Source of the DNA: an uncultured Gammaproteobacteria bacterium | GTDB lineage: Bacteria > Patescibacteriota > Patescibacteriia > Magasanikbacterales > GWA2-37-8 | Reading direction: 5' to 3' | NCBI GenBank assembly: GCA_964596525.1 | Contig: CAZQUL010000001.1 | Coordinates: 268,830 to 332,829 of the forward strand | DNA: 64,000 nt | Part shown: one piece after another, positions 1 to 64,000 of the stretch | How positions within the stretch are numbered: the first letter of the stretch is position 1 | Layout of the letters: each line of letters starts with the position of its first letter | Translations under genes and position numbers: made by a program | Notes under the pieces: model-generated | Seen by the model: only the letters and a program-made list of their open reading frames with translations | What the model was told of the DNA's origin: nothing | The model's database searches: none

Positions 1-180
1 TTCTGAGCTTGCCGCTCTTTGCCGCCACTCTCGGATACAATCTCACCATTCCACACCGATCCTTTTCAACATCTGTCGAACGTCCCCACACAGACCAATC
101 CTTCACAGATTTTTCACCCCCTCCGGTAGTACGAGTTCCGGCAGTCCGCGCGCGAGGAACGCGAGCGGGCCGCAGCGCAA

Positions 181-210
181 AAACCGCGTTTTAACGCGGT
201 TTTTGTTTTG
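181..210 (-). terminator. rho-independent terminator (CCGCG-loop-CGCGG + T-run on both strands)
   Basis: Hairpin aaaccgcg/ttttaa/cgcggttt directly abutting the stop codon of the minus-strand membrane-protein gene; T-run on both strands, so probably bidirectional. Confidence 0.6.
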
Positions 211-922
211 AATCTGGCACAGACTCTTCTCTGCTTTCATCTTTTAACCACGGTACAGCACACATCCCTTCCCACAACGCATAGGATGTGGCGATAACGA
301 GTGCAGTGGCGCTTAAAAAGAGTGCTGCCGCCCCGTATTCGGCCGAATTCAAGAAAAAGAGCGCTTTAAGATCCTGCACAATGACAGTCGGATTGGTGAC
401 GATGTGCCAACTATTCCAGCGTAAAAAACGTCCGACAAAAATACCAAATGCCGTAAGAATGGCGATCGAAGGCACGAAAACGAAGCGCCACCCTGCGGTA
501 ACCATACGCCCCCACACGCGCGCCATGCATTGGAGCGAAGCAACACCGGTAACAACGCCGATCAGCGCGGCCAAAAAAAGCAGCAGCATATCGAGCCATA
601 CAACGACCGTGCCGCGCTGTTTGAGATGTATAAAATCGGTAACCAGATAAAACGTGTTGGGAAAAAACAGCAGCCACAGTATTGACCAGCCTGCAAGGTG
701 CGCGGCTGATCCGTCAATATGGATTCGCCAGACATGGCGAGCGGCGGCGAGAGGCACATAGGCAAGCGCAATGTTCCAGAGTAAAAATAAAAAACGCCAG
801 TTGCCGGTGATGGCCGAACGCGCGGCAATTATAAGGCATAACGCAAGAACCGCCCCTACAAGCGTACGCTCCAGTGCATACGTTTGGGCGGAAAAAAATT
901 TCATTCGTGCTAAGTAATTCAT
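191..922 (-). CDS. polytopic integral membrane protein, function unknown
   Basis: ORF 191..970; start moved to MNYLARMKFF (weak GGAAG RBS). About 6 hydrophobic segments and many Trp/Leu. No family recognisable by eye. Confidence 0.55.
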   Translation of the reverse strand: MNYLARMKFFSAQTYALERTLVGAVLALCLIIAARSAITGNWRFLFLLWNIALAYVPLAAARHVWRIHIDGSAAHLAGWSILWLLFFPNTFYLVTDFIHLKQRGTVVVWLDMLLLFLAALIGVVTGVASLQCMARVWGRMVTAGWRFVFVPSIAILTAFGIFVGRFLRWNSWHIVTNPTVIVQDLKALFFLNSAEYGAAALFLSATALVIATSYALWEGMCAVPWLKDESREESVPDSKQKPR

Positions 923-1032
923 ATCGCTTCCATAGTAACAGATGCAGTGCAGCGCAACAACTCTCCCCACACCTCAACTTGACCTCTCGCGTCGGCATAT
1001 TTATAGTACTAGGACTCTTAATTGTTGCGCGT

Positions 1033-1404
1033 ATGTCTACCTCGACCACGTTCTCAGCTACGTTTTTGAAAGAAATGAAAGCCAAACTCGAAAAACTCCA
1101 CGAAGAACTCCAGCATGAAATTGCCACGCTCGAAACTCCGTCCGGTGAAACGGAATTTCCCCAGTACGGAAGCGATGAGGAAGAGAATGCCCACGAAGTC
1201 GTTGATTTTGAAACCAATCTTTCTATCGACCTGCGGCTCAAAAAAAGCTTGGCTGATGTTGAATCCGCGCTTAAGCGCTTGAACGACGGCACCTACGGCA
1301 TTTGTAAATACTGCCAGAAACCTATTGTCGAAGAGCGCCTCATGGCACGACCAGAATCGAGCTCGTGCGTAGAATGTAAGAAAGCCATTACTCAAGAACT
1401 TTAA
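1033..1404 (+). CDS. DksA/TraR-family C4-type zinc-finger protein
   Basis: Start at MSTSTTFSATFLKEMKAKLEKL inside ORF 874..1404. Coiled-coil N-terminus followed by CKYC...(17 aa)...CVEC, the four-Cys DksA/TraR zinc finger. Confidence 0.7.
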   Translation: MSTSTTFSATFLKEMKAKLEKLHEELQHEIATLETPSGETEFPQYGSDEEENAHEVVDFETNLSIDLRLKKSLADVESALKRLNDGTYGICKYCQKPIVEERLMARPESSSCVECKKAITQEL

Positions 1405-1408
1405 TCAC

Positions 1409-1909
1409 ATGGTTCCACGTGCTTTCATGCACACTACGTTCGCCGGCGGAATCATCATGTTTTGCGTCGACCGTTTTTTTAAGAATCAGGCCATCGCAAC
1501 CGACTTTCCACCACTCGCCGGACTTTTCGGCTGGAAACCCTTCCTTAACGAAGGGATCGCTTTCAGCATCCCGATTCCAGCCTGGCTCGTAGCACTCGCC
1601 ACGGTGCCGTTTCTTGTTGTAGCCGGAGCCGGCATTCTCCTCATCGCCACCAAAAAAATACGCTCCGCCCTAGCACCGCACCCTTTTCCGCCGGAAGCTG
1701 CTCCGCTTGTATTGGTTTCCTTAACCTTGATGTTCAGCGGGGCACTGTCGAATTTTATCGACCGACTACTCTACCGTGCCGTTGTCGACTACATCGCTAT
1801 CTATACTGCGGTCATCAATATTGCTGACCTGCTTATAGTTGCGGGTGGCGTGGGCGGGTTTGTGGCATGGAGGAAGTATTTTGATGAAACGGATGAAATA
1901 GTTGAATAG
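1409..1909 (+). CDS. lspA: lipoprotein signal peptidase II
   Basis: Four TM segments. Signature motifs NEGIAFSIP, FIDRLLYRAVVDYI and NIADLLIV, which carry the catalytic Asp residues of LspA. Start is 5 nt after the stop of the upstream gene. Confidence 0.8.
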   Translation: MVPRAFMHTTFAGGIIMFCVDRFFKNQAIATDFPPLAGLFGWKPFLNEGIAFSIPIPAWLVALATVPFLVVAGAGILLIATKKIRSALAPHPFPPEAAPLVLVSLTLMFSGALSNFIDRLLYRAVVDYIAIYTAVINIADLLIVAGGVGGFVAWRKYFDETDEIVE

Positions 1910-2018
1910 CCAGAAAAATCTACCTAAAAAATACCAAGGCTTTTGGAGAAAACTAAGCTGTTACCCGTGACAAAAGCGCTCAGTTCGCACCGGCTCCTCA
2001 TGCCTGAAACGGAGAAGT

Positions 2019-2222
2019 ATGTTCACGAAGAACATCCGCACGTATCTAATCGCAGCCGCTGGAATCCTCGCTTTCTTTTCCGCCACACCAACACAGCCAC
2101 ATCTACCGCCGGATCCACACCTCTGCCCGCCACCTGGGCACCGCTCGCCGTTCTCGTGTAGAAGCGTCAGCTCCTCAAGCCCGCTCCGAAGATTCGGGGC
2201 GGGGTTTTTTTTCTTCAAATAA
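2019..2222 (+). CDS. possible small secreted/membrane protein (67 aa)
   Basis: GGAG 8 nt upstream of the ATG. N-terminal hydrophobic segment IAAAGILAFFSA. The C-terminus runs through the terminator hairpin, so this may be spurious. Confidence 0.25.
   Translation: MFTKNIRTYLIAAAGILAFFSATPTQPHLPPDPHLCPPPGHRSPFSCRSVSSSSPLRRFGAGFFFFK
2179..2212 (+). terminator. rho-independent terminator
   Basis: ccgctccg-loop-cggggcgg hairpin followed by tttttttt. Confidence 0.6.
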
Positions 2223-2242
2223 AAACCCGACGATACGTCGGG
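2221..2242 (-). terminator. rho-independent terminator of the lipoprotein gene
   Basis: cccgacg-ata-cgtcggg hairpin. A T-run follows on the minus strand, directly 3' of the stop at 2250. Confidence 0.6.
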
Positions 2243-2249
2243 ATAGTTG

Positions 2250-2891
2250 TTAAGGCCAGAACCACAGGTCGCATATGGCGGTTACCGGAGGAGACGGCAT
2301 CGCCTGCGCTGCACAATCGTCTTCGACGAAGATTCGCTGACTATTCAAGTACAAACGCCTGAACCGCGTCGTGCCGCTGTCTCCGGATATCGTGGTAATA
2401 CGGCGCACACTATAATGTAAATCAACGCTATAGTCGTAACGCTTCCAGGCGTTAAAGTACCACCACCTGCTGTACCAGTCATCGTTTATCCTGCTGAGCA
2501 GGTAATTAAGTTCTGCGAGCTCGAAGGTGCCTGCCGCAACCGCCTTTATCTCGATCAGCACATGCTGCCACTCCGTGCCGCGAGGCACGTCTTCCCATCG
2601 GCACAGCTCGACAGAATCCCAGTCTTGCATCGGGAAACAGACCATTGAAGAACATGCCGGATTGGGATGCCGGGCGATCATCCGAACCGGTTCTTTATCG
2701 CCTACCTTAGGACAAGGAAATATAGATCCGGCGACGACATCATCAATCAGGTCCCCATTTCCTGCGCCGGCATCCGGCAAGCCGATCGGAAGCCGGATAA
2801 TCGGTGTTCCGTTGGACCCGGAGCGAACATCTTCACCACAACCCGAAAGACCAGCAACAAGTATAAGCGCCATGAAAGAACATAAACGCAT
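2250..2891 (-). CDS. lipoprotein, function unknown
   Basis: AAGGAGG RBS. Signal peptide MRLCSFMALILVAGLSGC with an LSGC lipobox. No recognisable domain. Confidence 0.7.
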   Translation of the reverse strand: MRLCSFMALILVAGLSGCGEDVRSGSNGTPIIRLPIGLPDAGAGNGDLIDDVVAGSIFPCPKVGDKEPVRMIARHPNPACSSMVCFPMQDWDSVELCRWEDVPRGTEWQHVLIEIKAVAAGTFELAELNYLLSRINDDWYSRWWYFNAWKRYDYSVDLHYSVRRITTISGDSGTTRFRRLYLNSQRIFVEDDCAAQAMPSPPVTAICDLWFWP

Positions 2892-3073
2892 GTAGGGCCT
2901 CCTTTTTTATTTTAAGGTCGTAAAACTATAGGGAATTTTTAAAGGATGGTCAATAGTCCTGTGCATTTATTATATACGCGCTAATGACAAAACGGTCATT
3001 AGCCATTTCTAATATGTCTTGAACCAAAAACCGCCAGCCGAGAGCTGAGCGGTTTTCTAAATCTTTTTACCAC

Positions 3074-4108
3074 CTACCAATCGAGCGTGCCACCCACCTG
3101 GTACTCGGTGACGCGCGTTTCGAAGAAGTTTTTTTCTTTGCTCAAGTCGACCGCTTCGCTCATCCACGGGAAGGGGTTGGCCACGTTGTACTGCGCCGGG
3201 AGTCCGATGCGCGTGAGGCGGCGGTCGGCGATGTATTCGATGTACTGTTTAAAGCCGTCGGCGTTCATGCCGAAAATGCCTTTAGGGAAGACTTCTTGCG
3301 CGAACGTGTATTCGAGTTTTACCGCCTGATTCACGAGATCGATGATACGGGTTTGGAAATCCGGGGTCCAGAGTTCGGGCTGTTCTTCTTTGATGGTGTT
3401 GGCGAGGTTAATGCCGAAGTTGAGGTGCTGGCTTTCATCTCTCATAATGTACTGGATCTGCTCGGCCGCACCGCACATCTTGCCCATACGCTGGAATCCG
3501 AACATGACCGCGAACGAACTGTAGAAGAAGATACCTTCGAGGATGACGGAAAAGACGACGACGTTCTCGAGGAATTTCTGGTCGGCTTCGAAGGTGCCGG
3601 TTTTAAACTGCGGATTGAAGATGCCTTCGTTGAATCCGAGGATGAAGGCGTCTTTATTGTAGATGGCATCCACTTCGCGGTACATGTTGAAGATCTCGGC
3701 TTCATCGAGACCGAGACTTTCTACGATGTACTGATAGGCATGCGTATGGATAGCTTCTTCGTAACCCTGGCGCAAGAGGTACATGCGGCATTCCGGCGAC
3801 GTGATGTGGCGGTAGAACGCGAGCACGATGTTGTTGGCCGCGATGGAATCGGCGGTGGTAAAGAATCCAAGCACGGTTTTGAGCGCTTTGCGTTCATCGT
3901 CATTAAGAAGCGTCGGTGATTTCCACTGTTCAATGTCTTTCTGCATGCTGATTTCGGTGGGGAGCCAGTGGTTGGCGTTGCCGGTGTTGTAAGCATCCCA
4001 CGCGAATTTATGACGCATGGGGTAGAGTTGCATCACGTCCGCATCGGTGCCATTGATGACACGGCGTTGGTTGATGTCGATTTTTTGGGAGGTTTTGGAA
4101 ATGGGCAT
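3074..4108 (-). CDS. nrdB: ribonucleotide-diphosphate reductase beta subunit (class Ia R2)
   Basis: Di-iron/tyrosyl-radical ligand motifs: EEAIHTHAYQYI, FYSSFA and VILEGIFF...GFQ. Confidence 0.9.
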   Translation of the reverse strand: MPISKTSQKIDINQRRVINGTDADVMQLYPMRHKFAWDAYNTGNANHWLPTEISMQKDIEQWKSPTLLNDDERKALKTVLGFFTTADSIAANNIVLAFYRHITSPECRMYLLRQGYEEAIHTHAYQYIVESLGLDEAEIFNMYREVDAIYNKDAFILGFNEGIFNPQFKTGTFEADQKFLENVVVFSVILEGIFFYSSFAVMFGFQRMGKMCGAAEQIQYIMRDESQHLNFGINLANTIKEEQPELWTPDFQTRIIDLVNQAVKLEYTFAQEVFPKGIFGMNADGFKQYIEYIADRRLTRIGLPAQYNVANPFPWMSEAVDLSKEKNFFETRVTEYQVGGTLDW

Positions 4109-4118
4109 AAGTATGAAA

Positions 4119-4152
4119 GGACGTAGGTTGTAGGTGTGTAGGGAGTAGAGAA
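4119..4152 (+). repeat. left inverted-repeat flank of the four-helix-bundle cassette (CGTAGG..GTAGGGAGTAG)
   Basis: ggacgtaggttgtaggtgtgtagggagtagag is the reverse complement of the motif at 4555..4580. Confidence 0.6.
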
Positions 4153-4179
4153 AATTCTTTACTCCCCACTTTTTACAAC

Positions 4180-4548
4180 CTAGGGTGATTTTATTTTTTG
4201 CAAGAGGACATTTAGCATTTTCATGATTTCTTCGAGTTTTAGCTCTAGGGCTTTCGGCACTAAATCTTTTCCCCAGGATAGCCGTTTTACTATCTCGAGA
4301 TGAGTCTCCAGCTCTGCACCAGAACCGTAAGAGAATGATACGAATTGAGTATAGTAATTTCCTCCTCTACGATATCCTTCGGCCAGATTGGCGGGTATAG
4401 AGACGCTCGCTCTACGAATTTGAGATGTCAATCCATACAATTCTGATTTTGGAAAAGCTTCGGTCAACTCATAGAGTTCGGTGGCCAACTCTACAGACTT
4501 CTGCCAAACCTTTAAATCCCTGTATGAATTAATAATATTTTGCTGCAT
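4180..4548 (-). CDS. four-helix-bundle protein of the 23S-rRNA-intervening-sequence protein family (PF05635/TIGR02436-like)
   Basis: 122 aa, all-helical. Conserved LKVWQKS..EL...L...FP..E.YGLTSQIRRAS.SIPANLAEG motif. Confidence 0.75.
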   Translation of the reverse strand: MQQNIINSYRDLKVWQKSVELATELYELTEAFPKSELYGLTSQIRRASVSIPANLAEGYRRGGNYYTQFVSFSYGSGAELETHLEIVKRLSWGKDLVPKALELKLEEIMKMLNVLLQKIKSP

Positions 4549-4554
4549 ACGTAA

Positions 4555-4580
4555 GTCCCTACTCCCTACGCTCCTACGAA
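4555..4580 (-). repeat. right inverted-repeat flank of the four-helix-bundle cassette
   Basis: gtccctactccctacgctcctacg. Its reverse complement, cgtaggagcgtagggagtagggac, matches the 4119..4152 flank. Confidence 0.6.
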
Positions 4581-4587
4581 CTATCTC

Positions 4588-7470
4588 CTAACTCTGACAC
4601 GACTCACACGTCGGATCCGCAATACTGCAGGCTTTCATTTGGCTCGGGGCTTTGATGGAGACCGGGATGCTGACCGGCGTAGACATTGGTGTAGGTGCCG
4701 GGGCTGGAGCGGGTTGCGGTGGCGGAGTGACCGGTGCGGATGGCTGGGTTTGTGGAGCGCTTGCGGCCGGAGTGTTCTGGCGCATGTGGGTCGCGCCGAA
4801 TTTCTGCGTGTCGACGGTGGATTTTTCCACTTGCGAAATCGCGAGTGTTCGAAGATAGTAGGTGGTCTTGAGACCAAGCGACCAGGCGTAGAAGTACATG
4901 TCGCTCAATTCTTTACCCGAGGTGGAACGGAAGTAGAGGTTGATACTCTGGCTCTGATCGATCCACTTGGCGCGGTAGGCAGCCGATTTGACGAGCCAGC
5001 GCTGGTCGATTTCGAACACTTCTTTATATTTGGCGCGGATGTGTTCGGGAATTTCATTGATGGCGGCGATCGAACCGTCGTGGTATTTGATCTTGCCCAT
5101 CATCTCGAAATCCCAGAGACCGAGTTTCTTGAGGTCTTCGACGAGGTACGGGTTGATAACGATAAAGTCACCGGCCTGATTGGATTTGACGTAGATGTTC
5201 TTGTAGATCGGTTCGACCGTCGGGATGCAGCCGACGATGTTGGCGGTGGTAGCAGTGGGGGCAACAGCCAAGCAGTTGGAGTTGCGCATGCCGTAGTCTT
5301 TGATAGCTTCGCGGACGACCGACCAGTCGAGGCGCGAGGTGCGATTGACGTCGATTTTCTCGCCGCGTTCGTCTTCAAGGAGCGCGATGGTGTCGAGCGG
5401 AAGGAGGCCGCGATCCCACTTGGAGCCACGGAACGTGGGATAAGCACCGCGTTCTTTGGCAAGATTCGCGGAAGCGAGGAACGCATAGTACGAAATGACT
5501 TCCATGCTGTAGTCGGCGAACTCAACGCAGGCTTCGGAATCGAAGTTGATGTTGAGCTGGTAGAGCGCGTCGTGGAAACCACGCAAACCAAGACCAACTG
5601 GACGATGGCGCATGTTGGAGCGCTTGGCGTCTTCGGTCGGGTAGTAGTTGATGTCGATGACGTTATCGAGCATGCGCATAGCGACGGGCACCACTTCGGC
5701 GGCGAGCGCCACGTCGTACTGGCCGTTCTTGATGAAGCGCGCCAGGTTGAGCGAACCCAAGTTGCAGACCGCGGTTTCGTCGTCCGAGGTGTTGAGGGTG
5801 ATTTCGGTGCAGAGGTTGGACGAATGCACGACGCCCACATGGTCTTGCGGCGAGCGGATGTTCGAGGGGTCTTTCCAGGTCATCCACGGATGTCCGGTCT
5901 CAAACAGCATGGCAAGCATTTTTTTCCACAAATCGCGCGCTTTCATGGTCTTGAAGAGTTTGATCTTGCCGTCTTTGGCCATCTGTTCGTACATGGCGTA
6001 TTTTTTGGCGAAGCGTTTGCCATAGATGTGGTGCAAATCCGGCGTTTCATCCGGCGAGAAGAGCGTCCAATCGGCGTCTTCGCGGACGCGTTGCATGAAG
6101 AGATCCGGAATCCAGTTGGCTGTGTCCATGTCATGCGTGCGGCGGCGTTCGTCACCGGTATTTTTGCGCAGTTCAAGGAAGGATTCGATGTCGTAGTGCC
6201 AGGTTTCGAGGTAGACGCAGGCAGCGCCGCGGCGGCGACCCGAACGGTTGATGGCGACCGTCACGTCGTTGGCGATCTTGAGGAACGGAATGACGCCCTG
6301 AGACTCGACGCCCGTGCCTTTGATGTAGGAACCGGTGCCGCGGATGTTGGTCCAGTCGGTGCCGATGCCACCCGACCATTTGGAGAGCTGCGAGTTGTCG
6401 GAATAGCTTTTAAAAATACTCTCGAGCGAATCGCCGACCGTGTTGAGGTAGCACGAAGAGAGCTGTGGTTTGTGCGTGCCGGCGTGGAACAAGGTTGGGG
6501 TGGACGGCGTGTAGAGGAGTTTGGCCATGATGCCGTAGAATTTGACGGTCCACTCGTGACGATTCTCTTTTTCGCCGAGCGCGGTGCCCATGGCGATGCG
6601 CATCCAGAACATTTGCGGGGTTTCGAGGGTGCGTTTCTCGGGATAATCCGTAACGAAGTAGCGATCGAACAGCGTCTGCAAACCGAGGTACTGGAACTCG
6701 TCATCTTTGGAAATATCGAGTTCTTTGGCCAAGCGTTCCAAATCAAAGGTGAGGAGTTTGGGGTCGAGACGCTCAATTTCCACGCCGCGCTTGATGTTTC
6801 TCACGAACGCTTCGCGATATTGGGTTTCGAGTTTGGCGAAATCGATCACGTCCGGACCGATGACTTCTTTATAGTTGATGTAGAGGAGGAGACGTGCCGC
6901 GACTTTGGCATAGGCCGGATCATGTTCGATCATGGCGCGCACCGTCATGATGAGCGCTTTGCCGATGTCCACGGTTTTGATGCCTTCGTAGAGTTCGGTG
7001 CGGCACTGGGCGAGAATGGCTTCGGTGTTGACCACATTCTCGAATCCTTTAACGGCGAACGAGAGCGAACGGCGGAGCTTGTCCATGGAAAAGAGTTCCT
7101 TGGCACCCGAGCGCTTAAGAACCCAGAGCTGGTTATGGTCCATTTTTTCGAGCGTGGCGCGCTTTTTTTCTTCGCGCTCTTTGGTGTGCTCGTAGCGGTA
7201 GAGGATGTAGGCTTTCGCTACGTCGAAAAAGCCGGCTTGCATGAGCTGTTTTTCTACGGCATCCTGCACGTTTTCGACAGTCGGAGTTTTTTCTTGGTAC
7301 GCAGCTTCGAGTCCTTTGACGACTTCGGCAGCGAGCGCAGCAACAACGGACGGGTCAGCGCCTTTACGCACTTCAAGAAACGCTTTCTGCATGGCGAGCG
7401 CGATTTTATCGGGGTTGAAATCGACGACCGACTTGTCGCGCTTGACGATCTGGAGGATGGAACTCGACAT
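4588..7470 (-). CDS. nrdA: ribonucleotide-diphosphate reductase alpha subunit (class Ia R1) with N-terminal ATP-cone and a Pro/Ala-rich C-terminal linker ending in a Cys-rich tail
   Basis: N-terminal ATP-cone (VVKRDKSVVDFNPDKIALAM). Catalytic-core motifs NLCTEI and SNCLAVAPTATT. The C-terminus ...CSIADPTCESCQS is preceded by a ~45-aa P/A/T-rich linker. Confidence 0.92.
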   Translation of the reverse strand: MSSSILQIVKRDKSVVDFNPDKIALAMQKAFLEVRKGADPSVVAALAAEVVKGLEAAYQEKTPTVENVQDAVEKQLMQAGFFDVAKAYILYRYEHTKEREEKKRATLEKMDHNQLWVLKRSGAKELFSMDKLRRSLSFAVKGFENVVNTEAILAQCRTELYEGIKTVDIGKALIMTVRAMIEHDPAYAKVAARLLLYINYKEVIGPDVIDFAKLETQYREAFVRNIKRGVEIERLDPKLLTFDLERLAKELDISKDDEFQYLGLQTLFDRYFVTDYPEKRTLETPQMFWMRIAMGTALGEKENRHEWTVKFYGIMAKLLYTPSTPTLFHAGTHKPQLSSCYLNTVGDSLESIFKSYSDNSQLSKWSGGIGTDWTNIRGTGSYIKGTGVESQGVIPFLKIANDVTVAINRSGRRRGAACVYLETWHYDIESFLELRKNTGDERRRTHDMDTANWIPDLFMQRVREDADWTLFSPDETPDLHHIYGKRFAKKYAMYEQMAKDGKIKLFKTMKARDLWKKMLAMLFETGHPWMTWKDPSNIRSPQDHVGVVHSSNLCTEITLNTSDDETAVCNLGSLNLARFIKNGQYDVALAAEVVPVAMRMLDNVIDINYYPTEDAKRSNMRHRPVGLGLRGFHDALYQLNINFDSEACVEFADYSMEVISYYAFLASANLAKERGAYPTFRGSKWDRGLLPLDTIALLEDERGEKIDVNRTSRLDWSVVREAIKDYGMRNSNCLAVAPTATTANIVGCIPTVEPIYKNIYVKSNQAGDFIVINPYLVEDLKKLGLWDFEMMGKIKYHDGSIAAINEIPEHIRAKYKEVFEIDQRWLVKSAAYRAKWIDQSQSINLYFRSTSGKELSDMYFYAWSLGLKTTYYLRTLAISQVEKSTVDTQKFGATHMRQNTPAASAPQTQPSAPVTPPPQPAPAPAPTPMSTPVSIPVSIKAPSQMKACSIADPTCESCQS

Positions 7471-7581
7471 AGATAAGCCTAGTAAATAAAGCGTCCGGCT
7501 TGGGGAGCCTTTCTCCTGCCCCGCAACCCGACGTAGACAGAGTATAGCACACCAAAAAAACTACCAGTAGTGGTTTGCAAA

Positions 7582-7733
7582 AGTGGATAAACACTACGGG
7601 TAGTTTTGCTAGTTAAGCTGGAGAACGAAGGTTTTTACTCTGGCAAGTGGATAAAAATGGGGATAAAAAACAAAAAAACTGACCGAAAGCCAGAGTGAAA
7701 TCATTAACAATTTTTTCAAAAAGTATCCACGAA
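7582..7733 (-). promoter_or_regulatory. DnaA-box cluster in the nrdA upstream region
   Basis: aGTGGATAA at 7582-7590, aGTGGATAA at 7646-7654, GGGGATAAA at 7659-7667 and GTATCCACG at 7724-7732. All lie 110-260 nt upstream of the nrdA start in an A-rich tract. Confidence 0.5.
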
Positions 7734-7766
7734 CCCAAAGCCACCCTCTCCTACGGGGCGGCGGAT

Positions 7767-9212
7767 TTAGAATGTCACGGTAAACGGAATTTCTTTGAGC
7801 TTGATAGCAGGCTTACCGTCGTTCAACTGGAGATAGACATGAAAACTCCAGTTTCCCACGTCGTAGGGACGAGCCTGGGGAAAAGCGTAGGCCCGGCTCC
7901 ACACCCAGGGTTCAACGACCGTATAAGAATACGGTTCGTCTTTCCACTGGAGCTGGCCGTTTTTGTAGACGTGGGTAATGAACTTAAAGTTGCGGTTGAT
8001 GTTCTCTACGTACAGCATGCCGTAAACGGTCGGATTGACGTAGGGATTGATCGTCGTTACCGCCGGACAGGTGTATGTCCAGTTCGTGTCCGCACCGCCT
8101 TGGGGCGGCCGGTTGCACACTACGCCGTTGCCGTTATGCACGAACGGCGCGCTTTCGGCCACCGTGAACGCGGCCTTGGCCACAGGGAAACTCGGGAATT
8201 GATCCGTGGTTTTCACGTAGTAGCGGATTTCCCAGTTCCCCGGCTTGTCAGGGTAGACCCAGGGCCAAAAGTAGGATCGCTCCCATCCCCAGGGGTCGAC
8301 GCCGGTCGCCTGCCATTCCTGCGTATTCACGATCTGCTCGGCGCGCGGCCCGAAACGGACTTCGGCGCGGTAGGAAAAATCGTGCGGAATGGCGTCGATA
8401 CGGAACATGCCCCAGACCGGTTCTTTGGTGCGAAATACCGTCTTCGGGGTGCAGGAGTACACCCAGTTGGTAGACGCTCCGCCGGTCGGTTCGGTGGCGC
8501 AGAGGGTGGGGTTATTGGCGGGGTTGTAGGTGAAACCGTTGGTGGAGGGGTAGAAACGGTCAACCTGGTAATCAAGAAAAGGAACGTCTTCCAGTTTCAC
8601 GTTAGCCAACGCGGGATTGTTCTTAGAACTATCGTTGTTATAACGGATACTGAAGTGCAGGTGCGGGCTTTCTGTCCCGCTCCATCCCATCTTTCCTAAT
8701 TTCTGTCCACGAACGACATTTTGCCCTGGTACGACCACAATCGTTCCAGGCGTAAGATGGGTGTACTCGGTTTCATAACCACTCCCCCGCCTGGAGCTGC
8801 CAGAGTGGTTAATAAAAACCTTGCAAGCAGCATTTTGCAGACCATTACCACAATCACCCGCTTCGGTAGCCAAGCTAACTTTTCCGTCAGCCGCAGCTAA
8901 AACATCAATCTGACCATCGCCTTTGTCGAAAAACTGACCATCGACGTAGAAGTTATCACCAAAGTCGATAGCGTGGTGATAAACTCCCGAGTGAAAAGTG
9001 ACGAGAAGAGACCAAAAGCCGGGATTCGTGTTCACTTTCCATCGTATGCCAGCCGGAAGTGGCATGAAAAGTTTTGGTCCAGCATATGTTGAGGATTGAC
9101 GATGTTCAAAAACATCATCAGGAATCTCATTTCCACAGCCGGGCAACTGAAACGCGCTCACGAAACTAAGCGCTATCATAGCAATGCCACCAAAGAACGA
9201 ACGGATTGACAT
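7767..9212 (-). CDS. secreted M23-family metallopeptidase with two tandem C-terminal ~100-aa repeat domains
   Basis: Signal peptide. HHAIDFG and SPHLHFSI motifs (HxxxD / HxH of LytM-type M23). C-terminal repeats: TLCATEPTGGASTNWVYSCTP...FPVAKAAFTV followed by VVCNRPPQGGADTNWTYTCPA...IKLKEIPFTVTF. Confidence 0.8.
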   Translation of the reverse strand: MSIRSFFGGIAMIALSFVSAFQLPGCGNEIPDDVFEHRQSSTYAGPKLFMPLPAGIRWKVNTNPGFWSLLVTFHSGVYHHAIDFGDNFYVDGQFFDKGDGQIDVLAAADGKVSLATEAGDCGNGLQNAACKVFINHSGSSRRGSGYETEYTHLTPGTIVVVPGQNVVRGQKLGKMGWSGTESPHLHFSIRYNNDSSKNNPALANVKLEDVPFLDYQVDRFYPSTNGFTYNPANNPTLCATEPTGGASTNWVYSCTPKTVFRTKEPVWGMFRIDAIPHDFSYRAEVRFGPRAEQIVNTQEWQATGVDPWGWERSYFWPWVYPDKPGNWEIRYYVKTTDQFPSFPVAKAAFTVAESAPFVHNGNGVVCNRPPQGGADTNWTYTCPAVTTINPYVNPTVYGMLYVENINRNFKFITHVYKNGQLQWKDEPYSYTVVEPWVWSRAYAFPQARPYDVGNWSFHVYLQLNDGKPAIKLKEIPFTVTF

Positions 9213-9307
9213 GACATACCCCTTGGTACGTTGTTTACTGCAGTGGCCTGAATACTCAGACCATCAAGGCTTCCTTTTAATAATAAGAAAACCTTGTGAT
9301 CAAAACA

Positions 9308-9982
9308 TTACGGGCTAAAAGTAAGTGTCTGTACTATTTTTTTAATTTGATCGTACGAAAAATTCGTTTCATCAAAGACAAGTGCGGCGACGGGGAACGA
9401 AGCATTTTTTAAAGGAATCAAAACGGTAATAAAACGGGGCCTTCCCTCATTCCATTCGTAAAAAAACTGCACACCATCTCGGTATAGAGAAATCGTCCTT
9501 CGACCGAGGACAAAGGATTCAAGAAAATTAAAACTTTTGAACTTGTAAATTCCCAACGGAGATACAATGAGACTGGTTGAAGCAAATGGGGAAAAAGCTC
9601 CATCATAGGAAAAATCGGGTGATCGCGCAACTACGGTTACGCGCACCTGATCATTCATGGCAGCAGAAACATACGATTTCATATGAGGACCATCACAACG
9701 GCTTTCAGCTTTTGCGCAATCCTCAAGCCCACCCCGTATTTCTAAATCGCGAAATGGCAACCTCATCTCAAATCCCAATTCTTGGAATTCATACAAAGGC
9801 CATTCACTGACCGGACGATCTATCAGTAAATTAAAAGTTGTTGAAGATTGGACAATTACGGCGGGAGTAGAACTCGAAGAAGTCATTGTATCGGGCTGTT
9901 CGGAAGACGGTTTGGACAGACAACTAGCTCCAAGCATGAGTCCGATGAGTCCGGTTATAGCCAGCAAGTTAGTTTTTTTCAT
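9308..9982 (-). CDS. lipoprotein, function unknown
   Basis: Start at MKKTNLLAITGLIGLMLGASC (lipobox) inside ORF 9308..10078. Ser/Thr-rich linker. Confidence 0.6.
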   Translation of the reverse strand: MKKTNLLAITGLIGLMLGASCLSKPSSEQPDTMTSSSSTPAVIVQSSTTFNLLIDRPVSEWPLYEFQELGFEMRLPFRDLEIRGGLEDCAKAESRCDGPHMKSYVSAAMNDQVRVTVVARSPDFSYDGAFSPFASTSLIVSPLGIYKFKSFNFLESFVLGRRTISLYRDGVQFFYEWNEGRPRFITVLIPLKNASFPVAALVFDETNFSYDQIKKIVQTLTFSP

Positions 9983-10079
9983 AGTGTTGGTAGTGTTGTA
10001 CTTAGACTTAATATCACAGGCATTATGAAATTGTCTTAAAATATTTCTACGGTTCTTACTATGACCAATCCTCTTCATC

Positions 10080-11363
10080 TCAAAAAGCTACCACTTCTCC
10101 CAAATCACCACTCGCAATCTTTTCCTTTCGATCAAAGGTTCCTTCTACACGCCATAGAGTAGACGAGGCTCCGTAACCTTCGCGCACAATACTGAATCCT
10201 TTTGCTGGACCGCCCGATAAAACTTCTTCACGTATATACGAATAGCGCACGGATGAAGACACAAACGTGGCTGTTTTTTTGTTGGTATCGACGAGGAATG
10301 TTTTAACGATGACGGGAAGCTGCTCTTGAGTATCGATATCAATTGAAATGATATGTTGGCCAGTTGAGGGATTTAATTTCCAATCACCAACCCACGGGTA
10401 GCTACTACTCACTACCAGAGGAATTATAGCCGTACGCATAAAGTTCGTATCGTAAAGTTCGAGCCGGGGAATGGGATCTATTTCCGGAGAAGCTTCATCC
10501 CACATGGTACGAAAAGCGAGCACATGCCGAGCGTCAGAGAAACCGAGAACATCAAGCCCGCCTTCGATACTCGGAGTATTAATCGTTTTACTAAGGACTT
10601 TTCTCTGATTATCATAAACACTCCATCCTCCCCCTTCGTAGTATCCTAGCTGAAGAAGCGCAAAACGCCGGTCCATCGTCCAATCCAGGAAGCGGTATGA
10701 CAAGCACGCGCTTACGGTAAATTCAGGACGCGTGAATAATCTTTGTGAGTTCGTATTATATACTTTTCCGGTGTCGGCTATAAAAAAGAGTTCGTGAGGC
10801 TTTAAAAATTGTACGCTTCTAACCATGCCATTGGTTTTTTTGGTTTGGAAGACAATTTTTCTTTGTTTGGTTTTAAGGTTGTAGAGGACGAGAGTGTCAC
10901 CGGAAAGGTCTGTACAGTCGAGGGCCATGCCGGAAAGAGAAGCAAAATCGAGGGGTTTAGCCCGGTATGTATAGGCGAGCCATGTTTTACTAGGTGAAAG
11001 AACGAGATGACGAATAGGGAATTTTTCGTCCAAAATCTTTATCAGATGTATTGAAGATGAAATGTCCGCGCGCCAGATCGTTCTGTCTTCACTATATATG
11101 ATATTTTTTGAGGCGCCGTTAGCAGAAATAACGGTGGCCCCCGGTGGGAGCACGCGGGGGTCGGGAGTTTCAGGTATTGATGAAGGTGCGGAATCCGCTG
11201 CCGTTGCAGCAGACTCTACGGATTGAGGGAGTGGGACGGGAGGCTGAACATTACGAGGTGGGACAGACACAGAATCTCGCCCTACAAACGCGATAAAAAT
11301 ACTTATAACAACGATACCGACAAAACCTGTACCGATTAAGATAATGCGCTGTGTTAGATTCAT
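10080..11363 (-). CDS. membrane-anchored protein with a Pro-rich linker and a beta-rich extracellular domain, function unknown
   Basis: N-terminal TM segment IILIGTGFVGIVVISIFIAFV, then a P/S/A linker, then a ~330-aa hydrophilic domain. Confidence 0.6.
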   Translation of the reverse strand: MNLTQRIILIGTGFVGIVVISIFIAFVGRDSVSVPPRNVQPPVPLPQSVESAATAADSAPSSIPETPDPRVLPPGATVISANGASKNIIYSEDRTIWRADISSSIHLIKILDEKFPIRHLVLSPSKTWLAYTYRAKPLDFASLSGMALDCTDLSGDTLVLYNLKTKQRKIVFQTKKTNGMVRSVQFLKPHELFFIADTGKVYNTNSQRLFTRPEFTVSACLSYRFLDWTMDRRFALLQLGYYEGGGWSVYDNQRKVLSKTINTPSIEGGLDVLGFSDARHVLAFRTMWDEASPEIDPIPRLELYDTNFMRTAIIPLVVSSSYPWVGDWKLNPSTGQHIISIDIDTQEQLPVIVKTFLVDTNKKTATFVSSSVRYSYIREEVLSGGPAKGFSIVREGYGASSTLWRVEGTFDRKEKIASGDLGEVVAF

Positions 11364-11526
11364 AGATACAAGACGCTTGAAATGACTGGAATGACTTTAG
11401 TATACCAGCCCAACCAAAAACACCGACGCGCAGTCGATGTTTAGAGAAATTGTACAGCGTGAAAAAATGTGCGCAAGGCTTTGGTGTGGACAAGAAATAC
11501 ATGCGCAGTTACAGCTTGACAAAATG

Positions 11527-11555
11527 ACGTAAAATAGCTATACTTTGGAGTTATT
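11527..11555 (+). promoter_or_regulatory. sigma70-type promoter (TTGACA-17-TATACT)
   Basis: Consensus -35, 17-nt spacer and TATACT -10, about 80 nt upstream of the ATG at 11638. Confidence 0.5.
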
Positions 11556-11637
11556 TCTGGAGAACGATTGCTGTCTTGGGCACCTGTATCTCTGGTGTCA
11601 AAGCTCATCAACCGTTCAGACTACGGAGGAACAAACC

Positions 11638-12474
11638 ATGGGACGTGCAAACTTTTGGACCGATCAGGCTGCGAAAGAAGGTTGGAAGACGTTTCTCGCC
11701 ACCTTTCCGCACCGGCGCTTCGTCGTGGGACTCGCGCATATCGCAGCATTTCTCGCAAAGCGCGGTAGCACGTCCCTGGACTGGGATCCGTTCATTGCAA
11801 CCACACGTACTCTGGCGGACAAATACCTGGTCGTTGACACGGAAGAGGACCTGCAGTGCCACACCTTCGTGACGGAGGGCGGCACTCATACCGTGGACGA
11901 GCCCACCATGCGCGCTGCATGGGCCGGATGGTACGAAGCTTGCCGGATTCACCAGCTCTCGCGTACGTTCACCACCGACGACCTGCGTGCTGCGTATCCC
12001 AGTACGAACGTGCTCTGCCTGACGATCAACTTCGCCCGGGCATGCCTCGAGAGCCCCTTCATGCAGGGCAAGGCCGATGAGGTAGAGAGAGCGACCGTGC
12101 TGGTCGAGGATCTGCTCCGTTCGAGCTACAGGAAAGCCATTCAGCTCCCATCGCGGGAGGTCATGAGGCACCCGGAATACGTTGCGCTGGAAATGGCCGA
12201 TGCTGCGTACTGCAATCGCTGGTTCGCGCTCATTCCCTGCTGGCACGAACGCTGCGCTGACACGGCGCAGGGCCGACACGCCCACATTCTGCCGTGGGAG
12301 TGGCCGCACTGGGCCGAGCCGGAGATCGACTTTCCGACTATCCGCTCGCGGCATCAGGGCGAACGTGTCATTACCGAGCGCTTCGGCAACCGCAAGCTGG
12401 GACCAAGCGCCTTTCAGGAACTCCTGAACAGCCTGGATCGTTCCGGTCTGCCGCAGATCCTGCCGCTCCGGTAG
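11638..12474 (+). CDS. hypothetical protein (high GC, no recognisable domain)
   Basis: GGAGG RBS 8 nt upstream of the MGRANFWTDQ start. 278 aa, Trp/Cys/His-rich. Confidence 0.55.
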   Translation: MGRANFWTDQAAKEGWKTFLATFPHRRFVVGLAHIAAFLAKRGSTSLDWDPFIATTRTLADKYLVVDTEEDLQCHTFVTEGGTHTVDEPTMRAAWAGWYEACRIHQLSRTFTTDDLRAAYPSTNVLCLTINFARACLESPFMQGKADEVERATVLVEDLLRSSYRKAIQLPSREVMRHPEYVALEMADAAYCNRWFALIPCWHERCADTAQGRHAHILPWEWPHWAEPEIDFPTIRSRHQGERVITERFGNRKLGPSAFQELLNSLDRSGLPQILPLR

Positions 12475-12548
12475 CGCACCTTCCCGCCAGATATCAAGCC
12501 GAGCACTCAGTTGCTCGGTTTTCGTTTTCTTTGTACGCTAGTTGCACT

Positions 12549-13382
12549 ATGCCCTCCCCTACCCTGCGTGAACTCAGAAAATTCCAGCGAACGGTTTGGG
12601 ATTTTTATGACAAAAATAAACGCGCCTTCGCCTGGCGCGAGACGACGGATCCGTACCAGATAACGGTGTCGGAAATCATGCTGCAGCAAACGCAGACCGA
12701 GCGAGTGGCAAAAAAATTCCCGGAATTCTTGGCAGCGTTTTCGACCTGGAAAAAACTTGCCGACGCTCCGCTCCCCGACCTTTTACGCGTGTGGCAGGGC
12801 ATGGGTTACAACCGCCGCGCCATCGCGCTTCAAAAAATCGCAGTGCGCGTAGTGAACGAATTTGAAGGACAGCTTCCCAACAATCCGGAAATACTCGAAA
12901 CGTTTCCCGGCATCGGACCCAACACCGCCGGTTCCATCTGCGCCTTTGCCTTCAACGCGCCGACGGTATTCATCGAAACCAATATTCGCGCGGTATTTCT
13001 GCATCATTTTTTTGCCGATCAAACCAAGGTGCACGACAAAGAATTACTGCCGATCGTAGAAGCCGCGCTCGTTACCGAACGTGCGCGTGAATGGTACTAC
13101 GCGCTTATGGATTATGGCGTGTATCTTAAAAAACTCCACAAAAATCCCGCACGGCGCAGTGCGCACCACGCGCGACAATCCGCATTCGAAGGTTCGGACC
13201 GGCAAATCCGGAGCGGAATTTTGAAACTGTTATTAAAAATGACAGAGGCGTCGCTTGAAACCATTTTTGGAAACTTTCCCGATACCGACAACGAGCGCGT
13301 GGAGCGTTTGCTTGGACAGCTGGTACACGAAGGCTTTGTAGCGAACGAAAAAGGCATTTTTTGCATCCGTTCGGAAAAATAA
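12549..13382 (+). CDS. HhH-GPD superfamily DNA glycosylase (MutY/Nth-like N-terminal domain, no Fe-S cysteine cluster)
   Basis: ITVSEIMLQQTQTERV...GMGYNRRA...FPGIGPNTAGSICAFAF...IETNIRAV aligns with the helix-hairpin-helix and Gly/Pro-Asp region of EndoIII/MutY. No C-x6-C-x2-C-x5-C cluster at the C-terminus. No catalytic Lys in the GIGPNTA motif, so probably monofunctional. Confidence 0.7.
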   Translation: MPSPTLRELRKFQRTVWDFYDKNKRAFAWRETTDPYQITVSEIMLQQTQTERVAKKFPEFLAAFSTWKKLADAPLPDLLRVWQGMGYNRRAIALQKIAVRVVNEFEGQLPNNPEILETFPGIGPNTAGSICAFAFNAPTVFIETNIRAVFLHHFFADQTKVHDKELLPIVEAALVTERAREWYYALMDYGVYLKKLHKNPARRSAHHARQSAFEGSDRQIRSGILKLLLKMTEASLETIFGNFPDTDNERVERLLGQLVHEGFVANEKGIFCIRSEK

Positions 13383-13437
13383 AAAGGAGGCTGGAAATTC
13401 CAACCTCACTGTGGGGGCGAATATGCGCCGTAAAATG

Positions 13438-13632
13438 CTAGCGCGCGGAGAAGCTGCGGCGGGGCAGGGTTTCAACGGCCGTGATCAGCTCGTTGCAGCT
13501 ATAGCCGACGATCCCATTGATAATGAGGAATAGAAGTGCGATGCCCGCTTTGGACAGCGGGCGATTGCGCGAAAACGATTCGTCGTCAGGCCTAGACGGT
13601 TCTTTAGAAACTCGAAACGAAGACATGTACAC
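13438..13632 (-). CDS. possible small membrane protein (64 aa)
   Basis: GGAGGTG RBS 6 nt upstream of the ATG. One TM segment, AGIALLFLIINGIVGY. Confidence 0.35.
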   Translation of the reverse strand: MYMSSFRVSKEPSRPDDESFSRNRPLSKAGIALLFLIINGIVGYSCNELITAVETLPRRSFSAR

Positions 13633-13687
13633 CTCCAGGGCAGGATACTACGTGTTTTTTTGCGTTTCGTCAAGGTTTAAAGGCGCA

Positions 13688-13722
13688 AAACTAAAAGCAA
13701 ACGACCGGCGTTGAGCCGGTCG
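13688..13722 (-). terminator. rho-independent terminator
   Basis: cgaccggc-gttga-gccggtcg hairpin; a T-rich tract follows on the minus strand, downstream of the 13754 gene. Confidence 0.6.
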
Positions 13723-13753
13723 GGAGGAGCGCTCGCGTGTAGCGGCGAGCGTA

Positions 13754-14947
13754 TTAGATCTTACGGAAGACGGTGTAGTGGATGGCAAGATCCTTCGTGC
13801 GAAACGCGGCAACGGTTCGCCTGAATATCACCCGATCACCGTGACGAGGGCTTTTTTCTGTCAGCTGCCTCATGTTGTACAGAAAAATCGCCTCACCCAC
13901 GACGACGATCGCTTCGAAGATGGGCGGTCCCCCTTCATCGCCCTCAACCTTGGTGATCTTTTCTACCGTACCCACGGCACACCCTGCTTTGGCCAGCCGC
14001 CTTTCCAAATACTCCTTAACGTTAGGCGGGAAATCAGCCCATCTCATGCAGGCCGTACGATACAACCCGACGAGATCCGTTTCACGATCGAGAAGTTCAT
14101 CAATGGCCACGGCTTCGTTTGGAGTTGCGGCGTGCGAACGAAGTGCCCACAGCCACAAGAGCGGCGCTTTCGCTCCCGCACGGCGGCGGACGTTATGAAC
14201 GATCTGCCACTGCGTCTTAATCTCGAGCGAGCGCAACTGACTGATCGTAAGTGATTCGACATCATCGAGCGACTGCACCGCATGTTCGATGAGTTGGCGG
14301 GCATTTTCTCCGGAACCGAGCCCGGCTCCGATGTAATCCGGGTAGATAAGGCCAATCTCCGGATGCTTGCGGAGCGCGACCTCAAACAGCGGCACGAGCC
14401 ACTCACCGGGGAACTTGTGAAAGTCGCACTGCGGCCAGTTCTTGATAGTCTCGACGATGCAGTCGGTCTTACCGCGCTCGGGCGTGACGCTCTCGAACCT
14501 CTGGCAGACGAGCGCGAGAACATGCTGACGGGGAATGCCGGCGTGAAGCAGCGCACCGACATGCTGCGCACTGCCCCAGCGCACGAAGTATTCGTCAGCA
14601 AATTCCTTCGCCGCGGCGGGCGTGGGGAAAAGGATCTTGAACGTGCGCTTGTCCGCCATATAGATCTGGAAAACGCGCGCCGCCGGATACGATCGGATAA
14701 ACGCGAGCGGGTCGTCGATAAGACCCTTAAAGTCATGGGGAAAGCGCCAGAGCACGTCACCACCGATCGAAAGATCGTGGGCATGAGCGCGTTCATCATC
14801 GGTCCAGATAGCTTCGATCATCTCCTCAACCGACAAGCCGCCGGTGATTAAAGCATTTTCCAATCTTTCGCGGAATTCTTTGATTTCCGAAGGGTTGGTT
14901 AACACGGTGGGTTGAGGCAGGATAGGAACGCACGACGTATCGTTCAT
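13754..14947 (-). CDS. hypothetical protein (397 aa, high GC)
   Basis: GAGG RBS. Start MNDTSCVPIL inside ORF 13754..15055. No recognisable motifs. Confidence 0.55.
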   Translation of the reverse strand: MNDTSCVPILPQPTVLTNPSEIKEFRERLENALITGGLSVEEMIEAIWTDDERAHAHDLSIGGDVLWRFPHDFKGLIDDPLAFIRSYPAARVFQIYMADKRTFKILFPTPAAAKEFADEYFVRWGSAQHVGALLHAGIPRQHVLALVCQRFESVTPERGKTDCIVETIKNWPQCDFHKFPGEWLVPLFEVALRKHPEIGLIYPDYIGAGLGSGENARQLIEHAVQSLDDVESLTISQLRSLEIKTQWQIVHNVRRRAGAKAPLLWLWALRSHAATPNEAVAIDELLDRETDLVGLYRTACMRWADFPPNVKEYLERRLAKAGCAVGTVEKITKVEGDEGGPPIFEAIVVVGEAIFLYNMRQLTEKSPRHGDRVIFRRTVAAFRTKDLAIHYTVFRKI

Positions 14948-15080
14948 GATTTTACCTCTCACGTACGGGTTTACGAAGGCGGAAAAGAACGGTTTCAGCT
15001 GTCGATTTCTGCTAGCGCATAAACAAAAATCGGCAGCCAAAGTACGCGTCACCATATCACGGACTATTCGTTATGTCAAT

Positions 15081-15100
15081 CATTTATCTACTCCCTACGC
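15081..15100 (-). repeat. solo copy of the CGTAGG..GTAGGGAGTAG motif
   Basis: The plus strand reads actccctacgctccgacg, the same orientation as the right flank at 4555..4580. Confidence 0.45.
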
Positions 15101-15107
15101 TCCGACG

Positions 15108-15144
15108 TTCTATTCCCTAAAAACACAAAAGCCGTCACACGAGG
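15108..15144 (-). repeat. duplicated terminator (37-nt identical repeat, copy 1)
   Basis: ctaaaaacacaaaagccgtcacacgaggtaacggctg is identical to 16424..16460. On the minus strand it forms the gccgt..acggc hairpin plus T-run 3' of paralog A. Confidence 0.7.
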
Positions 15145-15211
15145 TAACGGCTGAGAATGAACAAAAGGGAATGAAAGTTGGAATCGAACTAAAGGCGAGA
15201 AGCGGTAGGCA

Positions 15212-16186
15212 CTACAGGTTCTCGACGAGGCAGGATCCCGTCTCGCCCATGTAGAGCGTGGTGCAGGGATCGCTCTCGAGCTGGCCGTCCTGGCGGAGGT
15301 AGGCCTTGCGGACCTGGACGTTCGCGCCGGTGCGCAGTACGGCGACCTCGTCGCCCGTACGACCCACGGTGTAGATCTTGTTGGGCGCGGCCGGAACCGT
15401 GACGCAGGTGCCCGTGGCGTTGCAGACGTTGACGTTACCACTCACGACGGTGAGGGCGATGAGGCCGAGGTAGACACGGCTCGTTCCCTTCTTCACGAAG
15501 GTGCCGCTGTCCGTCCGATCGAAGGCGTAGGGCGCGTTCCAAGAGAGGGAACGCGGGTCAGCGAGAGTCGACGGGCCCTGGACGCACACGAGGGTGGGGT
15601 CGGTCATGTCGCGCACGGCGGAGCTGCACGGGATGATCGGGGCGACGTACGGGCAGCCGCGGCGGTTCGGATCCGGCGTGGCACCCTGCGCCTCGTCCGG
15701 GCACTGGTCGTCGGCATCCAGCACCCCATCCATGTCGCGATCCTGGGGCATCGGGGTCACGATGGGCATGTCGTTCTTGATGCCCAGGACGACCTCGTCG
15801 ATCTTCTTGAAGGTCCCCTCGAAGCCCGGCGTCGCCAGGTAGGCGCACCAGGCCGGAATGACCTGACCCTGCTCGATCCGGTAGACATACCGGATGTTAT
15901 GCTGGGCGGTGAGCTTCTCCAGACACTGGACCTGGAGCATCTTGTCACCATCCGGGCAGACGACCGCTTCGAACATGATGTCGGCTCCGTAGAAGCTGAT
16001 CCAGCCGCCGGTCTTGGCAGCCTCGGTGCCAGCCTTGTCCATCTTTTCCTGGATGTACATGCCGGCCAGGGAGCTGGGCTTGCCCTCGGTGCAGTAGCTG
16101 ATCTCGCGCTCCGACAGCAGTCCGCAGCCGGACACGAAGGAAGCAAGGCCAACAGCGGCGACCACAAGGCCCTTGGAATTCTTCAT
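15212..16186 (-). CDS. lipoprotein with a thrombospondin-type-3 / OmpA-like calcium-binding repeat (paralog A)
   Basis: AAGGAG RBS. Lipobox LASFVSGC. DRDMDGVLDADDQCPDEAQGATPDPNRRGCP matches DxDxDGxxDxxDxCP. Cys-rich. Paralogous to 16518..17522 and 43193..44119. Confidence 0.75.
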   Translation of the reverse strand: MKNSKGLVVAAVGLASFVSGCGLLSEREISYCTEGKPSSLAGMYIQEKMDKAGTEAAKTGGWISFYGADIMFEAVVCPDGDKMLQVQCLEKLTAQHNIRYVYRIEQGQVIPAWCAYLATPGFEGTFKKIDEVVLGIKNDMPIVTPMPQDRDMDGVLDADDQCPDEAQGATPDPNRRGCPYVAPIIPCSSAVRDMTDPTLVCVQGPSTLADPRSLSWNAPYAFDRTDSGTFVKKGTSRVYLGLIALTVVSGNVNVCNATGTCVTVPAAPNKIYTVGRTGDEVAVLRTGANVQVRKAYLRQDGQLESDPCTTLYMGETGSCLVENL

Positions 16187-16274
16187 CTGGACACTCCTTT
16201 TCCTGTTGTCTAGGCTCTGTTGAGCCGTTTTAGAGAACTTCTTCGCACTGGCTTCACCAGGCGATTACAAGTAT

Positions 16275-16304
16275 CAGGATACCATATTTTTGTCACTTTG
16301 TCAA
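16275..16304 (-). promoter_or_regulatory. sigma70-type promoter (TTGACA-17-TATCCT)
   Basis: Minus-strand TTGACA at 16299-16304; shares the tgtcaaga(t/a)ataacgg core with the promoter of paralog B. Confidence 0.45.
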
Positions 16305-16423
16305 GATAATAACGGAATGGGTTTATGGTCTTTTTTCTCTGCAAATAAAGATGGTATTTATATAAAGAATCGACCAACTGTGGTCGATTTGTAGTGTGCG
16401 CCCGCTCATCTCGCATCCTTACT

Positions 16424-16460
16424 TTAAAAACACAAAAGCCGTCACACGAGGTAACGGCTG
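16424..16460 (-). repeat. duplicated terminator (copy 2)
   Basis: Identical 37-mer 3' of paralog B. Confidence 0.7.
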
Positions 16461-16517
16461 GCAATGCAAAAGAGAATTCGAATCGGAATCAGAATGTACG
16501 TCGGTAGACGATGAGAG

Positions 16518-17522
16518 CTACAGTCCCGACGGGCGGCAGGAGTCGGTGATCATGTTGTCCAGCGTGGTGCAGACCATGCTCTTGGTCACGCCATCCTCGT
16601 AGTAGGCGATCCGGAACTTGGTACCGGCGACGTCCGGGCGGACCGAGACGTACTCGTCACCCGGACGACCGATGGCGAAGATGGTGTTGGCCTTGTTCGT
16701 GAACGAGCTGCAGACGCCGTTCGCGGAGCAGGCCTGGAAGGAGCCGCTCAGGAAGGAGCCGCCGCTGTCGAGGACGATGATGCCGGCGATGATGCGCTTG
16801 CCCTGGACCATCTGCCAGGTGCCGCTCGCGGCCTGATCGAAGGCGTAGGGCGCGGTCCACGAGGTGGTGCGCAGCACGCCGATCTTGGAGGGGTTCTGCA
16901 CGCAGGCGCGCGAGCCGTCATTGCTCCAGCCGAGCGCGCTGCACGTCTCGATGGGCATGGTCGTGCCCGGGCAGCCGCGGCGCATTTGGTCCGGGTTGGC
17001 ACCGGCCACGGTGTCGGGGCAGACGTCGTCCTGATCGCGCACGCCGTCCTGGTCACGATCCGGGCAGCCCTGGAGGGTGCCGGCCGTCATCGGGCACTGG
17101 TCGTGCTCACCGAGGTATCCGTCCTTGTCCGGGTCCGCGGCCGGGTTCATCGGATCGAGCGAGGCGATGACCGTCTGGATGTCCTGGTCGTTCGGGTGGG
17201 CCAGGCACGAGGTCGGCGCGCTCTCACCCTTCGTCACGCGCCGCACGAGGGGCGAGTACTCCGGGGTCGTACGGTTCCAGAGGCAGGCGCGCTGGTCGAG
17301 GACGTTCTTGTCCGAGCAGCACGCGACCGCGCCGGTCTTCATGGTCCAGACGCAGTAGCCGCCATCGGTGGCGCAGGCGGCGTTGCACTCCTTGGCGCTC
17401 TTCTCGTAGGCCGCGCGCTCGGGAGCGTTCCCGGGCATGTCGCAGAGATCAGCGGTGCAGCCATTCAGAGCCACCATGAAAAGCACGGTGAAAAGGCACG
17501 CAAGGCTTCGAGCGATGAACAT
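16518..17522 (-). CDS. lipoprotein with two TSP3-type calcium-binding repeats (paralog B)
   Basis: GAGAGG RBS. LACLFTVLFMVALNGC. DPDKDGYLGEHDQCP and DRDQDGVRDQDDVCPDTVAGANPDQMRRGCP. The C-terminal half aligns with paralog A (WTAPYAFD..SGTW...VLDSGGSF). Confidence 0.75.
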   Translation of the reverse strand: MFIARSLACLFTVLFMVALNGCTADLCDMPGNAPERAAYEKSAKECNAACATDGGYCVWTMKTGAVACCSDKNVLDQRACLWNRTTPEYSPLVRRVTKGESAPTSCLAHPNDQDIQTVIASLDPMNPAADPDKDGYLGEHDQCPMTAGTLQGCPDRDQDGVRDQDDVCPDTVAGANPDQMRRGCPGTTMPIETCSALGWSNDGSRACVQNPSKIGVLRTTSWTAPYAFDQAASGTWQMVQGKRIIAGIIVLDSGGSFLSGSFQACSANGVCSSFTNKANTIFAIGRPGDEYVSVRPDVAGTKFRIAYYEDGVTKSMVCTTLDNMITDSCRPSGL

Positions 17523-17610
17523 GGAGAACCTCTCTTTCTTTCTCTCTGTTTTTCAAAAGGCGTTGATGGGCGCCGTAGATTTATGCCGTTTATGGCAACT
17601 ACGACGCGCC

Positions 17611-17639
17611 ATTATAGTCTTTTTTTATGATTATGTCAA
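17611..17639 (-). promoter_or_regulatory. consensus sigma70 promoter (TTGACA-17-TATAAT)
   Basis: Minus strand reads cTTGACAtaatcataaaaaaagacTATAATggcg, about 80 nt upstream of the paralog B start. Confidence 0.6.
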
Positions 17640-17676
17640 GAATATAACGGGATAAATGTTGCGGGAAGCACCAATT

Positions 17677-17702
17677 TAAAAACGGCCGGTAGGGCCGTTT
17701 TG
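17677..17702 (-). terminator. rho-independent terminator
   Basis: acggcc-ggtag-ggccgt hairpin with T-runs on both strands, 3' of the gene ending at 17712. Confidence 0.6.
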
Positions 17703-17711
17703 GCTAAAAAA

Positions 17712-19271
17712 CTACATTCTCCAGGCGACCATAAGGCCACGCCATGCCTTGACCAGCTCTTCGCGGCCATCGTGGCGGGCACGCTGAGAAGCATGGCGCA
17801 GCGCCTGGCGCAAACGTGTTCCAAAAGGATAGTGGCGCCGCAGCACCTTGAGCACCTCCCCCACCTCATCGACAAACTCGAGAGCCCGGGTGAGGTTGGA
17901 ATTATGCTCGGAGATTCCCAAGAGCCCATCAGCCAAGAAGCCTTCCAGATCGACACGCAGGGCTTCAGTGACAATCTCGGGGCCGAGCTCGGTGGCTTTG
18001 GCACTGGCGAACCACCCGATACCAATAGCGATATCGCGCTTCCAACGAGGCGTTTCGGGCTTGTCGGCGTAGGGGCTGCCGGGCATAAGGAGCGGCGCGA
18101 CGCTAAGGTAATACATCACGCGGCGGCGGATGGCGGCGGCGTTCAATTCTGGATCAACGCCGGGCCGCTTGCGCACCTCGTTGAGTATCTCGTGCAGCTC
18201 CGGGTTGGTAAGGAGCGTTTCTGCCGTCGTGATGGGCTCTACCGGGACCTCGGCGATGAGGCGCTCGACGATCCGGTTGCACTGCTCGGGTGTCAGATCG
18301 GCTGCAGAGCGCAGCAGGTCTTTGGTGGAAAGAGCGACAGGAGCAGATTCGGTTCTTTCTGCCGATGCCACCAGGGGGGCAAACACGCCCATATCAAGTG
18401 CACGTGGGTGGTAGATGGTGATAAAATTCCGCGTCGCATGAGGCATTCCCTCGGTCCATTCACCGCGCAACGCATGGAACTGCCTGCCGGCGATAACACC
18501 CTTCACACGCCAGGGGGTTTCATCGAGCGCACAGCACGCGTCCTGCAGATCCGTAAGTGTCACCGTATCACTGAGCACGTAATTATAGGTAAAGACGCCG
18601 TGGTTATGATCTTCTCTTGAAGAGGACGGGTGCGGGTCGTGGTGATGATGCGCGCAGTGCGCGATGCGGCACTGCAATTCCTTCGCTACCGGACGCTCCA
18701 AAAGGAGCTCGGACGGCAATCCGTGGCCCGAGGGGATGAGAAACAAAGGAATGCCCTGGGCATGGTGCGCAACGTATTCCACCATTTCCTCAATCGCAGC
18801 ATCGGTAATCGCGGCGACCGACGAAGGAAACTTGGTGAAGCCGACGCCGAGCGTGGCAGCCCGGAGCTGGCTAGGAACAATCGCGCCGAGCTCGCGGTTG
18901 GCAGCGAAGTGCCGCACATCCACGAGGGTGATGACAAGCGGATCAAGACCAACGCTCCGAAGCACGGACGGCGCTTCGTCACCCGCGATAAAACCATAGG
19001 GCTCGACAATGAGCCATTCGTAGCGACCGGAAGCAGCGATGTGGCGAAAAACCCGCCGCGCAGACTCCTCATCACGGCAACCAAAGCAGCCGCTGTTGAG
19101 GGTGACGATATCGGCACTGCCAACGAGCGCGGTCGCGTCAGTGGTAGCGCGCGTCCCATCGTCGTTGCAGACGACAGCTACGGTTCCTGGCAGGACGTTG
19201 TGGTTCAGAGTTTCACGAATGAAAGTCGTTTTGCCCGCTCCGGGCGGGCCGAGAATGAGCAGCGTGCGCAT
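17712..19271 (-). CDS. COG0523 (CobW/ZigA/YjiA-type) metal-chaperone GTPase, long form with His-rich segment and ~200-aa C-terminal extension
   Basis: P-loop GPPGAGKTT. GCFGC (CxCC metal-binding motif). HCAHHHHDPHPSSSREDHNHG His-rich stretch. CobW_C-like region, then an extra domain of unknown fold. Confidence 0.8.
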   Translation of the reverse strand: MRTLLILGPPGAGKTTFIRETLNHNVLPGTVAVVCNDDGTRATTDATALVGSADIVTLNSGCFGCRDEESARRVFRHIAASGRYEWLIVEPYGFIAGDEAPSVLRSVGLDPLVITLVDVRHFAANRELGAIVPSQLRAATLGVGFTKFPSSVAAITDAAIEEMVEYVAHHAQGIPLFLIPSGHGLPSELLLERPVAKELQCRIAHCAHHHHDPHPSSSREDHNHGVFTYNYVLSDTVTLTDLQDACCALDETPWRVKGVIAGRQFHALRGEWTEGMPHATRNFITIYHPRALDMGVFAPLVASAERTESAPVALSTKDLLRSAADLTPEQCNRIVERLIAEVPVEPITTAETLLTNPELHEILNEVRKRPGVDPELNAAAIRRRVMYYLSVAPLLMPGSPYADKPETPRWKRDIAIGIGWFASAKATELGPEIVTEALRVDLEGFLADGLLGISEHNSNLTRALEFVDEVGEVLKVLRRHYPFGTRLRQALRHASQRARHDGREELVKAWRGLMVAWRM

Positions 19272-19346
19272 GTTCAGCTCCTTGGCACGATAGTAAGAAA
19301 GATCGGCTACCGGTGATTCTTATCACAAGCAGCGGTCTCTTGCCAA

Positions 19347-19952
19347 CTAGCCCGCCATATCCTCCCATTTTGCCACGCGGCCATCGCGGATATAAAACTC
19401 ATGCTTGGACCATTCCTGCAAAAACGTTTCATCATGCTCGAGCGCGCGCACTGCCGGATGATTGATGAGCGTGGACATATCGGCAGCTCCGGGAAACGCA
19501 GCAGAGTCGGTAAGTTGCATGCCGCTCGTACGAGCCAGATACTCGTTTAAAAACGTAAAACGCTTAGTGCATATATAGCCGGGTTTTGAACAGTGGGTAC
19601 GAAAATCAGCGATCGTCGCGATTTCTTGCGGGGTACCGCGGTAAGCTTCACGTTTGTAGTTCATCCAGACGGCAGGCGTGTCGTACTGCATCGCGTCGCC
19701 CAGGAGTTTGAGGCGCGCTGTAAGTGAAGCGAGGCGTCGTATGAGCATATCACGATGGACGGATGGCACAGGTGATGCCAAAACTGCCGCAAGCGTCGTG
19801 TTGGCGGTTTGCGCTTCGAGCGAGGCAGCGGAAAGAAGTGCGGTTTCAACCATGGTTTTCTCACGTTCATACGCTGCGTATACTGCGTAAAGGCGGAGCA
19901 CTTCTTCGGTCAGACGCTCAGTTGAAAGCGGTTGTGAGTGTTTCAAATCCAT
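19347..19952 (-). CDS. hypothetical protein inside the metal operon (201 aa)
   Basis: Tightly packed between the two COG0523 genes (gaps of 1 and 75 nt). No recognisable domain. Confidence 0.55.
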   Translation of the reverse strand: MDLKHSQPLSTERLTEEVLRLYAVYAAYEREKTMVETALLSAASLEAQTANTTLAAVLASPVPSVHRDMLIRRLASLTARLKLLGDAMQYDTPAVWMNYKREAYRGTPQEIATIADFRTHCSKPGYICTKRFTFLNEYLARTSGMQLTDSAAFPGAADMSTLINHPAVRALEHDETFLQEWSKHEFYIRDGRVAKWEDMAG

Positions 19953-19953
19953 A

Positions 19954-20877
19954 TCAGGGAAAAAAGCGCTGAATAAGTTCCGGGGTTACGCTGGGGCCAA
20001 GCGCAACTACAACAGCTTTAACCGACCGTGTGGTGATGTCTATATCATAATGATTGGCGGTCGCCTCGAGGTGCGCCATGGTACCGTCAACAAGCGGCAG
20101 GTATCCTTTCAGGCGGTCGGGACGGGTGGCGGCGTCGCTTAGCATGGCACGGACAGCGTCCTCTAGGGCCGCGCGCGAAGCAGCATGAGACGGATAATGA
20201 ATCGCATAACGCACTGCATGTGCCGCCGCGCGCGGCAACGCCAGGATGGCAGCCAAACGCCGCTCGACCGCGCTTGACGATGCTTCGGCCAATTTTTCCC
20301 AGGGTGCTCGACCGCGTTCTACGGCCCAGACTGACCCTGGTCCGAGCAGATTCTCAACACTATCCTGATACGTAGCCACGCGCTCCGGACCAATCTTATC
20401 GATTTTGTGCACGACAACGATATCGGAACTCAGAATATCGGCTTTTCTTTTTGCAGAAACATCTTCTACCGAAACAACCAGCGGATCGAGAACGAAAACG
20501 CTGTGCTTGAGTTCGAACTGCAGCACAAACGTGGGCGACAGATAGAGCTTGGTAAGGAGTTCGGCTGCAGAAGCGACGCCGGTGGTTTCGATGATAACAG
20601 GTTTAGCCCATTTTTTTTCGGCAATAGCGGCGAGAACTTTTTCTAAATCTTCTTCGGACGAACAGCAGACGCACCCGCCGGTAATGGCAGCGAGCTCACT
20701 GTCATGCGTATCTTCGGCCAACGTAAGCTGGTCGATATTCTCGGGCGCGAATTCATTTTCGATGATAAACGAGCCCCGGAACGGAGCGGTTTTGAGAAGT
20801 TCTTTGAGCACAGTGGTTTTGCCACTACCGAGCGTGCCGTGAAAAAGATACAAAGGAATACGCGACATACAAGACAT
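19954..20877 (-). CDS. COG0523 (CobW-family) metal-chaperone GTPase, short form
   Basis: P-loop GTLGSGKTT. GGCVCCS (CxCC). Dxx(G) region and a CobW_C-like tail. Confidence 0.8.
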   Translation of the reverse strand: MSCMSRIPLYLFHGTLGSGKTTVLKELLKTAPFRGSFIIENEFAPENIDQLTLAEDTHDSELAAITGGCVCCSSEEDLEKVLAAIAEKKWAKPVIIETTGVASAAELLTKLYLSPTFVLQFELKHSVFVLDPLVVSVEDVSAKRKADILSSDIVVVHKIDKIGPERVATYQDSVENLLGPGSVWAVERGRAPWEKLAEASSSAVERRLAAILALPRAAAHAVRYAIHYPSHAASRAALEDAVRAMLSDAATRPDRLKGYLPLVDGTMAHLEATANHYDIDITTRSVKAVVVALGPSVTPELIQRFFP

Positions 20878-20879
20878 GA

Positions 20880-21701
20880 TCAGGGTTTTTTCTTGAACAT
20901 AATGTACGAATTGGCCATCAATTCCGGATCATAGGGCTTAACCGTGAGCTGGATTTTGAGCGGTCCGTAATCTTTTTCCGGTACTGGCTGGTACATGAGC
21001 GTCTTAAGATCATGGGCCGTGCGGGCAAGAACAACCGCTCCCATGGGCGCTGTCCGGGCGATGCGGCGCAGAAGACGGATTTTCTCACGCTCATGTTCGC
21101 CAACAAGCGATGCGGCGACGATGACATCATAGGGCTGATAGTCGAACGTGAACGCATCGGCCTTAATGAAGCGTACTTTGGTACTATAGCCAATCGTTTT
21201 TATAAACGCACGTCCTTGGTGAAAGGCTGCTTCTTCGATCTCGAGCGTGTCGACGCGCACACCGAAATAGTCGGCCATAAGAACTGCAGTGAGGGGTAGC
21301 GGACCAGCGCCCACAAATAAACAGCGTCGGGCCGGACGCCCGCCCAAAAGAATTTTAAGATCATCGAAGCTGATGGAGGCGGTACGGGCAAAAGCTTGAT
21401 AATAGGTGTAACCGCGCAAAGCAGCGCGGCCCGAGGTTCTGGATGCGAGAATTTTTTTTGACCAGTACCATTCGGAGAGCGTTTCAATATGCGCGGAAAT
21501 GGCACGAAAGCGGGGTGCAAGGCGCTCTATGACCGGCCGCTCCAGAAGCGCGCGGACGATTTCCGGCCGGCGTTCCAAGCATACCTTCCGGAAACGAAAA
21601 AACAGGCGATCGGCAACGTGAGGCAGAGCGTCGTGCGCCGCACCAAGCTGCGCGCATAAAGAGATAAGCACACGCTCCAAACGATCGACCGCCTGTTTCA
21701 T
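20880..21701 (-). CDS. nicotianamine-synthase-like (NAS/CntL-like) SAM-dependent aminobutyryl transferase
   Basis: RCLFVGAGPLPLTAVLMA matches the hallmark VGSGPLPLTS motif of plant and archaeal NAS and bacterial CntL. Size (273 aa) fits archaeal/bacterial NAS. Confidence 0.65.
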   Translation of the reverse strand: MKQAVDRLERVLISLCAQLGAAHDALPHVADRLFFRFRKVCLERRPEIVRALLERPVIERLAPRFRAISAHIETLSEWYWSKKILASRTSGRAALRGYTYYQAFARTASISFDDLKILLGGRPARRCLFVGAGPLPLTAVLMADYFGVRVDTLEIEEAAFHQGRAFIKTIGYSTKVRFIKADAFTFDYQPYDVIVAASLVGEHEREKIRLLRRIARTAPMGAVVLARTAHDLKTLMYQPVPEKDYGPLKIQLTVKPYDPELMANSYIMFKKKP

Positions 21702-21705
21702 ATAG

Positions 21706-22311
21706 TTAGTGTTCCGGAATAAACATCCCTACCGCCCAACCGACAAGAATGACGGCGCCTAACGCAATGAATTTCACCGCGGTCGGCACGCGCTTGCCAG
21801 AGTGCTTGATGATGATACCGGCTTCGATATAGGCGGTAGCAAAAAGCGCTGCCGCTGCCGCACCGGCGGCACCGACATGCACTGCTTCGGCGTAGGTCTG
21901 TGCTACCGGACCAATAAGCACGCCACCCGCAACGCCGGCAATAACGCCCAAACCGATCCGCGCCGCAAACCAGGCCCTTCCGGCCCGGCGCACTTCGCGG
22001 ACGATATGCCGCACAAAAACCAATTCGTGAGCAATGATCGCCACAACGAGTACGGGGTTTTTGAGGGCGAGCGCGGCACCCAGGAGGACCGCATCGCTCA
22101 CATGATGCATCTGCCACACGCGGTGATGGAGCGTTGGGCGCGACGGATGCTCGTGATGATCGTCATGGTCATCAGGTACGATCAAAAACGACACGACGAA
22201 AAACGTGACAGCGAAGATGAACGGATGGTGATGGGTTTCTCGCAGCAATACGCCGCCGCCAAGCGCACTTAACGCTGCAGCGCCGAAAGGAAGAAGGTAG
22301 GTGGTAAACAT
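21706..22311 (-). CDS. His-rich polytopic membrane protein, putative divalent-metal transporter (family uncertain)
   Basis: About 6 TM segments. THHHP at TM1. Loop PDDHDDHHEHPSRPTLHHRVWQMHH. It is the first gene of the operon. No canonical ZIP (HNxxDG/HExxHE) or HupE motifs. Confidence 0.5.
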   Translation of the reverse strand: MFTTYLLPFGAAALSALGGGVLLRETHHHPFIFAVTFFVVSFLIVPDDHDDHHEHPSRPTLHHRVWQMHHVSDAVLLGAALALKNPVLVVAIIAHELVFVRHIVREVRRAGRAWFAARIGLGVIAGVAGGVLIGPVAQTYAEAVHVGAAGAAAAALFATAYIEAGIIIKHSGKRVPTAVKFIALGAVILVGWAVGMFIPEH

Positions 22312-22317
22312 GAGAAT

Positions 22318-22347
22318 ATGTTAATGCAACTGTGTTGCGTTTGTCAA
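22318..22347 (-). promoter_or_regulatory. promoter with palindromic operator in the spacer (TTGACA - TGCAAC aca GTTGCA - TAACAT), leaderless start
   Basis: Minus strand reads cTTGACAaacgcaacacagttgcatTAACATattctcATG. The 5-3-5 inverted repeat gcaac-aca-gttgc sits between -35 and -10. No RBS; the start codon is about 6 nt after the -10. Confidence 0.45.
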
Positions 22348-22479
22348 GAGCTGCTTAAAAACCTGAATATTACTGCATTACAAGGAGAAGGGCGGGCCTA
22401 ATCAGTCGTCTAACTTCTAGAGCGGGGTGATGATGTCTGAATACGAAAAGCTCCGTGGATGACGGAGCTTAGGAGAAAT

Positions 22480-22890
22480 CTATGCAGCCCGGTTAAAGAG
22501 CGGTGAGAGAATTTGGTTGAACGCCGGCTCCTCGCGCGCCAGCATAAAATAGAGCTGGGTATCCCTGATGTCGCGGACGATGCGCTCGAAAATACGCTCC
22601 CGCTCAATTTCGAAATCCGGCCGGAACAAATACGTCCAGAGCGCCCAGTTGGCCACAAGGGCAAACAGGAAGCCGGCCGCGAAAGCGAGCGCGAGCGAGC
22701 AGCTCTTGGCAAACATGATGACGAACAGGAACGGCATGGTGACCACCGCGACGATGCCGTATATGCGGGGCCATGCCCACAGAGCGCACACCGTACTTAG
22801 CGAGTGGTAGAGTGAAAAGGCTGCTTCCCGATCTTCCGGAGGCAGCCGCTCAAGGCGGGGCAACGTTTTTTCCGGGTGTAAATAAAGCAT
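22480..22890 (-). CDS. small membrane protein, function unknown
   Basis: GGAGGTG RBS 5 nt upstream of MLYLHPEK. Three hydrophobic segments. Confidence 0.55.
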   Translation of the reverse strand: MLYLHPEKTLPRLERLPPEDREAAFSLYHSLSTVCALWAWPRIYGIVAVVTMPFLFVIMFAKSCSLALAFAAGFLFALVANWALWTYLFRPDFEIERERIFERIVRDIRDTQLYFMLAREEPAFNQILSPLFNRAA

Positions 22891-23022
22891 TAGACACCTC
22901 CGCTCATAGTGTGCTCTTTTCACCAAACCGCGACAACCCCGGAGTGCATAATCGCGCAGTTATCCACCCATCGAACGGTGCTCTCAGGGGGCATGTTATG
23001 ATGTAAGGGACATAGAGAGCAC

Positions 23023-23328
23023 TTGAAAGCGGTTCAGTTTATCCTTAACGATTTTCATATGGCCCTCTTTTCCGCCGAACCACGTTTTTCGCAGAACGAA
23101 AAAATGGTCAGCCGCCAAGAGCTTGCTACGACCATCAACAAACTCACCGAAATCCCGATTAAAAAAAGAGAAGCCGTGCTCGCCGCACTTCTTGAAAAAC
23201 GCGGCGCTGATGCTGACATTTCACTGCAACAGACTCACGAAACGCTTAAGAGCCTGGTCGCGAACCGCATCATTCTTAAAGGAGAACGAGAGAAAATTTT
23301 TACTCTCGTTCAAACGTTATTCGTATAA
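23023..23328 (+). CDS. possible small hypothetical protein
   Basis: ORF with no clear RBS and an uncertain start. Confidence 0.3.
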   Translation: MKAVQFILNDFHMALFSAEPRFSQNEKMVSRQELATTINKLTEIPIKKREAVLAALLEKRGADADISLQQTHETLKSLVANRIILKGEREKIFTLVQTLFV

Positions 23329-23333
23329 ATCGT

Positions 23334-24797
23334 GTGCACCTCCCCTCTTGGCAACGCGTCGCTCGCGTCGCTTCTTGGCAAGTACTCGGAAAACTTCTGA
23401 GCACTGTTTTTGGTTTCGTAGCTACGCTTTTGTTGCTGCGATTTTTGGGTGCCGAACGTACTGGTTGGTACACTATTGCGGCCGGATATCTGCAGTTTTT
23501 CGGTATCGCAAGCGATGCCGGATTCATCCTCGTTACGAACGTCATGTTGAGCGAAGCGCGTTTTGCGGCCGACAAAATCTTTGACACTCTCTTTACCTGG
23601 CGGCTTGTCTCGGCCGTGACTACGCAAGCCGTGGCATGCGCTATTTTTTTCATTCTCGGTTATCGCTCCGAAATTTCGTGGGCAGTTGTCATTTTAAGCA
23701 TTTCATTTTTGGCAGCGCAAATAAACCAAGTACTCTGGGGTTACTACCAGGCGCGGGTAGAGAGTCATATTCCGATTATTGCCGAAACCATCGGCCGGGC
23801 GGCACTTGTTATCGGACTTCTCCTTCTCAGGCCGTTTCCCCAGGCATTCATACCGTTCATGACGGTCATTACGCTCGCCGCTCTCATCAATACCAGCATC
23901 TTGCTTTTCCGCCATGGCACCATAAAATTACGCGTCGACCGCGATGTTTCGCGCGCCATGTGGCACAAGATGTGGCCAACCGCGGTGAGCGTCATGTGCA
24001 ATGCTGTGTACTTACAGGGCGACAAAATCATCTTGCCGCGGTTTGAACCGAGCACGGTCGTCGTGGGGTGGTACGGCGCGGCGTACCGTATCATCGATAT
24101 CGTCACTCAGCTCGGCGCCATGCTTATGGGCACGTTTTTACCGCTTCTTACCCGCACATTCAATGACCGCGCCGCTTTCACTAAGCACCTGCATTTCGCC
24201 ATAACGGGTATGGCGCTCTTGTTGTTTCCGGCACTCGGCGGCCTAGTGATGCTCGCCGAACCGATCGCCCGTTTCGTAGGGCCAGAATTTGCTGGCGCAG
24301 CGCCCCTCATCCGGCTTCTCGCTTTCACTATCGGCGGCATCTGGCTCGGTATGATTTTCGGCCACGTGGCACTTTCGGGCGGGCGACAGAAAGAAGCGAT
24401 GGGTATTTTTGCACTCGTCGGACTTGTTGGTCTAATCGGTTATTTGCTTTTTATCCCGTCATACCATGCGAACGGCGCGGCCGGCGTAAGCATTGCCACC
24501 GAATGGCTCGCCGGGCTTGGGCTTCTTGCCGTGTGCGCTCGGTATATGCCCATCTCTCTCCCCTTTGCCACGCTCAGCAAAATCATTTTTGCTACGTTTA
24601 TAATGTGCTTGGCGCTGGCGTATGCACGGCAACTACCACTCTACGTTTCACTTGCAGGAGGAATCGTGGTGTATGCCGGTGTCACCGTGGCGCTACGCAT
24701 CGTCCCTTGGACAACGCTTAAGACGTTTTTCTCGCCCACCGCTTTCACGCTGACAAAAAGCCCGCTGGCAGGCAGCGGGGAGGAACGGGATGTTTAG
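23334..24797 (+). CDS. MOP-superfamily polysaccharide/oligosaccharide flippase (Wzx/MurJ-like)
   Basis: 487 aa with about 14 TM segments. Typical Wzx-like N-terminal WQVLGKLLSTVFGFVATLLLLRFLG. Confidence 0.65.
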   Translation: MHLPSWQRVARVASWQVLGKLLSTVFGFVATLLLLRFLGAERTGWYTIAAGYLQFFGIASDAGFILVTNVMLSEARFAADKIFDTLFTWRLVSAVTTQAVACAIFFILGYRSEISWAVVILSISFLAAQINQVLWGYYQARVESHIPIIAETIGRAALVIGLLLLRPFPQAFIPFMTVITLAALINTSILLFRHGTIKLRVDRDVSRAMWHKMWPTAVSVMCNAVYLQGDKIILPRFEPSTVVVGWYGAAYRIIDIVTQLGAMLMGTFLPLLTRTFNDRAAFTKHLHFAITGMALLLFPALGGLVMLAEPIARFVGPEFAGAAPLIRLLAFTIGGIWLGMIFGHVALSGGRQKEAMGIFALVGLVGLIGYLLFIPSYHANGAAGVSIATEWLAGLGLLAVCARYMPISLPFATLSKIIFATFIMCLALAYARQLPLYVSLAGGIVVYAGVTVALRIVPWTTLKTFFSPTAFTLTKSPLAGSGEERDV

Positions 24798-24799
24798 GC

Positions 24800-25456
24800 C
24801 TAGCGGCAGATACCAGAGAGATCGGTTGCCTTTATGATATTAACAGCAGCGAAGAACATCATTTTGAGAGCAACCGCAAAGCTCAAAAGACCGGTGATAC
24901 GGTTGATGAGCTTGAAGCCTGCAGTCCCGAGACGCCGTGCAATCGGATCGGCGAAACAGAGGAGGGCGTAGACCGTAACGGAAAGAGCGAAGAGCACTGC
25001 CACCAGATGAACAACGCTCCACCAGGTAGTCTGCTCTACCATGATTTTGCTCATGGTCGCCGGGCCGATGAGGAGCGGCATGGCAAGCGGCACCATAGCA
25101 ATCGAGGTTCTTTGGGCGGCTTCTTTGTCTTCTTCCTCCGTATGCTTAAAGCTCCCAGGATCGCCCGAGCCGAGCTTCCAAGCAAGAGACGCTACGTAAA
25201 CTCCACCGGCCAGGCTCAAAAAATCTAAACTGATCTTAAAGAGATGCAGGAGCGGCTGGCCGACGATCATCGTGGAAACGCCGATGATAAAAAACCACAG
25301 AGCGGTTTTTTTGACGATTACCTTCCTTTCTTCCACGGAACGTTCTTGCGTTATCCCTAGATAAATGGGTATGACGCCAAAGGGCCCCACGAGGGTGAAA
25401 AGTTCGCTATAGAGTTTAACCACGTGGCTAACGTGCGGTACTACCGGTTCGAACAT
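24800..25456 (-). CDS. MarC-family (UPF0056) integral membrane protein
   Basis: AGGGGAG RBS. MFEPVV start. Six TM segments. LFTLVGPFGVIPIYLGIT and PLAMPLLIGPATMS are MarC-type motifs. Confidence 0.65.
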   Translation of the reverse strand: MFEPVVPHVSHVVKLYSELFTLVGPFGVIPIYLGITQERSVEERKVIVKKTALWFFIIGVSTMIVGQPLLHLFKISLDFLSLAGGVYVASLAWKLGSGDPGSFKHTEEEDKEAAQRTSIAMVPLAMPLLIGPATMSKIMVEQTTWWSVVHLVAVLFALSVTVYALLCFADPIARRLGTAGFKLINRITGLLSFAVALKMMFFAAVNIIKATDLSGICR

Positions 25457-25521
25457 TGTACTCCCCTGTGGATCGTTACGCTTGTGGGGTAACACGAGCG
25501 CACATAAAAGTAAAGTATGAA

Positions 25522-25548
25522 TTAAAAAATCCGCGGCGAGCGCGGATT
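25522..25548 (-). terminator. rho-independent terminator
   Basis: aatccgcg-gcgag-cgcggatt hairpin; a T-run follows on the minus strand. Overlaps the stop of the 25549 gene. Confidence 0.6.
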
Positions 25549-26286
25549 CTAACGAGCTTGAGAAGAAGGAATGCAGACTCGGCCAATACCGTTGGCCTCA
25601 TCGGGAAACGGGGTCGCCGTCAAAACCGATCCCGGATTGCGACACGCCAGAAAACGCTCCAGAGTGACATCCGAACCTCCAACTTCAGGATCCATGGTCT
25701 CGCAGGCCACCCGGTGTACCTTCCGACCGAGCTTTGCTTCATATCGGCTGCGCCGATCAGTCGGAGACGGGATTGGCGGAAGATCGGTCACTATCTCCTC
25801 CTCTGCGCAGACAACGGCGTACGGCTGATTATCTGCCAGCAAGCGCAGGTTGGAAGGAAACTGCCCGCGCACATTCGCCGTCCGCTGCGCCGAGCGTACC
25901 TTCTGCGGCTCGCGCTCCAGGCACATGAGCGCCGTCTTTCTATGATCGTTCGAGGTAGAGAGCTGAAAAATAGTCCCCCGCCGACAAACGATTTCCGTCG
26001 TGCTCACGACAACCTTGGAGGGCACAGCCGCGGGCATAGCTTCTGCGACCACCATGCCGGCAGAGGGAGCAACTCCCAAACACGTAATCGTCAGGCGGGA
26101 AAAACCAAGCCGCCGCAGGTCAAAGTCGCCGTCAAAGTCGACTTCTTCACCCGGGCGGCAAACGTGCGTCGAAATATCCTTCGATGGGGCGAGGAAGTAG
26201 CGGGTAATCTGTTCATCCGCCCGCACACCGTCTGTCATTGAAACGAAGAACACAGCTGCCAAAGCAGCGATCCGTGCCAGGTTCAT
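25549..26286 (-). CDS. secreted hypothetical protein
   Basis: AAGGAGG RBS. Signal peptide MNLARIAALAAVFFVSMTDGVRA. Cys-rich. Confidence 0.6.
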   Translation of the reverse strand: MNLARIAALAAVFFVSMTDGVRADEQITRYFLAPSKDISTHVCRPGEEVDFDGDFDLRRLGFSRLTITCLGVAPSAGMVVAEAMPAAVPSKVVVSTTEIVCRRGTIFQLSTSNDHRKTALMCLEREPQKVRSAQRTANVRGQFPSNLRLLADNQPYAVVCAEEEIVTDLPPIPSPTDRRSRYEAKLGRKVHRVACETMDPEVGGSDVTLERFLACRNPGSVLTATPFPDEANGIGRVCIPSSQAR

Positions 26287-26511
26287 GGGGGCCTCCTTAC
26301 CTATGCACATGACAAAGTGATGTACTTTAGGTTATTTAGGACCCTAATCTATTTTTAAAACCTTGTCAATAATTTATTGTGATAGGTTGATTATTTTTCC
26401 TCTCGGAAAAGATTTTGCATACCGAAGGGGTGCTATTTTTTTATTGACAGGCGGTGAAAAACATGAAACCATGAGGTAGTTCCCTACGGGAAACTTATTT
26501 TTATAGTTCGT

Positions 26512-27807
26512 ATGTCCTACACTTTTACGCGCGACCCTGGCTCCGTCATCACCTTCACCATCACCGTTCCTCCGGCCGAATACCAGACCGATCTAGAAAA
26601 AGCCGCCACCCGTATTGCTGAACGTACCACGATTCCGGGTTTTCGCCCGGGTAAGGCCCCGTTTTCGGTCGTGCGCCAGCAGGTTGGTGACATCCGCTTG
26701 CTCGAAGAAGCGCTCCAAACCATCGTTGAAAAAAATTTCTTTTCGGCTGTCAAAACCGAAAATCTCGAAACCGTCGGCATGCCAGAAGTGACCATCCAAA
26801 AAATCGCGCCACGCAACGACGTGGTGTTTACCGCCAAAGTAGCGCTTTTGCCGGGCGTTAAACTCCCCAAACTCGATAGCATCAAAGTAGAGCGCAAAAC
26901 AATTTCGGTTTCTAAAGAAGAAGTCGATGCGGTGGTAGAAAACGTGCGCAAGATGCACGCCAAAGAAGTGGCCAAAGACGGCGCCTCAACCGCAGCCGAC
27001 AAACTTGTCGTCACACTCGACATGTTCATCGACAACGTCGCCATCGAAGGCGGTCATGCTGATAATCACCAGATCTATTTGAGTGAACCGCACTACGTGC
27101 CGGGCCTCGCCGAACAACTCGTCGGCCTCAAAAAAGGCGAACAGAAAGAATTCCGGTTGGCTTTCCCTAAAGACAATTACCAGAAAAATCTGGCCGGCAA
27201 GGATGTGGATTTCAAAGTCAAAGTGAATGATGTTTTTGAACTTCAGTACCCCGAAGTCAACGACGAATTCGCCGAAAAACTCGGCCAGAAAAACCTTACC
27301 GAGCTGCGCGATCTCCTTACCAAAAACATCTCGACCGAAAACGAAAAACGCGAAGATCAGCGCGTTGAAGCCGCCATTCTTGAAGCCATCGTGGAAAAAA
27401 CCACCTTCGATGAAATTCCCGACATTATCATCACCGCCGAAAAACAAAAGATGTTCTATGAACTCAAACGCGATATCGAAGAACGCGGATTGAGCTTTGA
27501 CGAATATCTCGCCAACCTCAAAAAAACGGAACAAGAAATCTTCAATGATTTTAAAGACGGGGCCATGAAACGCGCCAAAGCCGCGCTGATTTCGCGTGCC
27601 ATTGCCAAAGAGCAGAACATCGCGGTCGAACAAGACGAACTCGATAAAGAAATCGAACTCATTCGGCAAAGCTACCCCAACAACCCGCAAGTAGAAGAAA
27701 ATCTCAAACGTCACGAGGTCATCGATACGCTCGCAGCCGCTATTCAGAACCGCAAGGTGATGAGCTACCTCAAAGAAGCCATCCTCGGTACTAAAAAATC
27801 AGCCTAA
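26512..27807 (+). CDS. tig: trigger factor
   Basis: N-terminal ribosome-binding domain (GFRPGKAP), central FKBP-type PPIase domain, C-terminal helical arms. Confidence 0.9.
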   Translation: MSYTFTRDPGSVITFTITVPPAEYQTDLEKAATRIAERTTIPGFRPGKAPFSVVRQQVGDIRLLEEALQTIVEKNFFSAVKTENLETVGMPEVTIQKIAPRNDVVFTAKVALLPGVKLPKLDSIKVERKTISVSKEEVDAVVENVRKMHAKEVAKDGASTAADKLVVTLDMFIDNVAIEGGHADNHQIYLSEPHYVPGLAEQLVGLKKGEQKEFRLAFPKDNYQKNLAGKDVDFKVKVNDVFELQYPEVNDEFAEKLGQKNLTELRDLLTKNISTENEKREDQRVEAAILEAIVEKTTFDEIPDIIITAEKQKMFYELKRDIEERGLSFDEYLANLKKTEQEIFNDFKDGAMKRAKAALISRAIAKEQNIAVEQDELDKEIELIRQSYPNNPQVEENLKRHEVIDTLAAAIQNRKVMSYLKEAILGTKKSA

Positions 27808-27851
27808 CGGCTGGTTTTTTGGCTTCAATAAACCTGATAATCGCGCAAACT

Positions 27852-27870
27852 AAAACGCCCCTCAGGGCGT
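27852..27870 (-). terminator. rho-independent terminator
   Basis: acgccc-ctca-gggcgt hairpin with a T-run on the minus strand. Confidence 0.5.
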
Positions 27871-27895
27871 CGAGTATAAAAGGTTGTTGGGGCGA

Positions 27896-28594
27896 TTACT
27901 TTGCTGGGGTGCAGGGCATCCCGGGCACAGCCTCGTAACGCTCGGCATCCGGTCCGTCAACGGCGAGCGTTACGGCAAAACGCGCATCCTTGCCGATCTC
28001 GTAGATAATCTTGTTCATGATGGTGAGTCCGGGGACCGGGAACCAGGCTTCACAGCGGCGCTCGGGATAGCTGTAATGAAATGTGACCTTCGGAGCCGCC
28101 GAGGGATTATCGATCTGCAGGGCCGTAACCTCACCGGTGGCTTTATTTCGCAGCGGGCACCAGAACTTCTGGTATTCGTACGGCCCGCCGTAGCGGCGCG
28201 TAAGCTCAGCGTGGCAGCCGGACGCCGCAAAGAACGTCCGCTGTTCACAGCGCGCTGTCCGAAAAGCAGTACGGCTGCGCGAGTACTTTTCGACAGTCAC
28301 TGAGCCGTCGGTACGCAGACCCAGTTCGTAAAAAGTGTCTTCACCGCACTGGAGCTCCACGGCGCAACGCCGATTCGCGACGATCTCCTCGCGTATGTTA
28401 CAATCGTAGGGCTCGGCGCGGTCATCGAAAAAGCAGGCGGTCATGCCGCGCGGACCCGGATCCAGCGGACCATCGGTCCAGGATGCGATGGTTTGGGAGC
28501 AGCGCTCTTCATCGAGATACGGTGCTGGCGGCTGGACACCGCACGCACTCAACCCCATAACTCCAAAATAAAGAACAACGATCTTTCGTTTCAT
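27896..28594 (-). CDS. lipoprotein, function unknown
   Basis: AGGAGG RBS. MKRKIVVLYFGVMGLSACG lipobox. Cys-rich. Confidence 0.65.
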   Translation of the reverse strand: MKRKIVVLYFGVMGLSACGVQPPAPYLDEERCSQTIASWTDGPLDPGPRGMTACFFDDRAEPYDCNIREEIVANRRCAVELQCGEDTFYELGLRTDGSVTVEKYSRSRTAFRTARCEQRTFFAASGCHAELTRRYGGPYEYQKFWCPLRNKATGEVTALQIDNPSAAPKVTFHYSYPERRCEAWFPVPGLTIMNKIIYEIGKDARFAVTLAVDGPDAERYEAVPGMPCTPAK

Positions 28595-28680
28595 GTCGGT
28601 TCCTCCTGGCACATGGGCCGCGCGGATTTTATCAAAATTTTATCTCGAAATCAAGCCTTTTGTGGGATTGTAAAAACCCA

Positions 28681-28786
28681 TCATTGCGAGGAGGTACGAC
28701 GAAGCAATCCCTCGGTAATTCAGAGCTCACTCTTCTATCAAGGAGATTGCTTCGTCGCTCGTCTAACTCGCTCCTCGCAATGACGA
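28681..28786 (+). repeat. ~105-bp palindromic intergenic repeat, copy A
   Basis: Outer arms tcattgcgaggag / ctcctcgcaatga; inner arms cgacgaagcaatccc / ggagattgcttcgtcg. Similar to 36373..36476 (inverted) and 37965..38073. Confidence 0.75.
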
Positions 28787-28823
28787 TATTTCTGCTTACT
28801 TATAAGTTTTACCAGCATTATCT

Positions 28824-29663
28824 ATGCTCTTCGGCGCTCATGTTTCCATTGCCGGCGGCCTTCCGAACGCTCCTCTCAACGCGGCCAAAATCGGCTGCGA
28901 AGTATTCCAAATGTTCACGCGCTCGCCCCAGGGCGGACCAGTCAAACCGATCGATGCCACGACAGCCGAGCAGTTCAAAGCGCTCTGCACCGAACATGGA
29001 TTTAAGGAATGGTACGTGCACGCACCCTACATCATCAATTTCGCCTCCGCCAATCCGCGCACGCGTCACGGTTCGATTTCAATTGTCCGCGGCGAACTGG
29101 AACGCTCCTCGCTGATCGGCGCAAAATACGTTATGTTCCATATCGGCAGCTACAAAGATCTTGGCGAAAATGAAGGTTTTGAAACGGTCGTGAACGGCAT
29201 CGCCGATGTGCTCGATGGCTACAATGGCTCAACCCAGCTTCTTATCGAGAATTCGGCCGGCGCCGGCGAGGTGGTCGGCGATACGTTCGAAGAAATCGCG
29301 GAAATTATGGATCACCCGAAACTGAAAAAATACGACATCGGCGTGTGTCTTGATACCGAACATGCCTTTGCAAGCGGATATGATTTACGTACCGCAGCCG
29401 ACGTCAAAAAAACATTCGATGCTTTCGACAAAACGATCGGCTTAAAACGCCTCAAGATGTTCCATTGCAACGATTCTAAAATCGAGCTCGGTGGCAAAAA
29501 AGACCGCCACGAACACATCGGCGACGGATTCATCGGGGTTGAAGGGTTCAAAGCCATATTCGCTGATAAACGATTGAAAGATTTCTCGTTCATCGCCGAA
29601 ACCGAACACGATAAGATTGTCGAAGATTTGGCACTCCTCAAAAAATTGCGGGAAACAAAATGA
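28824..29663 (+). CDS. nfo: deoxyribonuclease IV (endonuclease IV, AP endonuclease)
   Basis: TIM-barrel xylose-isomerase-like fold. MLFGAHVSIAGG start, with HAPYIINFAS, CLDTEHAF and His/Asp zinc ligands. Confidence 0.85.
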   Translation: MLFGAHVSIAGGLPNAPLNAAKIGCEVFQMFTRSPQGGPVKPIDATTAEQFKALCTEHGFKEWYVHAPYIINFASANPRTRHGSISIVRGELERSSLIGAKYVMFHIGSYKDLGENEGFETVVNGIADVLDGYNGSTQLLIENSAGAGEVVGDTFEEIAEIMDHPKLKKYDIGVCLDTEHAFASGYDLRTAADVKKTFDAFDKTIGLKRLKMFHCNDSKIELGGKKDRHEHIGDGFIGVEGFKAIFADKRLKDFSFIAETEHDKIVEDLALLKKLRETK

Positions 29664-29692
29664 CCTTCCTGCCTGGAAGGTCGATTGCTGCG

Positions 29693-29974
29693 CTACAGAG
29701 CGAGTACGGCCCGCATAATGCCGTAGATGGCGATGAGGGCCCACACGGTATTGAGCGCCACCGGCTGCCAGTTGCGCTTGGGGTAACTCGTTGCCACAAT
29801 GCCCAACGCGCCAAAAAAATTGAGCAGTCCGTACGCCAACGATGTGACCGGTAAAAGTCCGGTGGTGTTGGCAAAGTACGCCCCGATGATGAGTGCTACA
29901 GCTATCCATCCGGCCGTATCGAGCCAAAAATACTTTTTACGCTGCGCTTCATTCGATTCTGCTGTTTCTTCCAT
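29693..29974 (-). CDS. small membrane protein, function unknown
   Basis: 93 aa with three hydrophobic helices. Confidence 0.45.
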   Translation of the reverse strand: MEETAESNEAQRKKYFWLDTAGWIAVALIIGAYFANTTGLLPVTSLAYGLLNFFGALGIVATSYPKRNWQPVALNTVWALIAIYGIMRAVLAL

Positions 29975-30021
29975 GAAACTCTCCTAAACCAGTTCTTTTC
30001 TTCCTCGCCTAGTATATAGAT

Positions 30022-30246
30022 TTGGCTATGCTCATCAAGATCCGACTTATCCCCGGCGCGCATGAAAACGCGGTCACACCCCAAGCTGATGGCAGCCTCG
30101 TGGTACACACTCGCGCCCGACCGATCGAAAACGCCGCCAACACCGCCCTCACCCAGCTTCTCTGCGAATATTACGACATTCCCAAAAGCCGCATCACTCT
30201 GCGTCGCGGAGCACGTAGTCGGTATAAAGTAGTGGAAATACTTTAA
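30022..30246 (+). CDS. DUF167 (YggU-like) family protein
   Basis: LIKIRLIPGAHENAV...RPIENAANTALTQLL...SRYKVVEI resembles YggU. Confidence 0.6.
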   Translation: MAMLIKIRLIPGAHENAVTPQADGSLVVHTRARPIENAANTALTQLLCEYYDIPKSRITLRRGARSRYKVVEIL

Positions 30247-30306
30247 AATCTAAAAAATTAAAACCGCTCAATCCACAATAGATCAAGCGGCAGATTACCT
30301 GCTGGT

Positions 30307-30522
30307 TCAGCCGTGCATCAAGGTTTCCCCCTGTATCGTAAGGTAGGCATCGTAGAAATCTCCACCATCAAGCCCGACTGATAGCCGGGTTTCATCTTCA
30401 AAAATGAGCTCGATCCCCCACTCCTCAAGAGTAATGTTTTTTAACTTCTTGCCGGAAAAATCGCCGACGAGCTTATCAGCGAGCTGCTTGCGCGCAACCT
30501 CCCATTCTTGCGTCATGGACAC
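30307..30522 (-). CDS. small hypothetical protein (71 aa)
   Basis: AAGGAGG RBS 6 nt upstream of the ATG. Confidence 0.5.
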   Translation of the reverse strand: MSMTQEWEVARKQLADKLVGDFSGKKLKNITLEEWGIELIFEDETRLSVGLDGGDFYDAYLTIQGETLMHG

Positions 30523-30629
30523 CTCCTTTATCAGGGATAACTGCTAATTTTAGCGAATAAACATACTAAAATCAAGCTTTTAATTAAACTAAAAAAGCCA
30601 CTGGTGGCTTCTACGATTTTATTACATCG

Positions 30630-30714
30630 TGCCCAGAGAGAGAATCGAACTCTCATGACCGTGAGGTCGCGGGATTTTGAGTCCCGTGCGTCTACCAATT
30701 CCGCCATCTGGGCC
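30630..30714 (-). tRNA. tRNA-Leu (anticodon CAA)
   Basis: Class-II cloverleaf: acceptor GCCCAGA/TCTGGGC, D-arm GCG..CGC, anticodon loop CUCAAAA, long variable arm CGACC-TCAC-GGTCA, T-arm GAGAG-TTCGATT-CTCTC, discriminator A. CCA is not encoded. Confidence 0.85.
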
Positions 30715-30791
30715 TAAAAGTTTGGGAGAAACTTCTAGCATTCTAGCCAACCGTTGGTGGTCTGTCAATTGTGTGCTAAAATGAACCTGCT

Positions 30792-31574
30792 ATGATTATC
30801 ACGGTCGTCAACCAAAAAGGCGGGGTCGGCAAAACCACTACCGCTGTTTCGCTCGCTGCCGGATTAGCCGAATCAGGCAAATTTGTCCTACTCGTTGATC
30901 TGGATCCGCAGGGCAACGCCACCTCTGGCCTTGGCCTTGCACCCGATGGAACCGGGCTCTACCACGCGCTTGTCGGCCTCTCTCCGCTTTCAACCACGGT
31001 GCTCAACACGCGCCATGATGGCCTGCGCGTTGTCCCGGCCACGCCCGATTTGGCCGGCGCCAACGTAGAACTCGTGAGCGTCGAGGGTCGCGAAAAAAAG
31101 CTCGCCGACGTACTCACCGAAGTGCGTCATGCCTACGACTACATCATCATCGACTGCCCACCGTCTTTGGGCATTCTTACTCTCAACGGCCTCATCGCCG
31201 CCGACCATCTTCTCATTCCAGTCCAGGCCGAATATTATGCACTCGAAGGCTTGGGTCAGCTTTTAAAAACCATTGAGATGGTCAAGCAGGTTAAACCGAC
31301 TCTTTCGCTTCTTGGCGCCGTCATCACCATGTTCGACGGCCGCAACCGCTTGTCCGAAGAAGTGCTCAACGAACTCAACACGCACTTTCCGAGCAAGATT
31401 TTCAAATCCATCATCCCCCGTACCGTGCGTCTCGCTGAAGCGCCCAGTTTTGGTAAAAGCATTTTTGAGTATGAACCCAACGGCAAAGGCGCCCGCGCTT
31501 ACCGCAGCCTGGTCGAAGAACTTTTGGCGCACGAGCAAGAACAGCAACAATCAGAACCTTCCCATTCCTCCTAA
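30792..31574 (+). CDS. parA: chromosome-partitioning ATPase ParA/Soj
   Basis: Deviant Walker A KGGVGKTT. Typical ParA length; sits upstream of parB. Confidence 0.9.
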   Translation: MIITVVNQKGGVGKTTTAVSLAAGLAESGKFVLLVDLDPQGNATSGLGLAPDGTGLYHALVGLSPLSTTVLNTRHDGLRVVPATPDLAGANVELVSVEGREKKLADVLTEVRHAYDYIIIDCPPSLGILTLNGLIAADHLLIPVQAEYYALEGLGQLLKTIEMVKQVKPTLSLLGAVITMFDGRNRLSEEVLNELNTHFPSKIFKSIIPRTVRLAEAPSFGKSIFEYEPNGKGARAYRSLVEELLAHEQEQQQSEPSHSS

Positions 31575-31616
31575 AATTAGCCTTTCTCGAGGTGTTTTAT
31601 TTATTTATCTCAGCAT

Positions 31617-32468
31617 ATGTCACTCGGCCGCGGTCTTGGCGCCCTCATCTCCACTCCGCCCCCTGTTCCTCCTGCTTCTCCCAAACCGGTGAGCGAACCG
31701 CCGCCCGCGGGCACGCGCGTGCTCGATATTCCGTTATCTCTTTTACACGCCAACCCCGAACAGCCGCGCCAGCATTTCGATCCAGTCGCCCTCGAAGAAC
31801 TAGCCGCTTCTCTCAAGGAACACGGCGTGTTGGAGCCGCTTCTCGTTAACGAAACCAAAAACGGCACGTACGAAATCATCGCCGGTGAACGCCGTTTCCG
31901 CGCGGCCAAGCTCGCCGGACTCACGACCGTTCCCGCGCTTGTCAAAAACGTCGCTCATGACCAGAAGCTGGCTATCGCCATCATCGAAAACGTGCAACGC
32001 CAAGACCTTAACCCCATCGAAGAAGCGTTTGCCTACCAACGCCTGATCGACGAATTCGATCTAACCCAAGAGCAGATCGCCAAGAAAGTGGGCAAAAGCC
32101 GCCCGGTCATTGCCAACACGCTGCGTTTGCTCGCGCTTCCCAAACCCATCCAGGCCGCACTCATCGAAAAAACCATTTCCATGAGCCAAGCGCGCACGCT
32201 TCTTGCCCTCAAAACCGAAACCGAACAGCTCGACATGCTCGCCTCGCTCCTTGGCAAAAAAATCACGGTGCGTGAACTGGAGCGTGAAGTAAGCAAGGGC
32301 AAACCTACGCCAGCTGCCAACCCAGCGATCCGCTACCTCGAAGACGAGCTACGCGCCAAGCTCGGTGCTAAAGTGCGCATCAACGCACAGGGCGGCATCG
32401 GCACGATTACGGTTTCGTTTTTTTCGGATGAAGAACTTGGTGATTTGGTGAAAAAGATTGTTGAATAA
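31617..32468 (+). CDS. parB: chromosome-partitioning protein ParB/Spo0J
   Basis: ParB-box GERRFRAA, HTH and a C-terminal dimerisation domain. Confidence 0.9.
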   Translation: MSLGRGLGALISTPPPVPPASPKPVSEPPPAGTRVLDIPLSLLHANPEQPRQHFDPVALEELAASLKEHGVLEPLLVNETKNGTYEIIAGERRFRAAKLAGLTTVPALVKNVAHDQKLAIAIIENVQRQDLNPIEEAFAYQRLIDEFDLTQEQIAKKVGKSRPVIANTLRLLALPKPIQAALIEKTISMSQARTLLALKTETEQLDMLASLLGKKITVRELEREVSKGKPTPAANPAIRYLEDELRAKLGAKVRINAQGGIGTITVSFFSDEELGDLVKKIVE

Positions 32469-32586
32469 ACGCTTTTTAAACCTTCAGTATTGACGCAAGG
32501 GGGTTTTTTTATTAGTATGTACTGTCGGAGAAGTCTCGTCTCTTCTCGACCAAAAGATCAACAAGACGAAGAAGGAGCTCTTTATA

Positions 32587-33216
32587 ATGACGCGGCACAA
32601 ACATGAACGCTTAGCGCTTTCGCACGAAATAGTAAAAAAGACTCTTCTCATTCTTCCACGTGATGAATACACCCCCAGTAATTTACATCATTATCTGCAG
32701 CGACTCGTCGAGCGTGGTTTCACCCTCGAAGAAAGTGATTCTACATTTTTCTTCCCCGTGCACCGGTTCGAAATTACTGATCGGTGCGTAGTGGCGGATT
32801 CGTTTGCTTTTCTCCTGCAGCATCAGACCAAAGGCGGGACGAGGATTCTCGACATAGTGAGCATACGTGACTTCGGGCTTCCACCCTACCGGGATCGCAG
32901 GCAATTCAACCCCTCCCGCCTTCTCATCACCGAACACGCGAAGCAGCGCTTTGCCGAGCGGCACCTTAACGAGGTCTTTAACTTCCCCAACAGCGTTCCG
33001 GATTCCGTCCGCCTCTGGTACATGCTCACGCAAAGCGCTACGGAAGAACTACCATCACTCACTGCCACCCTTCGTTCGCTACGGCATGATGAAGAGCCTA
33101 CGCGTTACTACCGAGTTCTGTACCCTACTAACGCCCGAAGTCGTTATCGCTTCGTGTTTGGGCCGCGTGAGAACGGTCGATTTCCGTTAAAAACCTTCGA
33201 GACCACCACCCGATAA
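32587..33216 (+). CDS. hypothetical protein between parB and dnaA
   Basis: 209 aa with no recognisable domain; followed by a terminator. Confidence 0.5.
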   Translation: MTRHKHERLALSHEIVKKTLLILPRDEYTPSNLHHYLQRLVERGFTLEESDSTFFFPVHRFEITDRCVVADSFAFLLQHQTKGGTRILDIVSIRDFGLPPYRDRRQFNPSRLLITEHAKQRFAERHLNEVFNFPNSVPDSVRLWYMLTQSATEELPSLTATLRSLRHDEEPTRYYRVLYPTNARSRYRFVFGPRENGRFPLKTFETTTR

Positions 33217-33217
33217 C

Positions 33218-33240
33218 GACCCCGTCCCCACGGGGTTTTT
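33218..33240 (+). terminator. rho-independent terminator
   Basis: ccccg-tcccca-cgggg hairpin followed by ttttt. Confidence 0.65.
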
Positions 33241-33244
33241 CCAT

Positions 33245-33288
33245 ACTTATCCACCTATTACCTGACTTATCCACAGGTTTATCCACAT
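33245..33288 (+). promoter_or_regulatory. three DnaA boxes upstream of dnaA
   Basis: cTTATCCACc, cTTATCCACAg and tTTATCCACAt within 44 bp, about 115 nt upstream of the dnaA ATG. Confidence 0.7.
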
Positions 33289-33401
33289 ATACCTGTCAAG
33301 CCCTAGAAATACGGAAAAAGCCCTCTTTTATCTTACAAACAAGTTGCGTATACTAGGCCTATCCACACCACGCACGCTTACTTGTCCACACTTTTTCCCC
33401 T

Positions 33402-34859
33402 ATGCTGACGAACCACGAAATCTGGCAGGCTGTTCTCGCCGAGCTTGAGCTCTCTATCTCGAAAGCCAACTTCAACACCTGGCTCAAGTCGACCGGCATC
33501 CTGTCGCTCCAAGACGGACAAGCAATCATTTGCGTGCCGAGCGCTTTTGCCAAAAGCTGGGTCGAGAACAAATACCACAAAACCGTCGTGCAATCCCTCG
33601 AACGCGTTACCGAGAAACCTATCCGCCGCGTAGAATACCGCGTCGGTAACTTTAAAGTCTTGAGCCAGCAGGCTGCCGCCACACCAACCCAACCATCGCC
33701 CACGCTCGAGTTCGGCGCCGCTACCATCGAAGAACCATCCTATATAGAAACGCCCGACCATACTCCCTCTTCGGATCCCTTCTCTCCCCCACCGCCCGAA
33801 CCGACGCCCACCACCACCTCGGGCAGCTTTGTCCTCAATCCCAAATATACCTTTGATACCTTTGTCGTAGGTAAAAGCAGCGAACTTGCCTACGCGGCCG
33901 CGCAAGCGGTAGTATCGCGCCCGGGCGTATCGTACAACCCGCTTTTCATCTACGGCGGCGTGGGTTTGGGCAAAACCCACCTTATCCAAGCCATCGGCAA
34001 TGAGCTCATGAAGCGCAAACCCGACATTGCCATCATGTACGTGAGCGCCGAAAAATTCTCCAACGATTTCATCGGTTCGGTAAAAGAAGGTACGGCCAAA
34101 CAGTTCCAGGACAAATACCGCCACATCGATCTTCTTCTCATCGACGATATCCAATTCATCGCCGGCAAAGATCGCACGCAGGAATCGTTTTTCCACACCT
34201 TCAACGAACTACACCAACAAAACAAGCAAGTTGTCCTCACCTCAGATCGTCCGCCCAAGGCCATTCCCGCGCTCGAAGACCGTCTCAAATCACGCTTCGG
34301 CTGGGGCATGATCGCGGACATCGCGCCACCGGATTTTGAAACCCGTACCGCCATCCTCGAGAAAAAATGCGCGGAGAAGAACTACCATCTCGATACACTG
34401 CTTTTGCAGGCCATTGCCTCGGCCGTGCAGAGTAACATCCGCGAACTTGAAGGCGCGCTCAACAAGGTCATCGTCTACCACGATCTCAAAAACACCGAAC
34501 CGACCGCGGAATCCATTAAAGCGCTTCTTTTGGGCAGCGCCGAAACCGGCGGCGGCAAAACTACTATCACAGCCGCACAAGTCATCGAGACCGTGGTGCA
34601 GATGTACAACCTCACGATTGATGAAATCGTCGGTAAAAGCCGCGAAAAAAAGATCTCCTTTCCCCGTCAGATCATCATGTACCTCTTGCGCCAAGAGCTT
34701 GGCATGTCATTCCCTTCGATCGGGAGCGAACTCGGCGGCCGCGACCATACGACCGCTATTCACGCCTATGAGAAGATCGCCGGCGAAGTGGAGCAAGACC
34801 CCAAACTCAAACAGGAAATCGATTCAATCAAACAACGGCTCTTTATCAATAATATTTAG
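33402..34859 (+). CDS. dnaA: chromosomal replication initiator protein DnaA
   Basis: N-terminal domain I, AAA+ domain (GGVGLGKTHL, Walker B LLIDDIQF) and C-terminal DnaA-box-binding domain. Confidence 0.95.
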   Translation: MLTNHEIWQAVLAELELSISKANFNTWLKSTGILSLQDGQAIICVPSAFAKSWVENKYHKTVVQSLERVTEKPIRRVEYRVGNFKVLSQQAAATPTQPSPTLEFGAATIEEPSYIETPDHTPSSDPFSPPPPEPTPTTTSGSFVLNPKYTFDTFVVGKSSELAYAAAQAVVSRPGVSYNPLFIYGGVGLGKTHLIQAIGNELMKRKPDIAIMYVSAEKFSNDFIGSVKEGTAKQFQDKYRHIDLLLIDDIQFIAGKDRTQESFFHTFNELHQQNKQVVLTSDRPPKAIPALEDRLKSRFGWGMIADIAPPDFETRTAILEKKCAEKNYHLDTLLLQAIASAVQSNIRELEGALNKVIVYHDLKNTEPTAESIKALLLGSAETGGGKTTITAAQVIETVVQMYNLTIDEIVGKSREKKISFPRQIIMYLLRQELGMSFPSIGSELGGRDHTTAIHAYEKIAGEVEQDPKLKQEIDSIKQRLFINNI

Positions 34860-34870
34860 GAAGTGATTTC

Positions 34871-34888
34871 GTAGGACGTAGGGAGTAG
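34871..34888 (+). repeat. solo copy of the CGTAGG..GTAGGGAGTAG motif
   Basis: cgtaggacgtagggagtag lies immediately 3' of the dnaA stop. Confidence 0.45.
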
Positions 34889-34911
34889 ACAAGGAAGGAC
34901 TGTTAATAATG

Positions 34912-35178
34912 GGTGGATAACCTGAGGACAACCGTCAATCCGGATGGGATAACTCGGTGCACAACAAGGAGCTCCATCCCCACCTTATCCCCGCTCCCCC
35001 ACCCCGCTTCTTCTTTTATCCCCGCACGGTAAAATCCATCCCCGTTCTGTCCCCGGCTCTTGGGGATAAAATAGTGCCATTCTTTGGCTAAAGGATAACA
35101 ATGTTCGTAACTATCCCCGGCGTCCACACCCCTTATTAGTATTATTATCTCTTTATATATAGATAATTAAATAACCCC
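34912..35178 (+). promoter_or_regulatory. putative oriC: DnaA-box cluster plus AT-rich unwinding element between dnaA and dnaN
   Basis: gGTGGATAAc, TGGGATAAC, TTATCCCCG (two copies), GGGGATAAA, AGGATAACA and CTATCCCCG, followed by ttattagtattattatctctttatatatagataattaaataa. Confidence 0.65.
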
Positions 35179-35182
35179 TGAT

Positions 35183-36301
35183 ATGAAATTTTCTTGCACG
35201 CACGATAATCTGCAAAGTGCCTTGGGAGTGGTTGCCGGTGTTGCGGGTAAGCATATCAATTTGCCAATTTTGGGAAACGTACTTCTCCGTGTCGATGCAC
35301 AGAAGGTGTCACTTACGGCAACAAATTTAGAAATAGCGCTTTCCACGTCGTTTCGTGCCAAAGTAGATGCGCCAGGAACCTTTACCGTACCAGCCAAGAC
35401 GTTTACCGAAACCGTAGGCTTTTTGACTGATGGCCCCGTAACCATTGAACTCGATGGCAGTGAACTGGTTATTCAGGCCGGAAAAACACGCACCAAACTC
35501 AAGGGTACGAGCGCTGAAGAGTTCCCGATTATCCCTGAATTACAAACCGGACGAAAACTTACGGTTCCCAAAGAACTTCTCAAAGATGCGTTTACTCGCG
35601 TATTGCCAGCGGTCGCGCGTACCGAAATCCGTCCGGAACTCTCCGGCGTATACTTTGGCGTCGGCGTACACGAGCGCAAAGGCATTACGCTTGCGGCAAC
35701 CGACAGCTTCCGTTTGGCGGAGCGTGTTATCCCACTCAACCTCCCCGAAGGTGAGGTGCCTTGGAGTGTTATAGTGCCGGGTAAAACCGCCCAAGAAGTG
35801 ACGCGGCTTTTGAGCGCGAGCGAAGGTGAAAGCGCTGAACTCACCTTAACCGAAACCCAGCTTGCGGTCGTGGTGGGTGAAACCGTGCTTATTTCACGCT
35901 TGGTAGAAGGCTCGTACCCCGATTATACGCAAATTATTCCTCGCCAGTTTTCAACCACGGTCACCTGCGCGGCTGATGCGCTCGGCAAAGAAGTGAAAGC
36001 TGCTGGCATCTTTACTACTTCAGGCATCAATGCGGTCGAAGTTACCTTCGCACCAGGGACGGGGGTGATGCAATTCGCTTCGGCCTCCACACAGGCTGGT
36101 GAATACCGCTCGGAATTGCCTGTAGAAGGCACGGGCGTCGACGTAAAAGTACTTTTGAGTCATCGCTACCTGCTTGATGGCCTCAGCGCGCTCCGGTCGC
36201 CTCGGGCGCAGTTTTCGGTGGTCAATGCCGATAGCCCGTGCGTGCTCTCGTCTCCTGAGGGTGATGGATTCCTCTACATCATCATGCCGATCCGACAGTA
36301 A
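35183..36301 (+). CDS. dnaN: DNA polymerase III beta sliding clamp
   Basis: 372 aa. Three-domain clamp pattern. MKFSCTHDNLQSALGVVAGVAGKHINLPILGNVLL start. Confidence 0.9.
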   Translation: MKFSCTHDNLQSALGVVAGVAGKHINLPILGNVLLRVDAQKVSLTATNLEIALSTSFRAKVDAPGTFTVPAKTFTETVGFLTDGPVTIELDGSELVIQAGKTRTKLKGTSAEEFPIIPELQTGRKLTVPKELLKDAFTRVLPAVARTEIRPELSGVYFGVGVHERKGITLAATDSFRLAERVIPLNLPEGEVPWSVIVPGKTAQEVTRLLSASEGESAELTLTETQLAVVVGETVLISRLVEGSYPDYTQIIPRQFSTTVTCAADALGKEVKAAGIFTTSGINAVEVTFAPGTGVMQFASASTQAGEYRSELPVEGTGVDVKVLLSHRYLLDGLSALRSPRAQFSVVNADSPCVLSSPEGDGFLYIIMPIRQ

Positions 36302-36372
36302 AATCGCTAGATTTAAAGAAAGAAAAGAAAAAAGCGTTGTTTTCTACAACGCTTTTTTGTATCTGGATTTAT

Positions 36373-36476
36373 CGTCATTGCAAGGAAGGAGTTAGACGGC
36401 GGACGAAGCAATCCCTATGTAGTTTAGAGCTCACTCCGCTATCAAGGGGATTGCTTCGCTATGCTCGCAATGACGA
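36373..36476 (-). repeat. ~105-bp palindromic repeat, copy B (inverted relative to copies A and C)
   Basis: cgtcattgcaaggaaggagttagacggcggacgaagcaatccc...ggggattgcttcgctatgctcgcaatgacg. gagttagac here is the reverse complement of gtctaactc in copies A and C. Confidence 0.75.
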
Positions 36477-36479
36477 AGT

Positions 36480-37440
36480 TTTTAGCTTCTCATACCTGGA
36501 AAATTCCTACAAAAACAGTAAACCCCAGAAGTGCGCAGGCTTCTGGGGTTGGCATTTCGTGGTTCTGGGCACGGGCCCGTGTCCAGAGCAGACGAAATGA
36601 GGTAGTGCCGCATCATGCGGCAGGTAAACTTTGTCGTCACAAAGGGGGGGTGATGTAGCGACGTAGGACACATCGCCAGATCTCCCCGCCTTTGTGGCGG
36701 TGATCCAGGCCGTCACCACTGCCAAGGAGCGACCTCGGCGCTTATCGCTGAGCGAACTCTTGATAAGCTAAATTGAGGCTTCCAAAGCGGTAGTTTACGG
36801 CGGACTGGCCTTCTCTCAAAAAGAGCAATCACTGAAGCCTGGTAGCTTCTCATGCTCTTTTTTGCTGAGGGTTACAGTTCCCGGAGGGTTGCAGGATGAA
36901 AAACCAAAGATCGGCGGTCTGGCGGGTAATGGCCCGCCACACGAGGCGAGAATGTTCGTACGTAGAAGCACAGCGTGTCGACGTCCGGACGCATCTTTTC
37001 TCTTCGGGTTGCCTAAGAGGAAAAGAGTGAGTTGGTCCTGGACTATGAAAGAGCGGGACACGCGAGAAAAATCTCGTAGGTGCGGTTCTTGTGGTTTGGC
37101 AGTTCCCAAGAAAGCTTATGCCGGTCGTAACTCAGAGAGTTGACTGGGCACTTTCACCGCTCCGCTCGTGAGTGAGTCGAAGGGTAGCGCGAGGCTTAGA
37201 GGGAAATGCACCAAGAAGGTGACACCCAGGTGCGGGTACGAAGGTCTCGTTGCTGCATCTGTGGACTGGATGGCTTTGATGTACCACGCGAGTCAAAAGT
37301 ACGAGCGCGACACGTGATCAGCGTGGGCGCATGATTCTGGAAACGACGCGTTTCGCAGAAAAACCGCAGGTGGTAAAGCGTATCAAAGCGGCCATGTGTA
37401 CATCCTGGCCGGGAGAAGGTCAGCCTGTCATGTAAAGAAC
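36480..37440. other. GC-rich, highly structured non-coding segment (candidate large ncRNA or degenerate element) with no credible ORF
   Basis: Perfect hairpin ccccagaag-N8-cttctgggg at 36523-36548. Palindromes cacgggcccgtg and tgccgcatcatgcggca. Only short, compositionally random ORFs. Contains a tmRNA-5'-like string at 37325-37350. Confidence 0.4.
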
Positions 37441-37740
37441 TTTCACAAACAACCACATGTATAGTTTAAGATTGTCCACAGTCATTGTCAACAACAGTGT
37501 ATACATTATGTCTTCACCGGTGATTTTTTGACTAAAATTAGACGAGAAAGAAACCACGAAGGTGAATACCCAGGAAGGTTTATGCACATAGTGTGGATAA
37601 GTAAGTGCATAAGTTGTTGATGAGGTGGTGAAAAAGGAAAGAAAAGGTTCTCTTTGTATAGAGTAGTGTATAAATATGTGGATGAAATCGAATAACTTTT
37701 TATTGTATGGTTGTGGATTAATTACGGAAGGTATTGTGAG
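37441..37740. promoter_or_regulatory. AT-rich region with four DnaA-box-like motifs (alternative/extended oriC candidate)
   Basis: TTGTCCACA at 37480, TGTGGATAA at 37592 (perfect), TGTGGATGA at 37658 and TGTGGATTA at 37705, within about 65% AT sequence. Confidence 0.5.
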
Positions 37741-37806
37741 TCAGCTCGACGTTGCCGTGTAAATAAAAACAAAACAACGGACTCCCAAAATCCGTTGCTA
37801 TGTTTG

Positions 37807-37878
37807 AGGTACCGGCGGGAATTGCACCCGCGCATAAAGGTTTTGCAGACCTCTGCCTTACTACTTGGCTACGGTACC
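37807..37878 (-). tRNA. tRNA-Cys(GCA)-like gene with atypical D- and T-loops
   Basis: Minus-strand cloverleaf: acceptor GGTACCG/CGGTACC, anticodon stem GAGGU/ACCUU, loop CUGCAAA, T-stem GCGGG/CCCGC, discriminator U73 (the Cys identity element). The T-loop is UGCAAUU (G55) and the D-loop has no GG. Confidence 0.4.
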
Positions 37879-37964
37879 GATTGATGTTTCGAGCTATCGA
37901 ACCGAGCGTATCATGAAGCGCGTATGAAGACAAGAAGGTTATTGGAAGTTTTTAGCACATCTTC

Positions 37965-38073
37965 CGTCATTGCGAGGAGGCACCCGACGAAGCAACCCCT
38001 CCGTAATTTAGAACTTACTCTTCTATCAAGGGGATTGCTTCGTCGTTCGTCTAACTCACTCCTTGTAATGACG
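37965..38073 (+). repeat. ~105-bp palindromic repeat, copy C
   Basis: cgtcattgcgaggaggcacccgacgaagcaacccc...ggggattgcttcgtcgttcgtctaactcactccttgtaatgacgg. Confidence 0.75.
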
Positions 38074-38128
38074 GGGAAAGAGTGTAAATTTTAAAAACCC
38101 CGTGGTGGGGTTTTGGCGGAAAGACACG

Positions 38129-38902
38129 CTAGGGCTGTGTGGCGAGAAACTCCGCGGTCGTGCCGCGGAAGTGGCGGTAGCGGTTGCTCTGCTCGGCCAG
38201 ACTGGTAAGGAGCTCCTGAGCGGCGGTGTGTTCCTTGGTGAGCCAGGTTGGGCTCAAGAACAGCTTGAGGAGCGCGATGAACCGATCATAGGGCACGATC
38301 CGATGATTGCCCTCGATACGCAGGGCCATCGAGTCTTCCAAGGTTTTCGTAAAAAATTCACCGGAGCTGATGTCGGTGGCCTGGACCGGTCCAAGCTCGG
38401 CTGCCGGCAGGAGCGTTTCGATATCGTCCGCCGACCATGCTGGGAGGCTAAGCGAGCTCATACGAGCGGCAATAACTGGATGCGTAATGCCGAGCTCCCA
38501 CGAGCCTGTGTCGAAAAACAGGTGGATGTGGCCGATGTAGCGACCAGCGGGTGAGACATCGGCACGGGGCGTTGTCGGATTGAAGAGCTCGCGCAACGAC
38601 TTCGACCAGATGGCGGTGTCTCCAGTGTCTTCGTAACGCTCATGGAGCATTCCTTCGAAAGTGGCGAGAACGTCGGTAGCGGCAGGGCGGTTGCTCTTCC
38701 AGCGGATCTCCGAACATTCTTTCAATCCCTCGCAGAGATCTTGAGCTACGGTTCCGGGTGACGGCCAGATGGCGAGATTGGCCAGCACATCGCAGAGAGA
38801 AGGCCGGAAGACGCGGTGGCTGTCCCAGCTGGTAGCCAAGAATGTGGTGGTACCGTTGGCAGCTTCAACGCCAAAAAATCCGATGATAATGAACGGTCCC
38901 AT
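38129..38902 (-). CDS. hypothetical protein (257 aa)
   Basis: AGGAGG RBS. No recognisable domain. High GC. Confidence 0.55.
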   Translation of the reverse strand: MGPFIIIGFFGVEAANGTTTFLATSWDSHRVFRPSLCDVLANLAIWPSPGTVAQDLCEGLKECSEIRWKSNRPAATDVLATFEGMLHERYEDTGDTAIWSKSLRELFNPTTPRADVSPAGRYIGHIHLFFDTGSWELGITHPVIAARMSSLSLPAWSADDIETLLPAAELGPVQATDISSGEFFTKTLEDSMALRIEGNHRIVPYDRFIALLKLFLSPTWLTKEHTAAQELLTSLAEQSNRYRHFRGTTAEFLATQP

Positions 38903-38975
38903 GGGTGCCTCCTGTGCGTTGGGGAACGGCGTACTGTAGCATCACGTCGCTGCTCTGTCAATCGTTATTGTTCAT

Positions 38976-40055
38976 TTAAGCGTTGACGTGGAAGTACACC
39001 ACGTCGCCGTCCTGAACGACGTAATCTTTACCCTCGAGGCGGAGTTTGCCGCTTTCGCGCGCTTTGCTCCAGCCGCCCATCGCGACGAAATCGGCCCAGT
39101 TCATGACGTCGGCTTTGATGAACCCTTTGACGAAATCGGTATGGATGACACCGGCTGCATCCGGGGCTTTGGTGCCGCGTTCCACGGTCCAGGCGCGAGT
39201 TTCTTTTTCGCCGGAGGTAAAATACGTGATGAGGTTAAGGAGTTCGTATCCGGCCTTGATGAGTTTGTCGAGGCCGGTTTCCGCGATGCCGAGGTCTTTG
39301 AGGTACCCGGCAGCTTCGTCGGGCGTTAAATCAGCGAGTTCAGCTTCAAGGCGGGCGGAAATGACGATTTGCGGCGTACCGGCTTCGATCGTCGGTACGA
39401 TGAGTTCGGCGGTCGGTTTTTCGTCCACGTTAACCACGTAGAGCATGGGTTTCATGGTGAGGAGTTGGAGTGGTTTAACAACTTCAAGTTCTTCGGCAGT
39501 GAACTCGAGGGTGCGTGCTGGAAGCGTTTGTTCGAGGTGTTTAAAGATTTTTTCGAGGACCGCGATTTCAACAACGAAATCCTTGGCGGCTGCGCCTTTG
39601 GCGGATTTTTTGGCGTTATCGAGGCGTTTTTGGACGGTTTGGAGATCTGCAAGGCACAGTTCAGTGTTGATGATAACGGCATCTTCGCGCGGGTCGACGC
39701 GGTTGTGGACGTGAGTGACGTTGGAATCGGAAAAATGGCGGACCACGTGAGCGATGGCTGCAACTTCACGGATGTGCGCGAGGAATTTGTTGCCGAGCCC
39801 CTCGCCAAGCGATGCGCCTTTCACTAGGCCGGCAATGTCCACGAATTCGATGGCGGTTGGGATGGTTTTTTCGGATTTTGATGTGGTGGTCAGTTTGGCC
39901 AAGCGTTCATCCGGAACTTCAACCACACCGACGTTGGGGTCGATGGTGCAGAAGGGGTAGTTTTGGGCATTGGCTTGTTTGCTGCGGGTTAAAGCGTTGA
40001 AGAGGGTGGATTTGCCGACATTCGGAAGGCCGACGATGCCGATAGAGAGAGACAT
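38976..40055 (-). CDS. ychF: ribosome-binding ATPase YchF (Obg-family P-loop NTPase)
   Basis: [18 protein letters not shown], the DIAGLV switch region, and a C-terminal TGS domain. Confidence 0.9.
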
Positions 40056-40266
40056 ACAGGTACGAAGTGATGATAAAAGGTGGTTTTGAGGACTTTTCTG
40101 ATTATACGAGTCGTAGATTAGCTAAAAAGCGATGTTTTGGCAACTACTATTTGAATATGAGGGTGGAAAGATGATTATCCCGTCGTATTATTGACATAAT
40201 CAGTAAAATCATATCTACTAGCTGCTGATAGTGGGTTCCTTTGAGAAAAATAAGGAGGAAGCGACC

Positions 40267-40821
40267 ATGGTTCGAAGAGTGTGTGCTGGCCTGGCCCTAG
40301 TGGTAGTGGCCGGGTGTGCCGGAGGTATGAAACAGGACGTGGTGTTTTGGAATAACTATACGCCAAGTCCCGAGGCGCAAGAGTATGGCCGTAGGGTGAC
40401 TATTTCGCGCGCGCTCGACGATATGAGGGATGCCACGAGCTTTGATTGCCGTTTGTTCCAGGACATCTGGGAGAAGTGGTTTGTCCGTCTGGTGGCGAGT
40501 CCCGCGCACCCGCATGACACTTTTGTTAAGGTAGGGTGTGAAGCGTACGGAGGGTCGGAAGAAGAAGCACCCCTCCGTCAGCCAGACAGCTTGGCGCCGG
40601 AAGAGGCCTATGAAATCATTGACACGGCATATCCCAGCTCGCGTTATGCGAAAAATTGCGGCGGTCGGCGCATTTTGCTCACCGTTAACGACGGTCCGAC
40701 GCGATTATACGCTCTTGAGCTGCCGCAGGCGCGTTCGCTGCATCAAGTATGGATTCCCGCCAACAAGCCCTGGGTACGCGTCACTCTCTCCTGTAGCCGC
40801 CCGGTTAAAGAGGTGGAATAA
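40267..40821 (+). CDS. lipoprotein, function unknown
   Basis: AAGGAGG RBS. MVRRVCAGLALVVVAGCAGG lipobox. Confidence 0.6.
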   Translation: MVRRVCAGLALVVVAGCAGGMKQDVVFWNNYTPSPEAQEYGRRVTISRALDDMRDATSFDCRLFQDIWEKWFVRLVASPAHPHDTFVKVGCEAYGGSEEEAPLRQPDSLAPEEAYEIIDTAYPSSRYAKNCGGRRILLTVNDGPTRLYALELPQARSLHQVWIPANKPWVRVTLSCSRPVKEVE

Positions 40822-40936
40822 GAAGAGGTTCATTGGTTTGCAAAAGGAGGAAGAGGAGCCTAACCGCTCCTTTTTCGTTTTGAAAGGCCGTGATAAGGTA
40901 TCAGTGTTTTCACCTTCGTCTTCTGTTTTATCTCGT

Positions 40937-42325
40937 ATGTCCCCTACTTCACTCGTGCGCTGGCCGCTCTTGTTGTGGCTCCGCCATCAGGCGCGTAGTT
41001 CGCTCAAACATCATCGTCCCCTTATCATCGGCGTCGCGGGTGCAGTCGGCAAATCATCGACAGTGCAGGCTATTTTTGCGGCGCTCCAAGGCAGCCGGCG
41101 CGTGCGGTTTACGCCTGGCAATTCCGAAACCGGCGTGCCGCTCGGGATTTTGAATATCAAACAGCCAGGGTATACGGTGGGCGGCTGGATAAGCGTTTTT
41201 TTTAAAAGTTTATTTCCGTCACCGGAACTCAAAGATTTGGAAGTGCTTATCGTGGAGATGGGTACTGATGAACTGACTGCGCCCAAAAACATGGAGTATT
41301 TGCTCACGATCGTTAAACCTGACGTGAGTGTGTGGCTCAATGTCTACGCCACCCATCTTTCACAATTCGGTAAAGGATTGACGCGTGAAGAGCAGAACCT
41401 TCCCGAAGAAGAAAAGGCGGCGCTAATCGTCAAAAAAATCGCAGCGGAAGACGGGAAAATTATTACCGAAAGCGGGTGCCGTATCGGCATCGTGTGTGCG
41501 GATAATGCGCCGCTTGTTGCAGAGCTTGAGCGACATGAAGAAGAGCTTAAAGAAAAGCTTATTGTGCGTTTTGGTACCGCGATCGCGAATGATGTTGTGT
41601 ATGAGCGTCATGCCATTAGTTTGTCCGGTACGTCATTTGTTTATCGTATCGATAATCAAGAAATCATCATAACGCTGCCGGGATTCGTCGTGCCTGTAGA
41701 GTATCGCGAAGTCTTTGCAGCGGCGCTCGTAGCCGCACGCGCGGCGGGCGTGCCGATCGCGACGGCGGCCAAAAACATCATGAATAATTTCGTCTTGCCG
41801 CCGGGACGCTCGTCGCTTCTTTTTGGTATCAACGGCTCTACGATCATTGATTCAAGCTATAATGCTTCGCCCGAAGCGATGGTGAGTTTTTTGACTTTGT
41901 TCAAAACGTTAGCCGAAGCAATGCAGCCGCCACGGGTGATACTTCTGGGCGATATGCGCGAACTCGGTGAGCATGCGGCGCGCGAACATGCTTCTTTGGC
42001 TGATCGGCTCCCTGGTGCGTTTGATTATGTGTACTGCGTGGGCGAGTTGAGTAAACGCTACGTGGTGGAGCATCTGGCGGCTGCGGGTAAAAGCACAATG
42101 TTTAAAGACATCCGCTGGTTTGAAGATGCGCGAGAGCTTGGCGCTTTTTTGAAGGTGCATTTACCTGAGCATGCGCTCGTTCTCGTAAAAGGATCACAGA
42201 ATACTATTTTTCTCGAAGAGGCGGTGGCAGCTATTCTGCGCGATCCGCTTGACCGCGCCAAGCTCTGCCGACAGGAAACGTATTGGAAAAAAATGAAAGA
42301 GGAGTTTTTTCGTAAAATCAGTTAA
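40937..42325 (+). CDS. murF: Mur-ligase family enzyme, MurF-like (UDP-MurNAc-tripeptide--D-Ala-D-Ala ligase) with short N-terminal domain
   Basis: P-loop GVAGAVGKSST. DSSYNASPEAM (DxSYNANP) and LGDMRELGEHA (MurF hallmark GDMxELG). The ORF 40538..42325 extends upstream in-frame but overlaps the lipoprotein gene, so the start is set at MSPTS. Confidence 0.65.
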   Translation: MSPTSLVRWPLLLWLRHQARSSLKHHRPLIIGVAGAVGKSSTVQAIFAALQGSRRVRFTPGNSETGVPLGILNIKQPGYTVGGWISVFFKSLFPSPELKDLEVLIVEMGTDELTAPKNMEYLLTIVKPDVSVWLNVYATHLSQFGKGLTREEQNLPEEEKAALIVKKIAAEDGKIITESGCRIGIVCADNAPLVAELERHEEELKEKLIVRFGTAIANDVVYERHAISLSGTSFVYRIDNQEIIITLPGFVVPVEYREVFAAALVAARAAGVPIATAAKNIMNNFVLPPGRSSLLFGINGSTIIDSSYNASPEAMVSFLTLFKTLAEAMQPPRVILLGDMRELGEHAAREHASLADRLPGAFDYVYCVGELSKRYVVEHLAAAGKSTMFKDIRWFEDARELGAFLKVHLPEHALVLVKGSQNTIFLEEAVAAILRDPLDRAKLCRQETYWKKMKEEFFRKIS

Positions 42326-42396
42326 GAACTTGATAATTGACCGTGCCTACAAAGCGTGTTACAAAAATTTTGGCTCTGTAAGCCTAAGGAGTGACC

Positions 42397-43017
42397 ATGA
42401 AAACAGGTCTTTTGTGCACGAGTGTTTTGGTAGTGGTTGTGGCGTGCAGCGAATCTGGCACGAGTGCCGACATGGCGACGTGCCCAGCGTCTCCTCCGGT
42501 GTCGATTGATGCTGGTGCGGCTCCTTCTCCCAAGGACATGGTATACGTTGACTGTACAGCCGACTGGGGGGTTGGAGGCTACAGCCTTCTTAATGTACCG
42601 AAAGATTTGAAGTCCGGTTTTCACCCCGACGCGGCGCGTTGTGCCGATTGGTTTTGTTTGCCGGAGGATGGTGAATGGAAGGAGCGCCCGTTGTGCAAGA
42701 TCATCCATGGCGCAAAAGGCCGGCAGTATGTGGCTGTGATGGCTGGTGAGGGCCGGGCTGCGCCACCTCTCAAAAAGTTTCGGATGTGGCTCGACAACGG
42801 AAACGCGGTTGACCTGACAGGACAGTGGAATCTCTGGTACACGTTTACGCGCGATGTCCCTGCTGACCCGGACACGCCGCAGCCGGTTTTTGTGAGTACG
42901 GAATCCGGAGTCCCTACCTACTTCCGCTGGAAGCGCCTGCATGTCGACTTTGCGACGCGTCAGATTGTTGTGGGGGACTGTCCGGGCGTCCCCGGGGAAT
43001 GCCAGCTTTGGGATTAG
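42397..43017 (+). CDS. lipoprotein, function unknown
   Basis: AAGGAG RBS. MKTGLLCTSVLVVVVACSES lipobox. The antisense ORF 42322..43050 is rejected. Confidence 0.6.
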   Translation: MKTGLLCTSVLVVVVACSESGTSADMATCPASPPVSIDAGAAPSPKDMVYVDCTADWGVGGYSLLNVPKDLKSGFHPDAARCADWFCLPEDGEWKERPLCKIIHGAKGRQYVAVMAGEGRAAPPLKKFRMWLDNGNAVDLTGQWNLWYTFTRDVPADPDTPQPVFVSTESGVPTYFRWKRLHVDFATRQIVVGDCPGVPGECQLWD

Positions 43018-43095
43018 CGATTTGTTGATGTCGGCAACGGTCACCCCCACTCCACCAAGAAGCGTTCAAGGCGCTTCTTTGTTTTTATCGGTATC

Positions 43096-43124
43096 TTGAC
43101 AAAATTGCTAAAATAAACTAATTT
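43096..43124 (+). promoter_or_regulatory. sigma70-type promoter (TTGACA-17-TAATTT)
   Basis: Upstream of the third TSP3-lipoprotein paralog. Confidence 0.45.
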
Positions 43125-43192
43125 ATTCGCGTCGTCTAGTTGTGTAGGACGATGGTATTTTGAGGGCCCATGGGGCTACAAAGGAGGCGCGA

Positions 43193-44119
43193 ATGATGAT
43201 TACTCGGATGATGTTGGCTGCTTTCGTTGTTTTTTACCTGTTTCTTTCGGGCTGCGGAGTAAGCACCATCTGTCACGAAGGCAAGGCAACCGAAGGGTTT
43301 GGCCGCAAGTATGAAGACCGGCTAACCCAGGGCATCAGCCAGTGCGCCACGACTGGCGGTTGGGTAGCCTACGACACGTGCTGCCCTGATGGCGAGAAGG
43401 ACGCGCAGATTGCGTGCCTGGAGCAGAAGCGGCAAGAGGGAAATGAGTATGTCCTGCGCATCGAGCTGGGGCAGACCATCCTGCCATTCTGCGAGTTCAT
43501 GGGAACCGCGGCCGGGAAGGCCTATGTCAAGACCATCGACGTCATCACCGGCATCAAGACCGACACGCCCATCGTCATCCCGACGCCAAACGACCGCGAC
43601 ATGGACAGTGTCGTCGATGCCGACGACCTGTGCCCGGACGAGGCGCAGGGCGCGATGCCCGACCCCAACAGGAAGGGCTGCCCGACTCCGACCACCCCCG
43701 CCGTCCGCTGCAGCGCCCTCGTCCGCGACATGGCAGATCCCACCACGGTCTGTGTCCAGGACCCCTCCACCTCCAGCACGATCCGCACCTACACCTGGGA
43801 CCAGGGAATCTTTGACCAGCCCGAGACGGGCATCATGGTGAAGAAGGGCACTGGCCGTGTCTTCAGCGGCATCCTCGTTCTCGACAACGGCGGTTCGTTC
43901 TGGACAGGCACCTTTGAGCTCTGTACCGTCCATAACGTCTGCACCGCCATCACCGGCAAGGACAAGACCGGCTACGCCGTGGGCCGACCGGGTGACTACT
44001 ACACCTCCGTCAAGGTCGGCTCGAGCGCCCAGGTCCGCTTGGTCTACATCCAGCCTAACGGCACCCGCCAGAGCGACCCCTGCGCCTTGATGAATGGGGT
44101 CTGCACTCCGCCGCAGTAG
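43193..44119 (+). CDS. lipoprotein with TSP3-type calcium-binding repeat (paralog C)
   Basis: AAAGGAGG RBS. MMITRMMLAAFVVFYLFLSGCG. DRDMDSVVDADDLCPDEAQGAMPDPNRKGCP. Aligns over its whole length with paralogs A and B. Confidence 0.75.
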   Translation: MMITRMMLAAFVVFYLFLSGCGVSTICHEGKATEGFGRKYEDRLTQGISQCATTGGWVAYDTCCPDGEKDAQIACLEQKRQEGNEYVLRIELGQTILPFCEFMGTAAGKAYVKTIDVITGIKTDTPIVIPTPNDRDMDSVVDADDLCPDEAQGAMPDPNRKGCPTPTTPAVRCSALVRDMADPTTVCVQDPSTSSTIRTYTWDQGIFDQPETGIMVKKGTGRVFSGILVLDNGGSFWTGTFELCTVHNVCTAITGKDKTGYAVGRPGDYYTSVKVGSSAQVRLVYIQPNGTRQSDPCALMNGVCTPPQ

Positions 44120-44313
44120 TAGGGTGCGCTTGCTCGGGACCATTGTGTTTATGACCCGCAATCCTTTGGGAAGCGGGTTTTATGATACAGAATTTCGTGG
44201 GCGTGCCGGCTCTGGGATTAGCTGAGATAGAATAAAAATAGGTTTTTTACGGCGTCGTAGCGCCCTTTGCCAACGAAGCGCCTTCGCGCGCTTCTTTGTT
44301 GTACACACAGTCC

Positions 44314-44342
44314 TTGACAAAAACTGCTTTTTTAGCTAAGTT
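44314..44342 (+). promoter_or_regulatory. sigma70-type promoter (TTGACA-17-TAAGTT)
   Basis: Upstream of the 44377 lipoprotein gene. Confidence 0.45.
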
Positions 44343-44376
44343 AAGCTGCCCTCAGACGCGAGGGAAGGAGGAACCT

Positions 44377-44841
44377 ATGAAGAACCGAATGGTGATGATT
44401 GGTCTCTTTGCTCTGGGAATCGGCTGCCGCACGCCAGTTGCAACTTCGTCGGCAGTGATTAGTGCGCAGCCGCCGACTGCGAGCGCGCCAGCGTGCCCGA
44501 AGACGGAAGAGAACCCTGATGCGCAGCGGTGGCAGCTCGACTTCGCCCGCTTTGTCTGCGACAAGGACCGCTGCTGGAAGGATGCCCTTCACGACGATAT
44601 GTGGTATACCGTCTGTTCGCTCGACGAGGCGCGCGAGCTGATCCGGAGCGCCAAGCTCTGCGACCAGGCGCCGGATCGCCACATCTTCGTCGTCCTCGGT
44701 AACTACACCACGGTCGAGGAGGTGATCGCCGGCGTCTATCAGGTGCAGTCGAATCCGGTCCTGGCTCAGGCGGAGCCGCCCTATAACCGTGTGAAGCTCG
44801 TCTGCGGCACCCCACCCCCATTCTCGGCGATCACGCGCTAG
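44377..44841 (+). CDS. small lipoprotein (paralog 1 of a pair)
   Basis: GGAGGAACC RBS. MKNRMVMIGLFALGIGC lipobox. C-terminus ...VKLVCGTPPP. Confidence 0.6.
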   Translation: MKNRMVMIGLFALGIGCRTPVATSSAVISAQPPTASAPACPKTEENPDAQRWQLDFARFVCDKDRCWKDALHDDMWYTVCSLDEARELIRSAKLCDQAPDRHIFVVLGNYTTVEEVIAGVYQVQSNPVLAQAEPPYNRVKLVCGTPPPFSAITR

Positions 44842-44939
44842 CCTGATTCTTTCCCTTTTCCGCCCCTGAAAGTTTATATGAAGCGCCACAAGCGCTTCTT
44901 TCAATTATTCCGTAGTTTCTTTATGTTCTCAAGATAATC

Positions 44940-44968
44940 TTGACAACTGATGAAAGTTTTGCTATAGT
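44940..44968 (+). promoter_or_regulatory. sigma70-type promoter (TTGACA-17-TATAGT)
   Basis: Upstream of the 45096 lipoprotein gene. Confidence 0.5.
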
Positions 44969-45095
44969 ATATCGTTATCGTCGTTAGTTAAAATCTTATC
45001 TTTTGGCTAAGGTAAGCAGATGTAAGCTCTTAGTGAGATCTTGCATTTGGATGCCTTGAACCACGCACAAAGGCCGTATGGCCGGAGGAGACACT

Positions 45096-45503
45096 ATGAA
45101 GATCGGACAGGTTTTCTGCCTTGCGCTCGTTTTGGGGAGTGGCTGCGCGACGACCAGCCAGCGCCCGCTGACCGCCAAGCCCGCGACGCGGTGCGCGGTG
45201 ACGCCGGACAACCCTAAGGGTGAGGTGAAGAAGCGGTACTACACTGAGTACCTCTGCTCCCGGCCCGGCACCTTCAGCGCGGCGTGCGAGCTAGTAGGAA
45301 CAACGCGGACTCAGGTATGCACGGAGACTGCCTCCGACAACCTGATGTTCGACCAGCTCTGTCGCTCGGGTGCCGGCCTGGCCGCCAACACCGTAGTGGT
45401 CACCGGCTACCGTACCACCTTCGAGCAGATGCTCGAATCGGATTTCGCCGACGTGAAGTTCGTCTGCGGCGAGACTCTGTTCCGCGAGATCATTTCCCGC
45501 TAA
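45096..45503 (+). CDS. small lipoprotein (paralog 2 of a pair)
   Basis: GGAGGAG RBS. MKIGQVFCLALVLGSGC lipobox. ...VKFVCGETLF at the C-terminus resembles the end of the 44377 protein. Confidence 0.6.
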   Translation: MKIGQVFCLALVLGSGCATTSQRPLTAKPATRCAVTPDNPKGEVKKRYYTEYLCSRPGTFSAACELVGTTRTQVCTETASDNLMFDQLCRSGAGLAANTVVVTGYRTTFEQMLESDFADVKFVCGETLFREIISR

Positions 45504-45540
45504 GCCCAATCTTCCACCCCGACCGAGATGACGGGTCAAC

Positions 45541-46749
45541 TCATCTCCGAAGCGCCGCCAGCGCTTCTTTCGTTTCATCCCATGGTTCTTCGTGCGTGCC
45601 ATCGTAATTCATGGATTTTTCATGGCTCTTGCCGGTGAGAAGTACGGTGTCGCCGGGCACAGCGCTCGCGATAGCTTGCTGAATGGCAGAGCGACGATCG
45701 GGAACCGAACCGATGATTTTTTTATCGGACGCGTTGAGTAACGCGTCTTTTCTAAACTCGAAATCCGTAATCGGCGCGCGGATGGCCGCGTTGATGTCTT
45801 CTACGTTTTCGCCGCGTGGGTCTTCGGCGGTGAGGACGATGATATCGTCGTAGCGTGCTGCGACCGCCCCCATGAGCGGACGTTTACCGCTGTCGCGTAG
45901 TCCTGGGCAGCCGAAAACATGAATGAGACGGCCGGGAGTCATAGCGCGTACCGCGGGCAAGATCTGCTCGAAGGCGTTCGGCGTGTGCGCAAAATCAATG
46001 ATAACCTTAAATTCTTTATTATAGACAATTTTTTGGCGTCCTTCCGGAGCCTCGAAACTCGTTAGAGCATCACGAATTAGTTCTTCGTCAACTCCGATTT
46101 CACGCGCGAGTGCAATGGCGGCAAGCGCGTTGTAACGATTGAATTCGCCGATAAGGTTGGTGGAGAAAGGAAATGTTGCTGGTGTCAGATCAGCAGCTTG
46201 TTTGATGGCGTAGGTGCGCAGGCGGCTGGTGGGGACGAGTTTTGTTACGAGTTCGAACGAACCATCATCACGGTTCGCGAAGGCAACCTTGGCGCGCCGC
46301 AAAAGCCGCGCTTTGGTACGGACATAATTTTCATACGTTTTGTGATAGTCGAGATGTTCGTGCGTCACGTTGGTGAGTGCGGCGGCGCGAAAGGGAATGC
46401 CAACGACACGGTGTTGATCGAGACTGTGCGATGAGACTTCTAGAGCAACATGGGTTACACCGGTATCTGCGGCCTGACGCAGGTATTTTTGGAGTGTCCA
46501 GGCGTTCGGTGTCGTTACATGAAACGCATTGTCGTATTTTGTGCCGGCGATATCGGCGCCAACAGTGGTGATCATGGCGGCGCGTAGGCCAGCGCGGTTT
46601 AAGATATAGTAGAGCAAGCTGGTGGTCGTAGTTTTTCCGTCAGTGCCTGTGATCCCTAGCACAGTGAGGCGGCGTGCAGGAAAGCGATAATATATGACCG
46701 CGGCCCAGCCAGAAAGAAGATGAACGGTATTTTTAAGAAAGCGCAGCAT
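45541..46749 (-). CDS. murE: UDP-N-acetylmuramoyl-L-alanyl-D-glutamate--2,6-diaminopimelate (or L-Lys) ligase MurE, short N-terminal form
   Basis: GITGTDGKTTTT. EVSSHSLDQHRV (MurE signature EVSSH.L.Q.R). DFAHTPNA (MurE DxAHTP). Confidence 0.75.
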   Translation of the reverse strand: MLRFLKNTVHLLSGWAAVIYYRFPARRLTVLGITGTDGKTTTTSLLYYILNRAGLRAAMITTVGADIAGTKYDNAFHVTTPNAWTLQKYLRQAADTGVTHVALEVSSHSLDQHRVVGIPFRAAALTNVTHEHLDYHKTYENYVRTKARLLRRAKVAFANRDDGSFELVTKLVPTSRLRTYAIKQAADLTPATFPFSTNLIGEFNRYNALAAIALAREIGVDEELIRDALTSFEAPEGRQKIVYNKEFKVIIDFAHTPNAFEQILPAVRAMTPGRLIHVFGCPGLRDSGKRPLMGAVAARYDDIIVLTAEDPRGENVEDINAAIRAPITDFEFRKDALLNASDKKIIGSVPDRRSAIQQAIASAVPGDTVLLTGKSHEKSMNYDGTHEEPWDETKEALAALRR

Positions 46750-46861
46750 AGGAAAAGATAAGAAAACTGATTGATAGAGTACTCAGTAGGCGGAAAACAG
46801 TAAAGGAGGAGAATTAAAACAGCCCGACCGAAGCCGGGGTGTTGTGGTTGTAGGACATGCG

Positions 46862-47716
46862 TTACACGGTACGGGCGGTATCGCCGACGCGGATAATGCC
46901 GGCACCGGTGTACGAGAAGTACCGTCCGAAAAACACACCGCCCTCCCCGCTTCGATAGGTGGCGAGCGTGCGTAGCGGTTCGTGGTCTTCAGTGCCGGTG
47001 CGCTGGTCGATGGCCGTGAGCGAGCAGCGTATGCAGCGTGGGCCGCCGTTAAATTGGATGCTACCAATCCGGAATGAACCGATGCGATCTTCGGCGTACG
47101 GTTCGCAGCCGTCCAAAACGATGTTGGGGCGAAACCGGTTCATCGGTATTTTTCCGTGTATGCTCCGCCGGTTAAGATCTTCGAGCGAGGCACGCGAAAT
47201 AACGAGGAGCGGATAGTTATCGACGAAGAATATTTGCGCCATGTTGTCGAGCGTGAGCCGTTCCCCTTCGTCGCCGCCGTTCATGCGCACCAAGCGGTAT
47301 GATCCAGGTCGTTCGCGGGAAATGAATCTGGTGAGCCATTCGCTAGCCTCTTCGCCCTGATCAACCGCCTGACAGGACGTATCGCCGATTTTTACTGTGA
47401 GTAATTCTCCGGCAGCGCGGCCTTCGAGCGGCAAAGCGATCGTCTCCATATCCGGTGCGCAGAGCGCAAGGTTTCGAGCGGTCGCATTGACTATAATCTC
47501 GGTTCTAATGAGGCATACGGATGTTACTCCGATGCCGTGTCCATTTTTTTTCCGTTGCACCACGCTCGTGCCGCTTTTATCCACGATCATCCATTGGTGG
47601 TCGTAGCGGATACCCATGGTTTCAATTTCAACGAACGGCATGGCAATACCCCGACATGATTTGACGGGGTAACAAAACAGTTCCTCAACCGTGATTGTTT
47701 CCATAGCACCCCTCAC
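46862..47716 (-). CDS. MOSC-domain protein (YcbX-like, N-terminal beta-barrel + MOSC)
   Basis: MOSC_N-like VEELFCYPVKSCRG. C-terminal MOSC with conserved Cys (GGPRCIRCSLT). Confidence 0.6.
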   Translation of the reverse strand: MRGAMETITVEELFCYPVKSCRGIAMPFVEIETMGIRYDHQWMIVDKSGTSVVQRKKNGHGIGVTSVCLIRTEIIVNATARNLALCAPDMETIALPLEGRAAGELLTVKIGDTSCQAVDQGEEASEWLTRFISRERPGSYRLVRMNGGDEGERLTLDNMAQIFFVDNYPLLVISRASLEDLNRRSIHGKIPMNRFRPNIVLDGCEPYAEDRIGSFRIGSIQFNGGPRCIRCSLTAIDQRTGTEDHEPLRTLATYRSGEGGVFFGRYFSYTGAGIIRVGDTARTV

Positions 47717-47801
47717 ACCCGTTTGCGCTTATATTCGCAGAGAAGAAACGGGTTGTCAACCGGCTTTTAAACAAAAAACCGCCAGAGGCGGGGGGCGGAG
47801 G

Positions 47802-48575
47802 CTAGCCGCGTGGGAGGGCGAAGGCTCTTTCAACGTAAAGCTTCATGTAGTCTTCGTTCGGGGTGCCGTCGTTATTGTGAATTTTTCCTTGCGCGTCGAA
47901 GCTTAACTCCGGATACGTCTTCAGGAGCGGCGCGACTAGATTGAGGGAATCAGGACCGAGTCCACCCGCGAGACCGACGCCGAGCGTCGAGCCGCTCGAA
48001 CGGATGCTCGTGATAAAATCCCGGGCTCGCTCGGTATCGAACGGTCGACCGCGGCCCCCGCTCGGATCGAGCAAAATGCCGTCGATGAACGGTTCATACG
48101 TCTTGAGGCGGGTTGCCACCGCTGATGGCGTGCCGCCGGCCTCGCTCACCGCTTCATCGGGTATCTGCAAGATAATGACGCGTGCGCGTGCGTCGTTGAG
48201 ATGCAGCCAGTCGCGGTATCTGGCCAGGATTTTGATATCTGGCCAACAGTCGTTGATCTGAAAGCCGTGGCACGCATCTCCGGCGTGGCTGGTTAGCGAG
48301 ATAAGGTCCTGGAGCGTTTCCGTGCTCTCAATGTCGTGGCTTACGCTGTAATGGACGAGATTGAGCAGCCGCGGGTCGGCTACGAAGACATTGGCGAGCT
48401 CGTTAAGCGGTGGGGTCTGGTTTTGCCAGTAAGACCGCATCGCAATTCCGCGCACCGACTTAGCGGTTGCGAGCGCGCCGATCATGAGGCGGCACGGCGG
48501 CGTTGCGGGTAAAAGATCGAGGAGCATCTGGCTGTGTGCGGCTTTGATGATTCCGGTGACACCGATGTAGGTCAT
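47802..48575 (-). CDS. phosphoribosylanthranilate-isomerase-like (TrpF-family) TIM-barrel protein
   Basis: LLDPSGGRGRPFD and GVGLAGGLGPDSL resemble the TrpF motifs DSGGTG.xFDW and LAGGL. A lone TrpF is unusual, so this is uncertain. Confidence 0.45.
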   Translation of the reverse strand: MTYIGVTGIIKAAHSQMLLDLLPATPPCRLMIGALATAKSVRGIAMRSYWQNQTPPLNELANVFVADPRLLNLVHYSVSHDIESTETLQDLISLTSHAGDACHGFQINDCWPDIKILARYRDWLHLNDARARVIILQIPDEAVSEAGGTPSAVATRLKTYEPFIDGILLDPSGGRGRPFDTERARDFITSIRSSGSTLGVGLAGGLGPDSLNLVAPLLKTYPELSFDAQGKIHNNDGTPNEDYMKLYVERAFALPRG

Positions 48576-48694
48576 GTTCGTTCTCCGCTCATTGGGTACT
48601 TTGTCACACTAGCAGGGCAGAAGAATTTGGGCAAGATTGTGGGTAGTAAAAACGTCTGGTTGTCCAGACGTTGTGTGTTTGTTGCTGCTTCTAT

Positions 48695-49249
48695 TTATTG
48701 TTCCGTGATCTCGATGATAAACGGTTTGCCGCGACTGACCTTTCTCTCATCCAGTTTATCGTCCATACCGCCTCCGACTAGAAAGCCGAGATTTTCTTCG
48801 CAGAAGCCTACATAGTCGAGCGGCACGTCGTGGCGTTCGTGCTTATCGGGTTTTTCCACCAAAACGGCGGTTTTGAGAGTCAGCGGTTTTTTGGTCAAGA
48901 AAAGATCGTGTAACGCGCCGATGGTAACGAGTCGGTCAGCCACATCATCGACAATAATGACGTTTTCGCCGGCAATCGATGTTTGCAGGCAATCATCGAT
49001 CTTGAGTGCGCCGCCGGTCATGTTGTGGCCATAGCTTGAGGTCCGCACGAAATCCAGGCTGCAACTCCTCACCCTACTTAACCGCTCGATGGCTGTGGCC
49101 AGGTATGCGGTCAGAAAATATCCGCCGGTCAAGACCCCCACCAGCACGATGTCGCGTCCGGCGTAGTCCGCGCTGATTTCGCTTGCCATGCGGTTGATAG
49201 CGGTGGTAACCTGTTCCTCGGTATACAGAATGCGGGTTTTTTGGGCCAT
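48695..49249 (-). CDS. hpt: hypoxanthine-guanine phosphoribosyltransferase
   Basis: PRPP-binding motif NVIIVDDVADRLVTIG. 184 aa. AAGGAG RBS. Confidence 0.8.
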   Translation of the reverse strand: MAQKTRILYTEEQVTTAINRMASEISADYAGRDIVLVGVLTGGYFLTAYLATAIERLSRVRSCSLDFVRTSSYGHNMTGGALKIDDCLQTSIAGENVIIVDDVADRLVTIGALHDLFLTKKPLTLKTAVLVEKPDKHERHDVPLDYVGFCEENLGFLVGGGMDDKLDERKVSRGKPFIIEITEQ

Positions 49250-49278
49250 ACGCGCTCCTTGGGTAATTTCTTAAACGC

Positions 49279-49336
49279 ACAAAGGTTCATCGGGCGAGGC
49301 AACCTCGCGGTACTGCCCTGCATGATGAACCTTTGT
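49279..49336 (-). other. compound hairpin between tRNA-Ala and hpt
   Basis: 13-bp perfect stem acaaaggttcatc / gatgaacctttgt enclosing the gcgagg-caac-cctcgc hairpin. Confidence 0.5.
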
Positions 49337-49344
49337 AACCGTGT

Positions 49345-49415
49345 GGACCTAGGCAGAATCGAACTGCCGTCTGAGCAATGCGAATGCCCCGTTCTACCAC
49401 TGAACCATAGGCCCT
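49345..49415 (-). tRNA. tRNA-Ala (anticodon CGC)
   Basis: Acceptor GGGCCUA with G3:U70, D-arm GUUC..GAAC, anticodon loop UUCGCAU, T-arm GGCAG-UUCGAUU-CUGCC, discriminator A. Confidence 0.8.
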
Positions 49416-49428
49416 CTCTACGTTGTGT

Positions 49429-49500
49429 GCCCCCGAAGGGAATCGAACCCCCATCTCGCCCTTAGGACGGGCTTGCTCTATCCGTTGAGCTACAAGGGCT
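49429..49500 (-). tRNA. tRNA-Arg (anticodon CCU)
   Basis: Acceptor GCCCUUG/CGGGGGC (two G-U pairs), D-arm GCUC-AACGGAUA-GAGC, anticodon loop GUCCUAA, T-arm GGGGG-UUCGAUU-CCCUU. Confidence 0.75.
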
Positions 49501-49650
49501 CGGGATGGATAAAAGCTAGCATATCTTGATTAACTTGGCAATTGCTCCTACACTGAAAGTAGCTTTTTCGCCGGAACATCGCGCGTTTGCAGGAAGCCGT
49601 TCACGTTTTACTTTACAGTTTTAAGAGGTAGAACCTCCTTTTTTTACAGC

Positions 49651-50208
49651 ATGTGGTCTATGAAACATCTTCATCCGATTATTTCTTTTGATATTGAAAC
49701 TAACGGCTTGTTCGGCGCGGCGTTTGCCGCTGCGGGCATTATTATCGATGAAGAAAAAAACGTTGTTGATTCGTTTGTCGCGCGCTGTCCGGTTGCGGGA
49801 ACTCTTGATCCGTGGGTAGCGGAGCATGTGGTGCCTGCGATTGCTTCTCTTGCTGAAACAGCGGCCACCGAACGCGAATTGCGTGACCAGTTCTGGCGCT
49901 GGCTCGAGAACTCCATGAAGCGTTTTGCTGACGTATATGTAACAGTTGATACCGGCTATCCCGTAGAAATGCATTTCTTGGCTGCCTGCCACGGGGATGA
50001 TCCGCGCCGCCATGCGCTAAGTCCGCACCCGCTTCTTGATGTGGCTAGTATGCTCCTGGGAGCCGGACTCGACCCTGAAATTTCGCGCGCGAGTTTTATC
50101 GGCGACGACCTAAGCCGCGTCGCAGGACGCAAACATCATCCGCTCTACGACGCTCATGTCTCAGCACTGACTTTTTGGCATCTGGTAGAGCGCAATTCCT
50201 CGAAATAA
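49651..50208 (+). CDS. DEDDh-family 3'-5' exonuclease (DnaQ-like)
   Basis: Exo I ISFDIETNGL. C-terminal HHPLYDAHVSA (Exo III H-x4-D motif). Confidence 0.55.
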   Translation: MWSMKHLHPIISFDIETNGLFGAAFAAAGIIIDEEKNVVDSFVARCPVAGTLDPWVAEHVVPAIASLAETAATERELRDQFWRWLENSMKRFADVYVTVDTGYPVEMHFLAACHGDDPRRHALSPHPLLDVASMLLGAGLDPEISRASFIGDDLSRVAGRKHHPLYDAHVSALTFWHLVERNSSK

Positions 50209-50293
50209 GCATAGAAAAAATGCCTGCTGTGCGTTATACTTATACCACTTCCCTTTGAAATAGCGCAGCGCAATTCGCAGTAGTACAGGAAGA

Positions 50294-51412
50294 ATGCGCC
50301 GAATCCCTCTTTGTAATTTTATGGAAACCATTCTTTTGGGTGCCGCAATCGCCGTTCTTCTCCTTATGGCGATCATGCTCTTTCTCGTGTACCGCAAACT
50401 TTCCGCGCCGGTCGAAGATGACACTTCGGTTTTTGTGCTTTTACAAAACCAGCTCACCGAACTCTCACGTACTGTAGACCAAAAAATTACGGCCACGCAC
50501 GTGACGCTCGAAAAATCGCTCGGTGAAACGCAGCAGAGCCTTAACCGAACCATCCAAACTCACTTCGGTCAAAGCGCCAAAATCATTGCCGACGTGACCG
50601 GTCGGCTCACTAAAATCGACGAAACTAACCGTCAGGTGATGGGATTTGCCGAGCAGTTGCAGAGCCTGGAGAATTTGCTCCAGAGTCCAAAACAGCGCGG
50701 TATTTTGGGTGAATATTATCTAGAAACAGTGCTCAAAAATGTTCTACCGCCCGGGAGTTTTGCTTTACAGCATGCTTTCTCCGACGGCACCATCGTTGAC
50801 GCAGCTGTTTTTGTGCGCGATAAAATCATTCCTATCGACTCCAAGTTCAGCCTGGAAAACTACAACCGCGCTATCGAAGAAACCGATCTAGAACGTCGTG
50901 CTGAGTTTGAAGACGCATTCAAGAACGACCTTAAAAAACGCATCGATGAAACGAGCAAATACATCAAACCTGCCGAAGGCACCCTCGATTTCGCCTTCAT
51001 GTTCATTCCGGCCGAAGGCATTTACTACGATCTTCTCATCAATAAAGTCGGCGCGCTTAAAGTAAATACTGCCGCGCTCATCGAATACGCTTTTCGCGAC
51101 AAACGCGTCATTATCGTCTCGCCCACGTCGTTTCTTGCCTATTTGCAAACTGTGCTGCAAGGCCTCAAAGCCCTTCAGATCGAAGAGTCTACCAAAGAAA
51201 TTCGCAAGCGCGTGGAAGATCTGGGTCGGCATCTAGCTGCGTATGACGAATACTTTAAAAAGCTCGGTAATAACCTCGCTACCACGGTCAATAGTTACAA
51301 TACGGCCTACAAAGAGCTCGGTAAAATCGACAAAGACGTGGTACGCATTACTGCCGGCGAAAAAAGTATTGAAGCGCTTGCGCTCGAACGGCCGCTGTCT
51401 AACGAAGATTAA
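50294..51412 (+). CDS. rmuC: DNA recombination protein RmuC
   Basis: N-terminal TM segment, long coiled-coil, C-terminal RmuC nuclease-like domain (FAFMFIPAEGIYYD). Confidence 0.8.
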   Translation: MRRIPLCNFMETILLGAAIAVLLLMAIMLFLVYRKLSAPVEDDTSVFVLLQNQLTELSRTVDQKITATHVTLEKSLGETQQSLNRTIQTHFGQSAKIIADVTGRLTKIDETNRQVMGFAEQLQSLENLLQSPKQRGILGEYYLETVLKNVLPPGSFALQHAFSDGTIVDAAVFVRDKIIPIDSKFSLENYNRAIEETDLERRAEFEDAFKNDLKKRIDETSKYIKPAEGTLDFAFMFIPAEGIYYDLLINKVGALKVNTAALIEYAFRDKRVIIVSPTSFLAYLQTVLQGLKALQIEESTKEIRKRVEDLGRHLAAYDEYFKKLGNNLATTVNSYNTAYKELGKIDKDVVRITAGEKSIEALALERPLSNED

Positions 51413-51432
51413 CCTGTCCCCTTTTTGTCTTT

Positions 51433-52656
51433 ATGTCCTATTCCCGTCATTACCCGATCATTATTGCTGGTACCGGCCTTGGTGGTTTCAAGGCGCTTAC
51501 TACGCTTATCAAACTTCTTAAACGATCTCATCGTAGCGAAACTATTCTCGTTATCAACGCGACCAATTATTTCACGTTTGTGCCGATGCTGCACGAAGTG
51601 GCGACCGCTTCGGTAGAGGCCGAACATCTCACTGTGCCGATCCGCGAAATGCTTCGCGGCACGCCCCATCGTTTTTTGGAAGCGACCGTTCAAAGCATCG
51701 ATCCAACCACGCAGACCGTTACGACCTCTGAGGGAACCTTTGCATACGATTACGCTATCGTCGGGTTGGGTAGCGGCGTGAATTATTTCGGTACGCCGGG
51801 TGCAGCCGAATTTTCGTGTAACGTGCGCACGCTTTCTGCTGCACAACATACTGAGCATGTCTTTTTGAGCTTGCTCGAAAAGGAGCGTGAGCGAGTGGCA
51901 GTCACGATTGTCGGTGGTGGGTACACGGGTGTCGAAGTAGCCGGCCAGTTCGCCGATTGGGCGCGTGGTGATCTAAAGAGGCTTTACCCGCGCACCACGG
52001 TCAGCGTTACCGTGGTTGAGTCGAATCCGCGCATACTGAATGGCTTGCCCGAGAAGATCCAGACACTCGTAACGCGCCGTTTAGAACGGATGGGCGTCGC
52101 TATCCGCACTAGCGCCCAGGTAGCCGAAGTCAAGAAAGAAGAAGTTGTTCTTAAAGACGGCGCAGTCATCCCGACAGACATGACTGTCTGGTCTGCAGGT
52201 GTTGGTAATGTGGGGCCGCGCTTTTTTGCCGAAAATCTTACCGAAAAAGGTCGTTTGCCGGTTGATGAGTTTTTACGCCACAAGCAATTCCCCACGCTCT
52301 ATGTCGTTGGTGATTTGGCGCTTGGTTTTAATCGTGGCGCTACCACGCCGTTCCCCCCTTTAGGCGAAGTGGCGTATCACGAAGGGCAGTACGCGGCTCG
52401 TCATTTAGCTGCGACACTTAAGGAAAAAGCCTCGCTGCGGCCGTTTTCATTCGTATCGAAGGGGCTCCTCATGCCGGTCGGTGATTGGTATGGTGTTGCT
52501 AAAATCGGTCCGTTGATCTGGCAGGGTCGCTTAGCGTGGTGGTTGCGCCGCACGGTGTATCTTATGTATATGCCACGTTTGTCGCGTAAAATTCGTATCG
52601 CCATCGACTGGACACTGCATTGCTTGAGCGTTCGTTCGGGAAATTTGTTCCGATAA
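51433..52656 (+). CDS. ndh: type II NADH:quinone oxidoreductase (NDH-2)
   Basis: Two Rossmann dinucleotide motifs, IIAGTGLGG and VTIVGGGYTGVEVA. About 400 aa. C-terminal membrane-anchoring helix. Confidence 0.8.
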   Translation: MSYSRHYPIIIAGTGLGGFKALTTLIKLLKRSHRSETILVINATNYFTFVPMLHEVATASVEAEHLTVPIREMLRGTPHRFLEATVQSIDPTTQTVTTSEGTFAYDYAIVGLGSGVNYFGTPGAAEFSCNVRTLSAAQHTEHVFLSLLEKERERVAVTIVGGGYTGVEVAGQFADWARGDLKRLYPRTTVSVTVVESNPRILNGLPEKIQTLVTRRLERMGVAIRTSAQVAEVKKEEVVLKDGAVIPTDMTVWSAGVGNVGPRFFAENLTEKGRLPVDEFLRHKQFPTLYVVGDLALGFNRGATTPFPPLGEVAYHEGQYAARHLAATLKEKASLRPFSFVSKGLLMPVGDWYGVAKIGPLIWQGRLAWWLRRTVYLMYMPRLSRKIRIAIDWTLHCLSVRSGNLFR

Positions 52657-52706
52657 CTTTGACAGTACTGATGATGTTAGGCATACTCCCTACACGGAGG
52701 TTGTGC

Positions 52707-53648
52707 ATGACACTGACCGCTCAGTCCCCGAAGCTCACCATTCCGGTTACGGTCTTCGCAGCGATTAAGGGCAAAAAAAACGTGGAAGAGCGCATTTGCT
52801 GCGCGCTTGAGCAGGAACAACCGCTGGATACCCTCTTGTATCTTACGGATGTATATCTCACTGCGCCGCAACTCAAACGGGCCGAAGAATGGGAAAAGGC
52901 ATGGCGAGGTTTTGTCGATAATCCCACGTCCGCCCGCACCAAAAAAATCTTCGCCAGCATACGAAATATAGCGCGAAATCCAGGCGAGCTTGATCGTTTG
53001 CTTGAACATGCGTGGTGGAAAAAGATGTTCTGCGAGAAATACCCGCTCGCCACACTTTTGGCTGCAACCCCAGAGGCCCGGTATGGACTCATCCGAAAGC
53101 TTATCCAACAAAAAAACTATCTCCTGGCCTGGACCCAGCTCGTCGTACTTTTACCAGAAGAGGTGCGCAGTAGCCCGCCCCCGCCGCCGGTCATGAGAAG
53201 CGGGGTGTGCCAACTCTCAATCGTTACGCCCGCTGTGTTTGAACGCGGTGTACGGCTCTTAGTGAAAATCGTCGAGTGCGACAAAACGTACCAGCAACCA
53301 CTCGCACGCGGACTGCAGCAGGGTAAAGATGCCTACGCGATGGGTTGGGACACAGCCGTATCCGTACTCGGGGAAAAAGCTCGAGTTGATAAACGTCAGC
53401 TGCCGAATAGCCCGCGCAAAGTCGCATTCATCAAAGGGCCGCGCCTCATCGAAGTGATTTTTGAGCTTGATCGTGCCCTACAAGAAGAAGGTTGGCGGCG
53501 CTACGAAGCGAGTGGTAAGGCTAAACTCACGCGATCAGTCGCGGACATTAATGCGGAGAATACCGGCGAGGACGGCGTGAATCACGTAATCATTAGCCGC
53601 ATCCTCAACCGCATCGCCCCCAAGCACGGCGGTCGCGGCCACTACTAG
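52707..53648 (+). CDS. hypothetical protein (313 aa)
   Basis: GGAGG RBS before MTLTAQSP. No recognisable domain. Confidence 0.5.
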   Translation: MTLTAQSPKLTIPVTVFAAIKGKKNVEERICCALEQEQPLDTLLYLTDVYLTAPQLKRAEEWEKAWRGFVDNPTSARTKKIFASIRNIARNPGELDRLLEHAWWKKMFCEKYPLATLLAATPEARYGLIRKLIQQKNYLLAWTQLVVLLPEEVRSSPPPPPVMRSGVCQLSIVTPAVFERGVRLLVKIVECDKTYQQPLARGLQQGKDAYAMGWDTAVSVLGEKARVDKRQLPNSPRKVAFIKGPRLIEVIFELDRALQEEGWRRYEASGKAKLTRSVADINAENTGEDGVNHVIISRILNRIAPKHGGRGHY

Positions 53649-53677
53649 ATCCTTCCTCTAACGCCTCAGGCGTTTTT

Positions 53678-56407
53678 TTATTCCAGTTCGCCCCAGCGGA
53701 AACCCTGTTTCACCTCTACCTTCACGGGTACGCGCAGTTCAACCACGCTCTCCATGGTTTGTTTCATAAGATTCCCGACACCTTCGGCTTCGTCGGGCGG
53801 ACACTCGACCACTAATTCGTCGTGCACTTGCAATAATAGTTTTGGGGATAGAGGACGAAATGTTGATTCTACGCTAAAGCTCGGCGTTTGAGGTTTGAGA
53901 TCGTTCAGCTTTTTTTCCACTTCGATCATCGCGAGCTTCATAATGTCTGCGGCCGTACCTTGGATAGGGTGATTTACGGCCATACGTTCTGCAGCGCTAC
54001 GCACCTGATAGTTGCTCGAAACAAGTTCGGGGATATAGCGACGCCGACCGAAGAGTGTTTCGCAGTACCCTTCTTTGCGCGTAAACTCGAGCGTGCGGTC
54101 GAGATATTCTTTGACACCCTTAAATTCCTCGAAATATTTTTCGATGAATTCTTTGGCTTGCCAATGCGGAATGCCGGCGCGCCAACTGAGTCCGTAGGTA
54201 CCCATGCCGTAGAGTACGCCGAAATTAATTTCTTTGGCAGCGTAGCGCATTTCTTTGGTGACGTCCTCTTGCGCCACGCCATGGATGGCGGCTGCGGTGG
54301 CACGATGAATATCATCGCCCCGTTTGAAAATTTCCATCATTTTTTCGTCACTCGCAAGCGAGGCTACGACACGCAGTTCGATCTGTGAATAGTCGGCTGA
54401 CACCAGAATATTGCCCGGCGCGGCGGTAAACGCGGTACGGATTTCGCGACCAAGGCGGGTGCGCACGGGAATGTTTTGTAGGTTCGGATCCGTGCTTGAG
54501 AGGCGTCCGGTAGCGGCGACCGCCTGGTTAAAAGTGGTGTGGATGCGGTGCGTAATCGGATTAATCAAGGTCGGCAGCACGTCAATGTAGGTGTTTTGCA
54601 GTTTGGTAAGTTCACGGAATTGTTCGATGTAGGGAATGACCGGATGCAGATCGCGCAATTTCTCGAGCGATTCGGCCGAGGTGGAGAGGCCGGTTTTGCC
54701 TTTCTTCACTCCTTCAACCGGAATGGCCAGTTTATCAAAGAGCACGTCGCGCAGTTGGATGGGCGAAGCAATATTAAACTCGGTACCGGTGAGTTCATAG
54801 ACGGTTGCGGTGGTTTTTTTGATGTCCGCTTCCACTTCGGCTGCGATGGCTTTTATTTTTTCAGTATCGAGCGTAATCCCGTTAAGTTCCATGGAAGCCA
54901 AAACAGCAATGAGCGGCATTTCCATTTTTTTGAATAATCCGTAATCATCGATCGCCGCTAGTTCTTTGGCAAGCGCCTCGGCGATTTTATGTACGTACCA
55001 CAGCTCCTCGGCTACGACACGCGTATCCACGCCAAAGAGACTCCCCTGTCCTTCGGGTGCGACAAGTTCTTTGCCGAGCGTTTTAAGTGCGATGCTTGAT
55101 AGATCCGTAGTGCGCGTTCCGGGGTTCAACAAGTAACTCGCGATCATGATGTCGGAAAGGTTGTTCGCGACTTTAATTCCGTGCACGCTCAAATGCTTGA
55201 TGCTCGTTTTGAGGTCATGCCCGATGAATTCCAGTGAAGCGTCAGCGAATATATCAGAGAACCCTGTGATTAGATTTCCGTTAATACTGTACGCCTCGTC
55301 TTTTATGATAACGACGAGGTGCGTTATAGTAGTGGCGAAAAGATTTTCTCCACTCGTGATGATTCTGGCAACGTATTTTTTTTCGGCACGAATTTTTTTC
55401 TTAACCTGCTCTAAATCTTTTTCTGTTGCAACCTCATGAAATAAAAATGTTGGTTTAAGGCTGGTTTTAGAAGTTTTTTTGGATTTATTTTCTTCGGATG
55501 ATGCTCCTGCGCTGCCCAGTTCGGGCAAACGTTTAAGGAGCGAAACGAATTCAAATTTTTGGAATAATTCCATGATGCGTTCGCGTTCGAACGGGCGAAT
55601 GCGGCAGTCTTCCAATGTAAAACTCAAGTCCGGCACGTCGCGGCGGATGGTGGCGAGCTCCCGGCTCATGAGTGCTTTGTCTTTTCCTTCGATAAGTTTT
55701 TTGAGTACGGAGGGTTTAAATTCATCCGCGGCATTCTTTTTTTCTACCGCGTGGTAGAGATCATCGATGGTGCCGTATTTTTTGATGAGTTCGGTTGCGG
55801 TTTTTTCGCCGATACCGGGAACACCTGGAATATTATCCGACACATCGCCGCGCAGCGCTTTATAGTCGATAACATGCTCGGGTCCAAAACCGAAACGTTC
55901 GGTTACGCCGGCCGCATCATATACTACTACATCAGTAATTCCTTTCCGCAGCGTGTACACTTTTACATGATTATCAACAAGCTGCAGCGTATCCATATCA
56001 CCCGTGACGATGAGTGTTGGGATCGATGCTTTGGTGGTTACGGCCGTGATCGTACCGATTACATCGTCGGCTTCAAATCCTTTCTTTTCAAAAATTTTAA
56101 GCCCGAAGGCTTCTACCACTTCGTGCACGAGCGGAATTTGGTCGTAGAGCGATTGGTCGGCTTTGGTGCGCGTACCTTTGTAGTCGGTAAACAGTTCATC
56201 GCGGAACGTGCCGCCAGCCACGTCGAACGTAACGGCGAGGTATGCAGGTTTAAGTTCACGCCACACCTTAAGTAGCATGGAGGTAAAGCCATACACGGCA
56301 TTAACAACTGTGCCGTTTTTGGTAGTCATGGGCGGGAGAGCATGGAACGCGCGATGAACAATGGCATTGCCATCGATAATGACAAAAAGTGGTTGTGAAG
56401 AAGGCAT
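53678..56407 (-). CDS. polA: DNA polymerase I (5'-3' exo, 3'-5' exo-like and polymerase domains)
   Basis: 909 aa. 5' nuclease N-terminus (FHALPPMTT). Polymerase motif A DYSQIELR, motif B RRAAKEINFGVLYG, motif C VHDE. Confidence 0.95.
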   Translation of the reverse strand: MPSSQPLFVIIDGNAIVHRAFHALPPMTTKNGTVVNAVYGFTSMLLKVWRELKPAYLAVTFDVAGGTFRDELFTDYKGTRTKADQSLYDQIPLVHEVVEAFGLKIFEKKGFEADDVIGTITAVTTKASIPTLIVTGDMDTLQLVDNHVKVYTLRKGITDVVVYDAAGVTERFGFGPEHVIDYKALRGDVSDNIPGVPGIGEKTATELIKKYGTIDDLYHAVEKKNAADEFKPSVLKKLIEGKDKALMSRELATIRRDVPDLSFTLEDCRIRPFERERIMELFQKFEFVSLLKRLPELGSAGASSEENKSKKTSKTSLKPTFLFHEVATEKDLEQVKKKIRAEKKYVARIITSGENLFATTITHLVVIIKDEAYSINGNLITGFSDIFADASLEFIGHDLKTSIKHLSVHGIKVANNLSDIMIASYLLNPGTRTTDLSSIALKTLGKELVAPEGQGSLFGVDTRVVAEELWYVHKIAEALAKELAAIDDYGLFKKMEMPLIAVLASMELNGITLDTEKIKAIAAEVEADIKKTTATVYELTGTEFNIASPIQLRDVLFDKLAIPVEGVKKGKTGLSTSAESLEKLRDLHPVIPYIEQFRELTKLQNTYIDVLPTLINPITHRIHTTFNQAVAATGRLSSTDPNLQNIPVRTRLGREIRTAFTAAPGNILVSADYSQIELRVVASLASDEKMMEIFKRGDDIHRATAAAIHGVAQEDVTKEMRYAAKEINFGVLYGMGTYGLSWRAGIPHWQAKEFIEKYFEEFKGVKEYLDRTLEFTRKEGYCETLFGRRRYIPELVSSNYQVRSAAERMAVNHPIQGTAADIMKLAMIEVEKKLNDLKPQTPSFSVESTFRPLSPKLLLQVHDELVVECPPDEAEGVGNLMKQTMESVVELRVPVKVEVKQGFRWGELE

Positions 56408-56553
56408 ATATATGATGTGTTTATCCTAACACAAGCGCCTTGGATTGTCGTTAGTCGTTTGAGTCTTGAGGCGCCTACGTTGACTATGTATGATTTTTAA
56501 GGTAGTACCAAGGTAGTACCATAGTGGGCGCGTACTGCGCCAGGGAGACGGCA

Positions 56554-57360
56554 ATGGCTAAAATGCCTGTTAATTATGAGCGCGGCCGGGTGGTAAAGCT
56601 TGGTTTTCGCAGACCGTACAACCACGGTTTTATCGAAATCGAAGGAAGTAAAGGTTCGGCGACAACCTTCCATATTAATACGGGACGGCAGGTAATTGTG
56701 CGTTCCGACGGCCTGCACCTCGGTAGTTTTCCAAGCGGGGTGCCGCTCATGCCGCGGGTGGGAGATGTTTTGCATTGCGTCACGGCGCCGTACCCAGGTC
56801 GTCCTGGGCAGCGGCGGTGTGTTCTGTGGTGGCGTGCGACCCAGCACGAAAGCGTTCAGCCGTTCGTAGTAGCTGATGCTGCTCGTATGCTTGGCCAGCT
56901 TCAGCTGCTTGTTACGCATTACCAAAGATTCTCCTTTCGCAACCAAGAGCCGCTCTTTCAATCGTTTCATTCGTGGCAAATCGACAAACAGCGCAGCTCA
57001 ATCGCCCGTGGCGTATTTACCCGCGAAGCCCATGAAGATAACGATGGTAACGGTGTTTTGTGGCTATACCCCTGGGGTAAGAGAGCGGCGCGCGTCGATT
57101 TTGTCGGCGCGGAAGCGCAAACCCTTAAGAATGCTAGGTGTTCCGTAGAGCACGTCGAGGGCATCTCGGTTGAGGTCGACGCTCGACGGTATGTGATTAA
57201 CCCTCACGTTCTGCGGCCGGTGAACGAGTTCTATGAACGCTTCTTTAAGCGACATCCCGACACTTTCTGCTGCGGGGAATGGATGCTTGCGTCCAAAGCG
57301 GGACTCGGCACCGCCGCGCAGATGGTTCGGGTTATTTCCGTGATTAGGAGAAATGTGTAG
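56554..57360 (+). CDS. hypothetical protein
   Basis: GGGAGACGG RBS before MAKMPVNYERG. No recognisable domain. Confidence 0.5.
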   Translation: MAKMPVNYERGRVVKLGFRRPYNHGFIEIEGSKGSATTFHINTGRQVIVRSDGLHLGSFPSGVPLMPRVGDVLHCVTAPYPGRPGQRRCVLWWRATQHESVQPFVVADAARMLGQLQLLVTHYQRFSFRNQEPLFQSFHSWQIDKQRSSIARGVFTREAHEDNDGNGVLWLYPWGKRAARVDFVGAEAQTLKNARCSVEHVEGISVEVDARRYVINPHVLRPVNEFYERFFKRHPDTFCCGEWMLASKAGLGTAAQMVRVISVIRRNV

Positions 57361-57369
57361 CTAACGTTG

Positions 57370-57393
57370 AAGCAGCTTCCGAGGCTGCTTTTT
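57370..57393 (+). terminator. rho-independent terminator
   Basis: aagcagc-ttccgag-gctgctt hairpin followed by ttttt. Confidence 0.65.
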
Positions 57394-57612
57394 AAGCTCT
57401 TCTTATTATTGTACATACTACAATAAGTAGTTCTTTCCCCATCACAATCTTGATCGTTCAAAAATGCTTGCCATGCGTATGCTGTTTAACATAGTTCAGT
57501 ATTTGCTATACATCGTATGCAGTTGGTTACCTATTTCTTTTTTCTGACCTTTTATTTTTTAATCAAACAAATCAATGGCACTTCGTAGTTTTAACTTCAT
57601 TTTTTTGATCTA

Positions 57613-57630
57613 TTGTTTCATGTGGAACAG
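57613..57630 (+). repeat. 18-bp palindromic motif TTGTTTCATGTGGAACAG, copy 1
   Basis: Seen directly in the sequence. Confidence 0.7.
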
Positions 57631-57657
57631 TGCGTATGCTTATACTTTATGGAATAT

Positions 57658-57677
57658 ATTGTTTCATGTGAAACAAT
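57658..57677 (+). repeat. perfect palindrome ATTGTTTCA-TG-TGAAACAAT, copy 2
   Basis: 9-bp arms; same core as copy 1. Confidence 0.7.
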
Positions 57678-57792
57678 ATATTTATGAGTAATGGTAGAAA
57701 TAGTATCTGCTTCGTCTTTAATTTTCATTCCCCTGTGTAGGTTGCAAGCTGCTTTTTCAAGCGTATCAGTATACTGCAATCCTAATTTTAAA

Positions 57793-57809
57793 TGTTCCAC
57801 ATGAAACAA
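57793..57809 (-). repeat. inverted copy of the motif, copy 3
   Basis: TGTTCCACATGAAACAA, the reverse complement of copy 1 (17/18). Confidence 0.7.
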
Positions 57810-57984
57810 TTGAAAACTTTATACCCGTGTCTTTTGTCAGTTCTCGGTAAGTAAGATGTTTGTTGTCAGATGAAGGAAAGCATTATTGGCAGGTTTGTTA
57901 TATGTCTTTAGATATATTTAAAGTGCAATAGTATATACCTTTAGAAAACAATGTAAAGCGCACTCTTTTCCACAGTTTACCCCT

Positions 57985-58088
57985 GGTTATCCACAAACAG
58001 TTCAAAGCGCACATCAACATTTTGTATACACTAGTGTATACAAAATTTAGAATAATCACCAGGTTATCAACAGGAGTATCCACAGAGC
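57985..58088 (+). promoter_or_regulatory. DnaA-box cluster upstream of the dCMP-deaminase/dUTPase gene block
   Basis: gTTATCCACAa at 57987 (perfect), TTATCAACA at 58063 and GTATCCACA at 58076, 100-200 nt upstream of the ATG at 58194. Confidence 0.45.
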
Positions 58089-58193
58089 GACTTTTGTTTA
58101 TAAAGAACCTGCAGTGCGAATAATCCCCATTAGTTCCTCACTTGTGAAACTTGTCAGTCCCCAGTACTATGAAACCATCTAACACCTCACCGT

Positions 58194-58685
58194 ATGGAAA
58201 CGACACCCTACCATCGTCCTGGCTGGGACGAGTACTTTATGGAAATAGCGCAAGCTGTAGCCAAGCGCGCCACCTGCGACCGGGGTCGCTCCGGTGCGGT
58301 TATTGCTCGTGATAAGCAAATTTTGGTTACCGGCTATGTTGGTGCACCGCGCGGCTTGCCGCACTGCGACAAAGTGGGTCACCAAATGAAAACTGTTACC
58401 CATGAAGATGGCCATGTCACCCAGCACTGCCTGCGCACCACGCACGCCGAGCAAAACGCTATCGTTCAAGCTGCTAAAATGGGTATTTCTATCGAAGATG
58501 GCACGTTATACTGCAAAATGACCCCCTGTTCGACCTGCGCCAAGATGATCATCAACGCCGGAATCGTGCGGGTTGTGTGCGAAAAACGCTACCACGCGGG
58601 CGCTGAATCCGAAGAAATGTTCCGCGAGCTCGGAATCGGGCTCAGCTATTTTGACGAAGGAATCGAGCAGTATGACCGACAATAA
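58194..58685 (+). CDS. dCMP deaminase (ComEB/cytidine-deoxycytidylate deaminase family)
   Basis: Zinc motifs HAEQNAI and PCSTCAKMI. 163 aa. Confidence 0.8.
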   Translation: METTPYHRPGWDEYFMEIAQAVAKRATCDRGRSGAVIARDKQILVTGYVGAPRGLPHCDKVGHQMKTVTHEDGHVTQHCLRTTHAEQNAIVQAAKMGISIEDGTLYCKMTPCSTCAKMIINAGIVRVVCEKRYHAGAESEEMFRELGIGLSYFDEGIEQYDRQ

Positions 58686-59235
58686 AAAGGTCATTTTTGG
58701 CTTTACCGGGCGCATGGCCTCGGGCAAGGGCGCGGCAGCCGAGTATTTAGCCGCCCGTCATGGCGCAGCCACATTTCGGTTTTCTACTATATTGCGCGAC
58801 ATCTTAAATCGACTCTTTATTCCAGCCGAACGGCCTGCACTTGTCGGCCTCTCTGAAGCGTTGCGCATCACCTTTGGCCAAGATATTTTAGCCAAAGTCA
58901 TGGCTGAAGATGTTCGTCATGCCGGTGCGCCGATCATTATGGTCGAAGGTATCCGACGACTAGAAGATATAGCCTATCTGCAACGTCTACCGCATTTTGT
59001 CCTGGTGGCTATTGAGGCAGACCTGCGCGTACGCTACGAGCGTCTCAGCGCTCGTCGTGAAAATCCTGATGATGCCACCAAAACGTGGGAGCAGTTTTTG
59101 GCCGACCAAGAACGTCCGACCGAAATCACCATTCCCCCGGTTATGGCTATTGCCACTGAGCGCATCGATAATAATGGAGACCGACATGAACTAGAACGGC
59201 AGCTTGATCTTTTAGTTAAGAAGTATACGACGTAG
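58672..59235 (+). CDS. P-loop NTPase, putative (deoxy)nucleotide/nucleoside kinase
   Basis: Walker A GFTGRMASGKG. Start overlaps the dCMP-deaminase stop by 14 nt. Sits between dCMP deaminase and dUTPase. Confidence 0.5.
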   Translation: MTDNKKVIFGFTGRMASGKGAAAEYLAARHGAATFRFSTILRDILNRLFIPAERPALVGLSEALRITFGQDILAKVMAEDVRHAGAPIIMVEGIRRLEDIAYLQRLPHFVLVAIEADLRVRYERLSARRENPDDATKTWEQFLADQERPTEITIPPVMAIATERIDNNGDRHELERQLDLLVKKYTT

Positions 59236-59287
59236 GCGCTTTGAGGTTTTACGCTGATTGTTTGAGATATCTTTACTTACGCCCCCT

Positions 59288-59713
59288 ATGAAAATTAATG
59301 TCAAAAAACTGCATGATCTAGCTAAAATTCCCACTTATGCGCATCCGGGTGATGTGGGGATGGATGTGTATTCACTGGAGGCGTTTACCCTTATACCCGG
59401 CGAGCGCCGTGTAGTACCGCTTGGGTTTGCACTGGAGTTTCCGACCGGTTACGTAGCGCTCGTTAAAGATAAAAGCAGTTTACCGCGCAACCACGGAATC
59501 CACACCATGGGCGGCGTCTTTGATGCAGGGTATCGAGGGGAATACAATGTCCAGCTGATAAACTTGGGTCAAGAGAGTGTAATCATCGAAACCGGCCAGA
59601 AAATTGCCCAAATTCTCATCATGCCCGTCGTTATTGCTGAGCTCCAAGAAGTGTCTGATCTTTCAGATACGGATCGTGGTGTGGGCGCCTTTGGAAGTAC
59701 GGGGGCTTTTTAG
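59288..59713 (+). CDS. dut: dUTP diphosphatase
   Basis: MKINVKKLHDLAKIPTYAHPGDVGMDVYS start. Motif III GVFDAGYRGE. C-terminal DRGVGAFGSTG (motif V). Confidence 0.85.
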   Translation: MKINVKKLHDLAKIPTYAHPGDVGMDVYSLEAFTLIPGERRVVPLGFALEFPTGYVALVKDKSSLPRNHGIHTMGGVFDAGYRGEYNVQLINLGQESVIIETGQKIAQILIMPVVIAELQEVSDLSDTDRGVGAFGSTGAF

Positions 59714-59793
59714 GCTAAAACAAGCAATAAAAATAACTTGACACCACGGCATATTTGTGATACTCTAAATTCCGAGTATCAATTAACTTTTTT

Positions 59794-60036
59794 ATGACAA
59801 CATCTACCCCTGATGGTAGTAGTACCATAACTGCCGCGTCCACTGAGAAAAGCGACGACGACCCTTTACCTGCCGAAAAACGCCTGTTCGACACCTTGTT
59901 TGAGTGCGCCCCGGTCACTGTTCAGTATGATGATGAATCGGCCGTGCATCATGCCTTACATCTTGCTGAGGAGCCGGGTTCAAGCGAACGTCTCAAATAC
60001 GATGTCCGCTTCCGCAACCGTTTGGCCTTTCTTTAA
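59794..60036 (+). CDS. small hypothetical protein
   Basis: 80 aa ORF with an acidic N-terminus. Confidence 0.35.
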   Translation: MTTSTPDGSSTITAASTEKSDDDPLPAEKRLFDTLFECAPVTVQYDDESAVHHALHLAEEPGSSERLKYDVRFRNRLAFL

Positions 60037-60050
60037 TATCTTAAATATCT

Positions 60051-60437
60051 ATGTCGGAGCGCTTTATTGATCCAGGTTTAAAACGTGCTGAAATGGCCAA
60101 AGATCCGTTTGTTGATTCTAAAGGCCCGCAGTTCGCGAGCCGACAAGATTTGGCAGCTGCTGACCGTGAAGCGCAAGCGGCCCGTCCAGTGCGCACCGCG
60201 GATTCAGAAACCGCACTTGATACTGCGCTTGAAGCGCACAATCCCTTTTTAGGCATGGAAGGAACCAAGGCGGAAAATGATGCTGAGCTTTTTAAACAGA
60301 CCGGCGAACAAATGTGGACATCAACTAAAAAACAATCGTACGGTGATACGCCGATTTCTTCTGCTCCGGCGCCTGAGTTTAGAAAAGAGTCATATAAAAA
60401 AAGCGGACCCGAGACGCAGACTAAGAACGCCGCGTAA
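60051..60437 (+). CDS. hypothetical protein
   Basis: 128 aa, hydrophilic; followed by a terminator. Confidence 0.45.
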   Translation: MSERFIDPGLKRAEMAKDPFVDSKGPQFASRQDLAAADREAQAARPVRTADSETALDTALEAHNPFLGMEGTKAENDAELFKQTGEQMWTSTKKQSYGDTPISSAPAPEFRKESYKKSGPETQTKNAA

Positions 60438-60451
60438 ACCCAACTTTTTGT

Positions 60452-60487
60452 CTCAACCTCCCTTAGCCGGGAGGTTGAGCGTTTTTA
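60452..60487 (+). terminator. rho-independent terminator
   Basis: ctcaacctccc-ttagcc-gggaggttgag hairpin followed by cgttttt. Confidence 0.7.
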
Positions 60488-60530
60488 TGAGCGCGTGTTA
60501 GACTATAGGTACTATTTTTTACCTTTTTAT

Positions 60531-61439
60531 ATGCCAGGGAGGGAATATTCGTTCGATACGTCCGATGTTGATAGTGATCTGCAAGCCGAGGCCGAAGCAC
60601 GCAAAAAACAGGAGCAGGGCCGCGAGATTGAAGGAGTGAAACAGCAGGTGGCCGAGATACAGAAGGGTTGGGATGAGGTGGTTGATCTTACCGAGGATGA
60701 TATCGAGCTCATCGGCGAAGAAGCTGAACTTATGAACGATGTATCCGAGGACGGCTCGGAATTGAAGCAGTTGCTGAACGAAATTAAAGATGAAGTTAAT
60801 GGTGAAACCGAAATTCAAGCCAGCCTTAAAGACGTGAAGGCGCTCATGAACGACATGTCATCCGAACAAGCGCAACAACTCGGAGAATTCATGATTGCGC
60901 AGGACTCGCCACAACGCGCGGCTGAGCGGGCGCTTGAGCGCTCCGATCGGGCGGCGGCCAAAAAATACGATACAGCGGTAAAAGATATCGATGCGGACTA
61001 CGGCGCTCGCCTGGCCGCTTTGCAAAGCGAATACACTCGCTATCAAAATTTTATTGCCCGCGATCCGAGCGTGCGTTCCTTGTATGGCGCGCGCATGACA
61101 GAACTACTCCAGCAGGCAGCGATTCTCAAGGAAGAGCGTGGTAAGAAGATTGAGGCGGCGCGGCAAGAGTATGAGCATGAAATAACTGCACCAGAAATGT
61201 CGGTTGAAGAATCTGCTGCTGCCTCAACTACTGAAGCTGAAGCAGTTCCGGTTGATGAAAGCATGATTGTCGAGGAAGGGCCGTCGAATATCATCCCGAT
61301 CTCACGCGCTCGCGCGACCCGCCCTACTCGTCCATCCGCCACGCCAGCCGCCAGGCCAAAAAACTCTCCGCCACCCCCACCCACCCCTCTACGTCCACGT
61401 GCGACCCCACCCCCACTACCGACGAGAAAAGCTGCTTAA
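60531..61439 (+). CDS. acidic coiled-coil protein with Pro-rich C-terminal tail (paralog 1)
   Basis: DDIELIGEEAELMNDVSEDGSEL motif, long helical heptads, and ...PPPPPTPLRPRATPPPLPTRKAA at the C-terminus. Confidence 0.55.
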   Translation: MPGREYSFDTSDVDSDLQAEAEARKKQEQGREIEGVKQQVAEIQKGWDEVVDLTEDDIELIGEEAELMNDVSEDGSELKQLLNEIKDEVNGETEIQASLKDVKALMNDMSSEQAQQLGEFMIAQDSPQRAAERALERSDRAAAKKYDTAVKDIDADYGARLAALQSEYTRYQNFIARDPSVRSLYGARMTELLQQAAILKEERGKKIEAARQEYEHEITAPEMSVEESAAASTTEAEAVPVDESMIVEEGPSNIIPISRARATRPTRPSATPAARPKNSPPPPPTPLRPRATPPPLPTRKAA

Positions 61440-61451
61440 TGTTTTGTTCAT

Positions 61452-62615
61452 ATGCCGGAATCGTCCAAAAAATTGGACCGTAGTCAGCAGGATGAGATTA
61501 GTCAGCTTGTCAGTGAGTTGCCGTCGGCTCGGGTACCTCAGGATTATGAGCATATCGCGGAACTAGGCGATGATGATATAGAATTTATTGGTCAAGAACA
61601 AGAAAGCATAGCAACTACGGCACGTCGCCAAGCTGGCGAGGCGGCCAAAGAATTGCGTCCGACTGAGCATGGCCGCACGTCGCAGGAAACAGCGCGAACG
61701 TTCACCGAAGAAGTGGCGGCTATCGAGAACGAATATGCTTCAAAAATTGCACCGTTGCGCCGCGAAATAGAAAAGTATCGTTCGCTCGAATCTCAAGGTA
61801 CGATCATGAAAGATTTTTTCGCGTCGACCAAGCGCGTTTTTGAGATGCGCCTGCGCCTGGTAGAAGATAGCCTGGCGACTGCTGTCGAGGAGGCGCGGTT
61901 GCGATTTGAACGCGAAGCGCGGCTTAACGCGATGCAAAAACACGTGGGCGCTTACGACCGCCGCGTCGGAGATATTAATGCTGAATTCGAAACCGTGGGT
62001 GGATCTGAACTGCGTGAGCTGAATGATCATCTGGATCAGATTGGAAAAAATCCAGCGATGGCTAAAATCTATGACGCACGGTTGAAAGAATTGGCTCTGG
62101 CACTTGAACCGGCACGCCGTAAGCGCGATACGGCACTTGCTATCGCCGCCCGTGAATTCGAAGAGTCTACGAAGACGCTTGCGCCGAGCGAGCCAAGCGC
62201 GCGCGAAGTTGTGGCCGTACTGCATCGCCAGTTCGAAAATGACACCCGGCCGATCATGAAAAAAGTTCAGGAATACACCCGATTTACCGGTGCCAGTCCA
62301 ACCGAACGCGCCCGCGCCGAAAAGAAAGTCGAAGCGCTTCTACAGATCGTTTTAACTATGGCTGCGGCCCGTGACCGGGCGATTGGAGAAGCCAAAGCGA
62401 TGTTTTCAAGTGAGGGCAGTATCGCCGTTAACCCAGAGGCCGACCACTCGTTGCGCACAACGCTCCGCCCCGGCGAAGCGCCACTTGCGGAACGTAAGAC
62501 CGAGCCGTCGCTCCGGCAGGTGGTGGGCCAAACTCTGCCGCCTTTGCGTCCGACTCGCCGGGTTGAACCACTGCAGCGCATTGATGATCAAAAGCCTCAG
62601 ACCAAAGCTGCTTAA
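61452..62615 (+). CDS. acidic coiled-coil protein (paralog 2)
   Basis: DDIEFIGQEQESIATT motif in the equivalent position, similar coiled-coil body, and a ...QKPQTKAA C-terminus. The gene starts 12 nt after paralog 1 ends. Confidence 0.55.
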   Translation: MPESSKKLDRSQQDEISQLVSELPSARVPQDYEHIAELGDDDIEFIGQEQESIATTARRQAGEAAKELRPTEHGRTSQETARTFTEEVAAIENEYASKIAPLRREIEKYRSLESQGTIMKDFFASTKRVFEMRLRLVEDSLATAVEEARLRFEREARLNAMQKHVGAYDRRVGDINAEFETVGGSELRELNDHLDQIGKNPAMAKIYDARLKELALALEPARRKRDTALAIAAREFEESTKTLAPSEPSAREVVAVLHRQFENDTRPIMKKVQEYTRFTGASPTERARAEKKVEALLQIVLTMAAARDRAIGEAKAMFSSEGSIAVNPEADHSLRTTLRPGEAPLAERKTEPSLRQVVGQTLPPLRPTRRVEPLQRIDDQKPQTKAA

Positions 62616-62701
62616 AGCGGACTTTCAAAAACGAATAGTTAGTTTTATACTACGCACGTCGCCCCAGGGCGGCGTGTCGTTGTTTCATTATTCTTGCGCG
62701 T

Positions 62702-64000
62702 ATGCCAACGTTCAGCGAAGCCGAAAAGAAAATTCTTGAACAGTACGTTACCAACGTCGGAGGCGATATTTTTGCTGTCAAAAACCTGCCGGGGATTGTC
62801 GGTGCGGTGTATGCGCGCTATTCACGCGCTAAAACGGGTTTTCAGGAAACGCTCCTTAAAGAGTTTGTGCAAGAAGGCATGATTAATGCCGAACATGCCG
62901 CCGCACTTATCGAACGCGTTCTCATCGCGTACGGCGACGATTCGGTGGGCGAGCTTGAGGGCGCACATGTGTCGCTCGAAAATATTTCTATCTTGGCTAC
63001 TAAAGAAGTGGAAGATCGACGCATCGGCGGATCGCCGATCGAAAAATCGACGCGCTACATTTTTTTCGATGAGCAGGATGAAGACGGAAAGTATAAATAC
63101 GTCCGTCCGGCAGACATTATGGCAACACCCTTGGCCGCGGAGTACGAAGCGACAATGGATTTTTTGTTTGATACGTACAAGAATCTCATCGAACCGATGC
63201 AGCAATTTTACCAGGAGCTCTTTCCGTTGGAAAAAGCTGAGTACGATATTTTGGGTACGGGTGAGAAGCAAAAGTACGCGGATTTAAAAAACGAAAAAGA
63301 CCAGAAAGCGTTTAAGATAACTCACAAAATCGACCTTAAGACCAAAGCCTGCGATGCGCTGCGCTGCCTCCTCCCGATCTCTACCAAGACCAACGTTGGT
63401 TTGTTCGGCAACGGACGATTCTACCAGACGCTCATTGCACATCTTCTTACAACACCGTACGCCGAAGTTAAGGATATCGGCCGCAGCATGTTTACCGAAC
63501 TTTCGAAAATTATTCCCAAGTACATCCATCGCGCCAAAGAGAAAACGTATCAGCAATCGATTGACGCGGCGATGCAGCTGGTGGCGAGCGAACTTGTTGG
63601 AATGGTGAAGAGCGATGCGACTTCAATTGAATCGGTGGCGCTTGTGCCGCTTGATGTGCGCAATACCGAAGAATATCTTATTGCAACGATGCTGTATGCA
63701 TACACTGATCGCTCACTCGCCGAACTTATTAGGCTTGCGGGCACATTCGACCGTGGAGCGCGCGATCGGATCAAGGCTGCGTACGTTGGCGAACGCGCGT
63801 CGCGTCGCGACCGCCCAGGCCGTGCGCTTGAGAGTGGGTATACATACACCTTCGATTTGACAGCAGATTTTGGAACGTACAAAGACCTTATGCGCCATCG
63901 CATGTCGACACAGCTGCGCCAGGCGTTTAGCCCGCTTTTGGGCATAGTCCTGCCGCAAGATGTGCAAGATGCCGGTTTCACCGAAAAAATAATGGCGTGT
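62702..64000 (+). CDS. long ThyX-like (flavin-dependent thymidylate synthase family) protein, 3' end cut by window edge
   Basis: Uninterrupted frame-2 ORF from the ATG at 62702 to the window end (>430 aa); it is absent from the ORF track because it is incomplete. Contains an R-H-R-x-S-x-Q motif (MRHRMSTQLRQ) reminiscent of the ThyX RHRxxxxxxxS signature. Sits in a dNTP-metabolism context. Confidence 0.4.
   Translation, partial: MPTFSEAEKKILEQYVTNVGGDIFAVKNLPGIVGAVYARYSRAKTGFQETLLKEFVQEGMINAEHAAALIERVLIAYGDDSVGELEGAHVSLENISILATKEVEDRRIGGSPIEKSTRYIFFDEQDEDGKYKYVRPADIMATPLAAEYEATMDFLFDTYKNLIEPMQQFYQELFPLEKAEYDILGTGEKQKYADLKNEKDQKAFKITHKIDLKTKACDALRCLLPISTKTNVGLFGNGRFYQTLIAHLLTTPYAEVKDIGRSMFTELSKIIPKYIHRAKEKTYQQSIDAAMQLVASELVGMVKSDATSIESVALVPLDVRNTEEYLIATMLYAYTDRSLAELIRLAGTFDRGARDRIKAAYVGERASRRDRPGRALESGYTYTFDLTADFGTYKDLMRHRMSTQLRQAFSPLLGIVLPQDVQDAGFTEKIMAC

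Follow-up and report, generated by a model that had tools for sequence, protein, structure and literature searches.

Six putative lipoproteins with TSP3-like repeats form an apparently orphan family of old duplicates in a Patescibacteria genome

The window analyzed in this work, a DNA stretch of 64,000 nucleotides, contains three genes (A, B and C) of a family whose six copies all lie on one contig of 1,343,778 bp. We consider it probable that these genes code for an orphan family of secreted, lipid-anchored and disulfide-rich CPR proteins, which arose as old duplicates, experienced local homogenisation of a terminator, carry a promoter box of a lipoprotein regulon and serve in surface binding. 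The nearest named matches of the DnaA protein come from Magasanikbacteria/Patescibacteria, and the host is a Patescibacteria (CPR) relative of Candidatus Magasanikbacteria. CPR bacteria rely on contact with other cells. To our knowledge, almost none of their surface proteins has been characterised.

Family members and protein architecture

Gene A (15212-16186, minus strand; GC3 0.88), defined by its ORF, alignment and an AF2 model, codes for a 324-aa prolipoprotein (P0001), in which a signal peptide with the lipobox VSG-C21 is followed by an alpha/beta N-domain, one TSP3-like repeat and a beta-rich C-domain. Gene B (16518-17522, minus strand; GC3 0.91), the tandem neighbour of A, codes for a 334-aa prolipoprotein (P0002) with 20 cysteines and two TSP3-like repeats. 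Gene C (43193-44119, plus strand; GC3 0.83) is located on its own and codes for a 308-aa prolipoprotein (P0004). The mechanically called ORF of gene C begins with TTG at 43160 and is 319 aa long; most likely, the start is the ATG at 43193, which follows the ribosome-binding site aaaggagg and corresponds to the form present in the protein collection. ORFs of 324, 334 and 319 aa were thus found where the preliminary description had placed three lipoproteins of 319-334 aa, two of them in tandem. The three proteins can be aligned end to end, with pairwise identities of about 34-43%.

When 1.84 billion representatives were searched exhaustively with a profile, six full-length family members were recovered: P0001, P0002, P0004 and a tandem triple of P0032, P0006 and P0005 on L059. 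With six copies on a single contig, the family is indeed prominent in a small genome. Full-length relatives appeared only in this genome among the 1.84 billion representatives, and the family is, as judged by these searches, orphan and lineage-restricted. A search of 5.8 billion clusters with a single protein recovered the query alone, and an alignment search of this collection added TSP3/OmpA matches only. A scan of genome contigs, in a collection without the source genome, produced repeat-level matches only, mostly from Myxococcota. Neither the window nor 36 kb from a relative contained further family members, and a literature search for thrombospondin repeats in Patescibacteria returned nothing relevant.

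Each protein has an N-terminal signal peptide and a lipobox, whose G20-C21 is invariant in the six-way alignment (VSGC in A, LNGC in B, LSGC in C; VSGC, AIGC and LSGC in the other three paralogues). The Asn at position -2 of the B lipobox is atypical. The signal peptidase II gene lspA (Peptidase_A8) is located in the window at 1409-1909; no Lgt was seen within the 64 kb. The family proteins would be lipidated and surface-exposed, presumably anchored in the cell membrane on its outer side.

Family proteins contain 13-20 Cys and 21-32 Asp residues each. Cysteines that are invariant across the six copies are mostly even-numbered per module, with two in the repeat and six in the C-domain, as would be expected for disulfide pairing. 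While an earlier AF2 model built from three sequences (pLDDT 51) was too poor for use, modelling from the six-sequence alignment yielded an alpha/beta domain at residues 30-140 (pLDDT ~85) and a beta domain at residues 200-320 (pLDDT ~80), connected by a linker of low confidence. The N-domain, for which no relatives were detected, comprises ~110 aa and the all-beta C-domain ~135 aa. The Cys-rich N-terminal half and beta-rich C-terminal half that had been proposed, with AlphaFold modelling as a check, are upheld. With Foldseek, neither flanking domain had a counterpart at E<0.1 in PDB or BFVD, and the N- and C-domains are apparently two new domains. Since the model is built on six sequences and lacks a fold match, the designation "binding domain" that we use for them is a guess. 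None of the lipoproteins matched an enzyme family.

The TSP3-like repeat

The repeat of A (DRDMDGVLDADDQCPDEAQGATPDPNRRGCP; residues 149-179) is encoded at 15650-15742 of the minus strand, and that of C (DRDMDSVVDADDLCPDEAQGAMPDPNRKGCP) at 43592-43684 of the plus strand. The B repeats occupy 16968-17135 of the minus strand, with a canonical copy at 16968-17060 (residues 155-185) and a degenerate one at 17061-17135 (residues 130-154). One or two copies of a DxDxDGxxDxxDxCP repeat had been described for these three proteins, in agreement with what we see; across the whole family, there are one to three copies per protein, and the form is DxDxDGxxDxxDxCP...GCP, with the second Cys (GCP) ~16 residues after the first. 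The acidic motif DxDxDGxxDxxD followed by C was found in six of six paralogues; D149, D151, D153, D160, C162 and P163 are invariant, as is C178, the second Cys of the repeat.

Scoring against the TSP3 profile had been named as the decisive check, and its outcome is mixed. The Pfam TSP_3 model (PF02412) gave 9.8 bits for A, 18.0 for B and 22.3 for P0005 and did not match C, P0006 or P0032, so that none of the six proteins taken singly reaches the gathering threshold of 25 bits. The shortfall arises because each protein carries only one to three repeats; proteins with 4-19 repeats that are matched by the family profile do exceed the cut-off. The family profile itself strongly matches multi-repeat proteins labelled TSP_3 and OmpA by Pfam. 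It aligns repeat by repeat with PDB 5wtl, an OmpA family protein (E 9.4e-9), and the NCBIfam TraB model is matched locally (1.9e-10). In TSP3 repeats of OmpA proteins, Ca2+ binding depends on a disulfide within the repeat, according to the account of Dai et al. 2017 given in PMC12045341. We conclude that the repeat is TSP3-like and, judging from the residues it conserves, a predicted calcium-binding motif with a putative disulfide. The OmpA domain PF00691 was not matched in any of the six proteins at either E<=1 or E<=0.01. The label "OmpA-like" must therefore be dropped, as only the repeat resembles the linker of OmpA-family proteins.

Age of the duplication and the A/B terminator

The tandem arrangement of A and B, with a period of 1307-1318 nt, their identical terminators and a promoter motif common to both had been interpreted as a recent segmental duplication, in which promoter, gene and terminator were copied together and the control elements have not yet diverged. 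We regard this interpretation as very improbable. Between the coding sequences of A and B, identity is only 53% at the DNA level and 34% at the protein level (pS 0.44), with synonymous sites saturated, and A resembles distant C (43%) more closely than it does the adjacent B. Pairwise amino-acid identities of the six copies are 23-43%, with pS of 0.44-0.74. The dN/dS analysis that had been suggested was run and gave no interpretable signal, because pS and pN are both saturated given the GC3 bias; it was replaced by a test of codon sharing at identical residues. Sharing was at the random expectation in nine of ten pairs, and the A-B pair showed a slight excess (z = 2.6), which would fit local homogenisation. 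Given protein identities of 34-43% and chance-level codon sharing, the duplication is ancient, not recent.

The sole identical segment of the two units is the terminator. The intrinsic terminator of A, located at 15118-15153 of the minus strand, consists of a 9-bp stem, AGCCGTTAC/GTGACGGCT, followed by UUUUGUGUUUUU; that of B (16425-16460, minus strand) is identical to it at 36 of 36 positions (in abbreviated form, AGCCGTTACC...GGCT). The hairpin and U-run were called both by a terminator scan and by folding. Identity between the A and B units is 95-100% in the terminator window versus 45-78% elsewhere, and similarity continues over 50 nt in all (90% identity), reaching 16474 on the B side. 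A 35-mer from the terminator has exactly two matches in the window, with 0 expected, and a 29-mer had no match among JGI metagenome contigs. The identity reported earlier is thus real, but its length is 36 rather than 37 nt, and the interval previously assigned to the A copy, 15108-15144, was displaced by ~10 nt. The terminator of C (44154-44182, plus strand; ACCCGC...GCGGGU UUUU) is unrelated in sequence to that of A and B.

With genes this old and diverged, a 36/36 terminator match cannot date from the gene duplication itself and needs a separate cause. The identity may reflect a later local event, with two candidates: a short gene-conversion tract between the tandem neighbours, or recombination at the terminator by which the A unit was inserted or replaced. 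Selection for this particular sequence, in the terminator or the 3' UTR, would likewise keep it identical.

Promoters and the shared box

A, B and C are each flanked by a separate consensus promoter and a terminator of the hairpin/U-run type, in line with the earlier view of each copy as an independent transcription unit. By extension, all six copies would be monocistronic, each transcribed from a strong promoter of the sigma-70 type up to an intrinsic terminator. The promoter of A (16276-16315, minus strand) consists of the box CCGTTATTATC, TTGACA, a 17-nt spacer and a TG-extended TATCCT; that of B (17611-17650, minus strand) of the box CCGTTATATTC, TTGACA, 17 nt and TATAAT, a 12/12 consensus match. 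The promoter of C (43096-43124, plus strand; TTGACA, 17 nt, TAATTT) carries no CCGT box and has only TATCTTGACAAA in common with that of A. The relatedness of the TTGACA promoters stands, and the motif CCGTTATWWTCTTGACA has two exact matches in the window against 0.01 expected. The string originally given, tgtcaaga(t/a)ataacgg, was wrong in length and in its variable positions: the actual strings, TGTCAAGATAATAACGG and TGTCAAGAATATAACGG, are 17 nt long and vary at two positions, instead of 16 nt long and variable at one.

The box abuts the -35 hexamer, has the consensus yCCGTynTAyTn and occurs at fixed spacing in family copies A, B, E and F and at a gene outside the family. This gene (40267-40821) codes for an unrelated 184-aa lipoprotein, and its promoter (40175-40208, plus strand; TTATCCCGTCGTATTATTGACATAATCAGTAAAA) carries the B box together with the -35/spacer block at 85% identity over 34 nt. 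Kinship of this lipoprotein, and of the one encoded at 42391-43017, with the family was ruled out by an hhalign probability of <1%. As the same block is found upstream of an unrelated lipoprotein gene, the claim of co-duplicated promoters fails, a further point against a recent segmental duplication, and the box is probably a shared regulatory element rather than a duplication scar. It may be a cis-regulatory element common to a lipoprotein regulon; alternatively, it could be an organism-wide extended feature of promoters (~72 kb of the genome was surveyed).

A and B lie directly downstream of a cluster (17712-22311) with two CobW-type GTPases and a nicotianamine-synthase-like enzyme, and one can ask whether these Cys- and Asp-rich proteins are extracytoplasmic metal binders acting with this cluster, for example in zinc economy. 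Their composition, given above, would suit such a role. We find it improbable: a terminator and separate promoters lie between the cluster and A/B, the other four paralogues are found in unrelated contexts, beside MurF-like and RNase Y genes, and the even-numbered invariant cysteines per module are as expected for disulfides. The palindrome GCAACacaGTTGC of the cluster promoter was not found in the A or B promoters, and co-regulation with the metal cluster via this spacer palindrome was rejected.

The promoter spacers contain A-runs of 4-7 nt, the longest being A7. Together with conserved flanks around highly diverged coding sequences and the presence of a multigene lipoprotein family in a reduced genome, such runs recall the variable surface antigens Vlp/Vsa of Mycoplasma, with the flanks as recombination handles or the spacer homopolymers as expression switches. 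That the family works this way seems quite improbable, for A7 is short for slippage, the terminator is common to A and B only, and over A and B, the assemblies of two sequencing runs match the window at 100% identity. No in-frame tandem repeats were found in the coding sequences, and neither an invertase nor inverted repeats flanking the promoters were found. A DGR-like or phase-variation mechanism was likewise rejected, with no template/variable repeat pair and no tandem repeats.

Codon usage and possible foreign origin

The GC3 of the family, 0.65-0.91, stands out as high in this genome, compared with 0.37-0.72 in all other genes read (0.60 for HU and 0.58 for trigger factor), and our preferred explanation, an orphan family of old duplicates, does not account for it. 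One can imagine that the family, or at least its repeat module, was supplied by a diderm donor of high GC content, for example a member of Myxococcota, and was later amplified, the GC3 spread representing copies at different stages of amelioration. The best repeat matches are indeed Myxococcota OmpA-like genes, and A/B are part of a ~13-kb block missing at the syntenic place in a relative (DnaA identity 76%). Still, we consider foreign origin unlikely, if worth keeping in mind: no full-length homologue was found in other organisms among the 1.84 billion representatives, the likeness to myxobacterial proteins is limited to ~31 aa, the style of the promoters and terminators is native, and GC-biased gene conversion among paralogues could equally raise GC3.

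Discussion

Returning to the preferred reading, each protein would comprise a lipoprotein signal peptide, an N-domain, one to three repeats of the Ca2+ motif and an all-beta C-domain, and the Ca2+-loaded acidic repeat may act as a rigid spacer between the two putative binding domains. The copies would be old duplicates with saturated synonymous sites. Calcium-stabilised surface binding or adhesion is a likely role as far as sequence can tell, possibly in a diversified form, for example, in contact with a host or matrix during an episymbiotic lifestyle.

A bolder and, in our opinion, doubtful version treats the six genes as interchangeable expression cassettes of a CPR host-contact apparatus that combine a borrowed Ca2+ module with two new binding folds. 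The module would derive from diderm bacteria of high GC content, perhaps those of the host lineage; the box and shared terminators would be both a common regulatory switch and recombination handles that continue to generate surface diversity, and GC-rich third positions would be the footprint of recombination or foreign origin.

The finding is descriptive and comes from a single genome, with function put forward from sequence. It provides a concrete, testable set of six lipoproteins with a Ca2+ motif and two apparently new domains, and the shared promoter box may mark out a regulon of lipoprotein genes. It also demonstrates that a control element, here a terminator, can far exceed its gene in conservation, a warning not to infer recent duplication from identical flanks.

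Among known systems, the TSP3 repeats (PF02412; PDB 5wtl; the Myxococcus TraB linker) have the same Asp-rich motif, the second Cys and a use as inter-domain linkers. Unlike TSP3/OmpA proteins, the family has only one to three repeats, is predicted to be lipid-anchored, belongs to a CPR host and lacks both the OmpA peptidoglycan-binding domain and a beta-barrel. CPR bacteria, as far as we know, have no outer membrane. The PA1041-family peptidoglycan-binding anchor lipoprotein (NF053612) is likewise a lipoprotein with a TSP3-like stretch, but its matches to the family are weak, local and confined to the repeat (E 0.0027-0.32, 11-18 bits versus a cut-off of 250), and the family lacks its OmpA-like C-terminal domain. 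Mycoplasma Vlp/Vsa proteins and Borrelia surface lipoproteins are, like the family described here, lineage-specific diverged paralogues, partly in tandem, with their own promoters and a presumed surface role. They show no sequence or fold kinship to the family, for which no switching machinery was found, and they are repetitive or helical, whereas the family proteins consist of Cys-rich globular domains.

Six Paralogous Lipoprotein Genes in One Small Genome

The open reading frames of lipoprotein genes A (15212-16186) and B (16518-17522), both on the reverse strand, encode 324 and 334 aa, and that of gene C (43160-44119, forward strand) encodes 319 aa. The most likely start of C is the ATG at 43193, which has a good ribosome-binding site upstream and gives the 308-aa form present in the protein collection. 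The three proteins align end to end with 35-42% identity, and their N-termini consist of a hydrophobic signal peptide and a lipobox (VSGC, LNGC and LSGC, respectively); lspA, the gene for signal peptidase II, lies in the same window (1409-1909). All three share an acidic repeat, DxDxDGxxDxxDxCP...GCP, found once in A (15650-15742), once in C (43592-43684) and twice in B (16968-17060 and a degenerate copy at 17061-17135). Thus far the preliminary description, made from the sequence alone, needed small corrections only.

We built a profile from the three paralogues and searched 1.84 billion representative proteins with it. The only new full-length relatives were P0005, P0006 and P0032; the remaining matches (514 at E ≤ 0.001) aligned over the repeat region alone. 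The six proteins are each singletons at 90% identity and are all encoded on the same contig of 1.34 Mb (1,343,778 bp), where P0032, P0006 and P0005 lie in tandem ahead of the RNase Y, HU and SecG genes (locus L059, outside the window). Neither the window nor 36 kb from a relative contained an additional copy. The paralogue count is therefore six, and the family is an orphan of one small genome. The window also carries dnaA, dnaN and parAB; the nearest proteins to its DnaA are named Candidatus Magasanikbacteria or Patescibacteria group (62-66% identity), and other relatives reach 75-77%.

The Repeat and Its Flanking Domains

The preliminary description had called the proteins TSP3/OmpA-like. 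Pfam TSP_3 scores of the six proteins (18.0, 9.8, none, 22.3, none and none) all fall below the 25-bit cut-off, so that formal membership does not hold for any single protein, but the family profile matches proteins labelled TSP_3 and OmpA by Pfam with E down to 1e-35. It also aligns repeat by repeat to a solved OmpA-family protein, 5wtl (E 9.4e-9), and, over the repeat region, matches the NCBIfam model of the Myxococcus protein TraB (1.9e-10). The Asp ligand positions and both repeat cysteines are invariant in all six paralogues, and Ca2+ binding by such bacterial repeats is stated to need an intra-repeat disulfide (Dai et al. 2017, as cited in PMC12045341). On these grounds we accept "TSP3-like Ca2+-binding repeat" as a working description of what the motif is predicted to be. 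For the repeat itself, the closest matches come from OmpA-like genes of Myxococcota. Since Pfam detected no OmpA domain in any of the six proteins, the label "OmpA-like" should be dropped.

Outside the repeat, nothing was matched in Pfam or NCBIfam. An AlphaFold2 model built from the six-sequence alignment comprises an alpha/beta N-domain (residues 30-140, pLDDT about 85), a linker whose fold is not resolved (residues 141-199, low pLDDT) and an all-beta C-domain (residues 200-320, pLDDT about 80). Mean pairwise identity is 25% in the N-domain, 55% in the repeat and 31% in the C-domain. Six cysteines of the C-domain are invariant, which suggests, along with three or more in the N-domain, that both domains, apparently new, are disulfide-braced and extracytoplasmic.

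Age of the Duplications

Pairwise identity among the paralogues is 23-43% for protein and 43-60% for DNA, A being nearer to the distant copy C (43% protein identity) than to its neighbour B (34%). Values of pS (0.44-0.74) are at the saturation level for genes with GC3 near 0.9; dN/dS, although computed, is therefore not interpretable, and a codon-sharing test was used as the direct test. The number of identical codons at identical residues was set against that expected when codons are drawn at random according to the usage of each gene. Sharing was at expectation in nine of ten pairs (z from -1.1 to +1.5), with a small excess for A-B (69 observed vs 57.6 expected, z = 2.6). We therefore conclude that the duplicates are old. 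The A and B units align at 45-78% identity throughout, except for the terminator window (95-100%), a pattern that a recent whole-unit duplication cannot yield. The proposed recent segmental duplication of whole transcription units is thus wrong.

Terminators

A hairpin with a U-run lies downstream of each of A, B and C. Those of A (15118-15153) and B (16425-16460) are indeed identical, over 36 nt and with the first coordinate pair about 10 nt from that originally given, and their likeness goes on at 90% over 50 nt. C and the three L059 genes have terminators with no sequence relationship to these. The A/B identity has three remaining explanations: gene conversion over a short tract between the tandem genes, for which the A-B codon excess gives weak support; recombination at the terminator that inserted or replaced the A unit and would have left the terminator as a direct repeat on either side of it; or sequence-specific selection on the 3' end. 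This genome seems to reuse local terminator sequences habitually, since a second set of look-alike hairpins, GAAGCGC-N4-6-GCGCTTCTTT, occurs in four copies within 2.5 kb around C (43059-43085, ~44268-44292, 44880-44902 and 45549-45572), behind different small lipoprotein genes.

Short-read unitigs of the source runs (L001, L057 and L058) end inside the A/B terminator repeat (15124, 16431, 16454), as expected. A 33-nt repeat, TTAGGrrATAGnnCGTnGGAGCGTAGGGAGTAG (85% identical), has one copy just past the A terminator (15088-15120) and another (4559-4591) at the ribonucleotide reductase alpha stop codon; the alpha and beta genes are ~480 nt apart.

Promoters

Each of A, B and C has its own sigma-70-type promoter: TTGACA-17-TATAAT for B (12/12), a 10/12 match with a TG extension for A, and TTGACA-17-TAATTT for C. 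Two exact matches to the motif CCGTTATWWTCTTGACA lie in the window vs 0.01 expected by chance; the original observation was therefore real. A fixed-spacing element, yCCGTynTAyTn, abuts the -35 hexamer on its upstream side in A, B and two L059 genes. The same element stands ahead of an unrelated lipoprotein gene (40267-40821), whose promoter matches that of B at 85% over 34 nt. In the ~72 kb of genome inspected, this favours a regulatory element in common over a remnant of duplication, and hence speaks against co-duplicated promoters.

One unitig, L058, also ends at 17639, the first base of the B -35 hexamer, in run SRR11567520 and not SRR11567528, which hints at another locus or variant sharing the 30-nt promoter core. 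Separately, a perfect palindrome, TCAAGAT-A-ATCTTGA (44923-44945), overlaps -35 hexamers that lie back to back in divergent promoter-like sites ahead of the lipoprotein gene at 45096.

Composition and Genomic Neighbourhood

GC3 is 0.88 in A, 0.91 in B, 0.83 in C, 0.89 in P0032 (part), 0.77 in P0005 and 0.65 in P0006; all other genes read have 0.37-0.72 (HU 0.60, trigger factor 0.58). GC-biased conversion is one possible source, and a foreign high-GC origin another, although the 1.84 billion representatives contained no full-length donor. Two small tandem lipoprotein genes near C (44377-44841 and 45096-45503), weak mutual paralogues (25% identity, E 7e-6), also have unusually high GC3 (0.78 and 0.82), as in the main family.

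Upstream of A and B is a putative metal-homeostasis cluster (17712-22347, reverse strand: hypothetical, nicotianamine-synthase-like enzyme, CobW, hypothetical, CobW-like; the two CobW-type proteins are GTPases), from which both are set off by a terminator and by promoters of their own. The cluster promoter, TTGACA-18-TAACAT, has in its spacer a palindrome, GCAACacaGTTGC, absent from the A and B promoters; because the ATG is only ~7 nt past the -10 hexamer, the mRNA may be leaderless. In a relative with 76% DnaA identity (L060, 1-1400), the M23 peptidase and Polysacc_synt (polysaccharide-synthesis) genes are adjacent, and the ~13-kb block with A, B and the cluster (~9300-22300) is missing there, so that its presence at this position is lineage-specific.

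The dUTPase-to-Pyr_redox block is inverted and displaced relative to dnaN between the window and L060. An ~89-nt intergenic hairpin repeat (GACGAAGCAATCCC...GGGATTGCTTCGTC) occurs in three copies, in both orientations, with 62-89% identity (28697-28785, 36370-36489 and 37985-38073); it had no Rfam match at the gathering score and may represent a small RNA or an element of the MITE/REP type.

Beyond the preliminary description, the analysis adds the six copies, the orphan status, two apparently new domains, the shared promoter box and the odd composition. Judging from motif and topology, the family would most likely function in surface binding, stabilised by Ca2+, on a CPR bacterium. It is a variant of two known kinds, bacterial envelope proteins that bear TSP3 repeats and lipoproteins encoded by multigene families.

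Follow-up and report, generated by a model that had tools for sequence, protein, structure and literature searches.

The window analysed here is a stretch of DNA 64,000 nt in length, and the ORF listing places five co-directional ORFs on its minus strand. The genes (g1 to g5) and the features around them are as follows:

22321 to 22343, no strand assigned: predicted operator, a Fur-family (Zur-type) box of 23 bp, CAAACGCAAC-ACA-GTTGCATTAA, with a core inverted repeat at 22326-22338
22318 to 22347, minus strand: sigma-70-type promoter, TTGACA (22347-22342), 18-nt spacer and TAACAT (22323-22318), 10/12 consensus matches
22311 to 21706, minus strand: g1, ORF of 201 aa
21701 to 20880, minus strand: g2, ORF of 273 aa, NAS-like SAM-dependent aminobutyryl (3-amino-3-carboxypropyl) transferase by profile
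20877 to 19954, minus strand: g3, ORF of 307 aa, short COG0523 G3E GTPase with Walker A GTLGSGKTT and metal motif C69VCC
19952 to 19347, minus strand: g4, ORF of 201 aa, NAS-associated protein of an unannotated family
19271 to 17712, minus strand: g5, ORF of 519 aa, long divergent COG0523-type NTPase with CxxC, HCAHHHHDPH and a conserved C-terminal helical extension of about 200 aa
17701 to 17679, minus strand: intrinsic-terminator-like hairpin, AAAACGGCC-CUACC-GGCCGUUUU followed by a U-run, at the operon end

The intergenic gaps are 4, 2, 1 and 75 nt in gene order, and g5 is preceded by its own Shine-Dalgarno sequence (AAGGAG). The operon extends from the promoter at 22347-22318 to the terminator hairpin at 17701-17679, which lies 10 nt from the g5 stop codon (-15.3 kcal/mol, z = -2.7). 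Another terminator is found upstream of the operon at 22470-22448, and the promoter of the downstream gene (17639-17611) is the next element after the operon terminator. A preliminary description of this DNA had reported five co-directional genes behind a single promoter; the ORFs, the TTGACA-18-TAACAT promoter and the bracketing terminators agree with it, and the five-gene operon is real. The ATG of g1 (22311) is located 6 nt downstream of the -10 hexamer and a Shine-Dalgarno sequence is absent, so that a leaderless mRNA start at g1, as suggested earlier, is plausible.

The predicted operator occupies the whole promoter spacer and extends into both hexamers. Its inverted repeat GCAAC-aca-GTTGC (22338-22326, within the spacer) occurs once in the 64 kb against 0.10 copies expected, and the 5-3-5 repeat was equalled in 10 of 100 shuffles. 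A search of the window for further copies of TGCAAC-N3-GTTGCA found none, and matches with two mismatches were at chance level. The palindrome is weak evidence by itself and becomes strong only together with the comparative evidence. Scanning the 64 kb with a matrix built from 20 orthologous promoter boxes returned the window box as the top match (15.0 bits vs 9.3 for the runner-up; 15.0 bits was equalled by 2.6% of shuffles). The orthologous promoters bear TTATTGCAAC-AAA-TTTGCAATAA, with the conserved box TTGCAAC-N3-GTTGCAA. A box nearly identical to that of the window is found upstream of the Fur-family gene and NAS in locus L067, and in locus L002 the right half-site, as read from the sequence, appears to serve also as the -35 hexamer. 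The palindromic operator proposed at the outset is thus present at orthologous promoters as well.

The gene order is conserved too. All 69 informative GTDB species loci (those with enough upstream DNA) show the order NAS, cobW, g4; nearly all of these loci are from Saccharibacteria. The closest relative, L162, has the order FUR-NAS-cobW-g4-g5 as in the window, and long GTPases of the g5 type recur in L008, L162 and L168; the co-conservation of g2, g3 and g4 elsewhere therefore holds in every informative locus and extends to g5 in these three. We considered whether the palindrome and the gene clustering could be coincidental, with no co-regulated functional unit behind them. The 10% of shuffles that equal the 5-3-5 repeat and the lack of homologues of g1 speak for coincidence. 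The synteny in 69/69 loci, the fusion proteins described below and an operator whose place in the promoter is shared by divergent lineages speak against it, and we regard coincidence as extremely improbable and effectively refuted by the comparative data.

No Fur-family gene was found in the 64-kb window, and one is adjacent to the module in 66 of 68 loci. In about 45 of 74 metagenome loci, the exact window box variant immediately precedes a Fur-family gene, at a distance of 10-35 nt. We sampled ten neighboring genes in six of these metagenome loci. Nine encode ZnuA/ABC/ABC-3, cobW plus CobW_C, GTP cyclohydrolase I or MerC-like proteins, and the tenth (L132, divergent from the Fur-family gene) encodes a cytochrome. 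Since the sampled neighbors are znuABC, COG0523 and folE genes, a Zur box is the most likely identity of the window box. Zur regulons have COG0523 genes and folE paralogues among their hallmark members; ZnuA-type ABC systems may also transport manganese or iron. The Fur-family proteins of the module score under every NCBIfam subfamily cutoff, and the sequence leaves the sensed metal unfixed; we infer zinc.

The same architecture could instead respond to and carry nickel or cobalt (or manganese or iron) through a Nur-like or other Fur-family sensor, with the chelator and GTPases serving Ni/Co supply. Bacterial NAS-like systems (Cnt) transport nickel and cobalt besides zinc, and the regulators are unassigned to Zur by sequence. 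A related NAS-g4-g4 cluster (L165) is divergent from a NikR gene. The orthologous operators (TTGCAA-CAAAT-TTGCAA) share the 6-5-6 layout and half-site of the Streptomyces coelicolor Nur box, the consensus tTGCaa-N5-ttGCAA being matched by TTGCAA-N5-TTGCAA (PMC2691836), whereas the window copy is degenerate (ACGCAA-N5-TTGCAT). On the other hand, in 5/6 scanned loci the same box precedes Fur-family genes beside znuABC, COG0523 or GTP cyclohydrolase I, which is a typical Zur regulon. Nur (3eyy, 36-41 bits) is no closer a match to the module regulators than the Fur or Zur structures are, and these regulators lack the Ni-site histidines: in the L002 FUR, no His is spaced like His70/His72 of Nur (PMC2691836). 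We consider a nickel or cobalt system unlikely and retain zinc as the probable signal.

g2 had been described as a nicotianamine synthase (NAS)-like enzyme, and it passes the Pfam NAS profile with 93.7 bits (cutoff 27.1). It carries the motif FVGAGPLPLT and an intact ORF. With the family profile, the best solved relative is MtNAS (PDB 3FPE, 1.7e-41); the profile also matches CntL (9e-16). g2 shares with MtNAS and the plant and fungal NAS the PF03059 fold family, the GxGPLPLT SAM-binding loop and the catalytic Glu (E77, aligned with MtNAS E81); R227 and other invariant positions are retained. Of the catalytic and binding residues, the SAM motif and the Glu are therefore kept, but F104 occupies the position of the catalytic Tyr (MtNAS Y107, AtNAS1 Y106), which is Tyr in 27/27 aligned relatives. 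Ser111 replaces a Glu that is otherwise invariant (27/27). The mutation Y106F abolishes AtNAS1 activity (PMC10248798), and within the set g2 has diverged furthest (31% identity to its L162 counterpart vs 38-59% for the others). These substitutions raise the question of whether g2 is a pseudo-enzyme, its activity lost or changed and its role one of ligand binding or scaffold, in an operon that would then be a COG0523 metallochaperone and membrane-protein system. The unrelated membrane gene next to NAS in the window alone would fit such a change. Against this, the ORF and the key residues above are retained, and g2 keeps its tight translational packing with g3 and g4. In addition, S. aureus CntL is active with an Ile aligned where the Tyr would be, which shows that the Tyr is not needed in every case. 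We judge loss of enzyme function improbable and treat g2 as an aminobutyryl transferase candidate.

g4, listed at first as an unknown protein, has no match in Pfam or NCBIfam. A long helical hairpin forms its N-terminal part, and the conserved core spans residues 84 to 198 approximately. The family alignment shows invariant R118, H120, C121, K123-P-G-Y-I-C128-T-K-R131, W181, E185 and K195-W196. The AlphaFold2 model (pLDDT 90.7) gave no match in fold comparison and shows no recognisable fold or catalytic signature. g4 turns out to be a dedicated NAS partner and the most informative gene of the operon. Two NAS::g4 fusion proteins were found (P0089 and P0110; BLASTP 2e-31 and 2e-32), and the NikR-linked L165 cluster contains NAS and g4 and has no cobW. 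Because of these fusions and the L165 pairing, NAS and g4 are the predicted functional core, and because g4 occurs with NAS in L165 in the absence of the GTPase, its primary partner is likely to be NAS. Among the orthologues, cobW and g4 share a 4-nt overlap.

Both g3 and g5 had been called COG0523 GTPases with CxCC motifs. The cobW domain (PF02492) is present in both (1.5e-29 in g3 and 9.2e-16 in g5) and CxCC is found in g3, but the g5 motif is C62-F-G-C65 (CxxC), likewise in its homologues. The Pfam search did not detect PF07683 (CobW_C) in either protein. g3 orthologues are located between NAS and g4 in 69/69 loci and carry CxCC in 78 of 82. The HCAHHHHDPH stretch and the uncharacterised C-terminal domain reported for g5 were both seen, the extension of about 200 aa having no Pfam match. 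No NKxD-like motif was found in g5, and against the PDB only the YjiA G-domain was matched (6e-5). Full-length g5 homologues adjoin NAS in L008 (33% identity) and L168, and an N-terminal g5 fragment (59% identical) follows g4 in L162.

g1 is a His-rich (16 His) polytopic protein with six to seven hydrophobic helices and the loops THHHP and DDHDDHHEH...HH. It has no match in Pfam, NCBIfam or PDB, and neither a set of 5.8 billion proteins nor any related locus yielded a homologue; because it has no homologue anywhere, g1 is outside the conserved system. The His loop and the helices described earlier are there, and only from its composition is the product of this orphan gene presumed to be a lineage-specific transporter of metal or metal chelate. 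Only in the window does an unrelated membrane gene occupy the place beside NAS.

Bacterial NAS-like systems characterised so far are all secreted metallophores (PMC7438024), and the NAS-g4 product could likewise be exported and re-imported in the manner of staphylopine or pseudopaline, with g1 here and TerC in oral Saccharibacteria acting in transport. The first gene of the operon does encode a His-rich membrane protein, and 64 of 80 related loci have TerC after g4. However, no membrane protein is common to the module, none being adjacent in L031, L053, L069, L076, L085 and L162, and the related loci have no transporter, exporter or importer that is consistently kept with the core. The operon has no solute-binding protein, ABC importer or MFS/EamA exporter, and the invariant partners are cytoplasmic GTPases. 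A secreted metallophore is possible but doubtful. Because no transporter is conserved with the core, we favor a mainly cytoplasmic ligand for buffering and hand-off.

With moderate confidence, we propose a metal-limitation operon, most probably for zinc limitation, built on a NAS and g4 core and repressed by a Fur-family (Zur-type) regulator. When metal is sufficient, a regulator dimer would sit on the 7-3-7 palindrome between -35 and -10 and block RNA polymerase; when metal is scarce, the five genes would be transcribed as one, probably leaderless, mRNA. g2 and g4 would form a two-part enzyme system that makes a nicotianamine-type aminocarboxylate chelator. To our knowledge, all characterised NAS-family enzymes make metal chelators. 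The GTPases g3 (short, CxCC) and g5 (long, His-rich, CxxC) might use nucleotide hydrolysis to shift scarce metal between the ligand, or the His/Cys site of g4, and client proteins. g1, a lineage-specific add-on, may transport the metal, free or chelated, through the membrane. The data show the operon anatomy, the family memberships, the co-conservation, the fusion of NAS with g4, and a conserved operator linked to Fur-family, znuABC, COG0523 and folE genes; the chemistry, the metal, the site of action and the roles of g4, g5 and g1 are inferred. The system appears to be a hitherto undescribed response to zinc shortage, with a core present in at least 69 species, nearly all of them ultra-small Saccharibacteria. 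The preliminary description had supposed such an operon, with a NAS-like enzyme, COG0523 GTPases and an unknown protein under a repressor operator, and had considered the association new. The analysis supports the former, and our literature search (NAS with COG0523 in one cluster, NAS with Saccharibacteria) found no paper linking either pair and no such module.

Comparison with known systems shows partial likeness to several. MtNAS and the plant and fungal enzymes are stand-alone NAS without opine dehydrogenase, as here; MtNAS differs in its catalytic Tyr, and a lock to g4, COG0523 GTPases and a Fur-family operator is undescribed for them in the literature searched. The Cnt systems (staphylopine, pseudopaline, yersinopine and bacillopaline) share a NAS-like enzyme under Zur/Fur repressor control and the logic of using SAM to build an aminocarboxylate chelator under metal scarcity. 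However, at 16 bits (cutoff 350) g2 does not qualify as a CntL equivalog, and it is nearer to archaeal NAS. CntM, already noted as missing in the preliminary description, and CntK are both absent from the operon, as are the MFS/EamA exporter and ABC/TonB importer; g4 and two GTPases replace them. A bioinformatic map of Cnt-type clusters never mentions COG0523/CobW (PMC7438024). The Zur-regulated COG0523 proteins (ZigA, ZagA/YciC, YeiR and eukaryotic ZNG1) have the cobW G-domain, Walker A and CxCC in common with g3, and the box of g3 elsewhere precedes znuABC, COG0523 and folE. They differ in that g3, far under the ZigA and CobW equivalog cutoffs and with no detected PF07683, is obligatorily placed between NAS and g4, and g5 is an aberrant long form (CxxC, no NKxD-like motif, extra 200-aa domain). 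UreG-UreE and HypB-HypA offer an analogy only, in which a G3E GTPase gene is translationally coupled to that of a small protein with invariant His/Cys (here g4). UreE and HypA show no sequence or fold similarity to g4, which, in contrast to them, pairs with NAS where the GTPase is absent.

The candidate operon consists of five minus-strand genes, g1 to g5, with intergenic gaps of 4, 2, 1, and 75 nt in that order. The unit runs from a single promoter to a single terminator, and a Fur-family operator fills the promoter spacer. The features are as follows (coordinates of the window).

22470-22448: terminator of the preceding gene, upstream of the operon promoter
22347-22342 and 22323-22318, minus strand: operon promoter, TTGACA and TAACAT separated by an 18-nt spacer
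22321-22343: 23-bp operator, spanning the promoter spacer and both hexamers
22311..21706, minus strand: g1, His-rich membrane protein, 201 aa
21701..20880, minus strand: g2, nicotianamine synthase (NAS)-like protein, 273 aa
20877..19954, minus strand: g3, COG0523 GTPase, 307 aa
19952..19347, minus strand: g4, protein of an unannotated family, 201 aa
19271..17712, minus strand: g5, long COG0523-type GTPase, 519 aa
17701-17679, minus strand: terminator hairpin after the g5 stop codon, 9 bp, G+C-rich, followed by a U-run (-15.3 kcal/mol, z = -2.7)

A leaderless operon transcript is plausible, since the g1 ATG lies 6 nt past the -10 hexamer and has no Shine-Dalgarno sequence. Within the operon a clear Shine-Dalgarno is found only at g5 (AAGGAG, 7 nt before the ATG). 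Plus-strand ORFs overlapping the operon region were without support and were treated as shadows of the coding strand. Reading of the g4-g5 spacer (19272-19346, minus strand) showed a small palindrome, GTGAT-AAGA-ATCAC, which could be a chance occurrence or an internal regulatory element.

The assignment of g2 to the NAS/CntL-type proteins in the preliminary description was borne out for the Pfam NAS family: PF03059 matches residues 28-272 at 93.7 bits (gathering score 27.1). Against the NCBIfam model Sta_opine_CntL it reaches 16.4 bits (cutoff 350) and is not a CntL equivalog. With a profile built from g2 and 27 relatives, S. aureus CntL reaches just 9e-16, and the archaeal thermonicotianamine synthase MtNAS 1.7e-41. 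The SAM-binding Rossmann loop GxGPLPLT is present (F129-VGAGPLPLT), and in the alignment with the 27 relatives G131, G133, L135, and P136 occupy invariant or near-invariant columns. The catalytic Glu is kept: E77 of g2 lies in an invariant column and aligns to E81 of MtNAS (E77 of the plant enzyme AtNAS1), the residue altered in the E81Q crystal variants. The catalytic Tyr (Y107 in MtNAS, Y106 in AtNAS1) is absent, as g2 has F104 where 27 of 27 aligned relatives have Y; S111 likewise stands at an otherwise invariant Glu position (E in 27 of 27). The AtNAS1 Y106F variant is inactive (PMC10248798). The active SaCntL aligns an Ile at this position, so the catalytic Tyr is not universally required, and we take F104 as a warning about activity, not a verdict. 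It was concluded that g2 belongs to the NAS enzyme family, with one defining catalytic residue missing in this genome. Among other NAS relatives (P0069, P0098, P0181, and P0065), three cluster representatives have NAS fused to a GNAT acetyltransferase domain, and in one protein of 2670 aa NAS stands together with a ChaN-like haem-binding domain and an MFS transporter. These fusions suggest further undescribed variants of NAS-type pathways.

No Pfam or NCBIfam family matches g4, which had been left as an unknown protein. Alignment of its homologs revealed an almost invariant core, FRxHCSKPGYICTKRFxF, together with W96, Y99-K100, W181, E185, and K195-W196. Two of the best 149 NAS cluster representatives besides g2 are fusions of NAS to the g4 core (P0089, 437 aa; P0110, 425 aa), in which the g4 part shows 39-40% identity over ~115 residues (2e-31 and 2e-32, respectively). 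Another NAS::g4 fusion is found in locus L168, preceded by the gene for a g5-type GTPase and by a Fur-family gene in divergent orientation. Loci L165 (5526-7852) and L166 have no cobW gene; there the gene for NikR, a nickel-responsive regulator, is divergent from NAS, behind which two g4 homologs stand in tandem. The signature H-C-x6-C-x-(K/Q)-R is retained in P0089, P0110, L168, and L165/L166. Because g4 is fused to NAS in P0089, P0110, and L168 and accompanies it without cobW in L165/L166, it is best described as a predicted dedicated NAS partner; the NikR-divergent arrangement places the NAS-g4 pair under another metalloregulator in another lineage. The g4 protein defines a new family with an invariant H-C-x6-C-x-K-R signature.

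The g3 protein is a COG0523 member, with a cobW domain (PF02492, 1.5e-29), a Walker A motif (G14TLGSGKTT), and the metal motif C69VCC. It has no match to PF07683 (CobW_C) at E <= 1; a divergent C-terminal domain may escape the profile. The g5 protein contains a cobW domain at residues 4-141 (PF02492, 9.2e-16) and aligns weakly to the YjiA G-domain. The CxCC motif ascribed to it earlier was not found, the motif being C62-F-G-C65 (CFTC in homologs). The HCAHHHHDPH stretch is present, and the uncharacterized C-terminal domain of ~200 aa stands as described: this extension is conserved and has no family match. By sequence, g5 is a divergent COG0523 relative without CxCC and represents a new long COG0523 subfamily. 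A scan of JGI metagenomes gave no g5 relatives; they were found instead as neighbors of NAS (L008, L162, and L168). The g1 protein has 16 His and six to seven hydrophobic helices. It matched nothing in Pfam, NCBIfam, or PDB, no homolog was found among 5.8 billion proteins, and no family profile or fold of ZIP-type or other known metal transporters matched it.

A scan with the g4 alignment, taking one genome per GTDB species, gave 80 loci, nearly all labeled Saccharibacteria, and all their ORFs were searched with the window proteins and the Nanosynbacter counterparts. The synteny of g2 to g4 held in related genomes: the order NAS-cobW-g4 is found in 69 of the 69 loci whose sequence extends 1.9 kb or more upstream of g4. 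In 66 of 68 loci a Fur-family gene adjoins (62 divergent, 4 co-directional); 64 of the 80 have TerC, and 56 have a second cobW. Among the genomes with the module is a named oral one, 'Candidatus Nanosynbacter featherlites' (L002, CP040004), and in Nanosynbacter the cobW stop and g4 start codons overlap by 4 nt. The closest relative found, L162 (GCA_052035445.1), has a Fur-family gene, NAS, cobW, g4, and a g5-like gene in the same order as the window, the Fur-family gene occupying the place of g1. Identities between the two are 31% (g2), 40% (g3), 38% (g4), and 59% (g5 N-terminus). The nearest homologs, at 31-59% identity, suggest a Saccharibacteria affinity for the window. Full-length g5-type GTPases are encoded directly upstream of NAS in L008 (552 aa, 33% identical along its entire length) and L168 (554 aa). 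The g1 gene was absent from all of the related loci. In the genes compared, NAS, g4, and COG0523 form a conserved, translationally packed module, of which NAS and g4 can make up a single polypeptide. Southlakia epibionticum is a genetically tractable Saccharibacterium and a Tn-seq organism. For it, Supplementary file 2 of PMC10633639 lists one cobW-domain protein (SEML1_0302) and zero PF03059 entries; the module is thus missing from this model organism and is widespread but not universal.

The 5-3-5 inverted repeat of the g1 promoter is found a single time in 64 kb, where 0.10 would be expected; 10 of 100 shuffles reach that count, and taken alone the repeat is weak. Stronger results came from the orthologous promoters. 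The promoters of the Fur-family and NAS genes carry a strongly conserved 23-bp palindrome, TTATTGCAAC-AAA-TTTGCAATAA, whose variants converge on TTGCAAC-N3-GTTGCAA. The orthologous site most similar to that of the window was set aside, and a matrix was made from 20 distinct others; its best match in the window is exactly 22321-22343 (15.0 bits, next best 9.3 bits). A score of 15.0 bits was reached anywhere in 2.6% of shuffled windows, and this top match sits in the one spacer where an operator is expected. The palindrome noted in the preliminary description is therefore conserved at orthologous promoters; further copies sought within the window did not rise above chance. The box of L067, upstream of a Fur-family gene, NAS, cobW, and g4, is CAAACGCAAC-TAA-GTTGCATTAT, and that of the window is near-identical (CAAACGCAAC-ACA-GTTGCATTAA). 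As read from the sequence of L002, the NAS promoter there uses the right half-site as its -35 hexamer. The intergenic region that separates the Fur-family gene of L168 from the g5-type long cobW gene, which precedes the NAS::g4 fusion, holds the operator twice (ATGCAAATGATTTGCAAT and ATGCAAATTACTTGCAT, at 5132-5258). Extra high-scoring copies were seen in oral Saccharibacteria loci (L002 at 7595 and 9687; L009 at 5556, 9465, and 10274; L034 likewise), located within the coding sequence of cobW and just past TerC, with scores inflated by the A+T-richness of these loci.

Metagenome contigs were searched for the exact variant CAAACGCAAC-N3-GTTGCATTA, giving 74 loci of 25-59% G+C. In about 45 of the 74, a Fur-family gene follows the variant at a distance of 10-35 nt. 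A sample of ten neighboring genes in six of these loci encodes ZnuA with an ABC ATPase and an ABC-3 permease (L143), ZnuA again (L094), a cobW protein with CobW_C (L157), GTP cyclohydrolase I (L142 and L148), small MerC-family membrane proteins (L157 and L142), and a dihaem cytochrome c/cytochrome b561 protein divergent from the Fur-family gene (L132). ZnuA/ABC, cobW, and GTP cyclohydrolase I together are typical content of a Zur regulon. No Fur-family gene was detected in the 64-kb window by tblastn, and six regulators tested all scored below the NCBIfam cutoffs for Fur, PerR, Zur, and Irr. Nur was considered as the identity of the regulator because of its box, which has the published consensus tTGCaa-N5-ttGCAA (PMC2691836). 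The orthologous boxes, TTGCAA-CAAAT-TTGCAA, equal this 6-5-6 consensus, and that of the window, ACGCAA-CACAG-TTGCAT, agrees with the Nur half-sites at 4/6 and 5/6 positions. The Ni-site histidines of Nur are His70, His72, and His126 (PMC2691836). Judged by spacing and not by structural alignment, the L002 regulator lacks a His at 14-16 residues ahead of its HHHH motif, and the regulators resemble Nur structures no more than those of Fur or Zur. Nur was rejected as the leading reading on the regulon content and the missing Ni-site, and Zur is favored over Nur since the regulators are no nearer Nur structures, lack a His at the Ni-site spacing, and score below every NCBIfam subfamily cutoff. We read the window site as a putative Zur-type box, and zinc is probably the signal metal.

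With a Zur-type box, the metal-bound regulator would occlude the promoter, and zinc depletion would lead to expression of the operon. NAS and g4 may use SAM and an amino-acid starter to make a nicotianamine-type aminocarboxylate. By nucleotide hydrolysis, g3 and g5 may pass zinc between this ligand, or the His/Cys site of g4, and client proteins, and g1 may carry the metal or its chelate across the membrane. The operon would work like a Zur-regulated NAS or Cnt-type chelator pathway. Membership in the Cnt opine family itself was rejected, for the operon lacks a CntL equivalog, CntM, and dedicated transporters. The absence of CntM noted earlier was confirmed, as none of the five proteins matches an opine/octopine dehydrogenase family and none is listed in the related loci. 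Cnt systems have a dedicated exporter and importer, whereas the only membrane protein of the window operon is the orphan g1. Transporters around the core vary: g1 is confined to the window, TerC to the oral clade, and several loci show no transporter. Since no transporter is conserved with the core, we lean, only slightly, toward cytoplasmic buffering and hand-off as the main role over a secreted and re-imported metallophore. A bolder proposal is that NAS and g4 form a new two-component (sometimes fused) synthase making a novel nicotianamine-type molecule without an opine dehydrogenase, and that the COG0523 GTPases, including the new long His-rich subfamily, directly load or unload metal on this ligand; we consider it rather unlikely. 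If true, it would be the first G3E metallochaperone partnered with a metallophore pathway and a main zinc-economy device of ultra-small epibiotic Saccharibacteria, human oral species included.

Like other Patescibacteria, Saccharibacteria combine a tiny genome with a life attached to host bacteria. To our knowledge, their trace-metal acquisition and rationing are essentially unknown, as are most clients of COG0523 proteins. That a SAM-consuming chelator synthase is kept with a dedicated partner and COG0523 proteins under a metal-sensing operator suggests that metal economy is a selected trait. A published genome-neighborhood map of opine zincophore clusters makes no mention of COG0523/CobW (PMC7438024). 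Where 'nicotianamine synthase' and COG0523 do occur in one paper, they figure as distinct Zur targets, of Pseudomonas or of plants, and the module is not discussed in the papers on Saccharibacteria transcriptomes and Tn-seq. In the openly accessible literature, we found no description of NAS with COG0523 or of NAS in Saccharibacteria. The module, for which no description was found in the searched literature, adds the new protein family g4 and the new long COG0523 subfamily. It would give COG0523 biology a new, genetically defined partner set and extend NAS-type chemistry past the Cnt paradigm. Should co-culture of the L002 strain or of a close relative succeed, the predictions could be tested directly.

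Small MerC-family membrane proteins (132-136 aa, conserved Cys/His) are encoded at four metagenome loci that also carry the Zur-type box.

L157, 3643-4047: MerC-family membrane protein
L142, 560-970: MerC-family membrane protein
L147, 10178-10576: MerC-family membrane protein
L126, 2012-2416: MerC-family membrane protein

These genes lie just upstream of cobW, with GTP cyclohydrolase I in between in L142. The MerC-like/COG0523 pairing looks recurrent, and we found no discussion of it.

The gene 3' of the operon (16518-17522, minus strand) has its own perfect-consensus promoter, TTGACA-17-TATAAT, at 17639-17611. Its product of 334 aa gave no match in a Pfam scan; it is Cys- and Asp-rich and secreted-looking, with DxDxDG-like repeats recognized by eye. 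In the flanks (9308-16186 and 22480-22926), 5 of 10 other ORFs scanned were without a Pfam match (256-433 aa, plus a membrane-looking protein of 148 aa directly upstream of the operon), which fits a poorly characterized lineage. Farther along the minus strand (3074-7470) are the genes of both ribonucleotide reductase subunits, large and small, and two ATP-cone stretches were matched by Pfam in the large subunit.

What the first reader, a model, noticed from the sequence alone, without database searches (positions are those of the whole stretch)
36373..38073. 1.7-kb gene-free composite element downstream of dnaN bounded by inverted ~105-bp palindromic repeats
Copy B (36373-36476) and copy C (37965-38073) of a long imperfect palindrome lie in opposite orientation, like terminal inverted repeats. 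Between them there is no credible ORF. The interior has three parts. First, a ~950-nt GC-rich segment packed with perfect hairpins (ccccagaag/cttctgggg, cacgggcccgtg, tgccgcatcatgcggca). It also contains a 26-nt string GGGCGCATGATTCTGGAAACGACGCG that resembles the universally conserved tmRNA 5' end GGGGCUGAUUCUGGAUUCGACGGG. Second, a 300-bp AT-rich stretch with four DnaA boxes. Third, a tRNA-Cys(GCA)-like gene with U73 but an aberrant T-loop. This arrangement could be a large structured ncRNA, a non-autonomous mobile element that captured origin-like sequence and a tRNA-like attachment site, or the real oriC plus a degenerate ssrA. None of these readings is obviously standard.
Basis: seen in the sequence. 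Interest (0 to 1): 0.75.

Follow-up and report, generated by a model that had tools for sequence, protein, structure and literature searches.

The report
New large structured RNA beside oriC
The "gene-free" 1.7 kb after dnaN in this Patescibacteria (CPR) genome is not a mobile element: it holds a previously undescribed ~950-nt structured non-coding RNA gene on the opposite strand, a cluster of DnaA boxes and a genuine tRNA-Cys, and two stray copies of a dispersed palindromic repeat happen to flank them.

Summary
Four related Patescibacteria (DnaN 53-55% identical) carry the same block: dnaN, structured RNA, DnaA boxes, tRNA-Cys. None has the flanking palindromes, which form a dispersed three-copy family in this window.

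The GC-rich segment is an RNA gene on the minus strand (about 37456 to 36510).
- All five genomes have a TTGACA-17-TAnnnT promoter at the same place. It carries a DnaA-box-like sequence in its spacer in four of five.
- All five have a hairpin followed by a U-tract as terminator.
- There is no conserved ORF.
- Folding z-scores are -6.5 to -7.3, against about 0 for neighbouring genes.
- Helices are kept by compensatory changes, including a long-range helix spanning 400-600 nt.

No Rfam 15 family matches, including tmRNA, RNase P, introns, GOLLD, ROOL and OLE. The tmRNA-like string lies antisense in a window-specific insert. tRNA-Cys is genuine, and its odd T-loop is conserved.

A type III CRISPR spacer from an unrelated bacterium matches the RNA's invariant hairpin 38/38. 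Its orientation targets the minus-strand transcript.

Function is unknown. My best guess is a stable, DnaA-coupled trans-acting RNA.

The parts
36328..36358 (.). Hairpin flanked by an A-run and a T-run, just after the dnaN stop codon (36301). It is the dnaN intrinsic terminator and looks bidirectional.
   Evidence: Equivalent hairpins follow dnaN in L083, L089, L091 and L092.
36373..36476 (.). Palindromic repeat copy B (about 104 nt; termini CGTCATTGCAAGG...CTCGCAATGACG). It is inserted between the convergent dnaN and RNA terminators.
   Evidence: It is absent at this site in all four relatives, where the two terminators lie about 20-40 nt apart.
36510..37456 (-). Candidate new structured ncRNA gene, about 947 nt. 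The inferred +1 is the G at 37456. It ends at the U-tract after the terminator hairpin.
   Evidence: Promoter and terminator. Homologues of 607-698 nt in L083, L089, L091 and L092. No Rfam hit. No conserved ORF. z = -7.3.
37463..37491 (-). Sigma-70-type promoter TTGACA-17-TAAACT of the RNA gene. The DnaA box TTGTCCACA (37472-37480) lies inside its spacer.
   Evidence: The homologous TTGACA-17-TATAGT/TACTAT/TATTCT promoter is at the same position in all four relatives.
37413..37425 (-). 5' strand of the long-range helix P2 (GGCUGACCUUCUC).
   Evidence: Base-pair probability is 0.6-0.95 with 36802-36815. Relatives use CGGAUUAACCUC/GAGGCUAGUCCG, with two double compensatory changes and a conserved A-C mismatch.
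37389..37411 (-). Hairpin P3 (CGGCCA...UGGCCG), directly 3' of the P2 5' strand.
   Evidence: Relatives have a 6-bp hairpin, GCCGAC...GUCGGC, at the same position with a different sequence.
36816..37388 (-). Variable central domain, about 570 nt here against about 370 nt in relatives. It contains the tmRNA-like 26-mer (37325-37350) in antisense.
   Evidence: Alignment A1: the 37325-37350 string lies in columns that only the window fills, and the centre as a whole is poorly conserved against the relatives.
36802..36815 (-). 3' strand of the long-range helix P2 (GAGAAGGCCAGUCC).
36714..36795 (-). Long conserved hairpin P4. Its apex at 36740-36768 (GCUUAUCAAGAG..GCUCAGCGAUAAGC) is nearly invariant in all five genomes.
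   Evidence: The apex is the protospacer of the L090 type III CRISPR spacer.
36636..36698 (-). Conserved hairpin P5 (GUCACAAAG...CUUUGUGAC).
   Evidence: 26 pairs, 5 of them with changes on both sides. The chance 'mir-2985' hit is this hairpin.
36510..36550 (-). Intrinsic terminator of the RNA: an 11-bp stem followed by UUUACUGUUUUU.
   Evidence: All four relatives have a hairpin plus U-tract at the homologous end.
37472..37720 (.). AT-rich DnaA-box cluster: five boxes with at most one mismatch, one perfect at 37592-37600. It is a putative oriC sub-region or DnaA-regulatory region.
   Evidence: Comparable clusters lie at the same place in the relatives. The GC-skew sign changes at about 34-38 kb.
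37773..37799 (-). Intrinsic terminator of tRNA-Cys.
37806..37878 (-). tRNA-Cys(GCA). It is genuine, has U73, and has the unusual T-loop UGCAAUU, which is conserved in the relatives.
   Evidence: 94.6% identical over 74 nt to the L083/L084 tRNA-Cys gene. tRNA-Cys sits at the same position in L083, L089, L091 and L092.
37964..38073 (.). Palindromic repeat copy C, in the same orientation as copy A and inverted relative to copy B.
   Evidence: The Logan contig L081 of the same organism ends inside it, as expected for a multi-copy repeat.
28678..28785 (.). Palindromic repeat copy A. It lies outside the finding and shows that the repeat is a dispersed family.

Best explanation
The interval is a conserved chromosomal neighbourhood at the replication origin of a Patescibacteria lineage. 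Two lineage-specific copies of a dispersed palindromic (MITE/REP-like) repeat have been inserted into it.

Its main content is a previously undescribed large structured ncRNA gene on the minus strand.
- **Start.** A strong sigma-70 promoter (37491..37463) sits at the edge of a DnaA-box cluster and carries a DnaA box in its spacer. Transcription starts at about 37456 and runs away from the boxes toward dnaN.
- **End.** It stops at an intrinsic terminator (36550..36510) that is convergent with the dnaN terminator.
- **Fold.** The ~950-nt transcript (600-700 nt in relatives) forms a closed architecture. The 5' region pairs with the 3' domain in helix P2, which encloses a variable central domain. 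Then come two long conserved hairpins, P4 with an invariant apex and P5, and the terminator.

Inferred mechanism, not shown: the RNA is a stable trans-acting RNA, probably the scaffold of an RNP that recognises the invariant P4 apex. DnaA occupancy of the promoter would couple its synthesis to the replication cycle, and its position at the origin would give high gene dosage.

The AT-rich DnaA-box stretch is an origin sub-region or DnaA regulatory site. tRNA-Cys is an ordinary, separately transcribed neighbour.
For: **Shown**
- The same order, dnaN - structured block - DnaA boxes - tRNA-Cys(-), occurs in four distinct related genomes, read on five contigs (L083/L084, L089, L091, L092), and ychF follows in L083/L084 and the window. 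Their DnaN is 53-55% identical to the window's.
- The conserved core is recognisable: nhmmer E 1e-16 to 1e-22. The CM scores 141-205 bits in these loci, with no comparable full-length hit in the other loci among the 97 sources searched.
- TTGACA-17-TAnnnT sits at the homologous minus-strand position in 5 of 5 genomes. It is the only or best promoter-like site in each relative.
- A hairpin plus U-tract ends the RNA in 5 of 5.
- The gap to the dnaN terminator leaves no room for a plus-strand promoter.
- Structure: 91.8% of cells are paired against 37-47% with slid partners. Ten pairs have changes on both sides against 1-3 in the controls.
- P2 is predicted with probability of about 0.9 or more (0.6-0.95 across its pairs in the window) in 4 of 5 independent single-sequence folds, although the window's sequence differs.
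- MFE z is -7.3 (window) and -6.5 (L089), against -0.9 and +0.2 for coding controls.
- There is no conserved ORF and no Pfam hit.
- No Rfam family matches at E<=10 in the window or E<=1 in relatives.
- DnaA-box-like sequences lie in the promoter spacer: at most one mismatch in the window, L089 and L091, and two in L083.
- The repeats are absent from the relatives and have a third copy elsewhere.

**Indirect**
- A spacer in a type III CRISPR array (L090) matches the P4 apex of L089 38/38. In the ...ATTGAAAC repeat orientation, its crRNA is complementary to the minus-strand transcript.
Against: - There is no expression data.
- Only five distinct sequences exist. Four are fairly close to one another, so the covariation is modest and cannot be given a proper significance. 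The central domain cannot be aligned between the window and the relatives.
- The minus-strand RNA is C-rich, and the plus strand folds even more stably (z -11). G-U versus A-C counts do not decide the strand. The strand call therefore rests on the promoter, the terminator and the spacer orientation.
- A proposed 5-bp helix P1, pairing the 5' end with the 3' domain, has no thermodynamic support.
- Distribution is patchy. The sister lineage (L085) and other Magasanikbacteria-like genomes have no such block after dnaN.
- The proposed function has no direct support.
Confidence: 0.7

Rival explanations
1. Cis-acting origin element. The block is part of oriC. Transcription from the DnaA-box-embedded promoter serves mainly to activate the origin, either by negative supercoiling behind RNA polymerase, as at E. 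coli gidA, or by forming an R-loop or primer, as with ColE1 RNA II. The folded RNA would be secondary to this.
For: The promoter lies inside the DnaA-box cluster and has a box in its spacer. The GC skew switches within a few kb. The block is always adjacent to dnaN and the DnaA boxes in the five genomes.
Against: Transcriptional activation needs neither a 600-950-nt transcript nor helices kept by compensatory changes. It does not need a 400-600-nt long-range helix, an invariant hairpin apex or a dedicated terminator. Other DnaA-box clusters exist upstream of dnaA and between dnaA and dnaN, so this one need not be the origin. The two roles are not mutually exclusive.
Confidence: 0.15
2. Remnant or cargo of a mobile genetic element. 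The RNA plus the origin-like DnaA boxes would be a small integrated satellite or plasmid-like unit next to tRNA-Cys. That would explain why a CRISPR system targets it.
For: A type III CRISPR spacer matches it exactly. It lies beside the 3' end of a tRNA gene. Its phylogenetic distribution is patchy. Palindromic repeats flank it in the window.
Against: There is no integrase or any other ORF. No att-like direct repeat is shared with the tRNA in any of the five genomes. The viral contig, phage and plasmid collections hold nothing similar except the tRNA. Synteny from dnaN to ychF is kept across about 54% DnaN identity. The relatives lack the flanking repeats. Spacers taken from foreign prokaryotic chromosomes are common in nature (PMC12612501).
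Confidence: 0.07
3. One reading: copies B and C act as terminal inverted repeats and mobilise the 1.7-kb interior.
For: The two copies are inverted relative to each other and bracket the block.
Against: The interior is conserved in four relatives that lack the repeats. Copy A shows that the repeat is dispersed. Each copy is itself a complete palindrome of about 105 nt, that is, a whole small element and not half of a larger one. In a relative (L089), a different palindromic element sits at another position inside the block.
Confidence: 0.03
4. A divergent member of a known RNA family (tmRNA, RNase P RNA, group I/II intron, GOLLD/ROOL/OLE, SRP, 6S) that the models missed, or a decayed protein gene.
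For: The 26-nt resemblance to the tmRNA 5' end. The size and complexity are in the range of known large RNAs.
Against: ARAGORN finds no tmRNA. Rfam 15 gives no hit from any such family at E<=10 over the window region or E<=1 over three relatives. The tmRNA-like string is window-specific and antisense. No frame is conserved, and conserved matches occur in shifting frames on both strands.
Confidence: 0.05

Closest known systems
Large 'ornate' bacterial ncRNAs of unknown function (GOLLD, ROOL, OLE, raiA; Rfam families; PMC12286853, PMC5737381)
   Same: It is 0.6-0.95 kb and has no ORF. It has many helices, a long-range closing helix and variable peripheral insertions. It has its own promoter and terminator and lies next to a tRNA gene. 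GOLLD and ROOL are often tRNA-adjacent, which I state from my own knowledge.
   Different: Rfam covariance models detect no sequence or structure similarity. It is chromosomal and sits at the replication origin of Patescibacteria, not in prophages. Its promoter carries a DnaA box. The transcript is C-rich. It is known from only five genomes.
Transcription units flanking E. coli oriC (mioC, gidA) and DnaA-box-regulated promoters (established knowledge; compare PMC13438810 for P. aeruginosa gidA)
   Same: A promoter lies within or next to a DnaA-box cluster, with a DnaA box overlapping the core promoter. Transcription runs away from the boxes.
   Different: Those units encode proteins. Here the product is a long structured untranslated RNA with a conserved fold.
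ColE1 RNA II
   Same: A structured untranslated RNA several hundred nt long, encoded beside a replication origin, whose folding matters.
   Different: RNA II is a plasmid RNA, independent of DnaA boxes, and is transcribed toward the origin, where it becomes the primer. Here transcription runs away from the DnaA boxes, and no RNase H-type processing site can be inferred.
REP/MITE/PATE-type palindromic repeats with GTCATTGCGAG...GAAGCAATCC termini
   Same: Copies A, B and C are intergenic nested palindromes of about 105 nt, dispersed and in either orientation. They occur at assembly breaks. Weak relatives exist in other Patescibacteria loci (L005, L041).
   Different: No transposase or target-site duplication was identified. 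That this terminus type is widespread is my recollection and was not tested here.

Membership tests
tmRNA (ssrA) | tRNA-like domain formed by the 5' and 3' ends, plus a tag reading frame, as detected by ARAGORN or the Rfam tmRNA models | tested here: not met
   ARAGORN finds no tmRNA in the window. No tmRNA family appears at E<=10.
tmRNA (ssrA) | The conserved 5' motif is retained in homologues | tested here: not met
   The 26-mer at 37325-37350 lies in columns present only in the window. It is also on the antisense strand of the transcript.
RNase P RNA / group I or II intron / SRP / 6S / GOLLD / ROOL / OLE / HEARO | A match to the family covariance model | tested here: not met
   Rfam 15 scans at the gathering threshold, at E<=10 over 36200-38200 and at E<=1 over L089, L091 and L092 give only tRNA and chance sub-threshold hits.
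Composite or non-autonomous transposable element bounded by terminal inverted repeats | Inverted terminal copies | tested here: met
   Copies B and C are inverted: 43-nt arms, 86% complementary.
Composite or non-autonomous transposable element bounded by terminal inverted repeats | Interior and termini move together: presence or absence as one unit, or further copies of the whole unit | tested here: not met
   Four relatives have the interior without the termini. No second copy of the interior exists in the window.
Composite or non-autonomous transposable element bounded by terminal inverted repeats | Target-site duplication, or an att repeat with the tRNA | tested here: not met
   No direct repeat of 10 nt or more is shared between the tRNA (+/-30 nt) and the dnaN-proximal end in the window, L083, L089 or L091. 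L092 has a single 10-mer, TTTTTGATAC, a low-complexity match I take to be chance.
Independent structured ncRNA gene | Own promoter and terminator, conserved in position | tested here: met
Independent structured ncRNA gene | Helices maintained by compensatory substitutions | tested here: met
   10 pairs with changes on both sides against 1-3 in the slid controls. P2 and P3 are covered. The evidence is modest because there are only five sequences.
Independent structured ncRNA gene | No conserved reading frame | tested here: met
Independent structured ncRNA gene | A detectable transcript with defined ends | not testable with these tools
   The only indirect support is a type III crRNA complementary to the minus-strand RNA.
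Bacterial oriC | DnaA-box cluster in an AT-rich region near dnaA/dnaN, at the GC-skew switch | tested here: met
   The cluster upstream of dnaA (33247-33390) meets the same criteria.
Bacterial oriC | A defined DNA-unwinding element or DnaA-trios, and autonomous replication activity | not tested
   No tool was applied to this, and replication activity needs an experiment.
tRNA-Cys | Cloverleaf, GCA anticodon and U73 discriminator | tested here: met
   Rfam 64.8 bits and an ARAGORN call.
tRNA-Cys | Canonical T-loop (U54-U55-C56) | tested here: not met
   The T-loop is UGCAAUU. The same T-arm is present in all four relatives, so this is a conserved peculiarity and not decay.

The most novel reading that the evidence does not exclude
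This is a new class of large structured RNA specific to a Patescibacteria lineage. It is encoded within the replication-origin region, and DnaA controls its transcription. It acts either in replication or cell-cycle control or at the interface with a host cell. It is abundant or exposed enough for an unrelated bacterium, possibly a Planctomycete-like host, to have acquired a type III CRISPR spacer against its most conserved hairpin.
Probability: 0.25. Interest if true: 0.85.

Novelty: new variant of a known kind. Interest (0 to 1): 0.62.

Why it matters
Few large structured bacterial RNAs are known. Each new class (OLE, GOLLD, ROOL, raiA) has opened new structural or biochemical questions. CPR/Patescibacteria have tiny genomes with little non-coding DNA, so keeping 0.6-0.95 kb for an untranslated, fold-conserved RNA next to the origin implies selection for an important function.

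The DnaA box in its promoter gives a directly testable link between replication initiation and an ncRNA. The exact type III CRISPR spacer in a non-CPR bacterium offers an independent handle on expression. It may also help identify which organisms interact with this uncultivated lineage.

The work also removes a false lead: the flanking inverted repeats do not define a mobile element, and there is no degenerate tmRNA here.

Tried and rejected
**Led nowhere**
- Rfam scans at the gathering threshold and at permissive E-values, on the window and on three relatives, found no family.
- ARAGORN found no tmRNA.
- A genome-contig scan with DnaN returned only distant relatives (41% identity or less). 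None had a homologue by blastn, nhmmer or CM search.
It found only a CRISPR spacer.
- Two viral-contig pattern scans, and distant blastn against phages and plasmids, matched only the tRNA.
- Literature searches for a described RNA of this kind found none.

**Considered and rejected**
- tmRNA, RNase P, group II intron domain V, SRP and 6S. Manual comparison with remembered consensus sequences showed no match, and Rfam agrees.
- A SAM-I riboswitch, because of CUUAUCAAGAG. Only the P1 and J1/2 letters coincide, and the four-way junction is absent.
- A K-turn at the P4 apex. The pairing register does not fit.
- A plus-strand transcript. There is no room for a promoter after the dnaN terminator.
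- A coding or pseudogene reading.
- Integration at tRNA-Cys.

**Other**
- A 5-bp helix P1 between the extreme 5' end and the 3' domain has one compensatory change but essentially zero predicted pairing probability. I do not claim it.
- A second DnaN search showed that the clade carrying the RNA has only five DnaN clusters among 5.8 billion proteins. More homologues are not available from this route.
Full report
**Context**

The window comes from a Patescibacteria (CPR) genome. DnaA (33402-34859) and DnaN (35183-36301) are on the plus strand. An identical DnaN is recorded on a 1.34-Mb NCBI contig and on two Logan contigs. The nearest other DnaN proteins are only 55% identical, and those with names are annotated as Magasanikbacteria or Patescibacteria. 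GC skew changes sign at about 34-38 kb, so the finding lies in the origin region.

**Check of the observation**

All listed features are real.
- Palindromic repeat copies lie at 36373-36476 and 37964-38073 in opposite orientation.
- No credible ORF lies between them.
- The GC-rich segment 36480-37440 folds far better than shuffled sequence. Its z is -11.0 on the plus strand and -7.3 on the minus strand, against -0.9 and +0.2 for neighbouring coding sequence.
- The AT-rich stretch has five DnaA boxes with at most one mismatch at 37472-37720.
- tRNA-Cys(GCA) lies on the minus strand at 37806-37878 and scores 64.8 bits in Rfam.

**Comparative evidence**

DnaN homologues were used to fetch neighbourhoods. 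One small clade has DnaN 74-86% identical within itself and 53-55% identical to the window (P0002, P0003, P0004, P0006, P0007). In all four members with enough downstream sequence, the same order is found: dnaN, a terminator, a 600-700-nt GC-rich block, a DnaA-box cluster, then tRNA-Cys on the minus strand. These loci are L083/L084, L089, L091 and L092. ychF follows in L083/L084, as it does in the window.

The block is homologous. nhmmer gives E 1e-16 to 1e-22, and there is a 131-nt alignment at 78% identity. A covariance model of the 3' core scores 141-205 bits in these loci. The only other hits were weak plus-strand echoes of the hairpins in the same loci and the CRISPR spacer in L090.

The sister lineage (L085) and other Magasanikbacteria-like genomes (L086, L088, L093-L095) have ordinary genes directly after dnaN.

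**The repeats do not delimit the block**

None of the four relatives has the window's repeat at either boundary. In them, the dnaN terminator and the RNA terminator are about 20-40 nt apart. In the window, the same gap holds the 104-nt copy B. A third copy lies at 28678-28785. Each copy is a complete nested palindrome on its own.

L089 has a different palindromic element at another position inside the block. A Logan contig of the same organism breaks inside copy C. The repeats are therefore independent insertions of a dispersed MITE/REP-like family. No att-like direct repeat links the tRNA to the dnaN-proximal end.

**Strand and ends of the RNA**

On the minus strand, all five genomes have a perfect -35 TTGACA, a 17-nt spacer and a TAnnnT -10 at the homologous position. 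The inferred +1 reads GUGAUCGC in three relatives (GUGAUUGC in L092) and GUGGUUGU in the window. The tool's own scan reports this site as the only or best promoter-like site in each region, with 10-11 of 12 matches.

At the other end, all five have a hairpin followed by a U-tract on the minus strand. It is convergent with the dnaN terminator. The few nucleotides between the two terminators leave no room for a plus-strand promoter.

G-U versus A-C counts do not discriminate the strands, and the plus strand is thermodynamically even more stable. The strand assignment therefore rests on the promoter and terminator, plus the CRISPR evidence described below.

**Structure**

The 5' ~100 nt and the 3' ~330 nt are conserved between the window and the relatives. 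The centre is variable: about 370 nt in relatives against about 570 nt in the window.

In the 3' core, two long hairpins (P4, P5) are 91.8% paired across the five sequences, against 37-47% when partners are slid. Ten pairs have changes on both sides, against 1-3 in the controls.

A long-range helix P2 joins the 5' region to the 3' domain.
- Relatives use CGGAUUAACCUC/GAGGCUAGUCCG.
- The window uses GGCUGACCUUCUC/GAGAAGGCCAGUCC.
- Between the two versions there are two double compensatory changes, two wobble-compatible changes and a conserved A-C mismatch.
- P2 is predicted with base-pair probability of about 0.9 or more (0.6-0.95 across its pairs in the window) in four of five independent single-sequence folds, across 400-600 nt.

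P3, a 6-bp hairpin immediately after the P2 5' strand, is kept with an entirely different sequence. A tentative 5-bp helix P1 has no thermodynamic support and is not claimed.

L089 RNA has z = -6.5. No frame is conserved: short peptide matches occur in shifting frames on both strands, as expected from nucleotide conservation alone.

**Comparison with known families**

Rfam 15 (4227 families) gives only the tRNA and chance sub-threshold hits, both in the window at E<=10 and in three relatives at E<=1. ARAGORN finds no tmRNA. The tmRNA-like 26-mer lies in a window-specific insertion and is antisense to the transcript.

The phage, plasmid and viral collections hold nothing similar apart from the tRNA. 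Literature searches did not find a described RNA of this kind.

The closest known kind is the set of large 'ornate' bacterial ncRNAs (GOLLD, ROOL, OLE, raiA). The RNA resembles them in size, complexity and tRNA adjacency, but it is not a member of any of those families.

**The DnaA link**

The promoter lies at the edge of the DnaA-box cluster. Its 17-nt spacer contains a DnaA-box-like 9-mer:
- TTGTCCACA in the window;
- TTATCCCCA in L089;
- TTATCCACC in L091;
- ATATCCCCA, with two mismatches, in L083;
- none in L092.

By analogy with DnaA-box-overlapping promoters such as mioC and dnaA in E. coli, DnaA occupancy should modulate transcription, and probably repress it. This is an inference from established knowledge. 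Transcription runs away from the boxes, as at gidA.

**CRISPR spacer**

Its single hit was not another RNA gene but a spacer inside a 51-repeat CRISPR array (L090, Ga0154020_10005086). The spacer matches L089 38/38, L091 32/33, L092 33/35 and L083 28/29.

The adjacent genes encode Cas10/Cmr2-like, Csx10-like and TIGR03986-family RAMP proteins, which makes this a type III, III-D-like, system. Named homologues of the RAMP protein come mostly from Planctomycetes and other large-genome bacteria, so the array's owner is unlikely to be a CPR bacterium.

The repeat ends in ATTGAAAC, the canonical 8-nt crRNA 5' tag (my own knowledge). Read in that orientation, the crRNA has the sense of the dnaN strand. 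It would therefore pair with the minus-strand transcript, and type III systems act on RNA targets. This is independent, though indirect, support for minus-strand expression.

Because I searched for that motif, the position of the match carries no extra weight. Spacers taken from foreign prokaryotic chromosomes are common (PMC12612501), so the spacer does not show that the RNA is mobile.

**Verdict**

The finding is real and more interesting than an artefact, but the 'composite element' framing is wrong. The best-supported description is a conserved origin-proximal neighbourhood that contains a new candidate class of large structured ncRNA on the minus strand (36510-37456). With it are a DnaA-box cluster and a genuine tRNA-Cys with a conserved unusual T-loop. 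Two copies of a dispersed palindromic repeat were inserted at its edges in this lineage only.

The function is unknown. I favour a stable trans-acting RNA or RNP scaffold whose synthesis is coupled to DnaA. A cis role in origin activation is the main rival.

Noticed in passing
L090 12938-12975 (minus strand); array about 10200-14000; cas genes 1750-9788: A type III (III-D-like) CRISPR locus from a probably non-CPR bacterium, with RAMP homologues in Planctomycetes. One of its 50 spacers matches the invariant P4 apex of the RNA in L089 38/38. The crRNA orientation targets the minus-strand transcript. This may be a lead to an organism that interacts with this Patescibacteria lineage.
   Followed up: partly
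window 37806-37878 (minus strand); also L083 10510-10582, L089 7567-7639, L091 3119-3191, L092 2587-2659: tRNA-Cys(GCA) has the T-loop UGCAAUU, with G at the normally invariant U55. Its D-loop (AGUAGUA) lacks the usual GG. It also has the A13-A22 mismatch that I recall as typical of tRNA-Cys. The T-arm is identical in all relatives, so the oddity is conserved and presumably functional.
   Followed up: partly
L089 about 7320-7465: A different palindromic MITE-like element (termini GTCATTTCGAGCGA...TCGGAATGAC) lies between the DnaA boxes and tRNA-Cys in one relative only. This shows that the neighbourhood is a recurrent landing site for such repeats.
   Followed up: no
window 33247-33390, 34860-35182, 57966-58084, 7582-7666: Further DnaA-box clusters. 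Five boxes, two of them perfect, lie just upstream of dnaA. Many TTATCCCC-type boxes lie in the dnaA-dnaN spacer. Two more clusters lie far from dnaA. The origin could be bipartite, flanking dnaA-dnaN. The 74-aa ORF called in the dnaA-dnaN spacer on the Logan contigs has no Pfam hit and is probably spurious.
   Followed up: no
window 37494-37508; L089 about 7062-7078 and 7198-7214; similar sites in L083, L091, L092: A conserved motif ACTAGTGTATACATT, with the palindromic core TGTATACA, lies just upstream of the RNA promoter's -35, on the far side from a DnaA box. In the relatives it occurs a second time beside another DnaA box. It may be a binding site for an unknown regulator or a second promoter.
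   Followed up: no
window 15650-15805, 16968-17064, 43529-43684; 15118-15167 and 16425-16474: GC-rich repeated segments. One is a 156-nt inverted pair at 78% complementarity, 28 kb apart. Another is a 97-nt direct pair 1.3 kb apart. A third is a 50-nt pair at 90% identity with the same 1.3-kb spacing. These suggest duplicated genes or domains.
   Followed up: no
window 17622-17655 and 40175-40208: A 34-nt inverted pair (85% complementary) containing TTGACATAATC next to TTATCCCG. It looks like a shared promoter or operator motif upstream of two unrelated genes.
   Followed up: no
L081 (= window 30668-37994): A Logan contig of the same organism (99.97% identical) ends inside repeat copy C. This is consistent with the repeat being multi-copy in the genome and breaking short-read assemblies.
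   Followed up: yes
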